Positions 1 through 58,939 of a stretch of 58,939 nucleotides of DNA are shown here, piece after piece. Below the pieces are notes generated by a model, which saw only the letters and a list, made by a program, of their open reading frames with translations, ran no database searches and had not been told where the DNA came from. Numbering within the stretch: the first letter of the stretch is position 1; each line of letters opens with the position of its first letter. The position numbers and the translations under genes were made by a program. Source of the DNA: Actinomycetes bacterium (GTDB lineage Bacteria > Actinomycetota > Acidimicrobiia > Acidimicrobiales > JANYDT01); assembly GCA_031368095.1 (NCBI GenBank), contig JANLQX010000514.1, forward strand, positions 1-58,939. Direction: 5' to 3'.

Positions 1-141
1 AATATTCGGCGACTCAAAGGGCGCTTGGAAGCCCTTTCCAAAACTAAGACCCAAGAGGAAACGGAAACGATCGGCGAAGCCGCCACCGTGAACGATTGCC
101 CGGCAGAAAACAGGATCCGCTTGACGTTCCCGGGCAAGCCC
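1..141. repeat. Terminal direct repeat copy 1 (identical to 58799-58939)
   Basis: nt 1-141 (AATATTCGGCGACTCAAAGG...CGGGCAAGCCC) occur again, base for base, at 58799-58939. Confidence 0.95.
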
Positions 142-279
142 AGTGAGGAAGTCCGAAAGGAATTAAAGTCGGGAGGCTTTAAGTGGACTCCTTCTTTGGG
201 GGTGTGGCAGGCTTATCGCAACCAAAGAACAACCTCTCTGGCAATGAAAATTGCCCAGGTAGGCGCGCGCGCGGAGTAG
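1..279 (+). CDS. C-terminal part of a DUF3560-like protein (continuation of 58142..58939 across the junction)
   Basis: Frame 1 is open from nt 1 (NIRRLKGRLEALSK...) and is in frame with the ORF starting at ATG 58142. Stop is TAG 277-279. The C-terminal FPGKPSEEVRKELKSGGFKWTPSLGVWQAYRN looks like the conserved DUF3560 module. Confidence 0.7.
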   Translation, partial: NIRRLKGRLEALSKTKTQEETETIGEAATVNDCPAENRIRLTFPGKPSEEVRKELKSGGFKWTPSLGVWQAYRNQRTTSLAMKIAQVGARAE

Positions 280-303
280 TAGCTGCCTTAATTCAATGGA
301 ATA

Positions 304-340
304 ATAAAGGTGTTGACAGTTATCCACCTATAACTATATT
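304..340 (+). promoter_or_regulatory. Early sigma70-type promoter P1
   Basis: ATAAAGGTG (304-312) abuts TTGACA (313-318), followed by a 16-nt spacer and TATATT (335-340). The core is nearly identical to the promoters at 54031-54067 and 57369-57405. Confidence 0.7.
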
Positions 341-365
341 TCAATCTTAAACCAACGGAGGAAAA

Positions 366-1166
366 GTGTTAGAGACAACAATCAAAAGGGCGGCAGGCGG
401 GAATGCTTGGAGACGCCTTGGCAAAATAAAATTGGGGGTAAAAGTCCCAATAGGTGATCCCGCTGACGGGAAATCAAGACCACAAGACTTGGAGTACTTC
501 GTAATTCCGGATGCTTACAAGGAAACCCTTGGAGAAAAGCCGCAGGAGCTTTCGATCGTCCTTGCCAATCCTGACCTACGGCAAAATTTCGATTCCCGCG
601 CCGTGATGTACTTGGGAAATGGATCCAAGGCCTGCCATACCGAGGACGATAGGACTGCGCACCGATATATGAAGGTGCCAGGCGGGGATCAAAAATACAG
701 GTGGTGCGATATTGCATGCCCAAATGTGGAATGCGAGTATCGGCTTTCTAAGCAGTGCCAGGAGCGAGGCTATTTCAGCTTTATGGTTCCGGCATGCGGG
801 GAAATCGGCGTGTTCCTTCTCATTCTGGCGTCAAAGGTCGGCATCACCCAAATTTATACTGCTCTCAAGGTTCTGGAATCTCTTTGCGTTGGTCGTCCAA
901 ACGGTATGGCCGGCATCAGGCTTAAATTGCGAAGGGAACGCAAGGAGTTTTTTCAAGACTTTAAGGGCACCGGCCAACAGTCAAAGGTCGTGAAGTGGAT
1001 CCCAATGGTGGAGATCGATTTCGCTTCCCTTTTGGCAGATGACAAGCGCAGGCTCGGGCCGATGCTCGGGCAGCCAGTCCTCCTTCCATCTTTTACAGGC
1101 GAGGCTTTGGCATTGGACAGCGAATATGATTTGGACGACGAACAACATGAAGGGCAGGAAACGTGA
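366..1166 (+). CDS. Hypothetical Cys-cluster protein with acidic C-terminal tail (candidate ssDNA-binding or recombination accessory protein)
   Basis: GTG start follows a GGAGG RBS. Cys cluster reads CHTED...CDIACPNVECEYRLSKQC and the acidic tail reads DSEYDLDDEQHEGQET. The stop overlaps the start of the SbcDC gene (GTGA). I have a weak recollection of phiC31 gp3-like proteins; this is unverified. Confidence 0.6.
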   Translation: MLETTIKRAAGGNAWRRLGKIKLGVKVPIGDPADGKSRPQDLEYFVIPDAYKETLGEKPQELSIVLANPDLRQNFDSRAVMYLGNGSKACHTEDDRTAHRYMKVPGGDQKYRWCDIACPNVECEYRLSKQCQERGYFSFMVPACGEIGVFLLILASKVGITQIYTALKVLESLCVGRPNGMAGIRLKLRRERKEFFQDFKGTGQQSKVVKWIPMVEIDFASLLADDKRRLGPMLGQPVLLPSFTGEALALDSEYDLDDEQHEGQET

Positions 1167-4100
1167 AACTCATTATAACAGGCGACTGGCAATTAGACAG
1201 CAACCCAGCTTACGACAAGGTGAACCCGCTCACGAACCGGAGCACTCGCTTTGATGAAAACGTGGAAACCATCGAACGGATGCTGGATGATGGAATGGCG
1301 AAGGGTGCTGACGGGCTTCTACATCTTGGCGACCTAACCGAGAACCGCGATCCGAAGGCGATCGAAATGGCGGCGGCGGCGCGGCTTTTTGAGCATGTGT
1401 TGAGAAAGGATCGCAGAGTTTGGGGAGTAGCAGGGAATCACGACGGGAGCTTTTTCGAGGTTTCGAGCTCCAGCTTTGCCCCTCTGGCAGCCATGCGACC
1501 CGATCAATTCACCTTGTTTCACAAAGTTACCTATGACCCAGGGCTGCGCATGCTCGCGGTACCGTATATTCACCGCGCAACTCCAGCGGAGATTCGTGCT
1601 TTGGTTGAGAGCGCCTATCCGGAGGATATAGGGCACGGTCCTGTTTTCGGAGCTGTCCATTATGGTTTGCGAGGCTGCACTGTTGGCGCCAGGAACCAGG
1701 TTCTACCGGGTGATTATCTAGGCCCAGACGAATTATTAGCACGACCCCTCGATCATGTTTTTGCCGGGCACATTCATAAAGCGCAGGAAGTTGATTTGAA
1801 CGGCGTGCCAGGATGGCATCCCGGATCGCCTATTATTTGCGATATGGGGGAAAGGGTAGACCGAAAAACCTACTTACTTTTTGATACTATTAGCCGAAAG
1901 GTGGAGGTTTTCGACGTGCCAAAGCGTCGAAATTGGGTTTCCGTGGTCTATGGGCCCGATATATCCAATAAAACCCCGGAATGGGGCCCGGAAGACCTTT
2001 TAAGGGTAACCGGTACCTATGAGAAGCCCGATTACCCCAAAGGAACCTTAGAGGCGGCTTTCAAGGCGGGCCTACCACGTCCTTTTGCCCTCGAAGTTGA
2101 GGTGAAAAGCGCCAAAGTCGAAAGGGCATTAAGATCGTTATCCGTGACCAGTGCGGGAGGTTTGCGGGAGGCTTTACAAACTTATGTCCGAGAGAAATAC
2201 CCACGGCAAAGCGATACCCCTGGGCCAATCGGCCCTGCCACAGAATTGGCATTGGCCGCGCTCCAAGAGCAAGGCGGATTGAGTTACTGTTCGCAGATTT
2301 ATCCGTCCGAGATCAGCATTTCGAACTTTATGACCTTTGCAAAGCTTACCCGCCAATTTGCAACAGGAGATCCAATGCTTATCGCCGGCGAAAATGGAGT
2401 GGGGAAGACCAACTTTTTCGAAGCGATTCTGTGGGCGCTTACCGGGCGAACATCCAAAGGCCTGGACTTGGCCGGTGTGGTGAGGCAAGGGACTCAGGAA
2501 GCCGAAGTGATTATGGGTTTACTTGGAAGCAACGACGATGAGGAAGACCAGCATTTCCGGATCTCTCGATCTGTAAAGCTATCGAAGGCAGGAAAGCCGT
2601 CTCAGCGTTTGACGCTTGAAAGGATGCATCCGGTAACCCTTGCATGGGATAAAACCCTTTCCGATGGGTCCCAGGCGGAAATCCAGGGCCGGATTGACGG
2701 ATTGGTTGGCGGATCCTTTCTTACCCTACGCACCACCAATTTCAAGTTCCAAAAGGACAACAGCCCGTTTATTGCGTGCCATCCTACCGAACGAAAGGCG
2801 GTAATCGGGGAGGTCACCGGCCTTGCGCCTTTAGGAAGGGCGTTCAAAGCTTTGGACGCAAAGAGGCTGGAAAGCGCTCGGGCATTTCAGGCGGGAAAGG
2901 ATCGCCTATCCGGAATGGTTGTCGCGGGCGAGGGTAATGACTCGCAAATCGCACAGTATCGACACGACGAAGAAATTGTTTCCGCTGAAATGGAGGCGGC
3001 GCGCGCCGAGGCGCCTTTGGCAGAAGCTGTAGTGGAAGCAGCAAATGAAGCGTCACGCAAGGCCAAGAGCGAAGCCATGGAGATTGAGACGCAATACCGC
3101 GAACAGCCAAATACGGAGGCTATAGCGAAAGCTTCGGCCCAGGCGCATGCCACGTTTGAAGCGGCGTACCAATCCGGACGGGCAGAGAAGGTTAAATCGC
3201 ATGGAGCGCTGAAGGCAAGCATCGCCAGTGCCATGGCAGAGTTAACCGAAACGAAGGTGCCGACGAAGGATGAGTTACAGGTTTTGGAGGCTAATTCGGC
3301 GGCATTGACCGGCGCCAGGGAATCGCTTCGCTCCGAAATGGCTTTAGCCCGCAACGATTTATCAACCGTAGAGGTGAGGGCTTCTGCATTGGGGGCGGCT
3401 GTCGCTACCCACGGGGTTGCTTTACGGAATGCAGAACACGAGCTGCATGCCCTAGGTGAAATCCAGGCCGAAGCGGAGGTAATAGCTGCTCGGGACATGG
3501 CGGAGGCGGAAGCGGCGGAATCCGTGGAGGCCTATAATCTCGCTCTCCAGGAGTGCGTCACAGTAAGAGAAGCGGCCAAGGCTTTGGCGGATAGGGCTGC
3601 ATCACTTTTGGCAGAGAAAAGCGCTTTCTCCGGCAAGGACGTGGGGGCGTGCTCCAGGTGCGGGCAGGCAATCGACTCCACCCACATGCTAATGGAGATA
3701 GCGCGTATCGACGGAGAAATTGAAGCCAACGCGCTGCTTATTCAGGAGGTCGCAACCAAAACCAAAGAGGCTAACACGGCCTTTATTGCTTCGACCGCAA
3801 GGAAAACCACGGCACAGGAGAACGCGAAAAAAGCGAGCGAAGCGTTCCACTCCTTGAAGCTTAAAACCCAGTTACACCAATCCATGACCGTGAAAGCGCA
3901 AGATCTTAAGAATTCCTTAGCTACAGCCGAGGCTGAGCACGCCAAAAAGAAAAGCGAATCGGAAAACTTGGTTAGGGTTGTGGCTAGGGTGTATGCCGAA
4001 CTGGCTTCTTCCGAAGCTCAGGTTGCTAAGGCTATTTTAGAGGCCACGACTGCGAGAGCAAGTGTGCAAAAAGCAGAATCTACCCGGGGGAGGCTGGAAG

Positions 4101-5020
4101 CCTTAAACGCCCAGTTGGAGGAATTGACGGCGGCAGGGATTCGCGAGCGAGCGGAATACGAAGCGGAAATTGTGAGACTGATTGTAGTCGCCGAGGAAGC
4201 GAAGCTAGCGCATGACGGGCAGGTAATTTTGTTGAGCATCCTTCGGGAAAAGATGGAGGCGGCCCGATTGGCGGTTGAGGCAGCCAATACCAATCTGACA
4301 ACCGTGACGCTGGCGCTCCATGCTTTGCGCACAAGGATCAGTGTGGCGGAGCAGCGAGCGGAGAGCATCAAAACCGCAATTGCTAGACTTGTCTCGCAGC
4401 AGAGCACGTTGGTAGAAGCCCGGTTCGAGTTGGGCTTGATGAAGGAGCGCTCGGAGATAGACGAATGCGCCGCAGGGCTCCTGGACGCGCGTAGCGGGCT
4501 ACCCGTGTACCTGATTGACCAAGCACTTCCATTCTTGGAGGATCGAATCAACTACTATTTAACCATGCTTGGCATGGAGCGCCTGGTCGTGCAGCTTAGT
4601 ACTTTGGCGGAGGATAAGGAAACCCTAGCGGTATTAATCGACAATGGGCGGCCAGGGCCCAGGCTGGACGTGGCGGCCTATTCCGGAGGCCAGCTTGACC
4701 GCGTGGAATACGGTGTTAAATGTGCCCTTGCGGACTTGGCAAGGCAGAGCAGAGGGGTAACCTTTGGGCTCGTTTGCTTTGATGAACCGAGTGGCGGGTT
4801 AAATGCGGCCGGTAAGGATGCGTTGATAAGCCTCCTGTACGAGCGCTGTTCGGCGTACCCCGTCACCATTTTGACCAGCCATGATGAAGCCCTTATACGC
4901 GCATTTCACAATCAAATCCGGTTTGGGCAGGGGCCTGATGAGGAAACTATTGTATTGGGGGAACAAGTAGGGTTAGAAATAAAGGAGAATTTAGTGAAGG
5001 AGATGGCCGCAGTCGATTAA
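1163..5020 (+). CDS. Fused SbcD-SbcC (Mre11-Rad50-like) nuclease-ATPase, 1285 aa
   Basis: N-terminal calcineurin-like phosphoesterase motifs: GDWQLD, LHLGDL, VAGNHDG, AGHIH. Then a Walker A (GENGVGKT), a long Ala/Glu-rich coiled coil with a central CSRC (nt 3650-3661, zinc-hook-like), a signature-like YSGGQ and a Walker B (LVCFDEPSGGL). Confidence 0.8.
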   Translation: MKLIITGDWQLDSNPAYDKVNPLTNRSTRFDENVETIERMLDDGMAKGADGLLHLGDLTENRDPKAIEMAAAARLFEHVLRKDRRVWGVAGNHDGSFFEVSSSSFAPLAAMRPDQFTLFHKVTYDPGLRMLAVPYIHRATPAEIRALVESAYPEDIGHGPVFGAVHYGLRGCTVGARNQVLPGDYLGPDELLARPLDHVFAGHIHKAQEVDLNGVPGWHPGSPIICDMGERVDRKTYLLFDTISRKVEVFDVPKRRNWVSVVYGPDISNKTPEWGPEDLLRVTGTYEKPDYPKGTLEAAFKAGLPRPFALEVEVKSAKVERALRSLSVTSAGGLREALQTYVREKYPRQSDTPGPIGPATELALAALQEQGGLSYCSQIYPSEISISNFMTFAKLTRQFATGDPMLIAGENGVGKTNFFEAILWALTGRTSKGLDLAGVVRQGTQEAEVIMGLLGSNDDEEDQHFRISRSVKLSKAGKPSQRLTLERMHPVTLAWDKTLSDGSQAEIQGRIDGLVGGSFLTLRTTNFKFQKDNSPFIACHPTERKAVIGEVTGLAPLGRAFKALDAKRLESARAFQAGKDRLSGMVVAGEGNDSQIAQYRHDEEIVSAEMEAARAEAPLAEAVVEAANEASRKAKSEAMEIETQYREQPNTEAIAKASAQAHATFEAAYQSGRAEKVKSHGALKASIASAMAELTETKVPTKDELQVLEANSAALTGARESLRSEMALARNDLSTVEVRASALGAAVATHGVALRNAEHELHALGEIQAEAEVIAARDMAEAEAAESVEAYNLALQECVTVREAAKALADRAASLLAEKSAFSGKDVGACSRCGQAIDSTHMLMEIARIDGEIEANALLIQEVATKTKEANTAFIASTARKTTAQENAKKASEAFHSLKLKTQLHQSMTVKAQDLKNSLATAEAEHAKKKSESENLVRVVARVYAELASSEAQVAKAILEATTARASVQKAESTRGRLEALNAQLEELTAAGIRERAEYEAEIVRLIVVAEEAKLAHDGQVILLSILREKMEAARLAVEAANTNLTTVTLALHALRTRISVAEQRAESIKTAIARLVSQQSTLVEARFELGLMKERSEIDECAAGLLDARSGLPVYLIDQALPFLEDRINYYLTMLGMERLVVQLSTLAEDKETLAVLIDNGRPGPRLDVAAYSGGQLDRVEYGVKCALADLARQSRGVTFGLVCFDEPSGGLNAAGKDALISLLYERCSAYPVTILTSHDEALIRAFHNQIRFGQGPDEETIVLGEQVGLEIKENLVKEMAAVD

Positions 5021-5057
5021 AATATTATTCCAGTTATTCCATAAAAGGAGCAACAGA

Positions 5058-5474
5058 ATGACCAGTGAACAACCAGGACAGGTAGAAGGAGCAGGGGAAA
5101 TGAACGAGCAAAAGCCGGTGGATATTGAGGCAATAAGGGCCAGAGCAAACGCAGCAACTCCAGGGCCATGGGGGACAGGCCATAATGATACCTATGTATC
5201 TGGCCCGTTAACGGATGGGGAATGGGACTGGATTATAGGTGATATTCCGGTCGATGACGGGCAAGAGCAAGAGGATTACAGAGGACATCGGATAAAGGAA
5301 AATTGCATATTTGTGGCCAATGCCCGCCAAGACGTTCCCGCCCTATGCGATGATGTTGAAGCCCTGCGCTATACGCTAACCGTTTTACGCATCATGGCTG
5401 TACAAGCGCAGTCCATAGGGAAAGACATAAACCCAAGTAAAATACTAGAGGAGTTAAACCGTGAGCATAGATAA
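5058..5474 (+). CDS. Ea22-like hypothetical protein
   Basis: RBS AAAAGGAG upstream. The motif IEAIRARANAATPGPW and the C-terminal ALCDDVEALR are reminiscent of ead/Ea22-like prophage proteins. Confidence 0.6.
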   Translation: MTSEQPGQVEGAGEMNEQKPVDIEAIRARANAATPGPWGTGHNDTYVSGPLTDGEWDWIIGDIPVDDGQEQEDYRGHRIKENCIFVANARQDVPALCDDVEALRYTLTVLRIMAVQAQSIGKDINPSKILEELNREHR

Positions 5475-5691
5475 ACCGGTGGATTTGGACGCATTGATCG
5501 AACAGCTACTAGATGATGACCAGGACTTCCCAGGGCCAAACGTCCTGGTTAAAGTTTTGCGGGAATTAAAGGATGCCAGAGCCCTATGCGATGAGGTTGA
5601 AGCCCTGAGGGAACGGGTGAAGGAGTTGGAAAAAAAGAACCGTGACATCTTAGACTCTTTAGATGACGATATTCCTGAGTACAACGATTGA
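5461..5691 (+). CDS. Hypothetical coiled-coil protein (shares the ALCDEVEALR motif with the upstream gene)
   Basis: GTG start with a 14-nt overlap on the upstream gene. LKDARALCDEVEALRERVKELEKKN resembles the C-terminus of 5058..5474. Confidence 0.55.
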   Translation: MSIDKPVDLDALIEQLLDDDQDFPGPNVLVKVLRELKDARALCDEVEALRERVKELEKKNRDILDSLDDDIPEYND

Positions 5692-5870
5692 AAGCCTTGC
5701 GTGTAGTTAAATGCTGCGTTTGCGGACTCGGAACCGTTGAATCGTTAGGGTATCCATTGGGAGGTGACCCAGATAATGTTATCGGCCCCTTTTGCTGGAA
5801 ATGTTATAACATTAGATACGAGAGAAGAAGAATAAAACAGGAACCAACCAAAGGAACGGAGAAGGTATGA
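5688..5870 (+). CDS. Small Zn-finger-like protein
   Basis: TTG start overlaps the upstream stop. Contains CCVCG...CWKC cysteine pairs. Confidence 0.5.
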   Translation: MKALRVVKCCVCGLGTVESLGYPLGGDPDNVIGPFCWKCYNIRYERRRIKQEPTKGTEKV

Positions 5871-6079
5871 AGCGGATAGAAACAAAATGGGCAGAGGTAA
5901 GCAAACAATTGAATCCATTGAGGTCTAAAGAAGTTAAAGAATCTCAACGGCTTATGTTTTTTGCTGGTGCCTGTGCAGTCGCTGAATTGTTGGTAGAGGC
6001 TGAGAAGTCACCCTATGGCGTACAAATCATAGAGGACTTTGGCCGAGAATTGGCCGAGTGGGGAGAAATGAATGGATAA
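5867..6079 (+). CDS. Hypothetical protein
   Basis: ATGA overlap with the upstream gene; 70 codons. Confidence 0.55.
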   Translation: MKRIETKWAEVSKQLNPLRSKEVKESQRLMFFAGACAVAELLVEAEKSPYGVQIIEDFGRELAEWGEMNG

Positions 6080-6111
6080 GGCTACAATCACATGAAATAT
6101 GAATGTTTATA

Positions 6112-6624
6112 TTACCAATTGCTTTTTTCTTTTGCGTGCGACAGTGATGCCTTAATTTGAGCACCAAATGCCAGGAGCTTTGGCTTAATGTCGCTCATCT
6201 GCCCTTTGGACCATACAGGGTTTTCCCCTGCCGATATAGTGGTAACAGAATTCGAAAAATAGGGGTGATAGACTTTTAAATTTGAAAAGCTCAATCTAAA
6301 CTTTTCATCCTTCACTTCCACTTTCATTGTGAATAGAACTTTGTTCCCCTCCTGTCCGATGCAGCTAAGACCTTCGCATGGATAGCCTACCATTCCATTG
6401 CCTATCAAACTTCCATCTTCTTTGTTTTCATACTCCAGAACCGCTTTAGAGGACTTAAAATTCTCTGCGATCCAAATCTTAACTCCATCGAATAGCGAGT
6501 CCTTTGCAAACCCAGGAACCTGAAAAACCTGCTCTATTTCGAGCTCTTGTGGTTTTGCTTGTTGCGAGCTGGCGCAGGCCAACATAAGGATTGGCGCTAA
6601 AATGATGAAAAGATTCTTAAGCAT
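6112..6624 (-). CDS. Phage-encoded lipoprotein (DUF4468-like); candidate superinfection-exclusion or moron product
   Basis: Signal peptide with lipobox (MLKNLFIILAPILMLAC). The body (VFQVPGFAKDSLFDGVKIWIAENFKSSKAVLEYENKEDGSLIGNG) resembles DUF4468 lipoproteins. It lies immediately downstream of the repressor on the minus strand, in a visibly AT-rich patch. Confidence 0.7.
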   Translation of the reverse strand: MLKNLFIILAPILMLACASSQQAKPQELEIEQVFQVPGFAKDSLFDGVKIWIAENFKSSKAVLEYENKEDGSLIGNGMVGYPCEGLSCIGQEGNKVLFTMKVEVKDEKFRLSFSNLKVYHPYFSNSVTTISAGENPVWSKGQMSDIKPKLLAFGAQIKASLSHAKEKSNW

Positions 6625-6674
6625 AAGGTCCTTTTTTTATCGATTTGACTGGGTTTATCTGGAAATGGAGAAGT

Positions 6675-6974
6675 CTATTTACGGAGGATATCAAGCACTT
6701 TTTCCAATTTATCTTTCAACATGGAAATATCCGCCTTCAGCGATCCAAGGTCGCCAGCAATCTCCTCTCTGGTGACCCAAACATTCTCGGATCTTGTCTC
6801 ATGGGGAAAGCTATCGGCATAGCCCATTCTCCTTAATTTTCCCTGAATTTTTCCGGGAACGGAAACTCTTCCGGTCTCGTACGCCGAGTAGGATTTTTGG
6901 TTAGATCCAAGTTTTTGAGCCATTTCGGTTTGCGTCAAACCCTTTTCTATACGCCAATTCTTTAAATTTTGCAT
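6675..6974 (-). CDS. XRE-family HTH repressor (CI-like)
   Basis: HTH sequence WRIEKGLTQTEMAQKLGSNQKSYSAYETGR. It is divergent from the + strand gene at 7092, and a minus-strand promoter sits just upstream. Confidence 0.8.
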   Translation of the reverse strand: MQNLKNWRIEKGLTQTEMAQKLGSNQKSYSAYETGRVSVPGKIQGKLRRMGYADSFPHETRSENVWVTREEIAGDLGSLKADISMLKDKLEKVLDILRK

Positions 6975-6986
6975 AATTTAGCCGTT

Positions 6987-7071
6987 TCTATAAATACTTT
7001 GGTAAATCCGAGCAATTACTTGACATACCCAAGTAATCTAGAGTATCTTTATGTATGTGCAATTTGGTAAA
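6987..7071. promoter_or_regulatory. Divergent immunity-switch promoters and operators
   Basis: Minus strand: -35 TTGCTC (7010-7015) and -10 TATAGA (6987-6992) with a 17-nt spacer; the -10 ends 12 nt before the repressor ATG. Plus strand: TTGACA (7020-7025), with a weak -10 TATCTT (7044-7049). The inverted repeat ATTACTTG (7015-7022) / CAAGTAAT (7030-7037) overlaps the + strand -35. TTTGGTAAA occurs at 6998-7006 and 7063-7071. Confidence 0.6.
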
Positions 7072-7091
7072 CAACAAGAAAGGCTTAAAAC

Positions 7092-7280
7092 ATGAGTTCC
7101 ACAAAAAAGACCCCCTCTCTAATAATTGCAGTAGATAAAGAAACCAGTATGAAAGTTAGAGAGCTTCAATTTGAATTTTTCATAAAAACCGATGGGGGAA
7201 GAGTTTCCCAAAGCGCTATAGCCAACAAGGCGTTTTCCAAAATTACCATAGCGGATTTTCTTCCTAAAAAAGAATCTTAA
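7092..7280 (+). CDS. Small DNA-binding-like protein (RHH-like, Cro analogue candidate)
   Basis: First gene divergent from the repressor. SLIIAVDKETSMKVRELQFEF looks like a strand-helix RHH N-terminus. AT-rich. Confidence 0.45.
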   Translation: MSSTKKTPSLIIAVDKETSMKVRELQFEFFIKTDGGRVSQSAIANKAFSKITIADFLPKKES

Positions 7281-7327
7281 TAACACTATAACCGTCTGTC
7301 AATAAATAAAATAGAGAGAACCAACAA

Positions 7328-7765
7328 ATGCTAAACACAATAAATAAACCATTACACGACAGTCATAATCGGTTTTCATCAATTCAAGATGTGTTTCCAA
7401 TCGATTTAGGTCATGCTTTAGAGCCAACACAGTCGAGTGAGTGTAGAGAGTACTCTACTCCATTCCGGATTTTTCCGACTAAAGGGAAGCCTGAATGCTA
7501 TTCGATTTTGTTCGCGTGCAGCTACCAAACAAAATATGGGTTCTATGATCTTTTAGGTGAAGGCATTCCAGAAGAGGTGGCAATCATGATTTTGGAGGCT
7601 GTTCACGAAAAAATGAAGAAGCCTGATTCAATCAACATGCGATCGCATTTTGCCCCAAGGTTCATTTTTATGTTGGCTGGTGCCGAAGTATGGGGAAATC
7701 GAGGTGAAACATGGTGGCATGGCTTAGCGTCGAAAAATTCTGTTTGTAAAGGAAATCGATGCTGA
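7328..7765 (+). CDS. Hypothetical protein (AT-rich moron candidate)
   Basis: 145 codons with no recognisable motif, followed by its own strong hairpin terminator. Confidence 0.5.
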   Translation: MLNTINKPLHDSHNRFSSIQDVFPIDLGHALEPTQSSECREYSTPFRIFPTKGKPECYSILFACSYQTKYGFYDLLGEGIPEEVAIMILEAVHEKMKKPDSINMRSHFAPRFIFMLAGAEVWGNRGETWWHGLASKNSVCKGNRC

Positions 7766-7769
7766 AAAC

Positions 7770-7805
7770 AAATAACACAAATACCGCTTGTTATTTGTGT
7801 TATTT
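7770..7805 (+). terminator. Hairpin terminator
   Basis: AAATAACACAAATA (7770-7783) pairs perfectly with TATTTGTGTTATTT (7792-7805) around the loop CCGCTTGT; the 3' arm is T-rich. Confidence 0.6.
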
Positions 7806-7850
7806 AGTATACATTTGTGGAATAAGAGATTCCAGAAATTTAAGGGACAG

Positions 7851-7967
7851 CAAGGCCCCTCACCCAAGTAAGGATTGAAATAAAAAACCGAAACCAAAAA
7901 TAAATTGCCGGCCTCGGGGGGTTAAGCCTTGCAGCCTCCCTTACTTGGGCCTTCCGAGCGCCGGCAA
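7851..7967. repeat. Interleaved inverted-repeat cluster with a central A-rich tract (candidate ori, regulatory element or structured RNA)
   Basis: CCCAAGTAAGG (7863-7873) pairs with CCTTACTTGGG (7939-7949). TTGCCGGC-CTCGG (7905-7917) pairs with CCGAGCGCCGGCAA (7954-7967). AAGGCCC (7852-7858) pairs with GGGCCTT (7947-7953). An A-rich tract spans 7876-7904. Confidence 0.5.
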
Positions 7968-8020
7968 CATATTTGGAGTGTGTATGCGCGATTGCGCTAC
8001 TAAAATCAGATCGTTTGAGT

Positions 8021-9244
8021 ATGAAGCAAGGTAAGCTGCCAGCTTTTCAGTTTTATCCCGGCGACTGGAGAAAAGATCCTGGCGTGCAATCTCTCTCTTT
8101 CCATGACCGTGGGGTCTGGTTTGAAATTATCTGCCTCATGCACGAATCAGAATTTAGGGGAAAACTAATTTTAAATGGCAAGCCTATGCCACAAGACGCT
8201 CTTGCCCGCCTGCTCGGTTTGGATAACCAAATTCTAACCAAAACAATCGACAACCTGTTAAACTATGGCGTAGCATCCCTATGTGATGAGACCGCCGCCC
8301 TTATCTGCCGTAGAATGTTGCGCGATGAAGAGGTCCGTATTATACAGAAAAATTTCGGCAAGCAGGGAGGAAATCCGGCGTTGTGCGAAAATTACAATAT
8401 GCCTGGTTTTGTTTATCTCATTCAGAGATCAGGAGACGGCAAAACGAAAATAGGAATTAGTGAAAACCCAACTCGGAGGCTTTACAGGCTTCGGTCAACC
8501 CATAAGGGTCAATCTCTGGAAATGCTAGGCTCGTTCCATGTTCAGGATATGGGGTATACGGAATCATGCCTACACAAAAAATATGCCTCAGTCGCTGATG
8601 GTGAATGGTTTTCAATAGGAAATAGCGAAATTGAAGAAATTAAGCAATATTTGATAGAATTACCCCATAAGGGTCAATCCAAGGATAATGAAACCCCTTC
8701 ATCTTCATCTTCATCTTCGGATCAAGATAAAGATAAGATCACCCACCCCGCGCGCGCGCATGTGCGCGTTGATGGATTCGAACCGGTGAGACCTGTTGAA
8801 TCTCCGCCTCCGACAACTCAGTTTTGCGCCGATCGTGCCTTGAAGGTTTTGAACCTCTATCCGTCTGTTGCCAAAAAAGACGGTAGGCCGGTTAGCAAAT
8901 CTATGCACGCTCAAAACCTCCTGGCGGCCCGTATAGCCAAGAGTCCGGATTACCCATGGGAAGAGCATGCCCAACTCATGGAGTTGAACCACACGCCCCC
9001 TGACGCCCATAAATGGGCGGATACGTTGCCGGATCAAATTGCCTTGAATGGACTCAGGAAAAGCAAAATCGAAATCAACAAAGGAGCCGCGAATGGAAGC
9101 CATCAAGCAGGCGCTAAACGCTTTGAATCTGAAATCCAAAGAAACGCGCGTCGAGCAAAGGAAATTTTCGGACCTCGATCGAATGCGGATAATACGCGGG
9201 ATGATAGCGGGGTTTTTCATAGCCACGGGGCGGGGGATTCCTGA
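8021..9244 (+). CDS. DUF1376 (YdaU-like) - T5orf172/GIY-YIG-like fusion protein (replication-associated)
   Basis: N-terminus FQFYPGDWRKDPGVQSLSFHDRGVWFEIICLMHES matches the DUF1376 pattern. The middle region GFVYLIQRSGDGKTKIGISENPTRRLYRL...GEWFSI matches the T5orf172/MUG113 pattern. A poly-Ser/Asp linker (SSSSSSSDQDKDK) follows. ATG 8021 is preferred over TTG 7973. Confidence 0.7.
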   Translation: MKQGKLPAFQFYPGDWRKDPGVQSLSFHDRGVWFEIICLMHESEFRGKLILNGKPMPQDALARLLGLDNQILTKTIDNLLNYGVASLCDETAALICRRMLRDEEVRIIQKNFGKQGGNPALCENYNMPGFVYLIQRSGDGKTKIGISENPTRRLYRLRSTHKGQSLEMLGSFHVQDMGYTESCLHKKYASVADGEWFSIGNSEIEEIKQYLIELPHKGQSKDNETPSSSSSSSDQDKDKITHPARAHVRVDGFEPVRPVESPPPTTQFCADRALKVLNLYPSVAKKDGRPVSKSMHAQNLLAARIAKSPDYPWEEHAQLMELNHTPPDAHKWADTLPDQIALNGLRKSKIEINKGAANGSHQAGAKRFESEIQRNARRAKEIFGPRSNADNTRDDSGVFHSHGAGDS

Positions 9245-9593
9245 TGCAGATTACCTGGAGCCAGCGGTGGAGATGGCTATGATTGATTGGGCGAGAATTC
9301 CTGCTGGCGATCTTCCCGAAGTTTGTGCAAGAGCCAGGCTTCTTGCCACTGGTAAAAACGGAAACTGGCCAGCCACTACAACGGAAGTGATGCAAGCATG
9401 GCGAAGCATTTCCTCCGAGTACCATCGAACAGCTTACCAGAGGATTCAAAAGGAGCGCGAGGCGCTTATTGAGTCCGGTACCGCACTGGCGGAGCCTACC
9501 ATCACAGAAATATCCGATCAAGGGCGAGAAGATTTTTTCGATGAATTGTACGCAAGCGCAGGCCTGCGGCGCCATAAGGTTACACCAAACTAA
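9093..9593 (+). CDS. Hypothetical protein (replication-module partner)
   Basis: ATG 9093 follows an AAAGGAG RBS. It overlaps the 3' end of the upstream gene by 152 nt in another frame. The start is uncertain. Confidence 0.5.
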   Translation: MEAIKQALNALNLKSKETRVEQRKFSDLDRMRIIRGMIAGFFIATGRGIPDADYLEPAVEMAMIDWARIPAGDLPEVCARARLLATGKNGNWPATTTEVMQAWRSISSEYHRTAYQRIQKEREALIESGTALAEPTITEISDQGREDFFDELYASAGLRRHKVTPN

Positions 9594-9642
9594 GGGCTGA
9601 TTTTGGAATGAGAGTTGAAGTAAACCAAATAAAGGCGATAAA

Positions 9643-10287
9643 ATGAGCAGTACAGGCCGTGGATCTATCCGAGTCGAAAATGATTTTTACCCAACACCGG
9701 TCCAAACCATTCAATCCATTTTTGACAGGATCCATTGGGGCAAGGTCGAAACATTTTTAGAGCCATGCCGAGGTGACGGAGTGATTCTGAACATGGTTCC
9801 CGATCCAATCGTAAAACATTCTTGCGAGATAATGGACGGGCAGGATTATTTTCTTACGGCAACCCCTTCGGTCGATTTGACTCTAACGAACCCGCCATTC
9901 TCGTCCGCGCTGGAGTTTCTTTCAAAAGCGATCGACGGCTCGAAAACTGTGGTGTTTCTGTTGCGAACCAACTTTCTCGGATCTGCAAAACGAATGCCCT
10001 ATCTTTCCGCTCATAGGCCAACACACCTGTACCAGCTTTCGGAAAGGCCGTCATTTGTGGATGTTTGCAAAGGCGGGCTTGTTCGAACTACCGGAGCGGC
10101 AGGAAAAATACTTAACTCCGAAAAGAAGAAAGGATGTGGTTGGGCTTTTCAGAAAAATGCAGGAGTTAAAGAGTGCCCAAACTGCGGGGGAAATGTTAGC
10201 GCCGGCACCGACTCGATTGAATACGCTTGGTTTTGTTGGGATAACGGACAGATAATGAAAGACATGCCTGGAATTTATTTTCTATGA
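9643..10287 (+). CDS. N6-adenine DNA methyltransferase with C-terminal Zn-ribbon
   Basis: DFYPTP, motif I-like LEPCRGDGVIL and motif IV NPPF. The C-terminal region carries CGW...CPNCGG. Confidence 0.75.
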   Translation: MSSTGRGSIRVENDFYPTPVQTIQSIFDRIHWGKVETFLEPCRGDGVILNMVPDPIVKHSCEIMDGQDYFLTATPSVDLTLTNPPFSSALEFLSKAIDGSKTVVFLLRTNFLGSAKRMPYLSAHRPTHLYQLSERPSFVDVCKGGLVRTTGAAGKILNSEKKKGCGWAFQKNAGVKECPNCGGNVSAGTDSIEYAWFCWDNGQIMKDMPGIYFL

Positions 10288-10321
10288 AAAATCCGGTATT
10301 ATATCAAATCAGCATTTCGGA

Positions 10322-10385
10322 ATTCGTCACCAATTATAATGGTCACGAATATTCTTTAGGAGTGTTCGGTAAAATTTTAGGTAAA
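10322..10385 (+). promoter_or_regulatory. Candidate promoter/operator upstream of the DUF5131 operon
   Basis: Imperfect palindrome ATTCGTCACCA (10322-10332) / TGGTCACGAAT (10340-10350) brackets a perfect TATAAT (10335-10340). It is followed by TTCGGTAAA (10365-10373) and TTAGGTAAA (10377-10385). Confidence 0.45.
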
Positions 10386-10438
10386 GCCTTTTTTAAAATC
10401 GTGTTTCGCGTAACTTATTCTTTTTGATTGGAGCGAGA

Positions 10439-11263
10439 ATGAGCAAGAGCGTTGTTGAGTGGGCAGATGCCGTATGGGACCCGTTAGTGCTTTGGCCATC
10501 CAAACTCGAAGAACCAATTTCATTAACAGGCGCATTAAAAATATTTACCGGGCTTCATTCGGACCTATGGGATGATTCCGTTCCTTTTGAATACCTGGAT
10601 AGCATTATGGATGTGGTAAGGCGTTCGGAAAATCACACGTTTCAATTTCTTTCCAGGCGAACCGATCGAATGGCAGAATACTTCCTTACTCGCCCGCCAG
10701 TTGGGTGGCCGTTTCCAAATGCATGGCTTGGAGTGTACGCAGAAAGTCAGCCAGCCTTCAATGCCAGAATGGAAATGTTTAAACCGATTCCGGCAGCTTT
10801 GAAATGGCTTTCGTACCAGCCAGCATTAGGGCCTATTAATCTGAGAAAGGCGCTAAATATCATAGGCGCAGAAGGATCTGCATTGTGGATGCCAGGAAAT
10901 GGCGCGCGTGATTTGGACTGGGTAGTCTGTGGCGGAGAGTTTGGGAAAAATGCAAGAGCCTCAAACCCCGAGTGGTTCCGGCTTGTTCGCGACCAATGTT
11001 GCGCCGTCGGTGTCCCATTCTTTTTCAGCAATTGGGGAGAGTGGGCCCCTGATCACCATGGCTCGTCGATATCTCTCACGCGCATGGCTGTTTTTCATCC
11101 GGAGGATACTGGGGAACCACCTATTTACCTTCGGGATATGAATCCATCAAATCGGTCTGCATGGGCTGTAAATGCTTATGGAGACACTCCAATGTACATG
11201 GTCGGAAAGAAGCATTCCGGACGATTGCTGGACGGATTAGAATGTCAGGAGTTTCCAGAATGA
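10439..11263 (+). CDS. Gp37/Gp68-family (DUF5131) protein, variant lacking the N-terminal Cys cluster
   Basis: EWADAVWDP, HTFQFLSRRTDRM and LDWVVCGGEFGKNARASNPEWFRLVRDQCCAVGVPFFFSNWGEW match the family pattern. The expected GC..GC..CYA segment after WDP is absent. Confidence 0.65.
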   Translation: MSKSVVEWADAVWDPLVLWPSKLEEPISLTGALKIFTGLHSDLWDDSVPFEYLDSIMDVVRRSENHTFQFLSRRTDRMAEYFLTRPPVGWPFPNAWLGVYAESQPAFNARMEMFKPIPAALKWLSYQPALGPINLRKALNIIGAEGSALWMPGNGARDLDWVVCGGEFGKNARASNPEWFRLVRDQCCAVGVPFFFSNWGEWAPDHHGSSISLTRMAVFHPEDTGEPPIYLRDMNPSNRSAWAVNAYGDTPMYMVGKKHSGRLLDGLECQEFPE

Positions 11264-11736
11264 ATATTATGAAGAGCGGTTCGAAGGTGGTATGCCAAAA
11301 GTGTTTTGCAGTTCAGTCGCTACCTGTTGCAAATATTGAAGCTGGTCGGTACGCGGATTACGCCTGTGTGGAATGTTCCGAAAAGATGAATATTCTCAGC
11401 CTAGAAATCGTAGAAAGGCGAGTTTTGGAGCTGAAATGTTGGCCCGACAATTTCAGGCAGATCAAGCGAGGCGTTAAAACTTGCGATATACGAGTCAATG
11501 ACCGAGGCTACAAAGTAGGGGACACTCTTCACCTGCGGGAATGGATCCCCAGTGCCGATTACGATTTAGATGGGAGTGGAGAATACACTGGCCATTTTGT
11601 TTATGTCCAAGTCAAGCATGTGGTATGCGGTCAGCTTGGGATTCCACGGGGCCTCGCCGTCCTGTCGATTTCAAGCCCGCAGTTGTGGAGAAATAAAATA
11701 CTTGGTAAAAAAACTAAAAAGGTGTTGACCGTTTAA
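11260..11736 (+). CDS. Zn-ribbon + DUF3850 (ASCH/PUA-like) protein
   Basis: ATGA overlap with the upstream gene. Contains CQKC...CVEC, then LELKCWPDNFRQIKRGVKTCDIRVNDRGYKVGDTLHLREW, which is typical of DUF3850. Confidence 0.65.
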   Translation: MNIMKSGSKVVCQKCFAVQSLPVANIEAGRYADYACVECSEKMNILSLEIVERRVLELKCWPDNFRQIKRGVKTCDIRVNDRGYKVGDTLHLREWIPSADYDLDGSGEYTGHFVYVQVKHVVCGQLGIPRGLAVLSISSPQLWRNKILGKKTKKVLTV

Positions 11737-11791
11737 AACCTTTTGGGTAATTTAAAGAATATGTTATTCCATAGAATTAATAGGAATCAGA

Positions 11792-12319
11792 ATGTCACTT
11801 AACGGAGCGAAACTTTGCCCTACTTGCGGATCCATCGGATGGAAGGAAAAAGGCTCCCGCATGTACAGATGCAAAAGCGACCACCGCTTTGGGAATAAGT
11901 TTGGTGCCAAGCGCGCCAATGTTGGGCTTGGTACGGATCCGGAATTAACCAGGCGGTTCGGACACTTCGATTCGCGTCTTGAGTTGGATTATTTTAGAGA
12001 GGTGCTTGGCTGGTTGGAAAAAGCGGGAGAGATCACAGAGTTGAGGCACCACACAATTATTCACCTTATCCCAGGTTTCAATTTTGAAACAGACTGGGAT
12101 TACAAAACCAAGGACGGCGTATATCGCATTGCAGATACCAAAGGCGTGGCCGATGCTCGTTTTAAGTGCATTGTTGCCATGTGGCCGTTCTTTGGTCATG
12201 GGCCCTTGGACATCGTGAAGCGGTCAGGAACAAAGTGGCTTATTCGGACGGTCCCAGTAGGCAAGTGGGGAATTAAACCAGGGATCACGGCTCCCTGGGA
12301 ATTCACAAAGGTGGCATGA
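11792..12319 (+). CDS. Zn-ribbon + DUF1064-like nuclease (candidate junction resolvase)
   Basis: CPTCGS...RCKSDH, then FDSRLELDYFREVLGWLEKAGEITELRHH...YRIADTKGV...FKCIVAMW, which resembles the DUF1064 / PD-(D/E)XK-like pattern. Confidence 0.5.
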   Translation: MSLNGAKLCPTCGSIGWKEKGSRMYRCKSDHRFGNKFGAKRANVGLGTDPELTRRFGHFDSRLELDYFREVLGWLEKAGEITELRHHTIIHLIPGFNFETDWDYKTKDGVYRIADTKGVADARFKCIVAMWPFFGHGPLDIVKRSGTKWLIRTVPVGKWGIKPGITAPWEFTKVA

Positions 12320-12531
12320 TGGAAGCAACATCCTCAACAAATGAATTACTCACAGCTACGGACCTTATGGACTGGCTACAGGTTGGGCCAAAATGGGTGG
12401 AGAAAAACACTCAGGCCCGCCGCATTCCCGGTCAATTCAAAGCGGGCCGTGCATGGCGCTATGACCGGGCCGCTATTGAAAAACAACGCTTAGCCACTGG
12501 CCAAATTCTCTTGCCGAAAAAGTCTAAATAA
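12316..12531 (+). CDS. xis: Excisionase / HTH_17-like DNA-binding protein
   Basis: LLTATDLMDWLQVGPKWVEKNTQARRIPGQFKAGRAWRYDRAAIE. It lies immediately upstream of and is coupled (TAATG) to the integrase. Confidence 0.65.
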   Translation: MMEATSSTNELLTATDLMDWLQVGPKWVEKNTQARRIPGQFKAGRAWRYDRAAIEKQRLATGQILLPKKSK

Positions 12532-13673
12532 TGCAACTTTATAATGGCCAGCCCATGGCGCCCATATCCGGAGGAAACTTCGCTATGGGCATTACCAAAC
12601 TAGCGCCAAACCATTTTTTCATCAAAGCACGGCATAAGACCAATGGGGAAGACCGTCGGGAACAGCTTCATTTTACTGGCACAAAAGCCCAGGCGGAAGA
12701 AAAGTACCTCGAAATCCTTAGACGCCTCCGCCGCGAAAAAAAGCCCGCTCAGGCCTTTGGCGACCTTTTAGCCGCATACTGTGAAAGCCGGGGCGGCGTT
12801 ATACCCCGGTCCCAGCGATCGATTTTCGAAGATCTTGCCAGGGATTTGGGCGGTGTAGATTTGGCGGCCATTGGCGACAAACTGCAAGAGTATGCCGGCA
12901 TACTTAGGCGGTTGCCGTCTAAAACCACGGGCCGCAAATTATCGGCTGCAAGCTTAAACCGGAGACGGGCCATGGTGGCAGCCTCATTAAACTTGGCTGT
13001 TGAGTTAAAAATTATCCCACACTCACCGCTTAACGCCGCCGTATGGCCAAAAGAGAATGAAGTCCCTCGGGATCGATTTTTGTCCCACGTCGAGTCTACG
13101 GCCCTGCTGAACGCTATTTCCATGTCGGCCCCGCACCTTTTGCCTGTGACGCAATTTGCCCTTCAAGTGCCGTGCCGCAAGGCAGAGCTTGTATCCATGA
13201 CCCGCGCCGATTTGGATCTCTTCCACAATGCGATCAGAGTCCACAACGGCACAACCAAGAACGAGGCTGGCGCATGGAAACCGATTCCTCCGAATATGGT
13301 GCCCTATTTCCGATCCATTCCTGCGGACTGTCCGTACCTTTTCTATCGCATGGAGCGCGGCCAATACGCACCCCTTGGGGATTTTAAACGATCTTGGGCG
13401 ACAGCCAAGCGTATTGCCGGAATTCAGAACCTGCGTTTTCACGATACTCGGCACATATCCGCTACTGCATTGGTGGACGCCGGCACCCCAGAAAGGGCCG
13501 TCATGGACATAGCCGGATGGCGCACAAATATGCTTTCGACTTATTATTCCAGTTCCAGCAAAAAGGCTTTAAGCCTTGTTAAATTTGGTAACGGAAGTGG
13601 CAACACAGGGGCAACTTTCGAGGGGGTTGGGCTAAAAACTGGTAAGAATGGGACAGAAAGGACGGTTTTGTAA
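12531..13673 (+). CDS. int: Tyrosine integrase
   Basis: C-terminal catalytic pattern LRFHDTRHISATALVDAGTPERAVMDIAGWRTNMLSTYY (H-x-x-R ... Y). It is followed directly by the attP tRNA fragment. Confidence 0.85.
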   Translation: MQLYNGQPMAPISGGNFAMGITKLAPNHFFIKARHKTNGEDRREQLHFTGTKAQAEEKYLEILRRLRREKKPAQAFGDLLAAYCESRGGVIPRSQRSIFEDLARDLGGVDLAAIGDKLQEYAGILRRLPSKTTGRKLSAASLNRRRAMVAASLNLAVELKIIPHSPLNAAVWPKENEVPRDRFLSHVESTALLNAISMSAPHLLPVTQFALQVPCRKAELVSMTRADLDLFHNAIRVHNGTTKNEAGAWKPIPPNMVPYFRSIPADCPYLFYRMERGQYAPLGDFKRSWATAKRIAGIQNLRFHDTRHISATALVDAGTPERAVMDIAGWRTNMLSTYYSSSSKKALSLVKFGNGSGNTGATFEGVGLKTGKNGTERTVL

Positions 13674-13686
13674 CGTGTCCTTTTGT

Positions 13687-13731
13687 CTCTTAATCAGCGG
13701 GTCGAAGGTTCAATCCCTTCAGTACCCACCA
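13687..13731 (+). other. attP core: 45-nt 3' portion of a tRNA-Lys(CUU) gene (anticodon loop to CCA)
   Basis: CTCTTAA (anticodon loop, CTT at 13689-13691), TCAGC, GGGTC (variable loop), GAAGG-TTCAATC-CCTTC (T arm), AGTACCC-A-CCA (acceptor, discriminator, CCA). No complementary 5' anticodon-stem or acceptor strand lies upstream, so this is a fragment and not a gene. Confidence 0.75.
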
Positions 13732-14048
13732 TTTTCTCCTGGCTTATTGCGGGATTCTGCAAGGAATCGCCATAGTAAGACCCGGGGGCTTGGTGACCAT
13801 CCCTCTCGAAAACCCCCATTGTACCCCCACGAACCCCCACAAAGGGGCAACGTAGGTGGCAACTTCCATTTAACCCGGGCGCCTTGGGCTGGCTTCCCTG
13901 GTACTTCAAATTTTTGCCTTTCCTCCAAGGCCCTGCTAAAACTTTGCCTAAAACCCGTCCAAGCTACCGGATCAAATAGCCAGTCCGTCGTACTGCCGGC
14001 GAAAGGGAATCCCCTTGCCGGTGGCTTGGCTCCCCAGGAGGTTGGCCG

Positions 14049-14804
14049 ATGAAAGAGCGACCGATTTTGTTTTCTGGCCCCATGGTGCGAGCGATACTCG
14101 ACGGGCGGAAAACTGTAACGCGGCGAGTGGTAAAGCCTCAGCCTCCAAGCGATTGTCAGGTATGGGCTGGATGGATCCTAGACTCAACATCAGGTGATGA
14201 CGTTGGGAAAGCCTCCTGGCATGACCAGGTTGGACCACTGGCCTACAAAACCCACCGGGTACGATGCCCCTATGGCCAGTTAGGGGATCATTTGTGGGTG
14301 AGGGAAGCTTGGTCTTATTACCGCCCATTTGCATCGGATCGAACAAACAAAATTCTGTACCGTGCCGACCTAGATAATTGCGGTCAATGCCCAGTCCAGC
14401 TAGATAACGACGTTGTTTTAGTTGATCCTCGGGACGGATGGAAACCATCTATCCACATGCCTAGATGGGCTTCCCGCATATCCCTAGAGGTTACAGAGAT
14501 TAGGGTACAGAGGTTGCAGGATATCACGGAGGATGAAGCCATCCGCGAGGGAGCGGTATGGCACGACTTCGGGCGGGAATGCGGCCATTTTGGAGCATGG
14601 CAGGGCGTGGGCGATTGCAAGGGCGAATTTCACCCCCAGCGCAACGGGTGGACGATGGAGCCACCTGCGGCGAGTGCGGGAAACTGCTTGCCGTCTGCTC
14701 GCATGGCTTTTGCGAATCTGATAAATAAAATCAACGGGCCAGAGACATGGGCATCAAATCCTTGGGTCTTCGTGATTTCGTTTAGGAGAATGTATGCACA
14801 ATAA
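14049..14804 (+). CDS. ASCH/PUA-like domain protein (widespread phage family)
   Basis: ILFSGPMVRAILDGRKTVTRRV...CPYGQLGDHLWVREAW...WKPSIHMPRWASRISLEVTEIRVQRLQDITEDEAIREG. Confidence 0.65.
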   Translation: MKERPILFSGPMVRAILDGRKTVTRRVVKPQPPSDCQVWAGWILDSTSGDDVGKASWHDQVGPLAYKTHRVRCPYGQLGDHLWVREAWSYYRPFASDRTNKILYRADLDNCGQCPVQLDNDVVLVDPRDGWKPSIHMPRWASRISLEVTEIRVQRLQDITEDEAIREGAVWHDFGRECGHFGAWQGVGDCKGEFHPQRNGWTMEPPAASAGNCLPSARMAFANLINKINGPETWASNPWVFVISFRRMYAQ

Positions 14805-15327
14805 ACCACATACCGAAAACGCAAAGGCAAAAATGAGAGCCGCTCGTCTAGGCGTACCAGCTCTCTGGAAGCATCGTCCGTCTAGGATTGTTGGCGGAGC
14901 GGTAGAGTACCGGTGTGGCCGATGCGGTCTTTTTTTCCAGCGCGGCAATTTCTATAAAAACAATCGAACAATTCTTGGTATAAAAAACCAATGCAAGGCG
15001 TGCCATATTGAGGGTTCTATTAGAACGCGAGATATCAAAAAAACAAGAGAAGCAAACAAAATCTACGCTCGCGCCAAACGCATCAAGGATCCGGAGGCGG
15101 TTCGGGCTATGGAGCGCAAAAGAGTTCGCGTCAAGGACGACCGAGTAGAGGCTAGGTCCATACTGAATGATGCCGTAAAATCCGGAAAGATACTAAAGCC
15201 AAGCGACTGCTCTTCCTGCGGCCATCATGGCCGGATTACTGGACATCATCAAGATTATTCTAAGCCCTTGGAAGTCGAGTGGTTATGCTACGAATGCCAC
15301 GGGAAGGAACATCGTCATGCAGTATAA
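14794..15327 (+). CDS. NUMOD3-like + HNH-like Zn/His-motif protein
   Basis: N-terminal HTENAKAKMRAARLG is NUMOD3-like. The C-terminus reads CSSCGHHGRITGHHQDYSKPLEVEWLCYECHGKEH. Confidence 0.55.
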   Translation: MHNKPHTENAKAKMRAARLGVPALWKHRPSRIVGGAVEYRCGRCGLFFQRGNFYKNNRTILGIKNQCKACHIEGSIRTRDIKKTREANKIYARAKRIKDPEAVRAMERKRVRVKDDRVEARSILNDAVKSGKILKPSDCSSCGHHGRITGHHQDYSKPLEVEWLCYECHGKEHRHAV

Positions 15328-15366
15328 ATATTGGATATGGGCGATCAGCTTTAAGAGGGTGGAAGT

Positions 15367-15774
15367 ATGAGAGAAGAACTGCGCGCCGACATAATCGATT
15401 TATTCGAGGAGGCTCTCCCTCTCACAATAAATGAAAATGGCGTTGTATTGGATGGCCCCGGCTTAGAAGTCATTTCAGATCATGGAACGCATAAAGGGAA
15501 ATACCTAGGGTTTGAAATACTTGTCGCTCAGTTTTCAGTTGGCGTGTGGCGTTCGGTTGGATGCTATTACTCCAACAATCTTGGTTTCTCCAGCGCATTA
15601 AGCGTCCACGCTGAAGCGTATAGCCATCGCTCAGGTGCCGTCCTTGGTGCGTGCCAATATCTAACCGATAGGCTGTCTACGGAGCCTAAAACTCCGTTCA
15701 TAACAAAAGTCTTGGGCAATATTGCGAAAGTGGCAAGCCAATTTACTGCACTCGATAGAATGGTGGAAGCATGA
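15367..15774 (+). CDS. Hypothetical protein
   Basis: 135 codons; RBS GAGGGTGGAAG upstream; operon context. Confidence 0.55.
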   Translation: MREELRADIIDLFEEALPLTINENGVVLDGPGLEVISDHGTHKGKYLGFEILVAQFSVGVWRSVGCYYSNNLGFSSALSVHAEAYSHRSGAVLGACQYLTDRLSTEPKTPFITKVLGNIAKVASQFTALDRMVEA

Positions 15775-15844
15775 GTTCGAATACATCAGGTGTGAAATCT
15801 GCAATCCTGATGATGCAACGCCAGCGGAGAAAAGGAGACATCAT

Positions 15845-16078
15845 ATGAGCGCTTACGTTTTGCTGTTCCACATTGATGAAGAAACTGGTGAAATTTGTGT
15901 GCCACCTCTAAAAATGGGTCACGCAGTATGGATTATGCTGCAACGCAAGACAAAAACCGAACTTATGCGCGATTTGGTGCACGGAGAAATGGGTTTCTGC
16001 GAGGAAGATGCTCGGGTCTACTTTAAGCACAAATTTACGGATAGGGTTTACTACGCACAAATGGCGGCAACAACATGA
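15845..16078 (+). CDS. Hypothetical protein
   Basis: ATG 15845 lies 7 nt after AAGGAG. The longer ORF from 15722 would overlap the upstream gene and has no RBS. Confidence 0.5.
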   Translation: MSAYVLLFHIDEETGEICVPPLKMGHAVWIMLQRKTKTELMRDLVHGEMGFCEEDARVYFKHKFTDRVYYAQMAATT

Positions 16079-16332
16079 GCGATGCGCAAAACGATCCTTT
16101 GAGCTCTGATGCGCCAAGTTACGGTCCATGGCGCTGTTTTGATTGCAAGAAAATCATTGAAAAAGGTGGGCTACACGCGTACCGGGCTACAGGGGTTGAG
16201 TTTCCTGGAGTTAATGAGAACGGCTTAGTAACGCATTTTGTGGGGCATAGGTACCTGTGTATTCCTTGCAACAAAGAGCGCGACGACGCGGAAATACGAA
16301 ACCGATTGCACAGGCCACAAGGCAGGAGATAA
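16075..16332 (+). CDS. Small Zn-finger-like protein
   Basis: ATGA overlap with the upstream gene. Contains CFDC...CIPC pairs. Confidence 0.55.
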   Translation: MSDAQNDPLSSDAPSYGPWRCFDCKKIIEKGGLHAYRATGVEFPGVNENGLVTHFVGHRYLCIPCNKERDDAEIRNRLHRPQGRR

Positions 16333-16336
16333 AAGC

Positions 16337-16747
16337 ATGAACCGCATCAACCACCCCATCCACTACGGCGGCGACACCCTATACGAAGCCATAAAGGTTA
16401 TCGAGGCTTGGGGCTTAAACTTCAACCTTGGAAACACTGCCAAGTACATCTCCCGAGCAGAACTCAAGGGAAAGCCCGTGCAAGACCTGGAGAAAGCTCT
16501 TTGGTACTTAGCCCGGGAAGTCCACAACCGGGGCGGAAACATTCACCACGCTATTCCAACCCCTGAAGGTGAAATCTTGGTGGCCCTAAGGTTTGCCTTG
16601 GAACACATCACGGAATGGGAAATTGACGATGACCGAGGAGTGGCAGAGGCGTTCGAAGTCCTCACCAAGGTCGCTGATATTCTAAACAACGCGCTTGAAG
16701 CAGTAACCCCGAACTTGGCGGATTCCAAGAAAACAAAGGAGACGTAA
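16337..16747 (+). CDS. DUF3310-family protein
   Basis: INHPIHYGGDTLYEAIKVIEAWGLNFNLGNTAKYISRAELKGKPVQDLEKALWYL matches the DUF3310 pattern. ATG 16337 is preferred over the in-frame upstream start at 16238. Confidence 0.7.
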   Translation: MNRINHPIHYGGDTLYEAIKVIEAWGLNFNLGNTAKYISRAELKGKPVQDLEKALWYLAREVHNRGGNIHHAIPTPEGEILVALRFALEHITEWEIDDDRGVAEAFEVLTKVADILNNALEAVTPNLADSKKTKET

Positions 16748-16751
16748 CAAA

Positions 16752-17063
16752 ATGCAAAGATTAATGTTTTTCGAAATCGCAGAGGGCCATTTTGCGGATC
16801 AAGCGCAACGAGACTTTGAGGCTGCGCAAAATATTGCGCACTCCAGAGGGGTACCTATTAAGGTGTCCATGGAAATCACAGTCTTTCCCGAGTCCCGCGC
16901 TCACCGTGGCACAGGTAAAGTGCGGTTCAAGACTTCCGTAAGAGAGCCGGCAAAAGACTCGATCGAGTTTATCACCGAAGTGAGCAAGGAAGGCTTGATC
17001 ATGGACTCCGGCCACCGTCAAAACCAATTAAAGCTTAACGACGGGAAAGGCGGTGAAGCATGA
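16752..17063 (+). CDS. Hypothetical protein
   Basis: 103 codons, coupled to the next gene by ATGA. Confidence 0.55.
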   Translation: MQRLMFFEIAEGHFADQAQRDFEAAQNIAHSRGVPIKVSMEITVFPESRAHRGTGKVRFKTSVREPAKDSIEFITEVSKEGLIMDSGHRQNQLKLNDGKGGEA

Positions 17064-17809
17064 GTATTGAAAAGGTGTATTTAACTGCAAGCCCAGACGG
17101 AAAGCTGTCAATAGGAAACCAGGTAATCGAACTCAAGGACGTATCCAGATTGACCTTTTCAACCGACAATTTATTGGCTTTCGAAAAGTTTGTCGCTTTG
17201 AATAAGGAGGAAGCGAATATTTGTTATTCTGCAAAATCCGTTTCTTTAATGCCAAAACAGCCTGAGAAGGCGTATGCGCCTATCGCTATATGCGCTCTAC
17301 AGGACTCCGAGGCCTTAATTCATCTAAACAAAGCTTTAGACAAGGATCTTTCCATTGCGGAATTTGAAAAGCTTCTATACCGCCTAAGAAGATATGGAGA
17401 TTTTCTATCAACCATATCCCACTTGCGATCGTTTAGTGTTGCCAAAAAACAAACCTATGAAAGAGACGTTGACAATTCTGGAAACTTCCGCCTGCTAATA
17501 CAGCGCGAAGCGATGGGGGTAGGTAATTGGGTTCCCCCTGAAAAACTTTCGTTCGTGGTGCCAGTATTCACTTATTTACAAGACGCCTTCAAAGTAGATC
17601 TGGATCTGCTTTTCTCCGTAACGGACGCGGGAATCCCTGTTTTCCGTTTGGAAAACCTAACCTTCGCCGAGGATCTTTTAGCTCGTCGAATCGAAGTTCT
17701 GGACGCTCGCCTGAGTAGCGCTTCCACATGCCCGCAGTATTGGGGAGTTATACAAAACGTCCCCATGGACGATTCCTGGATGTATCGGGAAAACAAAGCA
17801 AACCTTTAA
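17060..17809 (+). CDS. Hypothetical protein
   Basis: 249 codons with no confident motif. Confidence 0.6.
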   Translation: MSIEKVYLTASPDGKLSIGNQVIELKDVSRLTFSTDNLLAFEKFVALNKEEANICYSAKSVSLMPKQPEKAYAPIAICALQDSEALIHLNKALDKDLSIAEFEKLLYRLRRYGDFLSTISHLRSFSVAKKQTYERDVDNSGNFRLLIQREAMGVGNWVPPEKLSFVVPVFTYLQDAFKVDLDLLFSVTDAGIPVFRLENLTFAEDLLARRIEVLDARLSSASTCPQYWGVIQNVPMDDSWMYRENKANL

Positions 17810-17850
17810 CCGCACCAGACGGCCTCTGGGAATAAACCAAAAGGAAGATC

Positions 17851-18141
17851 ATGAAGAAGTATACGAGAACCATCATTGAACACGTGGAAGCCGTTCAGTT
17901 CGACGGAAACGTGCCGCCCGATGTGGATGGACAGCCTACAAGCACTGTTCGGCTTAGCGGTGACGGCATGCCATTTATAAACACGGTCTCTGGACCGCTA
18001 TTCTTGAACACTGGGGATTTCATTGTGTACAAGGGCAGCGATATTTCCATAGTTCCTGAAAGCGAGTTTCTGGATAACTACAAGGAAGTTGCCGAGGAGA
18101 CGAAGGAAGCACTTGTAGAGGCCGCGGGCGTAGAAGCCTAG
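17851..18141 (+). CDS. Hypothetical protein
   Basis: RBS AAAGGAAG upstream; 96 codons. Confidence 0.6.
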   Translation: MKKYTRTIIEHVEAVQFDGNVPPDVDGQPTSTVRLSGDGMPFINTVSGPLFLNTGDFIVYKGSDISIVPESEFLDNYKEVAEETKEALVEAAGVEA

Positions 18142-18261
18142 TCAGAGCATGAGTGGTCATCCAAATGTCTAGGATACAAGGCTTGTTTGAGCAGTCTTGG
18201 ATCAGGGTTAAAACCCCTGCCTCTCATCTTTTAAGTAATCCAATAAAAAGGAAGTGATATA

Positions 18262-18561
18262 ATGCCGTGCTCGGAATGCAATACTGACTCTCCAGAGCCA
18301 TTTGACTGTTATATCGAATCCGATAGCCCAGAAGTAGGCTACTGGTTTATGGTGGCTGGCGGCCTTCACGCGTCTCTGGTCGGCGTCTCGGTTGATGGGG
18401 ATCTTGTTTATAGGTTCCTGATATGCCACACAAAGAACCACCCGGAACCCGATCCAGACCAAGAAATCCTTTGCATAGAATGCTTCGATCGCCTCTACCC
18501 AGAATTTGGAGATGGAGAAGATGAAGATTTCGGTGAAACAAAAGAAAGTTGGCAAAATTGA
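18262..18561 (+). CDS. Hypothetical Cys-rich acidic protein
   Basis: RBS AAAGGAAG upstream. Contains CSEC...C...CIEC; acidic C-terminus. Confidence 0.55.
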   Translation: MPCSECNTDSPEPFDCYIESDSPEVGYWFMVAGGLHASLVGVSVDGDLVYRFLICHTKNHPEPDPDQEILCIECFDRLYPEFGDGEDEDFGETKESWQN

Positions 18562-18728
18562 TGGACAAGATATTCCTTTGGATTTTTATGGCGTTTACAA
18601 TCTTTGGAATAGCGATAATTCTATACGCTTTCGCAGTGATGGCAGTTGGCAAAATCAAAAGAATTCGCCGTCGCATGGGAATAGGCGTGTACCCAAGGAA
18701 GTGGATGGGAGAAGCATGGAAAAGATGA
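18561..18728 (+). CDS. Small single-pass membrane protein (55 aa, below the ORF-track cutoff)
   Basis: ATG 18561 overlaps the upstream TGA (TGATG). Translation: MDKIFLWIFMAFTIFGIAIILYAFAVMAVGKIKRIRRRMGIGVYPRKWMGEAWKR, a hydrophobic helix followed by a basic tail. The stop overlaps the next ATG (ATGA). Confidence 0.5.
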   Translation: MDKIFLWIFMAFTIFGIAIILYAFAVMAVGKIKRIRRRMGIGVYPRKWMGEAWKR

Positions 18729-19024
18729 ATAACCCAGGAAAAGGGCAGGAATTTACGGATCCAACCTGGGAGCGGTTTCACCTGCTAGCTGGAAGGGCCG
18801 GGGCATTTATGGCGTTATTCATCGAGTGCCAGCCGTACATCGAAGAGTTTGGATCTTCGGGTTGGATGGATCCGGAGACAGCAAAGAAGGTTGATTATTG
18901 CTTGCGTGGAATGGAGCATTTTGGTCCGCTCCTGGAAAAATTCAAAGCCTTTATGACGGCGATGGATGAGACTCCAATGGAACTTGTAGATCCGGAAATA
19001 TTAAGCTTTCTCGATTCCTTATAA
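18725..19024 (+). CDS. Hypothetical protein
   Basis: ATG 18725 is in the frame of the 18506 ORF and coupled by ATGA to the small TM ORF. The long version from 18506 would overlap two genes. Confidence 0.5.
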   Translation: MNNPGKGQEFTDPTWERFHLLAGRAGAFMALFIECQPYIEEFGSSGWMDPETAKKVDYCLRGMEHFGPLLEKFKAFMTAMDETPMELVDPEILSFLDSL

Positions 19025-19065
19025 AATTAATACACATAAAGCATAAAGGTGTGCTATATTAAACA

Positions 19066-19392
19066 ATGAAGGCGGATAAAATGAGCGGCAACTCAAAGCG
19101 CGTACTTAGTATGACTTTGCATCGAAAATGGTTCGACGCTATTGCGAAGGGGAAGAAGAAGAAGGAATACCGAGACTCCAAGGATTACTGGCTTAAAAGA
19201 TTTTTCGATCCCGAAGGTCGATTGATCAAGTACGACGAAGTGCATTTCAAGAACGGGTACTCGCCGGAAGCCCCATTCATGCGTGTGGAATGGTTAGGCA
19301 TGAAGAAGATAACGGTTGAAGGATCGGAGGTCTGCGCGATTCAACTAGGAAACGTGCTGGAGATCCTTAATTGGAAGGGGCCGGCAGCATGA
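19066..19392 (+). CDS. ASCH domain protein
   Basis: MTLHRKWFDAIAKGKKKKEYRDSKDYWLKRF...YDEVHFKNGYSPEAPFMRVEW. It is preceded by ATAAAGGTG (19043-19051). Confidence 0.6.
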   Translation: MKADKMSGNSKRVLSMTLHRKWFDAIAKGKKKKEYRDSKDYWLKRFFDPEGRLIKYDEVHFKNGYSPEAPFMRVEWLGMKKITVEGSEVCAIQLGNVLEILNWKGPAA

Positions 19393-20252
19393 ACCGCCCA
19401 ATCTGGACCACCGAAAAGCGTAAAGTCAAAGACCTTATTCCCTGGCCGAGAAACCCCAGGCGCATCACCGAAACAAAGATGATGCACCTCAAGGAAAGCC
19501 TGAATAAGTTCGGGTACGCCGATCCAGTAATCGCAAATGTGGACGAACAGCTTATTGCGGGTCACATGCGCCTCAAGGCGATGGCGATTCTTAAAATGGT
19601 AACACCGGATACCGATGTCGATGTTCGCATTCCTAATCGGCGCCTTACCGAAGACGAAGCCAAAGAACTGGCTGTTCGTCACAATGGCAAATTTGGCGAG
19701 TGGAATATGGAAATGCTATCCGCAGATTTTACCTATGGAGAACTGCTTAATTTCGGCTTTGAAAAATTCGAACTAGGTTTCGACATGGGTAACGAGCCGC
19801 AAAAAGAATCTCATGGGGAAGACCAGGATCCCGAAGACGACGAAGCCGACGGCAAAGAGCCTCAGGACAGCCAGGCGGGCGACAGCGCAGTCAATAACGC
19901 AGAAATTCCATCCGGGAATCGCCAGGGCGGGCCGAGCGTGGAACCGGAGGCTTTGGACCTGAAGGACATCGAAGAGAATAACCCAAAACTACAGGCGTTT
20001 TTAGATCGCCGTCGCGCAGCAAAAGAGCGCGGCAAGGATAAGGGAGAATTGAATTTCTGGCTCTGCATAGTTTTTCAATCCTACGAACAGAAAATGGAGT
20101 TTTCCACCAAACTAGGGCTGGAAACAAAGTACGGCATGTATGCCAATGGAGAGGAGATTGCGAAAAAAATTGCTCTATCCATTACCGAAACGACTCAAAA
20201 ACCTGTCCAGGTGCCGCTAGACAAAGTACTATCAAAGATGGTTCAACAATGA
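19389..20252 (+). CDS. ParB-like nuclease domain protein (IbrB-like)
   Basis: ATGA overlap with the ASCH gene. LIPWPRNPRRITETKMMHLKESLNKFGYADPVIANVDEQLIAGHMRLKA; acidic low-complexity middle region. Confidence 0.7.
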   Translation: MNRPIWTTEKRKVKDLIPWPRNPRRITETKMMHLKESLNKFGYADPVIANVDEQLIAGHMRLKAMAILKMVTPDTDVDVRIPNRRLTEDEAKELAVRHNGKFGEWNMEMLSADFTYGELLNFGFEKFELGFDMGNEPQKESHGEDQDPEDDEADGKEPQDSQAGDSAVNNAEIPSGNRQGGPSVEPEALDLKDIEENNPKLQAFLDRRRAAKERGKDKGELNFWLCIVFQSYEQKMEFSTKLGLETKYGMYANGEEIAKKIALSITETTQKPVQVPLDKVLSKMVQQ

Positions 20253-20268
20253 GTGGAGGTGATACTGA

Positions 20269-21156
20269 ATGGCAAAGAAGAAAGCAGCTAAAAAACTCAA
20301 GCCCGTCCCGCCCAAAAAGCGTGGCGCCAAGCCCCTAAAAAAGGCGGAGGCAAGAAAGGCAAAGGCGGAGGCAAGGGAGGCGGCGGAGGCGGTTAAGCCT
20401 GCGGTGATTCTCGAAACCGACAAGTCTCGTTCGCTCTGCGAAACCATATCGCTTGAGTCGGACGGGACTTGTTTTCTTGGGTTCAGTCGCGGAAAAGACA
20501 GCATTGCTGCATGGCTGTACCTGCGCCGGTTCTTTAAACGTGTAATCCCATTTCACGTAGCGACGGTACCGGGTCTGGGTTTCGTGGACCGAAGCCTAGC
20601 CTATTATGAGGCGTTTTTTCAAACTCCAGTGCTGCGCCTCATGGACGGGGATGTGATCAAGGATTTAAACCGCATGATCTATCAGCCGGAATCGGACGAA
20701 GCCGAGATCGACGATTTAGAGCTTTGGACCTATAACAAACACAATATTTTGGACCTTTTGCGCAAGGTTTACAACATTCCAAATGCCTGGGGAGCGTTCG
20801 GCATCAATATGACGGACAGCCTGGACAGGCGAATATATGTAGCGCAATGCCAAGGCCGCCATGATACGTGGAAGACGTTCTATCCATGCTGGGATTGGAC
20901 GAAGGAACAGATCCTTGCTTCTATAAATGCCGTGGGTCTGGCTCTGCCGGGCGACTATCTGCTCGCTTCGCGCACAGTTGCAGGAACACCGTCTTATCGG
21001 CACATCAAACGCATGCGAGATATGTACCCGGAAGACTTCGAAAAGATAACCCACATGTTCCCGTACGTATACGCCGAATTGGCCAGGCAAGAATTTCGAG
21101 AGGCTATGCCTAGATTCCAGAACGCTGTCAAGACCAAGAAGATCAAGGCCGCCTAA
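20269..21156 (+). CDS. PAPS-reductase-family (PP-loop ATPase, IbrA/DndC-like) protein
   Basis: Lys/Ala-rich N-terminus, then the PP-loop-like segment CFLGFSRGKDSIAAWLYL. Confidence 0.65.
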   Translation: MAKKKAAKKLKPVPPKKRGAKPLKKAEARKAKAEAREAAEAVKPAVILETDKSRSLCETISLESDGTCFLGFSRGKDSIAAWLYLRRFFKRVIPFHVATVPGLGFVDRSLAYYEAFFQTPVLRLMDGDVIKDLNRMIYQPESDEAEIDDLELWTYNKHNILDLLRKVYNIPNAWGAFGINMTDSLDRRIYVAQCQGRHDTWKTFYPCWDWTKEQILASINAVGLALPGDYLLASRTVAGTPSYRHIKRMRDMYPEDFEKITHMFPYVYAELARQEFREAMPRFQNAVKTKKIKAA

Positions 21157-21158
21157 AA

Positions 21159-21602
21159 ATGCTTAAGGACTACAACGGGTTTGGCGGAGACGATCGATAC
21201 CGCTTAAGCATTGCTCATCGTAAGGCAGTGGCCGATAAAACGCTTCCCAATCCAGAAAGGTGCGAAATGTGCTCGCAGACAGCGGGTCTGATTGTTCGCC
21301 ACAACGAGGATTACGATCAGCCAGTAAAAGGGGCTCACGCCCTTTGCGTTGAGTGCTATATCCGCCTGCGCACCAGATTTTTCAAACCCCGCTCCTGGCA
21401 GAACTGGCTTTCTCGCATTTTGGCCGGCGCAATGTCAAAGCCTTATCGAAGGGTCAGCGAATGCTGTTTGGCGCTTATGGGGGAAGACGATCCGAAAGTA
21501 GTCCAATGGGAAAACCCAAGGGCCTTTTGGTACCAAAGGCTTTCCGTTCGCCCACTGGATTTTCGGAAACTGCCAGAGGACGTAAAGGAGAGGCTAAGGT
21601 GA
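21159..21602 (+). CDS. Zn/His-motif protein (same C-x2-C...H-x-EDY...LC-x-EC motif as 14794..15327)
   Basis: CEMCSQTAGLIVRHNEDYDQPVKGAHALCVECY. Confidence 0.55.
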   Translation: MLKDYNGFGGDDRYRLSIAHRKAVADKTLPNPERCEMCSQTAGLIVRHNEDYDQPVKGAHALCVECYIRLRTRFFKPRSWQNWLSRILAGAMSKPYRRVSECCLALMGEDDPKVVQWENPRAFWYQRLSVRPLDFRKLPEDVKERLR

Positions 21603-21784
21603 CAACAGACCGAGAAATTGATTTAGAAGCGGCATTAGAATACTACAAATCCGTAGCTATCGTATGCGGATTTGCGATCAAGGAGTTGACGACATGGGCA
21701 GATGGCGAGGCGTCCAAGGGAAATAACCCGGTACCGAAACAAATTTTGGAGAGGCTGAAAAAAGCTCAGACGGGAGAGCAATGA
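21599..21784 (+). CDS. Hypothetical small protein
   Basis: GTG 21599 overlaps the upstream stop (GTGA). The long ORF from 21353 overlaps 21159..21602 out of frame and is not preferred. Confidence 0.5.
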   Translation: MTTDREIDLEAALEYYKSVAIVCGFAIKELTTWADGEASKGNNPVPKQILERLKKAQTGEQ

Positions 21785-21933
21785 AGCGCTTCTGGGGGAT
21801 TCGACATGTGCGGTGGGCATGGTGCTGGCTAAACTACCTGATTTTCTTTAGCGTAATCGGAGGGGATTTCTGGAGATGGGTTTGCCCGAGCGACTGGGCG
21901 TACCTTCAGGACGTTTGGGATGGAAAGGCATGA
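21781..21933 (+). CDS. Trp-rich 50-aa protein (below the ORF-track cutoff)
   Basis: ATGA overlaps at both ends. Translation: MKRFWGIRHVRWAWCWLNYLIFFSVIGGDFWRWVCPSDWAYLQDVWDGKA. Confidence 0.45.
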   Translation: MKRFWGIRHVRWAWCWLNYLIFFSVIGGDFWRWVCPSDWAYLQDVWDGKA

Positions 21934-22124
21934 AAATGGAGAAACAACCCCAATTCACGGACACCACCAGCACGGCTAAAATGACAAAAGCGCCAAAGGG
22001 CCGAGCGGAACTGGTGGCGGACTACTACCGAGAGCTACGGGCTGATGCGAGGATGCCAAGAGCTGTAAGGCGACAGCTTCTTCGCGATTTTGAAAAGGAA
22101 TTACGGAAAGCAGGCGTCAATTGA
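21930..22124 (+). CDS. Hypothetical basic protein
   Basis: ATG 21930 is coupled by ATGA. MKMEKQPQF...RAVRRQLLRDFEKELRKAGVN. Confidence 0.5.
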   Translation: MKMEKQPQFTDTTSTAKMTKAPKGRAELVADYYRELRADARMPRAVRRQLLRDFEKELRKAGVN

Positions 22125-22297
22125 CCAGAGAGACATGGTATTTCTTTCCGCATAGATGCCTATTCTTGATCATTTTTTGGGTGCTTATTGTTTTGTGTTG
22201 CGTGGGTCTTGTTTTGATTAGCCCATTTTACTTGGCTAAAGTTTTGTTTAGCGCAAAACCCTTTGACGGAAAAAGAAAAATCTAAAAGGAGTTCGAC

Positions 22298-22618
22298 ATG
22301 TTAATGGAAATTGAAATGTTCACAGAGGACGAGTTAAAAGGAAAAGTGGCAGTGATCCGGGTATCCTCGGACGAGGAGGTCCATAGCGTCATGAACCAGA
22401 TCAACGCCTTCCAGTCCCGCAGACCGGACCTAGCTAAAGTGTTCAGCTTCATGGTGCTCCCGAAAAACATGGAAATTCGGGATGTGATGGACGTGGCTCA
22501 GGAAATGGCGCGAAAAGCAAAGGACGCACCGGCATCGCATCCTATGGTAGAGAACACAGCGGCAGACAGGGCTGAAATCGTCATACCAGGAAAGTCAAAA
22601 GCCGATGCCAAGAGCTAA
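22298..22618 (+). CDS. Hypothetical protein (first gene of the late operon)
   Basis: RBS AAAAGGAG lies 7 nt upstream. It follows a 173-nt T-rich noncoding spacer. Confidence 0.6.
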   Translation: MLMEIEMFTEDELKGKVAVIRVSSDEEVHSVMNQINAFQSRRPDLAKVFSFMVLPKNMEIRDVMDVAQEMARKAKDAPASHPMVENTAADRAEIVIPGKSKADAKS

Positions 22619-22790
22619 GCTTCGCGATCTTGAAATAAACGCCATAGAGACAAAGCCTGGGTGGTGGCAACTGGAATTCGAATCCGGAGAAATCCACCAC
22701 GTTGAAGGGGATTTGTTTCGCGCCTTATTTAAAAAGGTGGTGGAAGAAAATTATCCAATAAAACTTGAAAAAAAGGTGGATCAGGTATGA
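22605..22790 (+). CDS. Hypothetical protein
   Basis: Overlaps both neighbours; 61 codons. Confidence 0.5.
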   Translation: MPRAKLRDLEINAIETKPGWWQLEFESGEIHHVEGDLFRALFKKVVEENYPIKLEKKVDQV

Positions 22791-23050
22791 CCGGCTACAC
22801 AATCAACAAGGGTGAGCGCCTGCGCGGGAACGTCAACGAGTCTCATGTGATGCTAAACCTGCCTCCATGCTCCATGCCAATGCCAAACGGAGACGGGACT
22901 AATGCCCCTACCTGGAGCAGCCCCCATCACCATACTGTTTTCAGCAGCGGAGAGCGAGAGGCCAGGAATCGCCGCGTATCAGCGCAGAACAGAAGAGTAC
23001 GCAACAATGCGAAAAAAGCAAGCGAAGTAAAACCCGTGGGAGAAATCTGA
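22787..23050 (+). CDS. Hypothetical protein
   Basis: ATGA overlap at the start and TGATG overlap at the end. Confidence 0.45.
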   Translation: MTGYTINKGERLRGNVNESHVMLNLPPCSMPMPNGDGTNAPTWSSPHHHTVFSSGEREARNRRVSAQNRRVRNNAKKASEVKPVGEI

Positions 23051-23523
23051 TGAACGAGGCAAGTATAATCAAAGCGCCAAGTAGGATAAAACCAGTCGAA
23101 TTGTTTTACAAATGCGTCCATTTCAAGATACAGGAGCTTGTGGACAAGGAAACCTTTCAGGCCCTTGGGGAATCCGCCTGGATGCTTTTTGACCGGAACC
23201 TGCTTGGAGCTATGGACAGGATTCGCGAGAGGTACGATGTGGAAATCACGGTTAACAACTGGGCCACAGGCGGGCCTTTCTCGCAAAGAGGGTTCCGGTC
23301 CAGCGATTCGACAACCGGAGCCAAGCTATCCGGGCACAGAAGAGGCCAGAACTTGGATTTTGACGTGAAAGGCAAGACGGCGGACTGGGTGAGAAAAGAC
23401 ATCTTGGACAACAAGGATCATATTGATTTCATGTTGATTACGAGAATGGAGGTTGGAATCTCCTGGGTGCATATAGGCGTGGAGAACGTGCCTGGACGCA
23501 TTCTGCTTTTTAACCCGGCATAG
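23050..23523 (+). CDS. Peptidase M15-family (DD-/LD-peptidase) cell-wall hydrolase; endolysin candidate
   Basis: SGHRRGQNLDFD (H-x6-D) and a later WVHI give a Zn-ligand pattern typical of M15A/VanY-like enzymes. Confidence 0.65.
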   Translation: MNEASIIKAPSRIKPVELFYKCVHFKIQELVDKETFQALGESAWMLFDRNLLGAMDRIRERYDVEITVNNWATGGPFSQRGFRSSDSTTGAKLSGHRRGQNLDFDVKGKTADWVRKDILDNKDHIDFMLITRMEVGISWVHIGVENVPGRILLFNPA

Positions 23524-23526
23524 CAC

Positions 23527-23724
23527 ATGGCTAAAACAGCAGCAGAGAGAGGAAAGAATTTCAGGCAGAAAAACCCTGAAAAAGTCAAGGCATACGCACA
23601 TGATGCCAGGCAACGAGAAAAGGAATACATGGAAACAAAAAAGAGAGAAAAAAGGGAACGATTGGCCAAAATAGCCCAGGAAGCCAGAAAGTCAACGCAC
23701 GAATTAAGGATGTTGCCGTGTTAG
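23527..23724 (+). CDS. Hypothetical highly basic protein
   Basis: The sequence is rich in Lys, Arg and Glu. Confidence 0.5.
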   Translation: MAKTAAERGKNFRQKNPEKVKAYAHDARQREKEYMETKKREKRERLAKIAQEARKSTHELRMLPC

Positions 23725-24032
23725 GCAAAGTCATGGAAGAAATAGGTCTTGAAGGCCTTTTCGAAACCATTATCAAGGGTGAAAACTTTAGTGGCGAGGC
23801 TTTACGAGTGCTGAAAAAGGCTGAAATATCCGCCAAAAAGGAAGGGCAAAAAGTCGGAGTCACGCACCTGGTTCTTGCCATGCTTTGCGAAAACACCACA
23901 GAAACCAATGCTTTGGAAAAAGCGTTCCAGGCTGGTGAGGCAATAATTGCCGCTACGGAAAGTATTAAAAACGTGATCGAATCCTTTAAAATAGCAAAAA
24001 ATGAGGCGTATCCTCAAAAACCTAAACACTAG
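23718..24032 (+). CDS. Clp_N-repeat-like protein
   Basis: GEALRVLKKAEISAKKEGQKVGVTHLVLAMLCEN resembles a single ClpA/ClpB N-domain repeat. The start could instead be ATG 23733. Confidence 0.45.
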   Translation: MLGKVMEEIGLEGLFETIIKGENFSGEALRVLKKAEISAKKEGQKVGVTHLVLAMLCENTTETNALEKAFQAGEAIIAATESIKNVIESFKIAKNEAYPQKPKH

Positions 24033-24043
24033 GAAAAAGAATT

Positions 24044-24571
24044 ATGTCGGAAGATCTTAAGAAAACAGGGAGGGTTCGAGTTCCGGCAAAGCACAAAAGG
24101 AACTTCGAGGAGACCCATGAAATACTCACGGAAGCCTATGTGACGTTTCTAACCAATGGCTACCCGAAATACCCCAACCCAAAAATGAAGCAGCCGACGA
24201 TCAAGCAGCTTTGCGAAATCGCAGAAATGAACAAGAGGACAGTGGAAAGACACCTGGCGGAACTCGACAAAGACCTGAACTTCACCCGTCGAGCAAGCAA
24301 GTACAGACTGGCATCCGATGTGATTATGAAGTCATGGCTAAAAGCAGCAGTCAAAGGGAACGTCGCTGCCGGTGAGAAATTCATGCAGGTATCCGAACAG
24401 ATTAATTTCGGGTCCATTGTGAAAATAGAGACTGGAGATCTTTATCCCGGGCCGGATTTGGTGAAGCTAGGCAAAGAAGACTTGATAGCCTATAAAGCCC
24501 TTATGAAGAAGATGGCCGGAAAGGCGGAAAGTGGTAACTCTCAACCCGCACCACGAACTACACAGGATTGA
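24044..24571 (+). CDS. terS: Terminase small subunit candidate (HTH)
   Basis: Position immediately upstream of and overlapping TerL. HTH-like segment PTIKQLCEIAEMNKRTVERHLAEL. Confidence 0.55.
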   Translation: MSEDLKKTGRVRVPAKHKRNFEETHEILTEAYVTFLTNGYPKYPNPKMKQPTIKQLCEIAEMNKRTVERHLAELDKDLNFTRRASKYRLASDVIMKSWLKAAVKGNVAAGEKFMQVSEQINFGSIVKIETGDLYPGPDLVKLGKEDLIAYKALMKKMAGKAESGNSQPAPRTTQD

Positions 24572-25973
24572 GGTCGAAGAAGCCCGTCGAGAACTGATTC
24601 CGTACATTAAGGGCAATATTCCCGGGTACATAGACGGTTGGGTGCACCAAAAGATTGCCGCAGCCCTGGAGCAGTTTTCAAGGGATGTGGTAGCCCTGAA
24701 ATCCCCTCGTTTAATGCTATTTATGCCCCCCCGGCACGGAAAAAGTGAATTATCGAGCCAAAACTTTCCAGCCTGGCACCTCGGGCATCACCCCGAGCAT
24801 GAAATCATTGCTGCATCCTACAACATCGACAAGGGCGAGGACTATTCCGAAAAGGCTTTAGAGTACGCGCAGGGCGAGTGGCATAAGCAGGTGTTCCCAG
24901 GCTTCGAATTCAAGGGTAAGAAGCAAAGCCGTTCCCACTGGAAGACCAAAAAAGGCGGAAAGATGCTCGGTACTGGTGTGGGTGGCGCCATTACCGGTAA
25001 AGGAGCGCACATTGTAATCCTGGATGACTTGGTGAAGAACTGGGAAGAGGCTATTTCCAAGACCAAGCGAGAAACAGCCTGGAACTTCTACACGTCCACC
25101 ATTCGCACGCGCCTTGCCCCAGGCGCTGGCATAATTCTGATCATGACCAGGTGGCATGAGGACGACGTGGCCGGCAGGCTCCTCAAAAAGATGGAGGAGA
25201 ACGCGGCAATCCGCCGATGGCAGATAATCGAGTTCCCGGCAATCGCGGAGAAGGACGAAGAGTTCCGAAAGAATGGTGAAGCCCTGCACCCCGAGCGGTA
25301 TGGGTTGCCAGATTTGAAGGAAATCGAGGTTGAGGTTGGGCCCCGCGTCTGGATCTCTCTGTATCAGCAAAAGCCGCGTCCGCTTGGTGGACAGTATATC
25401 CGAGCTTCCTGGTTCAAGCGAATTTCCGTAGCGGAAATGCCAAAGCCGACGCGAGAGGTGCGGTTCTGGGATCTTGCTGTAAAGGCAGCCCAGGCAAACG
25501 ATGAGTCTGCCAGTGTGCGAATGTTCATTGTGTCCAAGATCCCAGAAGGCGGACGGACTCCGTTGACATACGTGTACCTTCGAATGATGACAGCCTACAA
25601 AAAGGAATGGCCGGACAGCAAAAAGACCATTATTGCCCTGGCTTTGGCCGAGAAAATACCGATCGGCATCGAAGCCAATTCAGCTTTCGAAATCGCCGTG
25701 CAGGAGATCCGCGCCGACCTTAAGGGAAAGATCAATGTGACTGGAATCTCGATGTCCACGGACAAGCTCACGCGGGCATTGCCGTGGATGGACTTGGCTG
25801 AGGCTGGCCGAGTGTTCCTAGTTGACGGCGAAGGAGCTGATTGGATACCCGCTTTTCTTTCGGAGTGCGAAAGCTGGGATCCGCTGGAGAGCGCTCAGGC
25901 CGACAATCGAATTGACGCGGTTTCCGGAGCATATATGATGGTTGGAGTTAAAAAAATGGCCAAAATTATATGA
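24531..25973 (+). CDS. terL: Terminase large subunit
   Basis: Walker A-like MPPRHGKSE, Walker B IVILDDLV, and a C-terminal nuclease-like region. GTG start follows GGAAAGG. Confidence 0.85.
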   Translation: MVTLNPHHELHRIEVEEARRELIPYIKGNIPGYIDGWVHQKIAAALEQFSRDVVALKSPRLMLFMPPRHGKSELSSQNFPAWHLGHHPEHEIIAASYNIDKGEDYSEKALEYAQGEWHKQVFPGFEFKGKKQSRSHWKTKKGGKMLGTGVGGAITGKGAHIVILDDLVKNWEEAISKTKRETAWNFYTSTIRTRLAPGAGIILIMTRWHEDDVAGRLLKKMEENAAIRRWQIIEFPAIAEKDEEFRKNGEALHPERYGLPDLKEIEVEVGPRVWISLYQQKPRPLGGQYIRASWFKRISVAEMPKPTREVRFWDLAVKAAQANDESASVRMFIVSKIPEGGRTPLTYVYLRMMTAYKKEWPDSKKTIIALALAEKIPIGIEANSAFEIAVQEIRADLKGKINVTGISMSTDKLTRALPWMDLAEAGRVFLVDGEGADWIPAFLSECESWDPLESAQADNRIDAVSGAYMMVGVKKMAKII

Positions 25974-26097
25974 AATCTGGAATAATAGCTTTAACATGAA
26001 AAGTATATTCCATAAAATGAAATACATTTAGAACGAAAAGGGGGCCTCTCTGCCTTTTAAAACAAGCTTTCCATTCTGGGGGTTAAAAAAGAAGGGC

Positions 26098-28104
26098 GTG
26101 GAGTTTTCCGACTTCATGCGAGATCTCCGTTACGATAACGGCGATGGGACAGATGTTCGTCAGGCCTATAAGAAAAATGTTTGGGTTTATGCATGCGTTC
26201 GAGCCATTTTCAATGGGCAGAATACCGTACCTTGGTACCTCCGCGATGAACGAACCCAAGAGCGCGTTAAAAAAACCAATCCATGGCAGCGCCTATTCCT
26301 GAATCCTAACCCGCTTATGGAATGCATGCAGGTCTGGAAGATGCATACCATACTTTTCGAAACCAAGGGTGAGTCTTTTTGGCTTTTGTTCGATGCGTAC
26401 ATGAAGCCTGTTGCGCTAAATGCGGTTCCGGATTCAATGTGGGTTTACGGGCCCGATAAAGTAACGCCATGGATTGATACCGATACACAGACATTCAAAG
26501 GGTGGAAGTACAAAGCACGCCTAGACCGGGAAGAGTACCAGTACTTCCGACCATGGCAGGTGCTGCGATTCTTCGACGTGGACCCAGACAATGTATTCAG
26601 GGCTTTAGCGCCTATCGAGCCAGCATCAATGTCCATTAAGGTTCAGGGCAAGGCTATGGGATTCAATGAGTCCTATTTGGACAATGGAGCAAAGGTTGAC
26701 GGCGTAATTAATATCGACGCTGAGACTTATCAGGCAATGGGTGAAGAAGGCTTGGAGGCCATGCAGGAACGCTTTGCCGATAGGTACGGCGGATACCGTA
26801 AGAACGGAAAGACCCCAATTATCGCGGGCGGAGATTTCAAGCCTACTGGTTCCGGTCCAAAAGACATGGACTTCCAGAACCTTTCGGAATGGACAAGAGA
26901 GGAGATCATCGGTGCTTTTGGTGTGCCAGAACTACTGGTAGGCCTAACTAAAAATTTAAACATGGCGACTTCTCAAGAAGAAATCAAGATGTTTTTCACT
27001 AACAATGTCATTCCAAAGCTTGACTACTGCGCTTCCGTAATCAACAACAAGCTTCTGCTTGGAACCGGTGTGGAGTTCTATTGGGATAAGCACGCAATTA
27101 AAGCCCTTCAAGATGCCTTGGACTCAAAGGTGGCCAACGCTGTTGAGCTTGTTACTGTTCTCGGGTACTCAACCAACGAAGTAAACAGAAAATTGGAATT
27201 GGGCATGGATGAAATCAAGGAGAAGTGGGCGGATACGCCTGTGGACCCAAGAACACTGAACCAGGCGGCCCCGACTGTTCCTCCAGGAAAAGGCAGCAAA
27301 AAGTCCGAAGAGATGTCCGATCCAGAATTGATTAGCCTGTCCGCCGATCGAGACGTGGCGATGGAATACTGGAACGATGTTGTGAGGCCGGTCGAAAATC
27401 GAATGCGGCCTAAAATTGTGTCGTACTGGCTACGGATGAAGAAAGACCAGCTCGAAAGGTTTGATTCGAAGTTTGGGAAGGAAGCGTCTGTATTATCAAA
27501 GTCATTCGAGGATGATTTGCAGCAGGCGATGTTCGACAGCGAGAAGTGGGACAACAAGCTTCGATCTGAAAGTCTTCCTTTCCACCAACAGGCGTTCACT
27601 AATTCGGTCGCTCATTTGCGCGAAGAAATCGACACGTTCTATGTATTCAAGCCCGGTTCGGAAAAGGTGGCCGCGCTCCTGGCACAAAAGAACAGCCGAA
27701 TCACCGGAGTGAACGACACTTTTAAAGAATCCCTGCTTGCCAGTCTGGCCGAGGGAGTAAAGCTGGGCGAGAGCATTCCTGTGCTTCGCGGTCGAATAGT
27801 CACGCAGTTCAGCGCGAAGATTGACACGGCGAATACCATTGCCAGGACCGAGACGGCGCAAGCCGCTGGAATGGTTCGCCACATGGCAATGGAGGATGAG
27901 GGCCTACTGAAAAGGTGGGTATCCGCCCATGATGGCCATGAGAGAAGCGCCCACCTCCGGTTTAATAACCTGCCGGCAAAAAGCTTGAATTACGAATATG
28001 CCAAGGGCTTGAAATTCCCCTGCGATCCTGATTGCAGTGACGCGGCACAGGTATGCAACTGTCGATGCTTTGAGAAAGCGGAGCGAAGGCCGGAAGCTCA
28101 GTGA
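26098..28104 (+). CDS. Portal protein fused to a Mu F-like (SPP1 gp7-like) minor head domain
   Basis: The N-terminal ~400 aa are portal-like (GESFWLLFD...). The C-terminus TIARTETAQAAGMVRHMAMEDEGLLKRWVSAHDGHERSAHLRFNN...CNCRCF matches Phage_Mu_F. Confidence 0.75.
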   Translation: MEFSDFMRDLRYDNGDGTDVRQAYKKNVWVYACVRAIFNGQNTVPWYLRDERTQERVKKTNPWQRLFLNPNPLMECMQVWKMHTILFETKGESFWLLFDAYMKPVALNAVPDSMWVYGPDKVTPWIDTDTQTFKGWKYKARLDREEYQYFRPWQVLRFFDVDPDNVFRALAPIEPASMSIKVQGKAMGFNESYLDNGAKVDGVINIDAETYQAMGEEGLEAMQERFADRYGGYRKNGKTPIIAGGDFKPTGSGPKDMDFQNLSEWTREEIIGAFGVPELLVGLTKNLNMATSQEEIKMFFTNNVIPKLDYCASVINNKLLLGTGVEFYWDKHAIKALQDALDSKVANAVELVTVLGYSTNEVNRKLELGMDEIKEKWADTPVDPRTLNQAAPTVPPGKGSKKSEEMSDPELISLSADRDVAMEYWNDVVRPVENRMRPKIVSYWLRMKKDQLERFDSKFGKEASVLSKSFEDDLQQAMFDSEKWDNKLRSESLPFHQQAFTNSVAHLREEIDTFYVFKPGSEKVAALLAQKNSRITGVNDTFKESLLASLAEGVKLGESIPVLRGRIVTQFSAKIDTANTIARTETAQAAGMVRHMAMEDEGLLKRWVSAHDGHERSAHLRFNNLPAKSLNYEYAKGLKFPCDPDCSDAAQVCNCRCFEKAERRPEAQ

Positions 28105-28269
28105 GCTTGCTTTGCGTGCAGTCATTCGGATGCCCCTATCAAAAAAATGATGTTTCATGGCAAAAAAAGAGTCAGCACCCCTTTTTTCTTGTTGCAACTC
28201 GAAGTATTATCGAGATGAAGCATTATTCCATAAAGGTGGAATACTGAAAACACAGCGGAGAAAAAGCGC

Positions 28270-29373
28270 ATGAGCTTGAAACTGAAGCAACTCCTCGCAA
28301 CGCTGGCTCTCGAAGGCACGCGCACCATGTTATACGATAACAAGGGTGAAGGGTTCATGCCTGCCGAGGCTTTAGCAAAGTCCTTAGTCACCGCTGGCTC
28401 TGAAATCTCCACCACTGAATACCTGGAGATCTGCGATAAAAACGGTTTCAACCCCGAAGAAGATCCTTTGGATTTGGCAAATCAAACCTTGTCGGCCGAG
28501 GACAGGGCTACCCGCAAAACAGCCTATTTGGCCAAGCTGGTTTCTGAAAACAAAGCATCCAAAGTCTTGGAGCAGGATCGAATCCTTACCTTCAGAGCTT
28601 CCGACGAAAGCGTAGATAGGGCCGGAGACATCGTTCGGGTTGCAGGCTGGGAATTCACCGATTTCGAAAAGAACCCGGTATTTCTGGACGGGCACGACTA
28701 TCGCAAAGCTCCGATTGGCCGAGTGGTCAAGGTCTGGAAAGAGGAAAGCGACTCAGGAGCGGCAACAGGCAAGTCCATCATGGCTCGCGTTTACTTTCCT
28801 AACAAGGACATTTCCGAAGCTTCCGACGCTGCATATCGCGGAGTCAAAGGCGGCTTGTACAGCGCTGTTTCGGTTGGCTTTCAGCCTTCCTCAATCAACA
28901 ACCCAGAAGGCCAAGAAGAGCGCGATGCGCTTGGCCTTGGCCGGTATGGCGTGGAATTCCTAAAGCAAAAACTATGGGAGCTTTCCCTGGTCACCGTACC
29001 AGCGAACTCCAATGCCCTGGTTATCAACTCGGCCGAGCATGCCGAAATCTGTACTAAAATGGGTGTGCCGTTTGAATTAACTGAGAAAACTATTGAGTCC
29101 TCCGCCCCCGATATTTCAGCCGAAATAAAAGGATTCCGCGAAGAAATTTCCGGACTACGAGCGGATATAAAGTCTATCCTGGGCCTTTTCAAAGACCTCT
29201 CAGAAACAGTTAAAACTATCGAACAGTCCTGTGTGGAAATCATAACCCGATCGATTAAGTCAGACGCGAATGACGGCGGAGCTGGCCCCAGCCAAAAGGC
29301 TCCCGATGCTGTTGAAGCGCCAGACAGTTTCGAGAAGGCTTTGGAAGCCATCAAAGGCCTTAAAGTCTCGTAA
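28270..29373 (+). CDS. HK97-family prohead serine protease (S78) with C-terminal scaffold-like extension
   Basis: RILTFRASDESVDRAGDIVRVAGWEFTDFEKNPVFLDGHD...ELSLVTVPANSNA. Confidence 0.8.
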   Translation: MSLKLKQLLATLALEGTRTMLYDNKGEGFMPAEALAKSLVTAGSEISTTEYLEICDKNGFNPEEDPLDLANQTLSAEDRATRKTAYLAKLVSENKASKVLEQDRILTFRASDESVDRAGDIVRVAGWEFTDFEKNPVFLDGHDYRKAPIGRVVKVWKEESDSGAATGKSIMARVYFPNKDISEASDAAYRGVKGGLYSAVSVGFQPSSINNPEGQEERDALGLGRYGVEFLKQKLWELSLVTVPANSNALVINSAEHAEICTKMGVPFELTEKTIESSAPDISAEIKGFREEISGLRADIKSILGLFKDLSETVKTIEQSCVEIITRSIKSDANDGGAGPSQKAPDAVEAPDSFEKALEAIKGLKVS

Positions 29374-29406
29374 TCACATCAAACCATTTTTTAAGGAGTA
29401 TTTAGA

Positions 29407-30597
29407 ATGACACCAGAACAGATTGCATCCCTGAAAGCAGCCCTTGAAGCCAAAGTAGCTGAGGGATTGATCTCCTTGGCATCGGCAAACAAGAGCCTGG
29501 AAGAAACCATTAAGAACATGGGCATCCAGATCGACGCTGTGAAATCCAAGCTCGCCGTCAGCCTGCCTGGCGTGGACCTTGGCACCAAGGATTCTGAGAA
29601 ATTCAGCTTCCTTCGTGTTTTCACCGGCCTCAAGACCGGAAACTGGAAGCATGCCGGCTTCGAAAAAGAAATCATGGACCAGACCCAGGAAAAGGCTTTG
29701 TCCGCTGGATCCGGTTCAACCGGTGGATTCATTGTTCCTGTTGAGTTCTCCCGTCAGCTCATCGAATTGTTCTACGCTCAGAGCGTGGTGATGAAGATGG
29801 GTGCAAGCCGCATCAACCCAACCGGAATTCCTTTCGAAATGCCCAAGATGATTGGCGGAGCTTCCGCTGCATGGGCAGATGAAGGTGCAACCATTTCGGA
29901 ATCCCAGCCCGCCTTCGGCAAGATTTCGATGACTCCGAAATACCTGACGGCATTGGTGCCCATGAGCGACCGCCTGATCGCCTACAGCGATCCGGCCGCC
30001 GAAGCCCTGGTCCGTAAGGACATTGTTCGCGCCTTGGATTTGAAGCTTGACTTCGGTTGCCTGTACGGCGATGGAACTCTTTCCAGCCCCGTCGGCATCG
30101 TCAACCAGGAGGGAATCAATACCCTCGAAGTCGGCGCGAACGGCGATGACCCCACCTATGATTTCATGATCGACATGGAAGGACAAGTGGAAGATGCGAA
30201 CGCCTTGGATGGCGAGCTTGGTTTCATTTCCAATCCCGCTGTCTTCCGTAAAATTCGGAAGCAAAAGGTTGCTCAATACGCCGGTCAGACCGATGGCAAT
30301 CCTTTGTTCCAGCCCATTATGACCAAGGACCAGCTCACTGGTGCAATTGGCAAGTGGGCATCCTCAACCCAGGTTTCCAAGACCAGGGCCAAAGGCTCAG
30401 CCACCACTCTTTCCAGCCTGATCTATGGCAACTGGGCCGAACTGCTTGTAGCGGTATGGGGATCCTTGGTGTTGAAGTCCTCCGACCAGGTGTACTTCAA
30501 GCAGAACATTACTTGCCTCAAGGCAGTGATGGAAGCGGACTGCGCTCTGCGCCACGCCAAATCGTTCAGCTACGCACCTTACGTCACGACCATCTAA
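29407..30597 (+). CDS. HK97-family major capsid protein
   Basis: Coiled-coil delta-like N-terminus, then GGFIVPVEFSRQLIELFYAQSVVMKMGA. A terminator lies immediately downstream. Confidence 0.85.
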   Translation: MTPEQIASLKAALEAKVAEGLISLASANKSLEETIKNMGIQIDAVKSKLAVSLPGVDLGTKDSEKFSFLRVFTGLKTGNWKHAGFEKEIMDQTQEKALSAGSGSTGGFIVPVEFSRQLIELFYAQSVVMKMGASRINPTGIPFEMPKMIGGASAAWADEGATISESQPAFGKISMTPKYLTALVPMSDRLIAYSDPAAEALVRKDIVRALDLKLDFGCLYGDGTLSSPVGIVNQEGINTLEVGANGDDPTYDFMIDMEGQVEDANALDGELGFISNPAVFRKIRKQKVAQYAGQTDGNPLFQPIMTKDQLTGAIGKWASSTQVSKTRAKGSATTLSSLIYGNWAELLVAVWGSLVLKSSDQVYFKQNITCLKAVMEADCALRHAKSFSYAPYVTTI

Positions 30598-30604
30598 ATC
30601 ATTA

Positions 30605-30638
30605 GCCCCTCCTCTGTCGCGGGGGAGGGCGCTTTTTT
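30605..30638 (+). terminator. Rho-independent terminator after the capsid gene
   Basis: GCCCCTCC...GGAGGGCGC hairpin followed by TTTTTT. Confidence 0.7.
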
Positions 30639-30687
30639 CCTTGCGGTGTTTTACTAGACAACAATAAACCTTTTCCGGAGTTATCCA

Positions 30688-31161
30688 ATGAGACATGCAC
30701 TTCATGAAAGAATCAAGCCGATCAACCTGATCACGCCTGCATCCAGGGCATCAGCCGCCGTCACCCATAACGGTCAGGCTGCCGGCAACGTCGGATATGA
30801 CCTTACCGCCATCAAGGCCCGCGAAGTCGCTGTTCTCTTGGTGATGGGAACCATTGCTACCGGTGGCGCTCTCGCTGTCACTCTGAAACACGGCGATGTG
30901 ATCGCAACCACCGATGCGTCCTACGTCACCGTTGTGGATGGTGCCGCTAACCAAGCAGTGCTGAATGTTGCGGACACTGACGGCGGGAAAATCTACCTCG
31001 CTCGCCTCCGGGCTGAGGTACTGAAGAAGTTCCTGGATGTTCAGATCTCGCAAACCGGCGCGGTCGCCATTCTGTACAACGTCGTGTTGCTGTTCGGAGA
31101 CTCTCTTGCGGAAGCCATCGCGCAAACCGCAGGCGTCGTGTTCTTCAGCCACAACCCGTAA
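30688..31161 (+). CDS. Hypothetical virion protein
   Basis: Position in the head module; Ala/Val/Gly-rich; 157 codons. Confidence 0.55.
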   Translation: MRHALHERIKPINLITPASRASAAVTHNGQAAGNVGYDLTAIKAREVAVLLVMGTIATGGALAVTLKHGDVIATTDASYVTVVDGAANQAVLNVADTDGGKIYLARLRAEVLKKFLDVQISQTGAVAILYNVVLLFGDSLAEAIAQTAGVVFFSHNP

Positions 31162-31203
31162 TCAGTACTCGGATTTCATAAGCCAAATAGGAGGGACGAA
31201 CCC

Positions 31204-31581
31204 ATGGCTTTGACGAAATTCCAAGTGAAAGAGGGCTATGCTTTCTTTCACTTGGATAAAAATGGTACCAGGCTCAAGAGCACTCCTACCGGGGGTGTTG
31301 TTGAGCTTTTGGACCAGAATCAATTTGAGCAATCCTGGAAGTTGGAAGCAGTCGAAAAGGACGCTCCTGTTGCACCAAATGACATGGAGCTTCTAGTCGG
31401 TTACCGAGGAAATAAAAATCTTGGAGATTTATTTCATGAGAGCAAAATAAAAACCTTCGTCCAAGTATTGAATCTCGACTCTAAGGAGCTGGACGCCTGC
31501 TTTAAGGGCAACAAGGAGCAGAGAGCTTCACAAAGCAAGGCTCTACTCGAAAGCGCCTATAGCCTGGCTGGGATAGGTTAA
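31204..31581 (+). CDS. Hypothetical virion protein
   Basis: RBS AGGAGGGA upstream; head-module position. Confidence 0.6.
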   Translation: MALTKFQVKEGYAFFHLDKNGTRLKSTPTGGVVELLDQNQFEQSWKLEAVEKDAPVAPNDMELLVGYRGNKNLGDLFHESKIKTFVQVLNLDSKELDACFKGNKEQRASQSKALLESAYSLAGIG

Positions 31582-31584
31582 TTC

Positions 31585-32205
31585 GTGGATATTACTACTC
31601 TGACGCGAGTAAAGCTTCTGGCTGGTGCTGCCAGGGACGGATCTGATGACACAGTGCTCGCTCAGATTATCGTCGGCGTTTCTGCTATGGCAGAGCGCGA
31701 AATGAAAATGGGCGTACACAGGTGCAAACGTAAAGAAACCATGAATGTCATTCGGCATCAGAAGGTTTTTAATCTCAAAAATACGCCGGTTTCAACCATT
31801 GTCTCTGTTAAAAATGATCAATGGGATATTCCTGTTTCCGCAGTCCAATGGGAATCGAACGGGATCATCCGTATCGCTGGCGACGCTATTTATACCTCTA
31901 TGGGAAGGACCACAACGCCGTTCGCTGGAACTATTTTGCGTGGCGAGCTTTACTACGGACCAGGCATGCTGATTGTTGAATATATAGGCGGCATGGCTAC
32001 CGATACTGCTGAATTTTGTGAGAAGTACGAAGATATTGCTTATGAAGCCGACAAGCAGGTGGTTTTTGAATTCCGTAGGATGAAAACGATCACAGAAAAG
32101 TCCGTATCTGCTGGGGGCGCAACTACATCATTTGAAACATTCGATGTACGTCCATCATTCCTAAAGGCTTTGCATAGCCGAAGGCGTAGGGTGTGGCTTG
32201 CCTAG
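31585..32205 (+). CDS. Head-tail connector (gp6-like) candidate
   Basis: N-terminal TLTRVKLLAGAARDGSDDTVLAQIIVGVSAMAEREM resembles gp6-like adaptor proteins. GTG start. Confidence 0.5.
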   Translation: MDITTLTRVKLLAGAARDGSDDTVLAQIIVGVSAMAEREMKMGVHRCKRKETMNVIRHQKVFNLKNTPVSTIVSVKNDQWDIPVSAVQWESNGIIRIAGDAIYTSMGRTTTPFAGTILRGELYYGPGMLIVEYIGGMATDTAEFCEKYEDIAYEADKQVVFEFRRMKTITEKSVSAGGATTSFETFDVRPSFLKALHSRRRRVWLA

Positions 32206-32770
32206 TAAAGAGTGGAAAGATATATCGGTTGGCATTCGCGCAAAGATCTTGCTGATTCGCGACGTTGCTTCAGCGAACTTCTTGAAGCGCGAAGCCCCGC
32301 TTCTATCGGGGAAAATTGCCGAGACGTTTTATACTACTGGGGGTCGCGGCGTAAAGGTTCGATCTGGACATGCCAGACGTGGTTGGACTGAGTTTTATCC
32401 AGCCCCAAACCAGGCTGTTGTTGCTAATACAGTGCCCTATGCCGACTTCACCAAAGAGCGGGTTATTGTCCCAAAAAAAGGAAAGATGCTTGCGATCCCC
32501 ATAGGCAAAGCCTTGACCAACGCAGGCGTCGCAAGGTTTACTGGCCCTCGTGATCCCGCACTTCCTAAGCTATCGCTAATCGCTAGACCAGGAAAGGCCC
32601 CATTACTCGTTGACACCGCAGGAAAAAAGAAATTCGACGTTTACTTCGCGCTTGTCCCAAAAGTTCGCATTCCAGCGTATACTGGCGACCTTCCTGCATT
32701 CATACGCCAAGAAAAATCCGCTATTGCGGAGCGGTTCCTTCCGTACATTAAAAAAGCCTTCGAATCATGA
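32198..32770 (+). CDS. Head-tail joining / virion morphogenesis protein candidate
   Basis: Assigned by gene order only. Confidence 0.45.
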   Translation: MPSKEWKDISVGIRAKILLIRDVASANFLKREAPLLSGKIAETFYTTGGRGVKVRSGHARRGWTEFYPAPNQAVVANTVPYADFTKERVIVPKKGKMLAIPIGKALTNAGVARFTGPRDPALPKLSLIARPGKAPLLVDTAGKKKFDVYFALVPKVRIPAYTGDLPAFIRQEKSAIAERFLPYIKKAFES

Positions 32771-33495
32771 CACCGATAGAAACCCTAATTGTTCGCGCCT
32801 ACGTACAAAGCATTAGCCGTGTTGTTGCAGAATCTTATCTTACTTATGGCGCATCAAATACGAATGACGGTCTTCAAATATCATCATCCGGGATCTACTC
32901 AGGAACAGTCCCTCGCAAGTTTAATTTGGAAGCCACAGGATACGGCACCATGCTTGTTACCGAGATGGCAGACGTAAACAAAAATCCAGACGCGCCGTAT
33001 TCGGTCGCCGTGGTTAGCGGTGTTCCATTCGTTATCACTGGTACCGGGATTTCCGTTACAGCCACTTTTGATTCAGACGGTGTGTTGATGATTGGAGACA
33101 AGTTCCAGCTTAGGGTTGGAAAGTGCAGCACAACGATTCGGGAGGTTATTCCTTGGGAGAAATCCAGAGCCGCTCTCGCTCATCCTGGCGCCATCATTTA
33201 TGTGCCAAGCACAGAAAAGAGCCTTGAGCGTGTCCAGGGGTATATGTGTACTATGGATATGGTGATCGAGTTCTTGACCGATCTAAGATCCAATGATTCC
33301 GAAGGGTTAGCTGAAGATATTGGGTGCATTGAAAATGAGCTAAACCGCGATCTAACCCAGGGAGATGTATGCTGGAAGTCGGAAATCAATAAAGTTCAAA
33401 AGTTTGACACTGATGGGGTTGATGTTGTCGGAGCGCAAATTTTTTGTACCGCGTATTATCGACATACCACAGCCGATGTTTCAGAAAGGTTCTAA
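32767..33495 (+). CDS. Hypothetical virion protein
   Basis: ATGA coupling to the upstream gene; 242 codons. Confidence 0.55.
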   Translation: MTPIETLIVRAYVQSISRVVAESYLTYGASNTNDGLQISSSGIYSGTVPRKFNLEATGYGTMLVTEMADVNKNPDAPYSVAVVSGVPFVITGTGISVTATFDSDGVLMIGDKFQLRVGKCSTTIREVIPWEKSRAALAHPGAIIYVPSTEKSLERVQGYMCTMDMVIEFLTDLRSNDSEGLAEDIGCIENELNRDLTQGDVCWKSEINKVQKFDTDGVDVVGAQIFCTAYYRHTTADVSERF

Positions 33496-33617
33496 TGAAA
33501 GAAATATCAAATTTTGAGCGTAATAAGCCGCTCTATGCACTGATATTCAGAGAATAAAAACTTATACTGATTTGGAGAAAGTCGTCCAAATGAAACAAAT
33601 ATGAAAGGGTTAATACC

Positions 33618-34259
33618 ATGAGCGGATTTATGTCCTTATTCAAGCAAGAGGCACTAAAAGGGACGTACCCCCTCGCCACAGACAACCTGAAGGGCGTGCT
33701 AGTAAAACTCCCTTCCGTGACTTCTGCCATGGTTAAAACCATTAGTGCTGCTACGAATGCAAGCCCTACGGTAATCACTTCCACGGCACACGGATTCGCC
33801 AACAACGACCGCGTGTCTATTTCTGGTGCTGTCGGTAATACCGCAATCAATGGCCGCTGGAAATTGGCGTCCGTTGCCGCAAACACGTTCCAGCTTGTGG
33901 ACATCATCACTGGCGCGGCCGTAAATGGAAACGGTGTTTTCAGTGGTTCGTGCTACGTTGTCAATTTGACCACGCTACAATTCCTGACCTCGATTGACGT
34001 GGCAGCCCGCGCATCGACTTCTGGAAATCTGGGGTCGAAGACTTTTACATTGGGAGTCTTCAGCTTTGCCGTCATCACTTTCACAGCCGTCACCACAGGG
34101 CAAACCAGCCAAGCGGTGGTGTTCTACGACGACACGCCAGCCACTGACGCTACTAAACCCATCATAGCCATGGACGACGGCGCGACGAATTTACCTGTGC
34201 TCTCAAACGGTGGCGACATCACATACACTCCCAATGCCTCTGGCCTTGGGGAAATCTAA
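33618..34259 (+). CDS. Virion protein with E1-FCCH-like beta-barrel motif
   Basis: PTVITSTAHGFANNDRVSISGAVGNTAINGRWKLASVAANTFQL matches the recurrent phage FCCH-like module. Confidence 0.55.
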   Translation: MSGFMSLFKQEALKGTYPLATDNLKGVLVKLPSVTSAMVKTISAATNASPTVITSTAHGFANNDRVSISGAVGNTAINGRWKLASVAANTFQLVDIITGAAVNGNGVFSGSCYVVNLTTLQFLTSIDVAARASTSGNLGSKTFTLGVFSFAVITFTAVTTGQTSQAVVFYDDTPATDATKPIIAMDDGATNLPVLSNGGDITYTPNASGLGEI

Positions 34260-34269
34260 AGGAAGACAA

Positions 34270-34656
34270 ATGGATAATCAAAAAATTGCAATCGACTTGA
34301 TGACCGAAGACAATTTGCAGGGGGCTACTCTTGTGGAGCTTGAGCTCCTGCAAACGGAACTGGGAGCCGTGGCCAATACGTTACGGGCCAAGCAGGCTAT
34401 GGTCGCGAAGGTAACGGAAGCCAAGCAGCTGGCCGCCAATGCCGTGCGCAAGGCTGGCACCTTGACAGAAGAAGAGAAGACCGCGTTGCAGGCGCATTTT
34501 GCGGCGGAAGCCGCTATCAAGGCGTCGGACATTTCGGACGAGGAAAAAATTCTCGCGTTGGACGCGTTGAATAAAACCGAATCCAAACCTGCTGCCCAAA
34601 ATCTTGGTGGTGATCATATTACCAAGGACGCGGATCAAATAAACTCGGGTTCATAG
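34270..34656 (+). CDS. Hypothetical coiled-coil protein
   Basis: ATG 34270 follows AAGGAAG. Ala/Glu/Lys-rich. Confidence 0.55.
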   Translation: MDNQKIAIDLMTEDNLQGATLVELELLQTELGAVANTLRAKQAMVAKVTEAKQLAANAVRKAGTLTEEEKTALQAHFAAEAAIKASDISDEEKILALDALNKTESKPAAQNLGGDHITKDADQINSGS

Positions 34657-34688
34657 ACGGGGCAGCCTTTCTATACGGCGAGAATTCG

Positions 34689-34722
34689 GCCCGCCCTTTG
34701 TTAAGTCAAGGCGGGCTTTTTT
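34689..34722 (+). terminator. Rho-independent terminator
   Basis: GCCCGCCCTT...AAGGCGGGC hairpin followed by TTTTTT. Confidence 0.75.
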
Positions 34723-34747
34723 GTTTTAAGCAAAGGAGGATCTTAAA

Positions 34748-35347
34748 ATGGCTGCAATGGTCAAAACCCAAGCGGTAAGCCTACTCACAATTCAAGCGCT
34801 GGCATCAAACGCTGTTGTCATAAGCACGGTAGTGGACTGGGCTACAAAAATGGCCGCTTCCATTTTCCTGTCCTTAGGGCGAGACGACAGTGCTGGTGCA
34901 TTGGCTGTTCCGTTCAACTTCCGTGTACAGGGGACGCCAGACGCATCAGGCGACCGTCGCTGGATGGATCTGGCGGTATTCCAGTCGGGGATTACTGTCC
35001 CTGAGCCGGAGGCAATCACAGGAACGCAGAGTATTGGGGCTACAACGCTTACCTTAGCCTCTACAGTTAATTTCGCGATTGGTCAACTGGTACTGCTCAA
35101 GAATACCACCATTGGCAATAGCGAGTTTGCTCGAATAAAATCTTTCGTTGCAAATACGAGCTTTTCCCCTATTGACCCAATAACCTCTGCCCAAACAGGC
35201 TCGACGCTTTACACCCAGGCGGAGCAGTTTGTTTTGCAATTGGATTTAACCAGCATCGAAAGGGTGCGTGTAGTAGCTGATAATTCCGGTACGGGCCGGT
35301 CAGTAGTGGTCGAAGCGTATGCCATCACTGGAGACAGCTTTACTTGA
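34748..35347 (+). CDS. Hypothetical beta-rich virion protein
   Basis: RBS AAAGGAGGA upstream. The stop overlaps the start of the giant fibre gene. Confidence 0.6.
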   Translation: MAAMVKTQAVSLLTIQALASNAVVISTVVDWATKMAASIFLSLGRDDSAGALAVPFNFRVQGTPDASGDRRWMDLAVFQSGITVPEPEAITGTQSIGATTLTLASTVNFAIGQLVLLKNTTIGNSEFARIKSFVANTSFSPIDPITSAQTGSTLYTQAEQFVLQLDLTSIERVRVVADNSGTGRSVVVEAYAITGDSFT

Positions 35348-38300
35348 TTTTAAACCACGCGGCCGTACGAAACAAGCGGCCAACTTATCGTGCAGATATT
35401 GATTGTTGCAACCCGCTTGCGCGTGGACTTGTCTTTGCCGCCTACCCACTTGGTGGTAATTTCTATGATGCTATCAGCAAACAGGTGTCGGCGAATTTCT
35501 CCGTAAATCCAACAACCCGCCCAACCATCGATGGGAATAAAGCGAACACCCCTGAGATGCGAGGGACTACAGCAAACTTCCCTCAGTACACCACTCAGTT
35601 GGATCAGTTAGTAGGTAAATACTCTCTATTTGCTGAGGGATCCTTATTAACCAACGCAACGTCCTCACTTGTATTTGACTCTTTCTCGTCCGTATCTGGT
35701 AACGGCCTGGGTTTAAAGTTCGACGATCTCAACTTGATAACGAATGGGTTTTTCCTCTTCCTTCAGAACGGGAACAGCTCTGCCTCAAACGCTGATGTAC
35801 TGGGTCTCAATTCGGAAAATTTCAAGCACCGCGTGATGATTACCGGCGATGGCGCGAATGTTCGGCTGTACGCGAAAAACAAGCTGGATGTTACTGTCGT
35901 AAATGCAGTCACACCGCTAGCATCCACAACTAGGCAAACACGATTACTCTCGAGTGGTACAGCCGCCCTAGGACTAGCGCTTGCGTGGAATCGCGTGCTT
36001 TCGCTGGATGAATACCAATCGCTTTTTAATAACCCAGATCAGTTATTCAAAAGCCTTCCGCGTCGTCGGTATTTTGTTGTTGGCGCTTTCACTAAAAACC
36101 TTAGCGGGGTTTTTTCATCTACAGATGAGCCTTTTGCGATCGGTGCCATTTTAAAAGGAGCGGTCAATCTTAGTGGTGTTACAAACAAAACCGACGAAAA
36201 TGTCAACGCAGGTCTGACGGCCTTCTCAACCCCTATAGGTGGGGCAAGCATAAAAACAGACGAGGCTATTGGGCTTGCGTCCATGCTCGTTGCTCCCCCA
36301 CCTTTATCCGGGCAGAATATCAGCACTGACGAAAAGCAAAACACTGGTAATGTTTTAGTTGGCGCGCGCGCTTTAGCTGGTGCCTCGGCAACCACGGATG
36401 AAAAGACGTACACGGGATTAACCAACTCCTTGCCGTATACCGCACTCTGGGAAGAGAAAGCGAATACCAACCTCGGAAGCGTAAAACCGGCCACAGCCCC
36501 ACTAGGAGCCACCGGGTACACCGCCGTAATGACCGCGTGGGGTGGCGGTGTCTTTGGTGGTGGTTATTTTATGATCGCCTGTAACGGTGGTCACACAGAT
36601 TATGCAGGCAACGAGGTGTACGGCTTGCCTATATCCACCTATGTGCCTGTGCTTTTGCGTCAACCAACCACAAACGCAATCATAGCGGGTTCTTCGACGA
36701 TCGAGGCCTCGGGGCTTTATGCCACGGCAGCCGTAGGCAACACCCCGGACCCACAAGCACCGCGTTCCAGACATGGTTACAGCATGGCGCAGTGGTGCTC
36801 GGTTAAGTCGAAAGTGGCTTTGATGGGTGCATTCGGGGAGTACATTGCGGCTGGCCAATCCTCTGTCATTCGCTATTACGATCCGGTAGCCAATGATTGG
36901 GAAACAGGACCAACCATCCTAACCCCATTCGATGGGGCATATTCCGCAACGATTGAAGACACCTCTGGTAACCTGTGGTTTCTTGGTGCCGGTTCTGGTG
37001 GCCGGTTGAACCGAATAGTACCATCCACTGGGGTGGTCACTGAGTTTGGCGACATTTTCATGCACGCCATGCAAAGCTATCCTCGTACTGGGGTGTATGA
37101 CTCATTAAATAACAGATTTTGGGTCTTCGGTGGCAATGGCACCGTCATGGAGACGGGATACTGGGATTTAAACAACCTAAGTGGAAATGTTGATTTTACC
37201 AGCGTGACGCCAACTGGCGACACAAACATTCTGCTGCAACCAGCCCCCGGCGCCGCGTGGTTTGCTGGTGACAATAAAATTATTCTCTGGAGCGGGGGCA
37301 CATCTGTAACCGTCTTCGACCCAACCACGTTCAAAGCGCAGTCGATCAGCCTAAATTCAGCCAACACCGTGACGCCTACTGCTGCCCAAGGAAACGGCAC
37401 ATACGGCAGATTTAGAGCGATTGGGCCAGACTCGTTTCTTGGTGTCAACTCCATGGACGGAAACTTTTTCAAACTACTGCTGCGCGGGGCGGATGTTTCC
37501 TTAGCTGGGTCAAACTCCCCGTCCGACTCCGTGACGCGCAACGGCAGCGCAGCCAACACAAGCGTCGGCCTATCCGGAAGTTTCTCAACCCCTGACTCGG
37601 ACATAAAACCCGGCACAGCTTTGATATCAAGCCAACCACTGCTGGGGACTGTTGGGGTGACGGATGAGTCTACTTTCCTAGGAGCTTTAGGGCTCGGCGC
37701 ACGGGCTTTGAGCGGCCAGTTTGCAGCGTCAGACATGGTAACAGCTCCTGGGGGCGTGGCGGCTTCCAGAAACATCCCTGGGGCCAATTTACTCACAGAC
37801 GAGGCAGCCAATAGCGGGGTGCTATCCCCATCAACCACGATACTGGGCGCTGGAAATTCCAGCGACGAGAGGGCATATGCCGGAGTCGCCGCCGTTAGTG
37901 CGCTGGCCCTAGCTGGTAACAATAGCCGGACAGATGAAAAAGCAAATATAGGTATCGCCTCTTCAGGATCGGTTAATCTTCCCGGAGCAGCGAACACCAC
38001 GGATGAAAAGCTCAATACCGGAGGCGTATCGCCCGCAACGTCCATACTAGGTGCAGGATGTTCAAGCGACGAGAAGCTTAATGCCGGAGTCTCAACCCTT
38101 GGTGCAACAGGCCTCCTTGGTAATGGCATCCAAACGGACGAAAAGTCAATCGCCGGGATTGCTGGTTTGGGTTCGCTTAACCTCTCAGGAGCGCCAAACA
38201 CCACCGATGAAAAACAGAACCCTGGAAGCGCCTTAGCATCCATAGGGCTCTCCGGCCAGTTCGTTCTCACAGACGACGGGTTTAGGTTGTCCACCATTGC

Positions 38301-39018
38301 CATGGGTCCATTAGCCTTGTCAGCGGCTTTCATCCCCACGGATGAAAAAAGCTATGCAGGCACACTAGGATTAAGCTTAGGGCCACAAAGCCTCTCGGGG
38401 GCCTATGCGTCCAGCGATGATGCTGCACGGGTAGGCACAATACAGCCAGGAGGCATTTCGCTTACCGGGACTTTTGCGCGGAACGATGAGCGTGCATATT
38501 CCGGTGGACTGGCTATGATCAGGGCTCTCCAAGGGTTAAGCATTTTAACGGATGAGCAGGCAAGTCAAGCGTCAATCGCGGTCAGTGCTTTTAACATTTC
38601 TGGTCAAAATATCCGTCCTGATGAAATCGCCGGCTTAGGTCAGGTCGGGGCCCTTCGCGCTTTGCTCGGGGCTGCGTTCGCCTCGGATGAAAAATCCCTG
38701 AGCGGGCTATTTGATTTTGCTACCGGACTTGCAGGTTCGAATATTCGACCTGATGAGAAAACCTTTGCAGGCACATTAGCTTTGGGGCTGGGTCCGCAAG
38801 GTCTATTCGGAGCGTTTACATTCAGTGATGAAGGTAATAGGTCGGGACTAATACATTCGAGCGCAATATCTCTAAATGGATCCTTTTCTTTCACCGATGA
38901 GCGTACTTATTCCGATTCCGGATCTAATGAATTAAGCTATTATGAATTGATAGAATGGGTTTCGGAAATAATTACACTTATTAGAGGGCAGAGCCCGATA
39001 GAATCGAGCGCCGCATGA
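35344..39018 (+). CDS. 1224-aa fibre-like protein: LamG-like N-domain, propeller-like middle, two blocks of ~22-25-aa [ST]DE[KR] repeats
   Basis: LALAWNRVLSLDEYQSLFNNP is LamG-like. GGGYFMIACNGGHTDYAGNEVYGL, RYYDPVANDWETGP and NRFWVFGGNG are Kelch/propeller-like. There are 5 repeats at nt ~36115-36430 and ~19 repeats at ~37650-38920. Confidence 0.75.
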   Translation: MILNHAAVRNKRPTYRADIDCCNPLARGLVFAAYPLGGNFYDAISKQVSANFSVNPTTRPTIDGNKANTPEMRGTTANFPQYTTQLDQLVGKYSLFAEGSLLTNATSSLVFDSFSSVSGNGLGLKFDDLNLITNGFFLFLQNGNSSASNADVLGLNSENFKHRVMITGDGANVRLYAKNKLDVTVVNAVTPLASTTRQTRLLSSGTAALGLALAWNRVLSLDEYQSLFNNPDQLFKSLPRRRYFVVGAFTKNLSGVFSSTDEPFAIGAILKGAVNLSGVTNKTDENVNAGLTAFSTPIGGASIKTDEAIGLASMLVAPPPLSGQNISTDEKQNTGNVLVGARALAGASATTDEKTYTGLTNSLPYTALWEEKANTNLGSVKPATAPLGATGYTAVMTAWGGGVFGGGYFMIACNGGHTDYAGNEVYGLPISTYVPVLLRQPTTNAIIAGSSTIEASGLYATAAVGNTPDPQAPRSRHGYSMAQWCSVKSKVALMGAFGEYIAAGQSSVIRYYDPVANDWETGPTILTPFDGAYSATIEDTSGNLWFLGAGSGGRLNRIVPSTGVVTEFGDIFMHAMQSYPRTGVYDSLNNRFWVFGGNGTVMETGYWDLNNLSGNVDFTSVTPTGDTNILLQPAPGAAWFAGDNKIILWSGGTSVTVFDPTTFKAQSISLNSANTVTPTAAQGNGTYGRFRAIGPDSFLGVNSMDGNFFKLLLRGADVSLAGSNSPSDSVTRNGSAANTSVGLSGSFSTPDSDIKPGTALISSQPLLGTVGVTDESTFLGALGLGARALSGQFAASDMVTAPGGVAASRNIPGANLLTDEAANSGVLSPSTTILGAGNSSDERAYAGVAAVSALALAGNNSRTDEKANIGIASSGSVNLPGAANTTDEKLNTGGVSPATSILGAGCSSDEKLNAGVSTLGATGLLGNGIQTDEKSIAGIAGLGSLNLSGAPNTTDEKQNPGSALASIGLSGQFVLTDDGFRLSTIAMGPLALSAAFIPTDEKSYAGTLGLSLGPQSLSGAYASSDDAARVGTIQPGGISLTGTFARNDERAYSGGLAMIRALQGLSILTDEQASQASIAVSAFNISGQNIRPDEIAGLGQVGALRALLGAAFASDEKSLSGLFDFATGLAGSNIRPDEKTFAGTLALGLGPQGLFGAFTFSDEGNRSGLIHSSAISLNGSFSFTDERTYSDSGSNELSYYELIEWVSEIITLIRGQSPIESSAA

Positions 39019-39332
39019 GTCAGAAAATTGGATCTGATTTCGATCTTGTTCTAGACACTAAAAAAGTGATTATAGGCTATTCAAGCATTAAGATAAAATA
39101 CCAGAAACCAATACTGGAAGGCGCTGTTCCAGTGACTGGGTTTCTAACTGGATCCGTATATGGAACAGGAAGCCTTAAAATAAAAGTTTCAGTTCCCGGA
39201 TCTTTATGGAATGCTTTGGGTATTTGGAGTTTTATAACATGGGTAGAATTTTCGGATGGGCGGATCCTAAAGGGAAATAAGAATTTCGACTTAGAGGCAA
39301 CAGAGGAATTTTCGGATAGTACTTGTTGTTAA
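39015..39332 (+). CDS. Hypothetical small beta protein
   Basis: ATGA coupling to the fibre gene; 105 codons. Confidence 0.55.
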   Translation: MSQKIGSDFDLVLDTKKVIIGYSSIKIKYQKPILEGAVPVTGFLTGSVYGTGSLKIKVSVPGSLWNALGIWSFITWVEFSDGRILKGNKNFDLEATEEFSDSTCC

Positions 39333-39350
39333 ACATTTAAAGGAGTAGCT

Positions 39351-40499
39351 ATGGCAGAAGCAATGTTGGAACGGAAAAGACAGGTCTTAATCAAGCTGGA
39401 AGCAGTAAGCGGGACGCCCGAAACGCTCGCAGCCCCGGAAGGGAAAATGCGCGTCGCCGTCAAGCCTGATGTGACTCCTGATAACAAAAGGAATGCTCGG
39501 GATGTAGCTCGCGCCACAATGACAAACCTGCCTGGCATCCCTGGGGCAAAGTCTTCGTCGATCAAATGGAGATGCGAACTGGTTGGCTCCGGCTCTGTAT
39601 CTACTCCTCCGGCAGAAGACGCTGCGCTCCAGGCATCCGGTATGGTTCGGGCAGTCGTAAACAAGGTGCCAATTGGAACTATATCGGGAGGAACATTTTT
39701 GCGCGGTGATATAGTTACCGCTACCGGAGGCAAATCTGGCGTCCTCTTAATCAGTGCAATCCATACGGCAGGATTCCTATTCATGCGCGTGACGGCTGGA
39801 TCATTCGCGACATCCGATGTTTGCACGAACGGAACGGCGAGCGCCACGGCTTCTGGCAACCAGGCCGTGGCCGGATACTCGTATAAACCGCTCACCAATG
39901 CGCCTCCTACCGCTACAATTCGATCTGAAGAAGATGGGTACCAGAAGTCGATCAGTGGTGCTGCCGTCACTTGGAAAATGTCCATTGATGCGAACAAGCA
40001 GGGCTTCTGGGATTTCGAGGCAAAAGGTCCAAACATCAGCTACGGCGACTTGGCTTTGACGAGTGGCATAACGTACTACTCCACTCTGCCTCCAATACTT
40101 CAGTCTGCGCTCATGCGTCTGGACACGTATACTGCCGTTCTGAAGTCCTTCGGCATGGACATAGCGAATTCCGTCCCGCTCAGGGAAGATGGTAATGCGG
40201 GCACAGGCATCAAGGGTGCGCGCATCGCCAGCCGCCGCCCAATGGCTAGTGCAGGAATTGAAATGATGAACGCCAGTGACTATGATATTTACAACAAGTT
40301 CCTGGACGGTGTTGACGTAAAAGTTCAATGCCGTGTCGGTTCTGTCATAGGCAATTCCTGGTGGTTTTTCGGGGATAGGGCTAATTTCAGCGGCCTCGGA
40401 CAAACCGGAACCGATGGGCTGGTTGTTGTCACTCCGGAAATGGAACTTAACGGATTCGACGCAGGCGGAGATGATGAATTGGAAGTTCTAGCACTCTAA
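39351..40499 (+). CDS. Major tail (tube) protein candidate
   Basis: RBS AAAGGAG upstream. It is the last large gene before the G/G-T chaperone and tape measure. Confidence 0.55.
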   Translation: MAEAMLERKRQVLIKLEAVSGTPETLAAPEGKMRVAVKPDVTPDNKRNARDVARATMTNLPGIPGAKSSSIKWRCELVGSGSVSTPPAEDAALQASGMVRAVVNKVPIGTISGGTFLRGDIVTATGGKSGVLLISAIHTAGFLFMRVTAGSFATSDVCTNGTASATASGNQAVAGYSYKPLTNAPPTATIRSEEDGYQKSISGAAVTWKMSIDANKQGFWDFEAKGPNISYGDLALTSGITYYSTLPPILQSALMRLDTYTAVLKSFGMDIANSVPLREDGNAGTGIKGARIASRRPMASAGIEMMNASDYDIYNKFLDGVDVKVQCRVGSVIGNSWWFFGDRANFSGLGQTGTDGLVVVTPEMELNGFDAGGDDELEVLAL

Positions 40500-40512
40500 A
40501 AAAGGGGATACA

Positions 40513-40737
40513 GTGGAAAAGGAATTTAGCTTTAAGATCAACGCTCAGAAGGCTTTTCAGGCCTTCCTTTTTGGCGCGTTTCCATCCGCTCTGATCTGTA
40601 TGGAGGATGCGACGCGATCGGGAACAGTTGATTCTCGCAAGGTACTGATTGGAGCCGCCCTATCTGCATGTCTCGCTGGAGGCAGGTCGGTACAAAATTG
40701 GATGAAAAACAAGGATGTGAAAGACCCGAACAATTGA
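40513..40737 (+). CDS. Small two-helix membrane protein (r1t/LL-H-type holin-like)
   Basis: AQKAFQAFLFGAFPSALICMED...VLIGAALSACLAGGRSVQNWM gives two hydrophobic segments arranged as in r1t-type holins. Confidence 0.4.
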   Translation: MEKEFSFKINAQKAFQAFLFGAFPSALICMEDATRSGTVDSRKVLIGAALSACLAGGRSVQNWMKNKDVKDPNN

Positions 40738-40800
40738 ACTAGGAAGTATTATTTAAACACCGTTATGGAATAACATATTCCAGAATAAAGGAAGGACGCT

Positions 40801-41217
40801 ATGAGATTCTTAAATCCTAAACAGACTTGGTTCGTTTCTACACCGGAGGATGAATTGCTTCCGGTTGAGGAGAGGACTGTTTTCCATTTGCGGACGCTCA
40901 CGGTTGACGAAGACACCTATCTGCAAGATCGCTTGGGATCGGTGAGCGACGACGGCATGAACATCAAGCTTGGATCACAGGAGCTTATCGCTATCAATAT
41001 TGGTTTGGACAAGGTTGAAACCCCAGAAGTGGATGAAAACGGAAATCCAATCCTATTCGAACGCGACGAAAAAAAGGCGTTTATCCACGGCATCGACAGA
41101 AAGATTCGCCCATGGAAATCCGAGAGCTTGTCTCGGTTGGACAAAAAAACTAGAAGCTTTCTCGCCAAGTCCATTATTGACGGTCCGAAGCTCAAGGAGG
41201 CGGAAGTAAAAAACTGA
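40801..41217 (+). CDS. Tail assembly chaperone G
   Basis: Position directly upstream of the tape measure. It ends ...EAEVKN-TGA with a slippery heptamer on its last codons. Confidence 0.7.
   Translation: MRFLNPKQTWFVSTPEDELLPVEERTVFHLRTLTVDEDTYLQDRLGSVSDDGMNIKLGSQELIAINIGLDKVETPEVDENGNPILFERDEKKAFIHGIDRKIRPWKSESLSRLDKKTRSFLAKSIIDGPKLKEAEVKN
41208..41214 (+). promoter_or_regulatory. -1 programmed ribosomal frameshift slippery heptamer A_AAA_AAC
   Basis: In the G frame the sequence reads GTA AAA AAC TGA. The -1 frame is open from 41181 to 41654. Confidence 0.7.
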
Positions 41218-41654
41218 TACTCTCATCCAGTATTTACTCCGGGCATCTTTCGCCTCACACATGCCCAACTGATGAAGTCAGCAGGGAAGCGTGGGGGTGT
41301 GATGCACCGGCCGCCACGGCAGGGTGGGAGTTGGTTTGTTGGCGGTGCGTCGGTCAAAAATATCAGGAGGAGGCGTGGATATGTCCAGAATGCAAAGGGA
41401 TTGGAAAGGTGCCTCAAGACCGGTGCCCGAACGCGATCAGATCGAAGCCGGGGAGAGAATTGTTTCTGGCCTATCAAAGATTCAAAATGTATTCGGTCCT
41501 GCCTACATCGGGAGGGCTATACGAGCAGTCGGCCGCCTTCCTCAAGACTTTGGAATTGTGCGACACGGCAATAGCATACCTCGACCGGAAGCGGGACGAG
41601 TGGAATCAGTTTCTAAGGGATAAGGCAGAGAAGAGAGCAAATCGAGATGTCTAA
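41214..41654 (+). CDS. T segment of the G-T frameshift fusion (carries a CxxC...CxxC Zn-ribbon)
   Basis: The -1 frame reads LILSSSIYSG...VCWRCVGQKYQEEAWICPECKGIG...LPTSGGLYEQSAAFLKTLEL. Its stop overlaps the tape-measure ATG (ATGTCTAA). Confidence 0.6.
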   Translation: MILSSSIYSGHLSPHTCPTDEVSREAWGCDAPAATAGWELVCWRCVGQKYQEEAWICPECKGIGKVPQDRCPNAIRSKPGRELFLAYQRFKMYSVLPTSGGLYEQSAAFLKTLELCDTAIAYLDRKRDEWNQFLRDKAEKRANRDV

Positions 41655-44286
41655 ATACAGCATTGAAATTCCGATAGAACTCCAGGACAGGTTGTCCCAC
41701 GAGTTTGATCGTCTTTCCGCTGTTGTCAAAGGCAAAGAGCAAGTAATACGCAATGCCATGGCTTCTGTGAAAGACAGAAGCACGGAATCAATGACCGCCA
41801 TTAAGGCTGGAATCGAATCCCTTGGAAAAGCCAAGGTAGACCTGCGAAATTTAGAAGCGCTTAGGAAGGAGATGAGCGAAGTCGCAAACGGTTCTTCGAG
41901 CGCAGCAAATCAGACCCGTATATTCTACCAAGAGCTTTTAAAGTCGAACGCTGCTCAGTCAAAGGCTGCTGGATCTGCAAAAGGGCTTAAGACCGAAATA
42001 GACGGGGTTTCGCAATCAAGCATTCGAGCTGCGAATATTTTTAAGAGTGTTCTTGGAGCGAACCTTGTTACCGGTGCCTTCTATAGCCTTATAAGTGCCG
42101 GAAGAAGTTTGATTGGGACGTTTATAGACGCAAACATTCAGTATGAGCAATCTTCGGTAGCTTTCGAAGTAATGCTAGGTAGTGCGACGAAAGCCAAAGT
42201 GCTTTTGGCACAGGTATCTCAGTTTGCTGCTGAAACTCCGTTTCAGCTTCCCGAACTTAATGCAGCCACAAAAGCACTCCTTGCTTTTGGTTCAGGTGCC
42301 GGTACCGTGGTGCAAGAACTCCGTAGGATTGGCGATATTTCATCTGGGGTAAGCGCTCCTATCGGAGAGATTGCAGCCATTTACGGTAAAGCGAGAGTGC
42401 AGGGCCGCCTCTTCGCGGAGGATATCAACCAGTTCACCGGTCGCGGAATTCCAGTCATTCAAGAGTTCGCAAAGATACTGGGAGTCGCCGAAAATAAAGT
42501 TAAGGATATGGGAGCCAAAGGCCTCATTACTTTCGATACGCTAGATCAAGCATTTGTCAATCTTACAAGCTCAGGCGGAAGATTTAACGGCATGATGGCC
42601 AAGCAGTCCCTAACGCTAGGCGGATTAATCTCGACCATTAAGGACGACTTTACACAGGTGCTTCGCGACATCGGTGAGGGCGGGCTGATGGACAAGCTGA
42701 GGAGTATCGCGAAAGATACGGCAGACTGGTTCTCGGTTAATAGCGAGAAGGTCAAAGCGTTTGCGAATGAACTCGGGTCAAAACTTGGAAATGCAATTTC
42801 ATTTACGCTAAATCACATGGGTGAGCTTCTTGATATCGGAAAAGCGTTCTTCATTGTTTTCTCCGTAGTGAAATTGGCGCAGCTTGTGCTTGGAATAAAT
42901 ACCCTAGGCATCGCTTTGAAGGCGTTGGTGCTGACCAATCCTATATTGGCCGGTGTAAGCCTGCTACTACTTGCCGGAGTCACCGCATACACACAGATCA
43001 CTCGCGCCACGGAAGACTTCAACGATGAGAATAAAAAACTTAAGGAAGGCGAAGATTTATTATTCAGCTACAACAAGCAGTTGGAGCGGACAAAGACGCT
43101 TTCTGAAAAGGTGGCAGATCTCCACAAGAAGGCGATGGAAAACAACCCTTTCGCCTTTGTTGGCACTCCCGTAGAGGAAAAGAAAAAACAAGCATCTGCT
43201 GCTCCTGTGATTCTCACCGAAGCCCAGAAAAAGCACTCTACAGAAATGCTGGCGCTTAAAGAAGAGGCTGCCAAAATTTCCGCTAAAATTAACCTGAACG
43301 GGAAAGAACTGGAGATCGCCGACGAAAAAGCAGCGTATACTAAACGGCTTGCCCTTGCTGGAAAGTTTACGGACTCGATTAAGATCATCAATCAGATACA
43401 TAAGGATGCGCTAACCGAAATAGATCAAAAATATTCCAAATTGTCTGAAGCTGCCAGAAAGGCTGACGCGCTTTCTGTTGGTGCCGAGTACGCTAAATTT
43501 CTAGAGAGCAAATCAAAACTGCAAGACGAGATAGAAAACCTTACGATGACTTCTCAGGAGCGAGAGGTCAAGCAAATAAAAGATCATTACGCTGCACTAT
43601 TGAAAGAGGCCGAGGCTCATTTCTTCAATAAAAAAGAATTGAAAGAGAAAACCGATATAATTGAAAAAGCTCAATCCGAAAGCATAAAAATTCAGGAAAA
43701 GAAGCAAGCGATTGAGAAATATCAGAACGCTTACCAGATGGCTTCCAACATTATGCAAACCGGCGACATGCTTTTCGCTCATAGCCGCAAAAATGCAATT
43801 CTGCACAAAACATTAGCAATTGGAGAAATCGCGGTGAACACTGCAAGAGCGATAATGGCAACATTGGGTACAGGAGGGTACTTAGCCATTCCTCTGGCAT
43901 TTACAATAGGCGCGCTAGGTGTCGCTCAGGCAGCAGTAGTCGCTAGGCAGAAATTCGAGCGCGGCGGTCCAGTTGGTGGTGCAGTCTTTGGTCGGAACCA
44001 TTCCCAGGGCGGCGTACCCATTGAAGTTGAAGGCGGGGAATTCATTTTCAGCAGGCGTGATGTGCAGAACGCTGGCGGCGCTGGAGCGCTTGAGGCGATG
44101 CGCCACAGCCAATTCAAAAATCCAGGTAGCGCAGGAGGCAACAACGTCTCCGTCACCTACGCCCCCGTCTACCCTTCAGGTGCAGATAGTTACGGTCCTT
44201 CTTTCACTGAAGCTGCAAGGAGAGACAAGGTTGAGTTTGGGAGGTTTATGGAAAAGGAACTTAAGGCGAAAGGGTACGTGAACTAA
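41647..44286 (+). CDS. Tail tape measure protein
   Basis: Core FAAETPFQLPELNAATKALLAFG...IGEIAAIYGKARVQGRLFAEDINQFTGRGIPV (TP901-type), with hydrophobic segments and long coiled coil. 879 aa. Confidence 0.85.
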   Translation: MSKYSIEIPIELQDRLSHEFDRLSAVVKGKEQVIRNAMASVKDRSTESMTAIKAGIESLGKAKVDLRNLEALRKEMSEVANGSSSAANQTRIFYQELLKSNAAQSKAAGSAKGLKTEIDGVSQSSIRAANIFKSVLGANLVTGAFYSLISAGRSLIGTFIDANIQYEQSSVAFEVMLGSATKAKVLLAQVSQFAAETPFQLPELNAATKALLAFGSGAGTVVQELRRIGDISSGVSAPIGEIAAIYGKARVQGRLFAEDINQFTGRGIPVIQEFAKILGVAENKVKDMGAKGLITFDTLDQAFVNLTSSGGRFNGMMAKQSLTLGGLISTIKDDFTQVLRDIGEGGLMDKLRSIAKDTADWFSVNSEKVKAFANELGSKLGNAISFTLNHMGELLDIGKAFFIVFSVVKLAQLVLGINTLGIALKALVLTNPILAGVSLLLLAGVTAYTQITRATEDFNDENKKLKEGEDLLFSYNKQLERTKTLSEKVADLHKKAMENNPFAFVGTPVEEKKKQASAAPVILTEAQKKHSTEMLALKEEAAKISAKINLNGKELEIADEKAAYTKRLALAGKFTDSIKIINQIHKDALTEIDQKYSKLSEAARKADALSVGAEYAKFLESKSKLQDEIENLTMTSQEREVKQIKDHYAALLKEAEAHFFNKKELKEKTDIIEKAQSESIKIQEKKQAIEKYQNAYQMASNIMQTGDMLFAHSRKNAILHKTLAIGEIAVNTARAIMATLGTGGYLAIPLAFTIGALGVAQAAVVARQKFERGGPVGGAVFGRNHSQGGVPIEVEGGEFIFSRRDVQNAGGAGALEAMRHSQFKNPGSAGGNNVSVTYAPVYPSGADSYGPSFTEAARRDKVEFGRFMEKELKAKGYVN

Positions 44287-45656
44287 TGGCCACATTTGGT
44301 ATTGAATCCGGATCCGTTGACAACCGCACCTTTTCTTCCTCCACAGGAGTTGGGAAGAAGTTCAAGGATTGGGTGGTCAAAACCCCTGCAAACCATGGGC
44401 CGGGGTGGTTTATTTACGATGACCAGTCTGCCATAGCCACCGATCCGTATATAGTCGTGTGCAACCAAAGCTCACCGACAGCGAATTCGAAAGCCATATT
44501 CGTGCAGGTTATTGTTGTCTCGGCATCCGAAACCATGACCTTAAAGGCTTACCTTGCGTGGGATTCGAGTGCGCACACAGGGCTTGTCTATTGGCAGGGG
44601 ATGAACGTAACCACCAAAACGGGAGCATTTGCTTATTACTTCAGGGGTGGCATTGACTGTTTGATGGTGATTCTTAGGGACGGCACAACCATTACGCACG
44701 CTCGGGTATCGAGGTGGACGGGCATTTGGGATGGGACGAAAGGGACCGAGCCAGAATCCACGTCCGGCGTGCTGACGAACCCGCTTTTTTATGGAACCGA
44801 TCCGGGTGGGTATATCTCGGCTTTCAACCAAATCACCGGCTACAAAGCGAATTTAGATGGAAATGGGAAACTGTATTTCAGCATCGTCCTTGTTTCTGGA
44901 AGCACCTACTTCATTAATATTTACAAGGATTCTGCGCGCACTCAGTTAATTGGCCACACTGCGAATTTTACAAACACCGCCACAGGGTCTAAAACAATAA
45001 CGGCCGACAACGCCTCGGGACTAGGGGGGCTCATTTGGACCGGAATCACGGTTACTGCTGTAACGAATATTGATTGCCGGTTCCTGAGAATAGACTTGGG
45101 ATCAGGTCAGGGAGCAGGGTTTCGGGTTGGGAAGTTTTATTTTATGGTTGACCTTCAAGGCGGTGCTGCACGTGTAAACTATGTGCAAGTTGAATCAAAA
45201 AGCGGTGACCAGCTTGTTCTAACTGCTGTCAATCCGCTTGCGTTTTTAGCTGGGTCCTATATCAGCCCTTACCCACATCGATGGGCAGCAAGTGGAAGCA
45301 CACCGATACTTGACTCCGCAACTCAGATTCCATATTCCTCCAATTTTGGAAACGAGACTAGTGCTAGTAGCGGTTTCTGTAGATGTAGTTACGATTGGCT
45401 AATAAGTGCTTTGAATAGATTGAACCCAGATGATGAAGGCGACTATGCAGCCCAACAGCCTTGGATTGTTGAAATCGCAAACACCTTCGGCCAGCGCGCA
45501 TGGGGCAAAGAAAGCAATGTTATTGTTGGCGCCGGTTCAGGGCTAGCAGCCATGATCGACCGCCGCATTATTAATGGAGTCGCGTATATCGCCCTGACTT
45601 CGGGAAGCGCTGGAACTACAGTCCCTCTAGTCCTCGATACGGAATCACTTTCCTAA
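44286..45656 (+). CDS. Tail protein (distal tail protein position)
   Basis: Coupled (TAATG) to the tape measure. It shares a ~85-aa module with the 1637-aa tail protein. Confidence 0.6.
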   Translation: MATFGIESGSVDNRTFSSSTGVGKKFKDWVVKTPANHGPGWFIYDDQSAIATDPYIVVCNQSSPTANSKAIFVQVIVVSASETMTLKAYLAWDSSAHTGLVYWQGMNVTTKTGAFAYYFRGGIDCLMVILRDGTTITHARVSRWTGIWDGTKGTEPESTSGVLTNPLFYGTDPGGYISAFNQITGYKANLDGNGKLYFSIVLVSGSTYFINIYKDSARTQLIGHTANFTNTATGSKTITADNASGLGGLIWTGITVTAVTNIDCRFLRIDLGSGQGAGFRVGKFYFMVDLQGGAARVNYVQVESKSGDQLVLTAVNPLAFLAGSYISPYPHRWAASGSTPILDSATQIPYSSNFGNETSASSGFCRCSYDWLISALNRLNPDDEGDYAAQQPWIVEIANTFGQRAWGKESNVIVGAGSGLAAMIDRRIINGVAYIALTSGSAGTTVPLVLDTESLS

Positions 45657-46348
45657 TGGCCGACACGAACGGCTTCCTGATAGAGGATCCGGTGCTGCTC
45701 TTTGGAGTCAGCGACCTTTCATCAGGGCCAGTTATTGACACGCCTGGTTTTTTGATTCCTGATGTGGATCTTGTTTTTGGTTATTCGGATCTAGCGAGTG
45801 GAAGCAAAATTGATTCTCCTGGTTTTCTGCTTCCAGATCCGGAGGTTCTTTTTGGCACAGCGATATCCTCTGTCTATCCTGGATATGATACCCCCGGCTT
45901 TTTAATTGACCTCGAAACACTTCCTTGGATGCCAGGAGATACGGCCTTTTTAATAGTTCCGAACGAAAATACAATCCCATTCTTTCCATCGGACCCCACC
46001 ATGACCGAAATAATCTACCCAGTCAAACCCATTTCAGACGCCAACAAAGTCCTTTTCAAAATGGACTCAGAAGAATGGCGCGTCACCCAAAAAGCAACCA
46101 ATCCCAGGAACGAGGAAACCGACACGATCCGTTTCAGAGTGGACACCAGTTACATGGCCACCTTCCTGAACGACCTCCACTCCAACAAAGCGAACCAGTT
46201 CCGCCTTTCAACCCCAGGCTACACTCCTTTCGGGTCCACCTCACAGGACAACTACGTCCGCGTGCTCTCTCACTCCAGACCCCAACGTGAGGATCGGGGT
46301 TTAACCCAGCTCATCGACGTTGAATTCCTGTTCGTGGCGGTGTTCTAA
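45656..46348 (+). CDS. Tail protein with tandem ~25-aa PGFL repeats
   Basis: TNGFLIEDPVLLFGVSDLSSGPVID / TPGFLIPDVDLVFGYSDLASGSKID / SPGFLLPDPEVLFGTAISSVYPGYD / TPGFLIDLETL. Confidence 0.6.
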   Translation: MADTNGFLIEDPVLLFGVSDLSSGPVIDTPGFLIPDVDLVFGYSDLASGSKIDSPGFLLPDPEVLFGTAISSVYPGYDTPGFLIDLETLPWMPGDTAFLIVPNENTIPFFPSDPTMTEIIYPVKPISDANKVLFKMDSEEWRVTQKATNPRNEETDTIRFRVDTSYMATFLNDLHSNKANQFRLSTPGYTPFGSTSQDNYVRVLSHSRPQREDRGLTQLIDVEFLFVAVF

Positions 46349-49300
46349 GTGAAATTTGGCGAGACCGGCGACTCTATCCACGCTTTAAGCTTCTCGGTGC
46401 AAGAGGGGTACTCCACGCCCGCCTGGCCATTTGATAAGACCGTCAAGGTGCTCAAAGCTATCGACGGGACGATCATCGACAGCATCAACTTTGGAGCGAG
46501 GCAGCACAGAACCGCCGAATTCAATATCAATTACATGACCAGGGCCGATCACTACACTCTGAAAACATATTTCGACGCAAACCGTGGCCTCAAAATCCGC
46601 GTTGAACTTGAGAATACCGGAGAGCGAGTATTTGGGGAGCAGTATACCGGAACAGTCTACTATGCTTACCTCCTAGCCGCTGATTCCATGGGGGAGACGG
46701 CGTTCTCCCCATCCCACACCATGTACGGCTATTCCCTAAAGATGGACTTCGCCGGCACTGCTTCAAACTCAGTCCCCAATCCTGCCGACTCATCCGACTA
46801 TGACATCCTGGTGACCATCGACTGCGTCCGCGTGACTGCCGGGTGCCAGGTGGCGAACCTGACCGCGCTCCAGGCCATTCGCAACAAAGATGGCGGTAGC
46901 CGTGGGATGGCCCTGGATACGAGGAAGGTGTACTTCTACAATATTGCTGCATGGACCGAGAGCGGCGACAACAATAATCAGCTTTCACGGTACGAAAATA
47001 TCACCGGCTTTCAGGCGAACTGGGATGCCAACAGGCGTCTTTATTTCTCCCTAGGTGCCCCTTCCGGAGGGGCTAGCGCGTTGAGCATCTTCAAGGATGC
47101 GGCCCGCACCCAATTGATTGGTCATACCATTTCTACCGCCGTTTTCGGGCAGGCCGACGGTAACCTTGTCGACATCATCCCAGACAACAACTCCGGGCTC
47201 GGTGGGAAAATTGCCTTCGACGCACACACGGCAGCGGACACAGACATTCAGATAGACTACGGGTTTTGGGATTACCAGTACACAGCACCAGCCAATGACG
47301 CTGCCCAAGGGCTTAAGAACGGGGTATTCCGCCTCTCAGCCTTCGCGGACATCTCCGGAAGCTCATCAGGTATTTCAGCCACCCTAGGAACCGCCGAGGA
47401 CTTTAAATCCGGCTGGATTGTGGAGAAGTCCATCAAACTCCCACGATATTCCGTTGATGCTCGCCAAGGGCCTGCCATCGAGCACCCGGAGGGGTTCGCC
47501 TTCGCTCTGGACAACTCCTCAAAACGGTGGAAGTACCCGCTTGATAACAACCTTGCTTTCTATGGCGCCTACTGCCAGCTTTACGTCTATGATCGATTGT
47601 CAGGGCAACTGGTCCTATTGAGAAGCGGCTACAACAATAAGAACGGGTTCGACTACACACGGTTTGAGTTTGAAATAGAACCGAGCGTATTCCTTCAGAA
47701 CAAATCCTTCCCTGTCACGGTGATTGGTAAGGGCAATTACCCCAACGCAGCGGATACCATGCGCGGAAAGCCGGTCCTGGCCACGTATGGACGGTGGGAT
47801 AAAGGGCTTCTGCAAACTGTGGCGTTTAATATGGATCCGATTCGGTTTCCGAACAAAAAAAAGAACTTGGCCGTTAAGTCTTGGAATTCGGGCACCCTTA
47901 AAATGGTTATTGACTTACCACCCAGCGAAATTTCCATTGTCCTTGGATCCGCATATACAAGCTATCCTGCTACCATTTACCAATACCTTTATGTTTCAAT
48001 ATTCTACCAACAGGATCAAACGGACCTTAAAAAACTCCGGAAGGTCCTTTCTGTTTCTTCGTCCTCCGGAAATACTGAGCTAACACTTGAAAAAGGCTTT
48101 GCCGATGCTGTCGACACGACGGCGATCGTTGTCCTTTACCTATCTAACGTCCAAATTTTGATAGATGAAAACGCGTCAGTTGGTTTGCGAGAAGTAGACT
48201 ACCTGGTTAAAGGAAATTCAGGCGCAACCCCTCTGGAGCTTTTTGCAAAAGATGGAGAAGTCGTTAAGCCGGTTATTGACACTATGTTTAAAGTTGTCGC
48301 GGATGGAAAGAAAAACCAATTAACCGTCGATACCAACGCAATTTTACTGGATACCACGGGCGACCTAATCGCGGGGCAGTCTACTCCTTTGGATATCGTT
48401 TCTCCTGAAAACCTGCACGCAATAACGGACAAGCGACACGCAAACGGATACGACTACTTCGATTTTGGCTTTTCTCCTAAAGGGGTAGATTCAAATGAGG
48501 TCTCTGAATACGCTGGCGAAGCGGTTCGTGGAAACTGGCAAGGCTACAGAAGCGAGGGGAGGATTCGCGCTATTTTTTCCCCCACGTTTACGACCCTAAT
48601 TTGGACCACATACTTAAATGCCTCAGCTTACACGCTCACGCGGTACCTGTGCACCTATAGGAAGGGTGAAAACAATCTGTATATAGAACCCCAAGGCCGC
48701 GTTCTTGACACCACCTTCGGAACAGCGGGATCGGGCGTAAAATTAGAGAACGGATCCACGGCGTCTGTGTCTGCTGGCGTAGTCACTATTCCGGGTGGGA
48801 GTTCCTTTGTAGCTATAGACCAAAGCGTCAACAACACTGAAACACGGGCTTACGAATATCGTTTACAACCCATTGAAACCACAACCGGACCGGCGTTTCG
48901 CGTTTCTTCCCGTGGTTTTAATAGACCCGTTCCAAGTGGATCCGCTGGGTTGGTTTCCTTAGACGTTAAGGATTTTGTACTTCTGGCGTGGCCCGTCCCA
49001 ACCACACAGGCTGGCTTTACAGTTTTTCAAAAGCAAGATCCAGCAGATTTCGCCCAGGTCGCGGGGATGCCTGTTTCTAGTCCTACGCTTGGATGGTATA
49101 AGACGGCAAGCTTGACCCCAGGGCAAAAATATACCTTCATGGTTTCCATCAACAGCTTAGCCATTGGGTCCGGAGGGGATTCGTGGTTTGTTCCTTCCGG
49201 GTATGCAAGCGATCACGGCATACACCAATTGCTGCACGCTGGCGATGCTTATTCGACGCTGCCGTACCAAACCATGCGGGATTCCCCAAACTGTGACCTC

Positions 49301-51262
49301 CACGATCCAACTGATCTTGGATATGCACGATCGTGGGGGGTCGTCACTAAGCTGAAACTGAATGCTGCTGGTAGTGATTTTCCTGCTGCTGGTGTTGTCT
49401 TTTCAACTATTTGGAAAATTGATAAAGAAAAAATTGGAGACCTTCGAGGAGCAAAAGACGTTCGAATTTTGCAAAACCTTGTCGTTCGTTCATATATAGG
49501 GGCAAACACACCTGTCCCATTCATTATACAACTACGGCTCTTGCGTGCTGACAAGTCTTCCGCATACACAATTCAATACGAAAACATGGCGACGAAAGCG
49601 CCTACGGAAGGATCAAGTTACGGCGCCTACGCCCAATTTTTGAATTTGCCTGGATCAAAAAACGGAACAGGGCTTGATAATAATTACGAAACTAACGACT
49701 CGGCAAGTAACGCTGCCGGTCTTTATACAGGTAAAGACCTATGGAAGCTTCCGGAGTGGCTTTTTGAGGGAGATGCGGCCGAATGGCAGGATGTAGAATA
49801 CCTAATGATCTCGGTCACAAACGCAGCGTCTATTGCTTTTGCCAGCATTAAAAACGCATCAACTGGCTATAGTCTCGGCGTTGGCGGGCCGCCCTTTAAG
49901 ACGTGGGCCCAAGTTTCAAAGCATATTCCGGGTTTATGGATAGAGTATATTCAAAAGATTGACGGTGGCCTGCGCCAACCCTTATACGCCCGCATCGACG
50001 GCGGCCGTATCGACGACGCTTCCGGAACCATCACGGGCACAGCAAACAAAATCATCGAGAAGGCCCGGCACGTAGTCGATCATGTTGTCAACTCCATGCT
50101 CGGCGTCAAACCCGTTTACCTGGGCACTGAGATGAAAAGCCGGGACGGGTGGTTGTGGAGATGGCAGACCAAGGACTCTAAACCCCTCCTTGAAACCCTG
50201 CAAACCTTTGCGAACAACATCCACGGGATCTGGACCCTGACCCCGGATGACAAGCTTTGCCTCCGGTCTCTGGATATCAACGATCCGTCCATCCCCTCTG
50301 TTTTCTCCTTCACGGACTCCAATATTATTATGGATTCCCTGGGAAAGCCTGAGTATCGCAGGAGAAACGAGATTTATCAGCGGTTCAGGCTTAAATACAA
50401 TATCGAACCATCAAAGGGTGGCAAGCCCACAGAGGAAATACTGATTGGCTGGGACTTGGCCACCAGCCTACCCGTCCTGAGCGGATACGCCAACGTAGTT
50501 GAAGACTCTGCCGGTGTCCTGAGTACCGCTGGGGACGGCGACGGCTTAGACAAGACCCTTTGCCGCCTGTCCACGCAGCTCTATGCTGCCGGGCTGGGAT
50601 TAAACGAATTCGGGGCCGGTGAAAACGCTGAAAAGATTTATGAGATGTTCTACCGTCCCACCAAACCTTCCAAACTGACCGGGGAACCTATTGAGCGGGA
50701 CCTACCAAACGTCAGCCCGACGAGCAGTCTCTACGGCGTAAACGTCAAACCCCCAAAGATGGCGATGCAAGACCTGGCGAAGATGGTTGTCAACTTCTTC
50801 TGCTACGACTCTTGGTACTTCCCGATTTCCTGTTCCATGAAAAACCTGATTTACAATCCTTCGATTAACGGGGTCAAGGACGAGGCTGGAACAGTAGACA
50901 GAAAGCTGAAACTGGGGGACGTGGTGACGTTAACCAGCGCCTTCCACACGGCGGGGCTGCCTGTCAGGTGCATTATCCTCGACATCGAGCCCCAGTTCTA
51001 CGATGGGATGGGCACGCTTCACCTGTTCGCACCAAGACCACCTGGTCAACTGGGAACTTTTGTGGATCCGGTTTGGGATGCGGGGGCACCGGGCCCAAGA
51101 AACCCGGCCGATTTCACATTCAAAAGCACCCTGTACGGACTCCTGAACGAGGACGGCACTTTTGCGGATGCGGGCGGCATAGGGTCACGGAATGAAGCAG
51201 TTATGAAGTTCCCGGACGGCACCTTCGCCGATCCAAAAGGCACGGGAAGCGGAAAGGCGTAA
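46349..51262 (+). CDS. Large tail tip / host-specificity protein (1637 aa)
   Basis: Assigned by size and position after the tape measure and distal tail genes. GTG start directly after the upstream stop. Confidence 0.7.
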   Translation: MKFGETGDSIHALSFSVQEGYSTPAWPFDKTVKVLKAIDGTIIDSINFGARQHRTAEFNINYMTRADHYTLKTYFDANRGLKIRVELENTGERVFGEQYTGTVYYAYLLAADSMGETAFSPSHTMYGYSLKMDFAGTASNSVPNPADSSDYDILVTIDCVRVTAGCQVANLTALQAIRNKDGGSRGMALDTRKVYFYNIAAWTESGDNNNQLSRYENITGFQANWDANRRLYFSLGAPSGGASALSIFKDAARTQLIGHTISTAVFGQADGNLVDIIPDNNSGLGGKIAFDAHTAADTDIQIDYGFWDYQYTAPANDAAQGLKNGVFRLSAFADISGSSSGISATLGTAEDFKSGWIVEKSIKLPRYSVDARQGPAIEHPEGFAFALDNSSKRWKYPLDNNLAFYGAYCQLYVYDRLSGQLVLLRSGYNNKNGFDYTRFEFEIEPSVFLQNKSFPVTVIGKGNYPNAADTMRGKPVLATYGRWDKGLLQTVAFNMDPIRFPNKKKNLAVKSWNSGTLKMVIDLPPSEISIVLGSAYTSYPATIYQYLYVSIFYQQDQTDLKKLRKVLSVSSSSGNTELTLEKGFADAVDTTAIVVLYLSNVQILIDENASVGLREVDYLVKGNSGATPLELFAKDGEVVKPVIDTMFKVVADGKKNQLTVDTNAILLDTTGDLIAGQSTPLDIVSPENLHAITDKRHANGYDYFDFGFSPKGVDSNEVSEYAGEAVRGNWQGYRSEGRIRAIFSPTFTTLIWTTYLNASAYTLTRYLCTYRKGENNLYIEPQGRVLDTTFGTAGSGVKLENGSTASVSAGVVTIPGGSSFVAIDQSVNNTETRAYEYRLQPIETTTGPAFRVSSRGFNRPVPSGSAGLVSLDVKDFVLLAWPVPTTQAGFTVFQKQDPADFAQVAGMPVSSPTLGWYKTASLTPGQKYTFMVSINSLAIGSGGDSWFVPSGYASDHGIHQLLHAGDAYSTLPYQTMRDSPNCDLHDPTDLGYARSWGVVTKLKLNAAGSDFPAAGVVFSTIWKIDKEKIGDLRGAKDVRILQNLVVRSYIGANTPVPFIIQLRLLRADKSSAYTIQYENMATKAPTEGSSYGAYAQFLNLPGSKNGTGLDNNYETNDSASNAAGLYTGKDLWKLPEWLFEGDAAEWQDVEYLMISVTNAASIAFASIKNASTGYSLGVGGPPFKTWAQVSKHIPGLWIEYIQKIDGGLRQPLYARIDGGRIDDASGTITGTANKIIEKARHVVDHVVNSMLGVKPVYLGTEMKSRDGWLWRWQTKDSKPLLETLQTFANNIHGIWTLTPDDKLCLRSLDINDPSIPSVFSFTDSNIIMDSLGKPEYRRRNEIYQRFRLKYNIEPSKGGKPTEEILIGWDLATSLPVLSGYANVVEDSAGVLSTAGDGDGLDKTLCRLSTQLYAAGLGLNEFGAGENAEKIYEMFYRPTKPSKLTGEPIERDLPNVSPTSSLYGVNVKPPKMAMQDLAKMVVNFFCYDSWYFPISCSMKNLIYNPSINGVKDEAGTVDRKLKLGDVVTLTSAFHTAGLPVRCIILDIEPQFYDGMGTLHLFAPRPPGQLGTFVDPVWDAGAPGPRNPADFTFKSTLYGLLNEDGTFADAGGIGSRNEAVMKFPDGTFADPKGTGSGKA

Positions 51263-51265
51263 ACC

Positions 51266-52525
51266 ATGGCAAACATCATTGTTCTACTCAGAGAGGAATC
51301 CAGCCTTTCACTCCTTGAAAACGGCACTGCCAGCGTTGGCGGGTTGCAGGTTGGGGAGCTGGGGTATAATGAAGCCTCGCAGGAGTTCAGCTACAAGAAC
51401 CGAGTTTCATCGGCGTTCCGGCATATCACCACCAGGGAGAAAATGCTGCTCGGTGCGGCGGCGGCCACGTCCGGGGCCAAGGGTGTGGGTTACTTCCCTG
51501 CTTCCGGTCTGACATCGGTCACGGTGCAGGACGCCTTAGACGAGCTCCGCACCCAGGTTGCGGCTGCGGGCGATGGATCGGGGTACGTAATCAACGGCAC
51601 CAGTCAGCAGCCCACCAGTAATTTCAACATCTCGGGAGCGGGGGTAATAGGAACGACTCTAGGCGTCGGCGGGATTACAACCCTTGGGAATACGCTACAA
51701 AGAACCATAGCCGGCGAATTTTTAATTCAAAACACCTATGCCAGCGGCGGCACCATAAAACTGCAAACAACCAGCGGTGATATAACGCTTTCCCCCGCAA
51801 CCAATTTGCAGCTGACTCCAGGCGCCTCGTTTAAGGTCAGTGTAAATAACACCAATGACGCTACCTCCATCTCAACCGGAAGCCTAATCACTACTGGTGG
51901 TGTGGGTATTGCAAAAGCGCTATGGGTCGGCGGTCTGGTGAATATTGCTGGAAATATCGCAACATCTGGATCGACAATTAATGCTTCAGCATCCATTAAA
52001 ATTGGTACAACAGGATTGACAGGTGTTGTTCAGTATGGAATAAACGCCGATTTAACATTTAACAGTTCTGCTACGAGCAACTGTCTCGGAATTTTCACAA
52101 AAATAACTACAGCTCCATCAATAACGACTGCCCAAGCGGCAGGATTATACATAGAAAGCAATACAAAAGGGGCGGGAGCAACTTTAAACACGAACTACGG
52201 TATTTACATCGGAGACCAGTCAGGAGTCGGGACTACGAACTGGGCGATATATAGTGGTGGCGGAGACTCTTTTTTCTCAGGAAATTTATTTATTGGAACG
52301 GTAGCCTCTTTAAAAATGAATGTCGCCACCCCTGCCGGAGGGGCCATAGCTGCTAATTTTGGATCATCGGCGCATTGCGGTATAGCCTGGGGCTCCGGTG
52401 CTCCGACTGTATCAGCCCCAAAAGGATGCTTATATCTCCGTACGGACGGAAGCGCAACAAATAATAGGGCATACATAAACACTGACGGCGGTACGACATG
52501 GACCGCATTAACGACAGCGGCATGA
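51266..52525 (+). CDS. Tail fibre protein
   Basis: The N-terminus IIVLLREESS...LQVGELGYNEASQEF resembles the conserved tail-fibre N-terminal motif. The middle is Gly/Thr/Ser-rich. The C-terminus reads GSGAPTVSAPKGCLYLRTDGSATNNRAYINTDGGTTWTAL. Confidence 0.7.
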   Translation: MANIIVLLREESSLSLLENGTASVGGLQVGELGYNEASQEFSYKNRVSSAFRHITTREKMLLGAAAATSGAKGVGYFPASGLTSVTVQDALDELRTQVAAAGDGSGYVINGTSQQPTSNFNISGAGVIGTTLGVGGITTLGNTLQRTIAGEFLIQNTYASGGTIKLQTTSGDITLSPATNLQLTPGASFKVSVNNTNDATSISTGSLITTGGVGIAKALWVGGLVNIAGNIATSGSTINASASIKIGTTGLTGVVQYGINADLTFNSSATSNCLGIFTKITTAPSITTAQAAGLYIESNTKGAGATLNTNYGIYIGDQSGVGTTNWAIYSGGGDSFFSGNLFIGTVASLKMNVATPAGGAIAANFGSSAHCGIAWGSGAPTVSAPKGCLYLRTDGSATNNRAYINTDGGTTWTALTTAA

Positions 52526-53136
52526 TAAAAGTTTGCATCCCATATTATTCAGAATTTGAAACGGTGAAGCCGGGCCTTGAGTCTATGCGTGCGGCTGGCA
52601 TCCAGTTTAGAGATTTCGCAGCGCAGGGACCGTACATCGCCCAATCACGAAACGCATTAATCAACGGTGAGCTGTCCCAGGCCATCAGGCAGGAAGTAGG
52701 GACCGAGTACAGCCACTACCTTTTTATTGATTCAGACATCGGCTTCACGGCTGGTCATGTCGAGGCGTTGCTTGCAATGACCGCCGATGTTGCTTGCTGT
52801 CCCTACCTACGGCATGTATCCAAAACGGAATACCACACGTGGCTATTTTCTGAGCCTGGTTTAATTTCTCACAGATTCACTGCGGCGACTAAAGGCATCC
52901 AGAAAGTGGACGGCTGCGGCGGTGGGTTTATGCTTGTCAAAACCCCTGTGTTTAACCGCATTCCATACCCATGGTTTAGATATGGCCTTTTAGAAAAAGA
53001 TGGATGCGCGGAAATAATAGGGGAGGACATTTGTTTTTCGATGGCTGTCAATGCAGCAAACATCAATATATTCTGCAACTTTGATTTTCCGGTGTTCCAC
53101 AAACCAAGACTCGTAGACTACAAAACAGAAGGATAG
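52522..53136 (+). CDS. GT-A-type glycosyltransferase candidate
   Basis: YLFIDSDIGF (DxD-like), GCGGGFMLVKTPVF and GEDICFS. ATG 52522 is coupled by ATGA to the tail fibre gene; ATG 52498 is also possible. Confidence 0.5.
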   Translation: MIKVCIPYYSEFETVKPGLESMRAAGIQFRDFAAQGPYIAQSRNALINGELSQAIRQEVGTEYSHYLFIDSDIGFTAGHVEALLAMTADVACCPYLRHVSKTEYHTWLFSEPGLISHRFTAATKGIQKVDGCGGGFMLVKTPVFNRIPYPWFRYGLLEKDGCAEIIGEDICFSMAVNAANINIFCNFDFPVFHKPRLVDYKTEG

Positions 53137-53139
53137 ATC

Positions 53140-53322
53140 ATGAATTCAATTTCTGACATTAAAGCGGCATTTTACGACTCTCAGAGAAAAGCATCAAACC
53201 TGTTCGAGGTGATGGTAGAAGAGGTTATCTCACTGAATGAGAAGTTAAAGAAAATCGCTGAACAGCCAAAAGCCTTTGCTGGTGAGGTGGACGGGGCGGA
53301 GTCTATTTCCGATCCTGAGTAG
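53140..53322 (+). CDS. Hypothetical small protein
   Basis: 60 codons; operon context. Confidence 0.45.
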   Translation: MNSISDIKAAFYDSQRKASNLFEVMVEEVISLNEKLKKIAEQPKAFAGEVDGAESISDPE

Positions 53323-53371
53323 AATCTGGAAGGCGTTTTCAAAACCATTAAACAGTGGAAGTAGGGGATAG

Positions 53372-53770
53372 ATGACTCCGGAAGTGGACTCGTTTGTAAG
53401 GTTCTTGGTTGTTTGCGGAACTCTACTAGGCAGCGTGCTTGGATCTTGCAAGATAATCGCTGCGGCAAAAGAGAAGCCTGCTGACCGTGCGCCTTCGCCT
53501 CCCGCGCCATCGCATCCGGACAGGCATCCAGAATATTTGGAAAAGTTCAAGCATGGAGAGAGCCGCATGGATGCAACAGATAAAAGGATGGACACGCAAG
53601 ACGAGAGGATCGCCGTTATGCACAGAGAGCACGTAAACCTTCGTATTGAGTTTGCAGAGCTAAAGCCACACTTTCTGGTGCTTAAAGATTCCTTTGTCAG
53701 TCTCAAGGGCGGCATGGGCTCTATTGAAGATACTCTGGAAGATATTCTGAGACGGCTTCCCGATAAATAA
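53372..53770 (+). CDS. N-terminal TM + Pro-rich linker + coiled-coil protein (i-spanin- or holin-like lysis candidate)
   Basis: FVRFLVVCGTLLGSVLGSCKII, then PADRAPSPPAPSHPDRHP, then a heptad-like region. It is the last gene of the late operon. Confidence 0.45.
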   Translation: MTPEVDSFVRFLVVCGTLLGSVLGSCKIIAAAKEKPADRAPSPPAPSHPDRHPEYLEKFKHGESRMDATDKRMDTQDERIAVMHREHVNLRIEFAELKPHFLVLKDSFVSLKGGMGSIEDTLEDILRRLPDK

Positions 53771-53828
53771 CAAGGGCTGCACTGCTTACGGAATTCGTCC
53801 TTCCTTTTGGCGGTGTACCTTTGGAGAT

Positions 53829-53862
53829 GGCCCGGTGAAGCAATTCGCCGGGCCATTTTTTT
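53829..53862 (+). terminator. Rho-independent terminator (end of late operon)
   Basis: GGCCCGG (53829-53835) pairs with CCGGGCC (53848-53854), followed by ATTTTTTT. Confidence 0.75.
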
Positions 53863-53883
53863 ACCTAAAATGCCTTAATTTTT

Positions 53884-53920
53884 ACCCCTATTTAAACCGC
53901 TTTAAATAGGGGTATTTTTT
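53884..53920 (+). terminator. Perfect 13-bp hairpin with CCGC tetraloop and a T-run
   Basis: ACCCCTATTTAAA-CCGC-TTTAAATAGGGGT followed by ATTTTTT. Confidence 0.7.
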
Positions 53921-53977
53921 GGGGTACTTTTAAGCATGCTCCGATCAAAAGTGCCTAGAAGCGCCTCAAAACCGGGT

Positions 53978-54011
53978 AAAATGGCTTAAATAACGCTATT
54001 TAAGCCATTTT
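53978..54011 (+). other. Perfect 15-bp AT-rich hairpin with ACGC tetraloop
   Basis: AAAATGGCTTAAATA-ACGC-TATTTAAGCCATTTT. No separate T-run lies beyond the stem. Confidence 0.6.
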
Positions 54012-54030
54012 AACGGGAAAAAGATTATTA

Positions 54031-54067
54031 ATAAAGGTGTTGACAAATACCCACCTTTAACTATATT
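54031..54067 (+). promoter_or_regulatory. Early sigma70-type promoter P2
   Basis: ATAAAGGTG (54031-54039), TTGACA (54040-54045), 16-nt spacer, TATATT (54062-54067). Confidence 0.7.
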
Positions 54068-54111
54068 CTTAAACATCGGGCAATGAAGCCCGGCAAACGC
54101 AAGGCGAACAA
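54068..54111 (+). promoter_or_regulatory. Conserved 5' leader with hairpin (copy A)
   Basis: CGGGC-AATGAA-GCCCG (54077-54092), then GCAAACGCAAGGCGAACAAATG. It is nearly identical to the leader at 57406-57449. Confidence 0.55.
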
Positions 54112-54783
54112 ATGAAAATCGTAAGAATCACAGGATCCGAATACATGACCATCAAAACCCTCTTTCACGCAGCAGATGATATTTCAAGCGGGAGACCGGT
54201 TCTTGCCGCCGTATATTACGACCCAACTATAAAATCATTGGTTGCATGCGACGGGCAGATTCTCAGGGTTCAACCCATTGCAACGGTTTTTGATACCCCG
54301 ATCTTCTTCGATCGGGAGCAATTCAAACTAAGCAAGTCCAGCCTGAAGGCAAAGTATGAAAAGGAGTGGGAAACCGTTTTGATTGACGTGCAGACGGAAT
54401 ACAACGATCGGATTTATCCCGATTATAAGCGGATCGTACCAGTGCCCAAAAGCACGGAGGATTTAAAACCTAAAGCGTGGATCGGCGTTGATTTTTACCT
54501 ATTCAATTCCTTTCTTGCGTCTTATACGGAGGATCCAGGATCGTTGGTGGTCGGGTTCAATGAGGGCCTGAAAGGCTTTACGGTTTACAATAAGGAAAAC
54601 GTTTTCCAAGGCATGATAATGCCGTGCAAGTCCGATAAATTCGCGCCATTGGCACCATTCAAAACGGAACCGGTAAAGACAGAAGCCGAAAAAGAAAAGC
54701 CCGCAAAAAAAGCGGTGGTTACTCCAATTGAAACCACAAAGCGCCCAAGAAAATCCAGGGCAAAGGCGGCGGCGGCCAAATAA
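54112..54783 (+). CDS. DnaN (beta sliding clamp)-like protein with Lys-rich C-terminal tail
   Basis: RPVLAAVYYDPTIKSLVACDGQILRV compares with RYYLNG...LRTVATDGHRLAV in DnaN. NDRIYPDYKRIVP compares with GRFPDYRRVLP. The near-C-terminal MIMPCK compares with VVMPMRL. At 223 aa it has roughly half the length of a bacterial clamp. Confidence 0.5.
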   Translation: MKIVRITGSEYMTIKTLFHAADDISSGRPVLAAVYYDPTIKSLVACDGQILRVQPIATVFDTPIFFDREQFKLSKSSLKAKYEKEWETVLIDVQTEYNDRIYPDYKRIVPVPKSTEDLKPKAWIGVDFYLFNSFLASYTEDPGSLVVGFNEGLKGFTVYNKENVFQGMIMPCKSDKFAPLAPFKTEPVKTEAEKEKPAKKAVVTPIETTKRPRKSRAKAAAAK

Positions 54784-54869
54784 CAGAATCGGGCTTGGGG
54801 GTGTTAGGCCAAGCGCGGCCGGGTGAAAGCCCGGCGTCACCAAAAAAAAGGAACAGAAAGGGAACGAAA

Positions 54870-55211
54870 ATGGAAACTGAATGGAGCGAATTTGACAGGC
54901 AAGAAATTAACGCGCAGCAAAGGCAGATCGATGAGGATCGCGAATCTGAAACGGAATTCGAATCCTGCGACATTGAGGAAATTCAAATCATTGAGCGCCC
55001 GGGTTTTGACGGCAAAACTTTGGCTACTGCCGATGTCATTTTTAAGAGCGGCATAGCTTTGAACGGCCTTAGAATACTAAAGGGGAGGTACGGACTCTTT
55101 GTGGCTTTCCCAAGCCTAGGTGGATCGATTGACGTTCTAAAAATGAGAATCAGAATGAGAATCCAGGCCGCAGTATTGCGATCGTACAAACATAAAGGAG
55201 TGATGGCATGA
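54870..55211 (+). CDS. SpoVG-like protein
   Basis: IQIIERPGFDGKTLATADVIFKSGIALNGLRILKGRYGLFVAFPS matches the SpoVG pattern (...GLFIAMPS). ATG 54870 is preferred over the upstream in-frame start. Confidence 0.55.
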   Translation: METEWSEFDRQEINAQQRQIDEDRESETEFESCDIEEIQIIERPGFDGKTLATADVIFKSGIALNGLRILKGRYGLFVAFPSLGGSIDVLKMRIRMRIQAAVLRSYKHKGVMA

Positions 55212-55444
55212 TCAAGCCTAGTTCGAATAAGTTGGAGATGTATACCGAGAGCCATGGCAGGCAGAAGCGCCTTAAAGCGGCCGATGAACTGCTCAACCAG
55301 GCTCGAAAACTGATATTCGAGGCCCAGTTTACTTTGCACAAAAAGCCAGGGTTTGAAGATGAAGCGAGAGTGGCTTGCGGAGCGATCTACGCTCTTATCT
55401 CAGACGTTCGAGAGAATATTGGATTGAGTGGGACGCATGGATAA
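55208..55444 (+). CDS. Hypothetical protein
   Basis: ATGA coupling; 78 codons. Confidence 0.5.
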   Translation: MIKPSSNKLEMYTESHGRQKRLKAADELLNQARKLIFEAQFTLHKKPGFEDEARVACGAIYALISDVRENIGLSGTHG

Positions 55445-55646
55445 GATCAGCCAGCAGGCTTTTAGTATCACCTACGCTCAAGGAACGGCTATCAGGTCAG
55501 CCGTGGTGTACGCGACAGACGAAAAAAACGCGAAGGCAGCCTTTTTAAAATGCTCTCACGCTTCAAAATCTGTTTTGCGGGTGAACAGCCTGGCTGATAG
55601 CCAGAAACAAAAGCGTGAGTCTAGTTCGTTTCGTATTATTCCATAA
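55437..55646 (+). CDS. Hypothetical protein
   Basis: ATG 55437 overlaps the upstream stop by 8 nt. Confidence 0.5.
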   Translation: MDKISQQAFSITYAQGTAIRSAVVYATDEKNAKAAFLKCSHASKSVLRVNSLADSQKQKRESSSFRIIP

Positions 55647-55748
55647 AGGTGTCGTCTATTAAACATTTTAACATTAACTTAAGGGTAAGAATATGAAAAC
55701 CAATTTAATCACGGGAACAGGCTTTTCGGAAGCCGGAAGGAGCGCTAA

Positions 55749-55928
55749 ATGAAAATCCTATTGCTACGAATACTCCACCTGGAGCGCACCATTCTAAAGC
55801 TAAAAGCCGAGATAAAGCGGAAAGACCAGGAAATTCTAGGCCTTATGGATGATCGGGCGGACGCATGTAAGCGGTATGCCAGTCTTCTACACGAATGCGA
55901 ATTGGAGGACAGCAAGTGGAAGGATTGA
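55749..55928 (+). CDS. 59-aa coiled-coil protein (below the ORF-track cutoff)
   Basis: Strong RBS GGAAGGAG lies 7 nt upstream. Translation: MKILLLRILHLERTILKLKAEIKRKDQEILGLMDDRADACKRYASLLHECELEDSKWKD. It is preceded by a coupled 19-codon ORF (55693-55752). Confidence 0.5.
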   Translation: MKILLLRILHLERTILKLKAEIKRKDQEILGLMDDRADACKRYASLLHECELEDSKWKD

Positions 55929-56326
55929 CCGAAAGGCAAACGGAAGAGCCGGTCCCACAGCCGCTTCTGGAAAGACTTAGAAACCTGTTGGCTATCCTTG
56001 AAGGTTCTGAGCTGGACAAAGACGCAGAGAAGGCTCTTTTGAGAGCGCGCATTGCCATTCTGGAGGCGGATGGAACAGCACTGATACGCCGTCTGGTAAA
56101 CAAATCAGGAAAGGACTCTGGTGCCGTGCTTGTCTTGACTAGGTTTGGGCTTTCTTGGAGGCTCCCAGATGGGTCGTGGTTGCCAGATAAGGTGTCACGG
56201 ATTCGAAGGCACGGCTTGAAGCCTGTCTTGCTCAGGACACCGGTATGGGCAAAGCTAACTCGCGGGGAGGTAGAAATCTACCCAGTTTCAGTTAACTATT
56301 TAAGCCCTTTCATCCAAGCGGCATAG
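55917..56326 (+). CDS. Hypothetical protein
   Basis: GTG 55917 follows GGAGGA. The alternative ATG 55895 is in the same frame. Confidence 0.5.
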
Positions 56327-56341
56327 GATTATTAAAAGGTA

Positions 56342-56370
56342 TTGACAATTAACGCCCTTATCAATAAATT
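56342..56370 (+). promoter_or_regulatory. Early sigma70-type promoter P4 giving a near-leaderless mRNA
   Basis: TTGACA (56342-56347), 17-nt spacer, TAAATT (56365-56370). The first ATG is at 56378 and has no SD sequence. Confidence 0.55.
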
Positions 56371-56377
56371 GAAAACC

Positions 56378-56845
56378 ATGAGACTACCCCCGAATCCAAA
56401 CTACCTGGCTGAAATTGCAGCCACCCGTGAAATGGTTCTGACCGCAAGAGCAAAGCGCGGCAATGTATCCCTGGCCGTGATCGCCTCGGAATGCGGCCTG
56501 CATTCAAACCTTGTTATGCGAGTCATGAGCCCAAAGCCAGATACCGGAGAATCTTCCTATACGCCTACCAAGGGAACAGTGGACGCGCTTAGATCGTGGG
56601 CAGAGAAGAATAAGAAGGCCAAGACTGTTGCGCCGGAAAAAGTTCAGAAGGACTTAGGGGCCAGGATCAGGTCGGCTTATGAGGTGAAAAAAGCCCGTGG
56701 TATGAATGCCGAGGAAATGGCGATGGCGGCAGGGGTTAACCGCACAGTGTTTTCGCAGTTGATGAATGGTTCGTATACGCGAACCCTGCGGCCAACCACT
56801 CTGAAGTCATTGAACGCATGGACGGATAAAGCGCTTCGACAATAG
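56378..56845 (+). CDS. Double-HTH DNA-binding regulator candidate
   Basis: Two HTH-like segments: SLAVIASECGLHSNLVMRVMS and MNAEEMAMAAGVNRTVFSQLMNG. Confidence 0.55.
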   Translation: MRLPPNPNYLAEIAATREMVLTARAKRGNVSLAVIASECGLHSNLVMRVMSPKPDTGESSYTPTKGTVDALRSWAEKNKKAKTVAPEKVQKDLGARIRSAYEVKKARGMNAEEMAMAAGVNRTVFSQLMNGSYTRTLRPTTLKSLNAWTDKALRQ

Positions 56846-56859
56846 AGCGCACGCCCGTC

Positions 56860-57162
56860 TTATCTAGGGATGATAGAGCGCTTCGCTGGCATATCTTTGA
56901 TCTTCCGCTTTTTGAAATACTCTTCCAGTATCAAGTACTGAGCTTCGTATATTGGGATGTTCTCCCAGTAGGCCAAACACTTGATTAAATAAAGATGATC
57001 CTTATGGATGACTGCGGAGTGTCTCCGGAACCCTGCCGGAAGATACTTGCTGTCCTTCGGACCTTCTCCAATGGCATCCTCGATTTTTTGGTCCTGAAGC
57101 GAAGGCTTTTTTGGGGCTGCTATGTGGGCGTCTTCTCTTCTCAGTGCATTTGATTTTGCCAT
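56860..57162 (-). CDS. Hypothetical protein (one of three minus-strand genes)
   Basis: 100 codons, convergent with the HTH gene. Tandem short repeats lie upstream of it. Confidence 0.5.
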   Translation of the reverse strand: MAKSNALRREDAHIAAPKKPSLQDQKIEDAIGEGPKDSKYLPAGFRRHSAVIHKDHLYLIKCLAYWENIPIYEAQYLILEEYFKKRKIKDMPAKRSIIPR

Positions 57163-57317
57163 AAACGGATCCGTCCTTTTGTGGCATGAAAAATGCCGAA
57201 ATCGATTACGCCTTAATTTAGTGAAATCAGTGTATTAAGACGTCTCGGAAAAATACTTCCATGGTTTAACGAGCGTCAAATATTGGTCATTTATTGCCCT
57301 AAAAAGATGGCCTTACA

Positions 57318-57353
57318 TTCGGTAATTTCGGTAATTTGAGGGAAAATTGAGGT
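57318..57353. repeat. Tandem short repeats between the minus-strand gene and promoter P3
   Basis: TTCGGTAAT x2 (57318-57326, 57327-57335), then ATTTGAGG (57334-57341) and AATTGAGG (57346-57353). Confidence 0.6.
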
Positions 57354-57368
57354 TTGGCATGTGCATTA

Positions 57369-57405
57369 ATAAAGGGGTTGACAATTATACACCGTTCTAT
57401 ATATT
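57369..57405 (+). promoter_or_regulatory. Early sigma70-type promoter P3
   Basis: ATAAAGGGG (57369-57377), TTGACA (57378-57383), 16-nt spacer, TATATT (57400-57405). Confidence 0.7.
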
Positions 57406-57449
57406 CTTAATCATCGGGTAATAAAGCCCGGCAAACGCAAGGCGAAAAA
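57406..57449 (+). promoter_or_regulatory. Conserved 5' leader with hairpin (copy B)
   Basis: CGGGT-AATAAA-GCCCG (57415-57430). The C-to-T change relative to copy A keeps pairing as G-U. It is followed by GCAAACGCAAGGCGAAAAAATG. Confidence 0.55.
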
Positions 57450-57917
57450 ATGGAAACCAAGAAAATCAAAGGCCAATCCTACATAGTCTATCCAAATGGC
57501 GTGATGGTCCCGGCCGGCTTGGTTAACGAATCTCCTAATAAAATCAGAACCCCGAAAGACATTCTCCCTTTGCTAGAGTCGGAAAAATTTATGAAGCAAG
57601 AGACCGTGATCGTTTTTACTCTCGACGGAAACAACCAGGTGATTAAAAAGCACATCGTAACCATCGGCCTTGCAAACCAGGCGCATATCCACCCGAGGGA
57701 ATGTTTTGCACCGGCTTTTGAGGATAGAGCGGTTTCAATATTCCTGGCCCATAACCACCCATCCGGAAATGTTGAACCAAGCGAGGCAGATCTTGTTGCC
57801 ACCAAAAGGATGGCAGAAGCCGGTAAGCTTTTGGGTATTCCGTTGATCGATCATATTATCGTGTCCCAGAACGGGTACAATTCGCTGCGCGATATGCGCC
57901 CAGACATGTTCGTATAA
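57450..57917 (+). CDS. radC: RadC-like JAB/MPN+ domain protein
   Basis: HPRECFAPAFEDRAVSIFLAHNHPSGNVEPSEADLVATKRMAEAGKLLGIPLIDHIIV, including the HNHPSG...S..D JAMM motif. Confidence 0.85.
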   Translation: METKKIKGQSYIVYPNGVMVPAGLVNESPNKIRTPKDILPLLESEKFMKQETVIVFTLDGNNQVIKKHIVTIGLANQAHIHPRECFAPAFEDRAVSIFLAHNHPSGNVEPSEADLVATKRMAEAGKLLGIPLIDHIIVSQNGYNSLRDMRPDMFV

Positions 57918-57947
57918 AAACCAAAACACAACCCAAGGAGAATTGAA

Positions 57948-58142
57948 ATGATCAGGCCATTTACTGTTACGGAATTGAATTTGTTAGCTGACATTATTTC
58001 TAAGGATTCTGAATCCCTAGAAAATGATTTAGAGTACTTCCCGAAATCGGAAAGGCGAGATATAAAAAGGGGGCTGGCCCGCCGCTTGAGGCTGGCCAGG
58101 CGTGTTGCTGGCATGATTCAATTAAAAAAGGAGATCAAATAA
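57948..58142 (+). CDS. Hypothetical small protein
   Basis: RBS AAGGAG upstream. Coupled by TAATG to the DUF3560 gene. Confidence 0.55.
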   Translation: MIRPFTVTELNLLADIISKDSESLENDLEYFPKSERRDIKRGLARRLRLARRVAGMIQLKKEIK

Positions 58143-58939
58143 TGGAACAGATGCAATTTATAAACGACATCCCCAGGAACTTGGCAATAGCAGCCCATGC
58201 GGGAACCAGCTTTGTGCCGGAAAGGCGCGGGGACGCAGAGCGAGAGTCCTACGCTTCCGAAATGGCGGCGGACTATGCAAGGCTGGCCAAGCACGCTGAC
58301 ACCCCAGAAAAGCAGGCGCAACTAGAAGAAGAGTTTGCTAGGTATCGAACGGGGTATGCGGCCAGAACCAGGCTATACCTTTCCGCAAGGTCTAGGTGCC
58401 TGTCAACAATGATAACTGGCCCTTCAAATTTCAATACTCGCAGGAACACCAAAGCCAACAATTCCGAGCGCAACAAACTGGATGAATTGGTTGGATTCAG
58501 AGAGCGGGCTTTAAAGGCGATTATAAAGAAAATGCACCCTGAGCTCAGGCCTATAATGGCTGGTGATGGCGATGCACTGGAGCGCCTGCAAGAAAAGCTG
58601 GATACGCTGGAATCCAACCAGGAAATGATGGTCGCAGTAAACGCCACTATACGCAAGTACGCCAAGGAAGGGGCGGAAGCCCAGGTGGCCGGATTGATTG
58701 ATCTGGGGGTTTCTAGGGTCAGAGCTGTCGCGCTTCTCGTCCCGGATTTTTGTAAGCGAATCGGCTTTCCATCCTACTCTCTGACCAACAACGGCGCAAA
58801 TATTCGGCGACTCAAAGGGCGCTTGGAAGCCCTTTCCAAAACTAAGACCCAAGAGGAAACGGAAACGATCGGCGAAGCCGCCACCGTGAACGATTGCCCG
58901 GCAGAAAACAGGATCCGCTTGACGTTCCCGGGCAAGCCC
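58142..58939 (+). CDS. DUF3560-like protein, N-terminal part (runs off the window end and continues at 1..279)
   Basis: ATG 58142 with no stop before 58939. The joined gene is 312 codons. Confidence 0.7.
   Translation, partial: MEQMQFINDIPRNLAIAAHAGTSFVPERRGDAERESYASEMAADYARLAKHADTPEKQAQLEEEFARYRTGYAARTRLYLSARSRCLSTMITGPSNFNTRRNTKANNSERNKLDELVGFRERALKAIIKKMHPELRPIMAGDGDALERLQEKLDTLESNQEMMVAVNATIRKYAKEGAEAQVAGLIDLGVSRVRAVALLVPDFCKRIGFPSYSLTNNGANIRRLKGRLEALSKTKTQEETETIGEAATVNDCPAENRIRLTFPGKP
58799..58939. repeat. Terminal direct repeat copy 2 (identical to 1-141)
   Basis: Exact duplicate of the window start. Consistent with circular assembly overlap or terminal redundancy. Confidence 0.95.

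Follow-up and report, generated by a model that had tools for sequence, protein, structure and literature searches.

The locus raises the question of what a 1224-aa protein, built from a LamG-like domain, a propeller and two blocks of a short repeat, does among the structural genes of a tailed phage, and how many of the neighbouring genes belong with it. The window, i.e., the whole stretch of 58,939 nt that was analysed (assembly GCA_031368095.1, contig JANLQX010000514.1, recorded under Acidimicrobiales), is the complete genome of an uncultivated tailed phage. Its late structural operon runs in the order terminase, portal, protease, HK97 capsid, adaptor and then tape measure, and the cassette genes lie within this operon on one strand and are translationally coupled (Table 1). 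An earlier note on this DNA had described a fibre gene here; the gene does lie in the late structural operon and plausibly encodes an accessory fibre. Reading the genes only, we favour on balance the view that positions 33586-39332 belong to an accessory-fibre module that is self-contained and moves horizontally. PADLOC gave no defence-system matches, and a defence-system reading was rejected on that ground.

Table 1. Coordinates of the module and its parts in the window.
Feature	Position	Strand	Basis or remark
Block common to the window and an otherwise unrelated phage contig (L002/L008)	33586..38767	+	blastn
213-aa protein gene	33618..34259	+	base protein proposed
128-aa protein gene	34270..34656	+	ATG at 34270; ORF listing extends to GTG at 34210
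Terminator-like hairpin and T-run	34688..34728	+	between 128-aa and 199-aa genes
199-aa protein gene	34748..35347	+	proposed adaptor
1224-aa fibre protein gene	35344..39018	+	TTG start
Fibre N-domain, aa 1-249	35344..36090	+	divergent concanavalin A-like / Laminin_G_3
Repeat block 1, five 22-23-aa units, aa 260-373	36121..36462	+	[ST]DE[KR] units
Kelch-type beta-propeller, aa 374-715	36463..37488	+	family profiles
Repeat block 2, twenty-one 22-25-aa units, aa 727-1206	37522..38961	+	[ST]DE[KR] units
C-terminal end unlike L002, from aa 1142	38768..39015	+	blastn edge
105-aa small protein gene	39015..39332	+	ATGA overlap with fibre gene

The three coupled ORFs that had been described downstream of a strong terminator were all found in place. 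The fibre ORF starts with TTG within a TTGA that overlaps the stop of the 199-aa ORF, and this TTG start was kept in two homologous loci. In the terminator itself a GC hairpin occupies 34688-34717 and TTTTTTGTTTT comes next; the fold of 66 nt reached -21.5 kcal/mol (z = -2.35). It was overlooked by a simple scanner and was seen in the sequence and the fold; with its GC-rich hairpin, U-run, location on the coding strand and intergenic position it has the features of a Rho-independent terminator. The earlier note had called the cassette terminator-bounded, a description which has to be given up. The terminator bounds the cassette on one side only, because none was present at the 3' end, where the gene after the 105-aa ORF follows at a distance of only 18 nt that include an RBS, and it is internal to a larger module that starts at 33586 and includes two upstream genes.

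The extent of this larger module was seen by comparison with other phages. By blastn, block 33586-38767 was shared with L002/L008 over 5183 nt at 98.1% identity, with 96 differences. The left edge of the block is intergenic, ahead of the 213-aa gene, and the right edge falls within repeat unit 24 of the fibre gene; the portal (Portal_Mu) and the capsid (Phage_cap_E) of L002 are unrelated to those of the window. Five distinct phage contexts (window, L001, L002/L003, L004 and L006) have a four-gene core of the 213-aa protein, a presumably helical protein, the fibre and the small protein, and in all of them a hairpin terminator occupies the corresponding internal position. The hairpins with T-run of L001, L004 and L006 are placed between the genes as in the window but each has a different sequence. 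Copies of the module, diverged ones among them, were found at three different places in structural operons. In the window and L004 the module precedes the tube gene, in L006 it has the portal gene on one side and scaffold/capsid genes on the other, and in L002/L003 it lies beside capsid and terminase genes. The location before the tail-tube gene, on which the earlier note had based its proposals for the site of the fibre, is accordingly not a fixed trait, as homologous modules occupy other operon sites. The capsid proteins of the host genomes matched three different Pfam capsid families, and an HK97 fold is the one structural feature that we would expect to be common to all host genomes of the module. 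The region gave no match as DNA in the GenBank phage collection (50,697 records), nor did the fibre, its N-domain and repeat block taken separately, or the 199-aa protein, and scans of IMG/VR with the fibre, 199-aa and N-domain alignments returned no relatives. The putative tail-tube protein (382 aa) gave nothing in the PDB search.

The fibre protein contains 26 repeat units (5 + 21). Five units before the propeller had been counted earlier and that count stood, while the earlier figure of about 19 after it was too low, 21 being found. Most units are 23 aa long (16 units), the remainder being 22 aa (8) or 25 aa (2), and the earlier description of a repeat of 22-25 residues with the consensus [ST]DE[KR] was confirmed: D and L/I were present in all units (26/26 each), the second G in 23/26, G8 in 22/26 and E in 21/26. 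The motif regex gave 20 matches against 0.025 expected in shuffles, and none elsewhere in the six frames of the window. Mean identity between units was 30% at the amino acid and 39% at the nucleotide level, and no nucleotide tandem repeat was detected by TRF, in agreement with what had been judged by eye. The units keep their positions across homologues; the unit number varies among relatives, with whole-unit indels of 23 and 45 residues. Recent tandem duplication or an assembly artefact was rejected on account of the lacking nucleotide repeat, the divergence of the units and their kept positions, and an old, diverged repeat is supported. The earlier note had not recognised the repeat as a described family, and indeed no match was found in Pfam, PHROGs or NCBIfam and, for a profile of six proteins, no PDB match at E<=10; tblastn of the repeat against the 50,697 GenBank phage records likewise found none. 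The repeat was present in at least six proteins including that of the window, i.e., in at least five other metagenomic phage proteins, about six repeat-bearing proteins being found so far among 1.8 billion cluster representatives, so it is rare, not unique. We regard it as a candidate new fibre-shaft motif. We infer the shape and the oligomeric state of the fibre from the repeat architecture only, because AlphaFold2 reached a pLDDT of 30.5 for aa 711-1224 (repeat block, 3-sequence alignment) and 28.4 for aa 1-760 (4-sequence alignment).

The N-domain belongs to a sub-family with a conserved leader, NPLxRGLVFA, and a position that is nearly always N-terminal. PF13385 did not match the window N-domain at E<=0.1 and the gathering score was not reached; nine of its 10 close homologues gave no match either, and the tenth was sub-threshold (E 0.0034, 18 bits vs 27.6). 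Among 60 N-domain homologues, 16 matched PF13385, with a best E of 2.6e-12. By hhalign, the N-domain family was aligned with the N-domains of P0008, P0005, P0004 and L004-615 with a probability of 97.7% (E 1.7e-12, 218 columns), and P0008 has PF13385 on record. The LamG-like N-domain claimed earlier is supported indirectly by these family profiles, w​ithout a direct Pfam match, as a divergent sub-family of the LamG_3 type. The N-domain profile found no PDB sequence at E<=1. P0008 and L004-615 have the LamG-repeat layout without a propeller; P0055 has it with a propeller that the query profile failed to match in sequence.

A similar situation was found for the mid-fibre domain. Kelch Pfam models did not match the window propeller at E<=0.1, and P0002 and P0001 gave sub-threshold matches to Kelch_1, Kelch_6 and Reg_prop only. 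Profile A11, made of the window domain and 23 relatives, matched designed and natural Kelch propellers in PDB (SAKe, KLHL20, KEAP1) down to E 1.2e-21, and 49/55 propeller relatives matched Kelch Pfam families. The earlier assignment as a Kelch-like propeller is supported by this family profile in place of a direct Pfam match, and the domain is best described as a Kelch-type, divergent sub-family below Pfam thresholds. Strands were predicted by AlphaFold2, with the best blocks at about 50 pLDDT (aa 540-670), at which the blade count is not reliable. H417, H477, Y479 and R689 are invariant in the family, with Y420, N423 and E424 nearly so, and the invariant polar residues suggest a putative site. 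Most of the relatives are secreted or surface proteins of bacteria, a few of them with fused lyase-like domains; a rhamnogalacturonan-lyase-like enzyme N-terminal barrel occurs in 8/55 bacterial propeller relatives. A literature search for LamG/Kelch phage fibres found none, the only matches being to the author name Kelch. In the endosialidase (endoNF) tailspikes of phage K1F a fibrous chain with stalk parts carries a six-bladed sialidase propeller; the stalk has a known fold, that of a triple beta-helix or prism, and assembly depends on a C-terminal element. The window fibre is alike in having a beta-propeller within a presumably fibrous polypeptide; it differs in that the propeller is of Kelch type, enzymatic activity is hypothetical and no sequence similarity was found. 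The earlier picture of a shaft with a lectin/propeller head misdescribes the layout, because the propeller sits mid-shaft, interrupting it after five repeats, and the LamG domain is N-terminal.

Both ends of the fibre vary together with small neighbouring proteins. Past the edge of the shared block the window fibre has two more repeat units and then the segment aa 1199-1213, YYELIEWVSEIITLI, which appeared as a helix in a model that nowhere reached pLDDT 50. This end replaces the RxxGxY-motif end of P0001, P0005, P0008, P0055 and P0004; the motif itself gave chance matches only in PDB. The RxxGxY end tracks a 106/107-aa protein. The 105-aa protein of the window varies in step with the C-terminal end of the fibre; it is divergently related to the small ORF after the fibre gene in L004, through which it is linked to those in L006 and L002. 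It showed a weak Ig-like match, and in the PDB search no more than a weak titin match. At the other end the 199-aa protein tracks the fibre N-domain type, as it occurs only in modules that have this type of N-domain (window, L001, L002), and in L004 and L006 its place is taken by 2-3 other small proteins; it had no family match in any library. These co-variation arguments rest on five modules, because only about six proteins carry the repeat.

The 213-aa protein is the most conserved of the module, with 63-99% identity in six loci. It begins with a conserved peptide, MSGFxSLFKQEALKGTYPL, and carries an inserted beta-barrel-like segment with a weak, sub-threshold E1_FCCH match. A domain common to this segment and the beta-barrel-like segment of the 199-aa protein was considered and rejected as not significant (z 1.6). 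The C-terminal region matched phrog_644 (E 7.5e-20), and residues 111-202 were aligned with residues 5-95 of 9d93_Ra, the tail wing arm gp31 of Bxb1 (E 1.3e-4), i.e., the C-half contains the gp31-like domain of a Bxb1-type tail wing. Gp31, a tail-tip part, is the only solved relative of any cassette protein. Some mycobacteriophage homologues are annotated as minor tail proteins, and in L005 a phrog_644 protein follows directly after the portal gene. The 128-aa protein is kept in all module copies at 37-98% identity and looks, by eye, helical and charged. No N-terminal signal peptide or membrane segment was evident in the cassette proteins when the sequences were read by eye.

We propose that the 213-aa and 128-aa proteins would be made in excess upstream of a leaky terminator and form a virion-proximal base. 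The terminator, whose leakiness is assumed, as are the expression ratios, and the conserved weak TTG start would lower the expression of the downstream genes. The 199-aa protein may act as an adaptor between this base and the N-terminal, LamG-type fibre domain, and the 1224-aa protein would oligomerise into a fibre with a shaft of 23-residue [ST]DE[KR] units, in which the Kelch propeller would form a knob inserted after the fifth unit. The variable C-terminal end would act with the small downstream protein as its tip partner or chaperone. The LamG and Kelch domains may bind, or possibly cleave, host surface polysaccharide, and such sugar binding would give a reversible, avidity-based primary adsorption, alongside the receptor-binding proteins of the tail tip, whose genes follow the tape-measure gene. 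Against an accessory-fibre module stand the N-terminal position of the LamG domain, uncommon for the end nearest the virion, and the difficulty of explaining how a base conserved at 63-99% would dock on virions with unrelated portals, capsids and tails.

Attachment at the head or neck is possible. An unlikely but serious alternative along these lines is a head-borne fibre, in which the 213-aa protein would be a multi-copy capsid decoration protein on a generic feature of the HK97-fold lattice, carrying a head fibre or a portal-proximal collar whisker. The module lies between portal and scaffold/capsid genes in L006 and abuts capsid genes in L002/L003, a phrog_644 protein follows the portal gene in L005, an HK97 fold is presumably present in all module hosts, and a 213-aa gene ahead of the terminator fits a high-copy protein. 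A precedent is given by the neck passage structure (NPS, collar whiskers) of lactococcal 936/P335 phages, a dispensable collar fibre ending in carbohydrate-binding modules, formed by a single protein that starts with a BppU-like beta-sandwich at the N-terminus, continues as a trimeric coiled coil and has a CBM at the C-terminus (PMC6669499). It is non-essential, and its carbohydrate-binding modules give low-affinity, high-avidity host binding (PMC6669499). The window fibre, as known from its genes alone, would likewise be an accessory fibre with sugar-binding modules, but it is encoded with five to six genes, its repeat shaft is not a coiled coil, and its sugar-binding-type domains are N-terminal and mid-shaft. 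The cassette proteins had no similarity to PDB BppU or BppA sequences, and the lack of a detected similarity to known decoration proteins or to the BppU-like N-domain of NPS proteins speaks against a head-borne fibre, as do the tail-tip location of gp31 and the minor tail annotations of the mycobacteriophage homologues.

These last two observations lead to the tail tip. Bxb1 has a tail wing made of gp30 (base), gp31 (arm, which binds gp30) and gp33 (brush), and deletion of gene 30 is viable (PMC12646305); Hami1, a close relative of Bxb1, is without homologues of genes 30, 31 and 33 (PMC12646305). The wing resembles the module in being encoded by a few contiguous genes; it is an appendage of several proteins that the phage can do without, and its arm is a homologue of the 213-aa protein in the C-half of the latter. 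A side appendage of the wing type, with its base on the distal tail or central spike as a lateral tail fibre, would also agree with the window and L004, where the module neighbours the putative tail-tube gene, and the variable C-terminus with its small variable gene recalls tail-fibre tip/chaperone pairs. The 213-aa protein differs from gp31 in its additional, inserted domain and in the conserved peptide at its N-terminus. We find a placement at the tail tip improbable, more so than the head. The window module is not beside tail-tip genes; in none of its copies does it adjoin the distal-tail genes after the tape measure, and in L006 and L002 it lies in a head-gene neighbourhood. Counterparts of gp30 and gp33 were not detected at E<=1 in PDB searches with the fibre profile and the 199-aa protein, the 105-aa protein gave the weak titin match only, and the fibre itself, with its LamG, Kelch and 23-aa repeat parts, was not detectably similar to any PDB chain.

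A non-virion late moron, set free by lysis or exposed on the cell, e.g., as a soluble polysaccharide-binding or -degrading complex with the Kelch domain and its invariant His, Tyr and Arg as the enzyme, would agree with a module that moves unchanged between unrelated virion chassis, with propeller relatives that are for the most part secreted or surface proteins of bacteria, in some cases lyase-fused, and with the site suggested by H417, H477, Y479 and R689. It is very hard to credit given that no signal peptide or membrane segment was evident by eye, and given genes that are always within, co-oriented and coupled with morphogenesis genes, a structural virion relative of the 213-aa protein, and a shaft repeat with whole-unit indels typical of fibres.

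Returning to the mobile accessory fibre, a bolder version of it can be put forward as speculation that we hold to be doubtful. The 23-residue unit might build a fibrous fold without a solved relative, maybe an oligomeric beta-structure with an Asp/Glu ladder and perhaps cations, and the cassette might be a plug-and-play appendage whose 213-aa base docks on unrelated lineages, such that one recombination event would provide a new adhesion organ.

Accessory fibres with sugar-binding domains tune phage adsorption, and they are usually single genes bound to one virion lineage. Here a multi-gene unit, with a putative base, adaptor, fibre, tip partner and internal terminator, has passed between phages whose heads are unrelated and is still 98% identical. 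If virion-borne, it raises the question of how one base protein docks on different chassis, and it would be a natural template for engineering transferable adhesion modules.

The window begins and ends with the same 141 nt (1-141 and 58799-58939), the mark of a circular assembly, and so represents a complete phage genome of 58,798 bp, in which tRNA genes were not found. Every late gene lies on the + strand. The 668-aa portal fusion has Phage_portal at aa 30-365 and a Mu-F-like head morphogenesis domain at aa 548-657. The product of a 1285-aa ORF at 1163-5020 resembles a fused SbcD-SbcC-type nuclease, with AAA_23 / SMC_N after a calcineurin-like phosphoesterase domain. Past the tape measure gene and two genes in distal-tail position lies a 1637-aa ORF (46349-51262) without Pfam match. 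It presumably codes for the tail-tip or central fibre protein, and the phage would then have a primary adsorption device separate from the fibre module.

Late genes, fibre-cassette ORFs and hairpin in the window
Feature	Position (nt)	Strand	Remark
Large terminase	24531-25973	+	
Portal fused to Mu-F-like domain	26098-28104	+	
Protease	28270-29373	+	
HK97-type capsid protein	29407-30597	+	
Head-tail adaptor	31585-32205	+	
GC hairpin	34688-34717	+	followed by TTTTTTGTTTT; upstream of 199-aa ORF
199-aa ORF	34748-35347	+	
1224-aa fibre ORF	35344-39018	+	TTG start within TTGA
105-aa ORF	39015-39332	+	ATGA overlap with fibre ORF
Tape measure protein	41647-44286	+	

The three coupled ORFs of the earlier note were all recovered, as described there, and lie in the late operon. 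The TTG start of the fibre gene is common to the window and to L001 and L002, two other contigs carrying the module. According to the contigs of P0001 and P0002, the only two close fibre homologues in 5.8 billion clusters (97 and 52% identity, respectively), two upstream genes encoding 213-aa and 128-aa proteins are part of the same unit. The terminator region, with a 66-nt fold of -21.5 kcal/mol (z -2.35), had been regarded as the boundary of the cassette. However, a hairpin with a T-run, each time of different sequence, separates the 128-aa-type gene from its downstream neighbour in 4/4 sequence-distinct module versions. The supposed boundary is thus conserved and internal to the module. No terminator was found 3' of the 105-aa ORF. 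The start of the 128-aa gene was taken as ATG 34270, in agreement with the L002 and L003 homologues, which also have 128 aa; the mechanical ORF (34210-34656) begins at GTG 34210 with a 50-nt overlap with the 213-aa gene, and AAGGAAG is located shortly 5' of the ATG. Judged from its sequence, the 128-aa protein looks helical and charged. The small proteins encoded 3' of the fibre gene finish in cysteine motifs in the window (...SDSTCC, 39318-39329) and in L001 (...STCGGC, 6794-6808), with no other detectable similarity between the two.

Anchored on the [ST]DE[KR] motif, the fibre contains 5 repeat units at aa 260-373 and 21 at aa 727-1206, with lengths of 23 (n=16), 22 (n=8) and 25 (n=2) residues. 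In the alignment Asp is invariant (26/26) and followed by Glu in 21/26 units, while Gly occupies position 8 in 22/26, Leu/Ile is found in 26/26 and a second Gly in 23/26. The corresponding regular expression gave 20 matches in the fibre against 0.025 in composition-preserving shuffles, and zero in the other reading frames of the window. No DNA-level tandem repeat was detected by Tandem Repeats Finder, and mean identity between units is 30% for amino acids and 39% for nucleotides. Individual units keep their position in distant homologues, e.g., the unit ending in ...LAMIRALQGLSILTDEQ, and homologues differ in length by whole units (23- and 45-residue gaps). The units thus form an old, differentiated array, in agreement with the earlier note. 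The repeat matched no curated Pfam, PHROG or NCBIfam model; its profile had no sequence match in PDB, even at E<=10, and none in GenBank phage records. AlphaFold models of the fibre were of low confidence (pLDDT 30.5 for the repeat block and 28.4 for the N-terminal part). The observation in the earlier note is confirmed and its interpretation partly supported: the age of the array stands, the terminator as boundary does not.

The N-domain and propeller had no direct Pfam, PHROG or NCBIfam match, and the proposed LamG and Kelch assignments are supported through family profiles of their relatives. When 1.84 billion cluster representatives were searched exhaustively with HMMER, the profile of fibre aa 1-1141 matched 1082 proteins, 361 of them at E<=1e-10, which shows the fibre parts to be independent modules. 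The N-domain (aa about 8-245) is N-terminal in many proteins of 250-500 aa; Laminin_G_3 matches occur in 16/60 relatives, and its family profile matched LamG_3-type N-domains of sister fibre proteins at 97.7% probability. The propeller (aa about 369-715) is found in many proteins of 350-460 aa and in larger ones. Kelch models were matched by 49/55 relatives, eight also having a PcRGLX-type lyase barrel, and solved Kelch propellers are matched by the family profile with E values as low as 1e-21. A putative binding or catalytic site is suggested by invariant H417, H477, Y479 and R689 together with Y420, N423 and E424, which are nearly invariant.

[ST]DE[KR] arrays are also carried by P0005, P0008 and P0055 (among the best 150 of 1082 matches), by P0001 and P0002, and by a 615-aa IMG/VR protein of contig L004. 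P0008 and the L004 protein consist solely of LamG and repeats; the propeller of the fibre recurs in P0005, and P0055 has a propeller domain without sequence match to the query profile. In every propeller-bearing repeat protein the propeller is placed 3-5 units into the array. In P0004 and P0006 the layout is kept, but the [ST]DE[KR] units are replaced by different 22-23-residue repeats (LSLTQxxPxxxGxAxxxLxAxA and VSLNSFVAQGIxGAxxVxPGxVx), which suggests a wider class of shafts of the same period. At the C-terminus most of these proteins have two or three R-x-x-G-x-Y motifs, absent from the window fibre.

Window 33586-38767 is 98.1% identical to L002 (5183 nt, 96 differences), with no other related sequence in the two contigs. 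The portal encoded by L002 is of Mu type and its capsid protein of lambda-E type; the contig has been binned in a 'Deltaproteobacteria' MAG. On the left, the shared block starts 32 nt 5' of the 213-aa gene; on the right, it ends within repeat unit 24, and beyond this point the fibre C-terminus and small downstream gene differ. A cluster of 23/96 differences at 37750-38000 (units at about aa 803-886; 12 nonsynonymous, 11 synonymous, versus 9 and 23 upstream in the fibre gene) could be a local diversification or gene-conversion patch. Diverged copies occur in L001, L003, L004 and L006, and the 213-aa protein is the best-conserved member (63-99% identity across six copies). In the window and L004 the module is flanked by connector genes and a putative tube gene; in L006 it separates the portal from scaffold/capsid genes, and in L002/L003 it adjoins capsid genes as well as the gene for the small terminase. 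In the IMG/VR contig L003 an unrelated 289-aa ORF (5022-5891) takes the place of the 199-aa gene behind the 213-aa and helical-protein genes, and the contig ends soon after. A 211-aa Cys-rich ORF in L004 (13992-14627), between the module and the putative tail-tube gene, was read by eye as HNH/homing-endonuclease-like; if this reading is correct, the protein could be an agent of module mobility.

The C-terminal half of the 213-aa protein belongs to phrog_644 and matches Bxb1 'Tail wing arm gp31' (PDB 9d93, E 1.3e-4). In Bxb1 the wing is an accessory appendage of the tail tip. Gene 30, which encodes its base protein, tolerates deletion, and the close relative Hami1 lacks homologues of genes 30, 31 and 33 (PMC12646305). 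More than 160 phage records, mostly of Mycobacterium and Pseudomonas phages, contain shorter phrog_644 proteins, annotated as minor tail or hypothetical proteins; in contig L005 such a gene is directly 3' of the portal gene. Five modules were compared for co-variation. Modules with the window-type N-domain (window, L001, L002) have the 199-aa protein, those with the P0008-type LamG (L004, L006) a 139/169-aa and 150/170-aa protein pair, and those with the RxxGxY end (L002, L006) a 106/107-aa protein (60% identical). The L004 103-aa protein is distantly related to the window 105-aa protein (z 7.1) and similar to the L006 107-aa protein (z 7.4). Because of this co-variation, we propose that the 213-aa and helical proteins would form a base, followed by adaptor(s), the fibre N-terminus, shaft, C-terminal tip and small partner protein. 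The TTG start and terminator would fit a step-down in fibre gene expression. Gene neighbourhoods in three contexts point to attachment at the head or neck; the only solved relative, Bxb1 gp31, points to the tail tip. Functionally, the closest documented analogue is the neck passage structure of lactococcal phages, a dispensable collar whose fibres bear terminal carbohydrate-binding modules (PMC6669499); no sequence similarity connects it with the module.

The module is a putative phage accessory adhesion fibre of a kind already known. What is unusual is the undescribed 23-residue shaft repeat, the multi-gene, self-contained organisation with an internal terminator, and the very recent transfer between unrelated phages.

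Follow-up and report, generated by a model that had tools for sequence, protein, structure and literature searches.

Within the window analysed here, a stretch of 58,939 nucleotides, a promoter and the whole of its untranslated leader occur twice, ahead of two different genes, and both leaders contain a short inverted repeat that could fold into a hairpin. The locus raises the question of what such a repeated leader is for, and whether it would act as RNA, as duplex DNA or not at all. The original prediction saw in it an early control cassette, its hairpin preserved by a compensatory change. We find that the duplicated promoter-hairpin leader is real but ordinary.

The window is one whole contig from a metagenome bin of 515 contigs. 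A repeat comparison finds 141 identical nt at its start and end, giving a unit of 58,798 bp that closes on itself. Circular contigs keep an overlap of exactly 141 nt when the largest k-mer of the assembler is 141; by this inference the repeat looks like a circular-assembly overlap, so that the contig does not show where the phage DNA physically ends. Nearly all phage genes are on the + strand. The encoded terminase shares about 37% identity with its counterpart in Aggregatibacter phages, and there are genes for an SbcCD-like fusion and a Gp3-like protein; no tRNA genes were found in the phage genome. Because an integrase and a helix-turn-helix (HTH) repressor are also encoded, the phage is considered temperate, and by its gene content the contig is a complete temperate phage genome. 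The bin is an unreliable guide to its host: the GC content of the phage contig is 49.4%, against 63.9% for the bin (a gap of 14.5 points; the fifth percentile of the bin is 60.5%), and neither blastn nor short-word matching found sequence shared with the other 514 contigs. As the contig and the bin have neither sequence nor spacers in common, a host assignment taken from the bin was rejected. The contig, which is the longest of the bin and has its second-lowest GC content, is probably mis-binned.

Four promoters are considered here, P1 to P4, with coordinates in Table 1. By their hexamers and spacing (a -35 element near TTGACA, a -10 element near TATAAT and 16-18 bp between them), P1, P2 and P3 are predicted sigma-70-type, or housekeeping, promoters. 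The pattern TTGACA-N15-19-TATAWT is found three times in 58.9 kb (at 313, 54040 and 57378), always on the + strand, against 0.04 occurrences expected by chance. All three are exact copies of TTGACA-N16-TATATT and agree with the consensus at 11 of 12 positions, which makes them near-consensus. Over its promoter (302-340), P1 has 90% identity to P2; as had been proposed, it has the promoter core and part of the spacer without the leader, the motif CTTAAAC being kept and displaced by 5 nt. Its own leader is short and unstructured, contains no hairpin and runs to a GTG at 366 with GGAGG ahead of this start; it would serve the Gp3-like gene, followed by the SbcCD-like fusion. P4 has a related box and a different -10 hexamer. 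An ATG at 56378 lies 8 nt past the -10 of P4, with no Shine-Dalgarno (SD) sequence, so the 155-aa HTH protein (56378-56845) would be translated from a leaderless mRNA; the start listed by the ORF finder, a TTG at 56342, falls inside the -35 of P4. One uncultivated temperate phage would thus combine four host-type promoters with three 5' architectures, namely a hairpin with SD, a short leader with SD and no leader at all. The label "early" for these promoters is an unproven assumption, because the phage is temperate, its genome ends are undefined and no repressor operator overlaps the promoters.

Table 1. Coordinates of predicted features in the window, in order of position.
Feature	Position	Strand	Details
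P1 upstream box and core promoter	302..340	+	box at 302-312
Small HTH repressor	6675-6974	-	
Tyrosine integrase	12531-13673		
Strong intrinsic terminator	53883..53914	+	14-bp stem and T run; closes the tail-gene unit upstream of P2
P2 A-rich upstream box	54029..54039	+	TAATAAAGGTG; UP-element-like, abuts the -35
P2 core promoter	54040..54067	+	TTGACA, 16-nt spacer, TATATT; 11/12 consensus
P2 leader	54068..54111	+	44 nt, from -10 to ATG; 40/44 identical to P3 leader
P2 hairpin	54077..54092	+	CGGGC-AATGAA-GCCCG; 5 G-C pairs, 6-nt loop; optional U54076-G54093 wobble
P2 SD-like sequence, spacer and ATG	54101..54114	+	AAGGCG (54101-54106), 5-nt spacer AACAA, ATG
223-aa ORFan	54112-54783	+	first gene after P2; Lys/Ala-rich tail
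SpoVG-like protein	54795-55211		P2 unit; PF04026, 1.2e-6, just below the gathering score
P4	56330..56380	+	promoter 56330-56370; related box TTATTAAAAGGTA, TTGACA, 17-nt spacer, TAAATT
100-aa ORF	56860-57162	-	convergent with the P2/P4 unit; flanked by HTH gene and P3
P3 upstream box and core promoter	57367..57405	+	box TAATAAAGGGG (57367-57377), TTGACA, 16-nt spacer, TATATT
P3 leader	57406..57449	+	paralogue of P2 leader; ends at the radC ATG
P3 hairpin	57415..57430	+	CGGGT-AATAAA-GCCCG; 4 G-C pairs and one U-G, 6-nt loop
radC	57450-57917	+	first gene after P3; PF04002, 7.5e-37
64-aa protein	57948-58142		after radC; C-terminal Arg-rich stretch KSERRDIKRGLARRLRLARRV

The repeat finder aligns 54027-54134 with 57365-57472, 108 nt that are 82% identical without a gap, at an offset of 3338 nt, and BLAST within the genome gives the pair an E-value of 7e-25. 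The duplicated promoter-plus-leader cassette, described beforehand as about 80% identical between 54026-54111 and 57366-57449, is confirmed and lies far beyond chance; all the sequence strings quoted for it are present at their places. The likeness is unevenly spread. Upstream of -50, that is, upstream of the TAATAAAGG box, P2 and P3 are 24% identical, which is background. The box itself, TAATAAAGG(T/G)G, matches at 10 of 11 positions and the -35 and -10 hexamers at 6 of 6 each, with 9 of 16 in the spacer between them. The leader follows with 40 of 44, the first 30 nt of the coding sequences with 16 of 30 and the next 60 nt with 35%. The leader is thus better conserved than the promoter spacer (Fisher p=0.005) and than a combined set of spacer and first 30 coding nt (25/46; p = 1e-4). 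This suggests that the leader as a whole is under sequence constraint, at either the RNA or the DNA level; if the block was copied once, the leader would have been held about as tightly as the two hexamers. Because the promoters are mosaic, P1 and P2 sharing the spacer (CCACCT.TAAC) and P2 and P3 the leader, recombination among promoter copies is an alternative source of this pattern. A search of the genome for the 21-mer GCCCGGCAAACGCAAGGCGAA, which belongs to the 3' part of the leader, found the two leaders alone, with up to three mismatches allowed and both strands covered. The likeness of the cassettes also reaches the first eight codons of two unrelated genes (54112-54136 and 57450-57474, encoding MKIVRITG and METKKIKG); it seems that the copied block took in a coding-region start, or that both starts were selected to be A-rich.

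Given the usual distance of 6-8 nt from the -10 (54062-54067 in P2), transcription is predicted to start at 54073-54075 from P2 and at 57411-57413 from P3. The predicted P2 RNA would read (A)CAU-CGGGC-AAUGAA-GCCCG-GCAAACGC-AAGGCG-AACAA-AUG. Its stem begins 10 nt past the -10, corresponding to +3 to +5, and 2-4 unpaired nucleotides would precede it. The linker GCAAACGC, 8 nt of single strand from the hairpin to the SD, is identical in both copies, and the distance from AAGGCG to the ATG is typical of other genes of this phage, which use AAGGAG or GGAGG. That a hairpin is possible in both leaders, as originally proposed, is upheld by RNAfold, which predicts a 5-bp stem in each; the bare 16-nt stem-loops have calculated energies of -8.5 (P2) and -6.6 kcal/mol (P3). 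In transcripts of 60-100 nt, the stem pairs are predicted to form with a probability of 0.95-1.0 (P2) or 0.87-0.98 (P3); lengthening the P3 transcript to 150 nt lets a long-range alternative fold displace the hairpin, and the pair probability falls to 0.04. Compared with dinucleotide shuffles, the 41-nt leaders have z-scores of -2.2 (P2) and -1.8 (P3); 5 and 9 of 200 shuffles, respectively, gave folds as good. The leader is thus predicted to fold somewhat better than chance, not strikingly so, and its two copies cannot be counted as independent. For the SD, unpaired probabilities of 0.35-0.60 predict a half-open state in every context. Exact matches to CGGGY-N6-GCCCG occur in the genome only at the two leaders.

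Several known types of element could be set aside. Neither leader is matched by the Rfam 15 covariance models at E-values up to 5; membership of a curated Rfam family was rejected, and for this reason nothing points to a more elaborate riboregulator. A trans-acting antisense RNA was rejected since the genome contains no complementary site on either strand with up to three mismatches, and a minus-strand terminator was rejected since no T run follows the stem on that strand. The P2 leader contains an upstream ORF of 10 codons (54083-54115, MKPGKRKANK), which starts in the hairpin loop and whose TGA overlaps the main ATG (ATGA). A function for this ORF was rejected, as the P3 copy has ATA for its ATG and TGG for its stop.

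The claim that the hairpin has been preserved by a compensatory change does not hold. Between the two copies, four of the five pairs are invariant and one has changed on one side, from C-G to U-G; there is no two-sided change. The difference is one wobble-compatible difference, not a compensatory change. When the two-leader alignment is scored for pair covariation, 500 of 500 shuffles reach the observed value. Five of the 30 possible single substitutions in the stem keep the pairing (17%), all of them C to U, and the proportion rises to about 25-33% if transitions are favoured. Because a lone pairing-keeping change is expected by chance in about one-sixth to one-third of cases, it is next to uninformative. 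Nor does the stem stand out in conservation, with one change in 10 nt against three in 34 for the other leader positions. The proposed search for covariation in homologous regions likewise gave no support: no homologues were found in the collections searched, and the two paralogous copies show double changes at 0 of 5 pairs. A conserved leader had also been taken to imply common post-transcriptional control; such control is possible but not implied, because a DNA operator or plain mRNA stabilisation would fit equally well.

The first genes behind the two leaders are unrelated. That radC is the first gene of the P3 unit is borne out by its Pfam match; a DUF3560-like gene belongs to the same block. 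The "clamp-like" label given to the first P2 gene could not be substantiated: this 223-aa ORF has no Pfam match, no PDB sequence match with E of 1 or lower and no homologue in 5.8 billion proteins, leaving a weak match to PHROG 3007, annotated as RusA-like (6e-5). The 155-aa HTH protein of the P2 unit matches HTH_31 (3.9e-4) and a PHROG annotated as 'transcriptional repressor' (1.8e-5). By its Arg-rich stretch, the 64-aa protein of the P3 unit may bind nucleic acid. No terminator is predicted between the P2/P4 unit and the 100-aa minus-strand ORF and the two are convergent, so transcription from P2 and P4 would enter this ORF in antisense.

Relatives of the cassette were sought widely. There was no blastn match to 53800-58939 among 50,697 phage records, and none to the 5-kb region in 200 genomes related to the bin. 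A pattern scan of 185,579 species genomes, one per species, returned 29 stretches, all of them chance matches; the same scan of metagenome contigs from JGI and ENA returned 90, again all by chance, at most 55 of 109 positions being identical and the promoter absent. From IMG/VR, exact-pattern scans returned one chance match inside a coding region and one unrelated phage whose likeness is limited to the promoter box, and a 419-aa protein of the tail region has no IMG/VR homologue. Homologues of RadC are at most 46% identical; the two closest have unrelated upstream regions, and the promoter-leader pattern is absent from all RadC-homologue loci fetched.

The explanation that we favour, with a probability of roughly 40%, is a duplicated promoter and 5'-UTR module in which a 5'-terminal stem-loop would protect the mRNA. 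It builds on what the sequence shows: two copies of the cassette, consensus-like promoters, a predicted fold and a leader conserved above the spacer. A near-consensus sigma-70 promoter (A-rich box, TTGACA, 16 nt, TATATT) would be fused to a compact 5' UTR; the RNA would begin with 2-4 unpaired bases, continue with a GC-rich 5-bp stem-loop and an 8-nt linker, and reach AAGGCG and the ATG. The paired 5' end would hinder decay that depends on the 5' end, by RppH and RNase E or, in other hosts, by RNase J, and the stem-loop and ribosome-binding site together would give the 223-aa ORFan and RadC the same high, long-lived expression. Here we infer where transcription starts, that the hairpin forms in vivo and that it affects stability at all. 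5' secondary structure has long been known to stabilise mRNA (Emory et al. 1992, Bouvet and Belasco 1992 and Arnold et al. 1998, as summarised in a review, PMC3997798), an effect due to the need of RppH and RNase E for single-stranded 5' termini; for B. subtilis RppH the minimum is two unpaired 5' bases, with three or more preferred (PMC3997798). A role as RNA is also slightly favoured by the wobble pairs, because the U-G pair of the second copy and the possible U-G closing pair of both copies would work in + strand RNA only, not in duplex DNA. Against a stabiliser, the stem alone would suffice for it, leaving the identical linker unexplained; the stem is short and is displaced in the 150-nt context of P3; its sole difference between the copies is one-sided; P1 and P4 have no hairpin at all; and the bin, given the GC content of the contig and the lack of shared sequence, gives no reliable clue to the host and hence to its set of RNases.

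The element nevertheless resembles, by analogy, known 5'-terminal stabilising hairpins joined to strong host-type phage promoters, and belongs to no sequence family. The 5' UTRs of E. coli ompA and papA and the leader of B. subtilis aprE likewise have a stable hairpin a few nucleotides from the 5' end, followed by the ribosome-binding site. Their mechanism is known, the hairpin blocking RppH and RNase E, or RNase J (PMC3997798). The phage leader differs from these in that it has no sequence kinship with them, its start site is predicted and it has been duplicated together with its promoter. On the promoter side, a comparison may be made with phage T7. Its A1, A2 and A3 promoters are strong host-type early promoters in tandem, repeated arrangement. 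Like them, several near-consensus sigma-70 promoters with related flanks point here in the same direction ahead of non-structural genes; unlike them, the promoters lie kilobases apart, each heads its own gene block, two share a whole 5' UTR and the phage is temperate. The module of about 85 nt might serve as a strong expression cassette; beyond annotation, its importance is slight.

Among the alternatives, the inverted repeat could be an operator read in duplex DNA. A dimeric phage regulator would bind CGGGC-N6-GCCCG and block P2 and P3 together, with P1 and P4 escaping; a candidate is the 155-aa HTH protein, from its leaderless P4 transcript inside the P2 unit. The geometry is suitable, with 5-bp arms whose centres are separated by 11 bp, roughly a helical turn, adjoining the promoter and with the dyad at about +11.5 of the predicted start. 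The lac operator O1 is centred at +11, and the repeat resembles it in that its centre lies about 11 bp past the predicted start; it differs in having arms of only 5 bp, imperfect in one copy, and no known cognate protein. Within the genome the inverted repeat is confined to the two promoters with the shared leader, one of the two units encodes an HTH protein with a repressor-like PHROG match, and in a temperate phage some control of strong promoters is expected. However, the symmetry is broken in the second copy (CGGGT/GCCCG), the palindrome extends no further than 5 bp per side, a genome-wide pattern scan found no further copy at the gene of either regulator, the palindrome of the immunity switch is unrelated (TTACTTG-N7-CAAGTAA) and the perfect identity of the 20 nt downstream would not be accounted for. 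We consider this operator unlikely. The same verdict applies to the idea that the hairpin by itself does nothing: a segment of promoter, leader and start would have been copied once by recombination between promoters, the stem being an accident and the leader staying alike through constraint on the start and ribosome-binding regions. The extension of the likeness by about 25 nt into two unrelated coding regions (16/30) is as expected for a copied block, and the mosaic pattern of the promoters (P1/P2 spacer, P2/P3 leader), the stem's rate of change, the zero covariation and the presumable functioning of P1 and P4 without a hairpin agree with it. It fits less well that the spacer and the coding start have fallen to 53-56% identity with the leader still at 91%, at the significance given above, and that a 5-bp stem entirely of G-C pairs, as in P2, is uncommon, as the low number of shuffles that fold as well indicates.

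Protein binding to the RNA would explain the invariant linker. In this case, a phage RNA-binding protein would read the hairpin and linker beside the SD and repress or activate both first genes, candidates being the SpoVG-like protein of the P2 unit and the 64-aa protein of the P3 unit with its Arg-rich C-terminus. Models for such translational operators are those of T4 gene 43 and RegA and the MS2 coat-protein hairpin. It is the sequence of stem, linker and SD region that is conserved, and not pairing alone, which fits sequence-specific RNA binding, and the hairpin ends 8 nt ahead of the SD. On the other hand, the binding proteins are candidates only, the hairpin overlaps neither the SD nor the AUG, the SD would be half open in any case, and with two paralogous copies the conservation may reflect the age of the duplication together with constraints on translation initiation; we regard a translational operator as distinctly unlikely. 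A broader version, to which we give equally little credence, makes the shared leader (hairpin, linker and SD region) a recognition site for a phage nucleic-acid-binding protein that would tie the ORFan/SpoVG-like and RadC/DUF3560-like blocks into one switch of an undescribed kind. The SpoVG-like, the leaderless HTH and the Arg-rich 64-aa proteins, all encoded inside the two units, are candidates for binding it. If the leader is a protein-binding site, it would group genes of an establishment or anti-defence type (RadC, DUF3560-like) into a small regulon, which no present finding requires. Finally, the hairpin with its A-rich loop might act like lambda boxB and load a phage antiterminator at both operons. 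The nutL and nutR sites of lambda are paralogous, lie in two operons and have a 5-bp GC-rich stem and a purine-rich loop that differs at one position, the boxB of nutR being agcccugaaaaagggc (PMC2724277). There is a formal parallel in the promoter-proximal, paralogous hairpins at two operons of a temperate phage, with A-rich loops (AAUGAA and AAUAAA) differing by one base, and in the small Arg-rich protein of the P3 unit. Unlike the lambda sites, neither leader contains a boxA (CGCUCUUA or UGCUCUUUA); the nearest + strand match, at 53994-54002, is upstream of the P2 -35 and so outside the P2 transcript. [quoted passage not shown] A nut site of the lambda type was rejected on boxA, pentaloop boxB and downstream terminators alike, and a nut-like site of any kind is highly improbable.

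Two further observations concern P3. The phage found in IMG/VR, IMGVR_UViG_3300017963_000365, has at 3237-3274 on its minus strand TTTAATAAAGGGGTTGACA-N16-TATATT, identical to the box and hexamers of P3. A tblastx comparison of 13.5 kb of this phage with the window revealed no similarity; the two phages may infect the same host group, or they may have converged on a strong-promoter consensus. About 45 nt upstream of the -35 of P3 there is a tandem repeat of TTCGGTAAT (57318-57335), and TTTGGTAAA flanks the immunity switch (6998-7006 and 7063-7071). The pattern TTYGGTAAW occurs seven times in the genome, against 2.2 expected, and may represent a shared protein-binding site tying P3 to the lysis-lysogeny switch.
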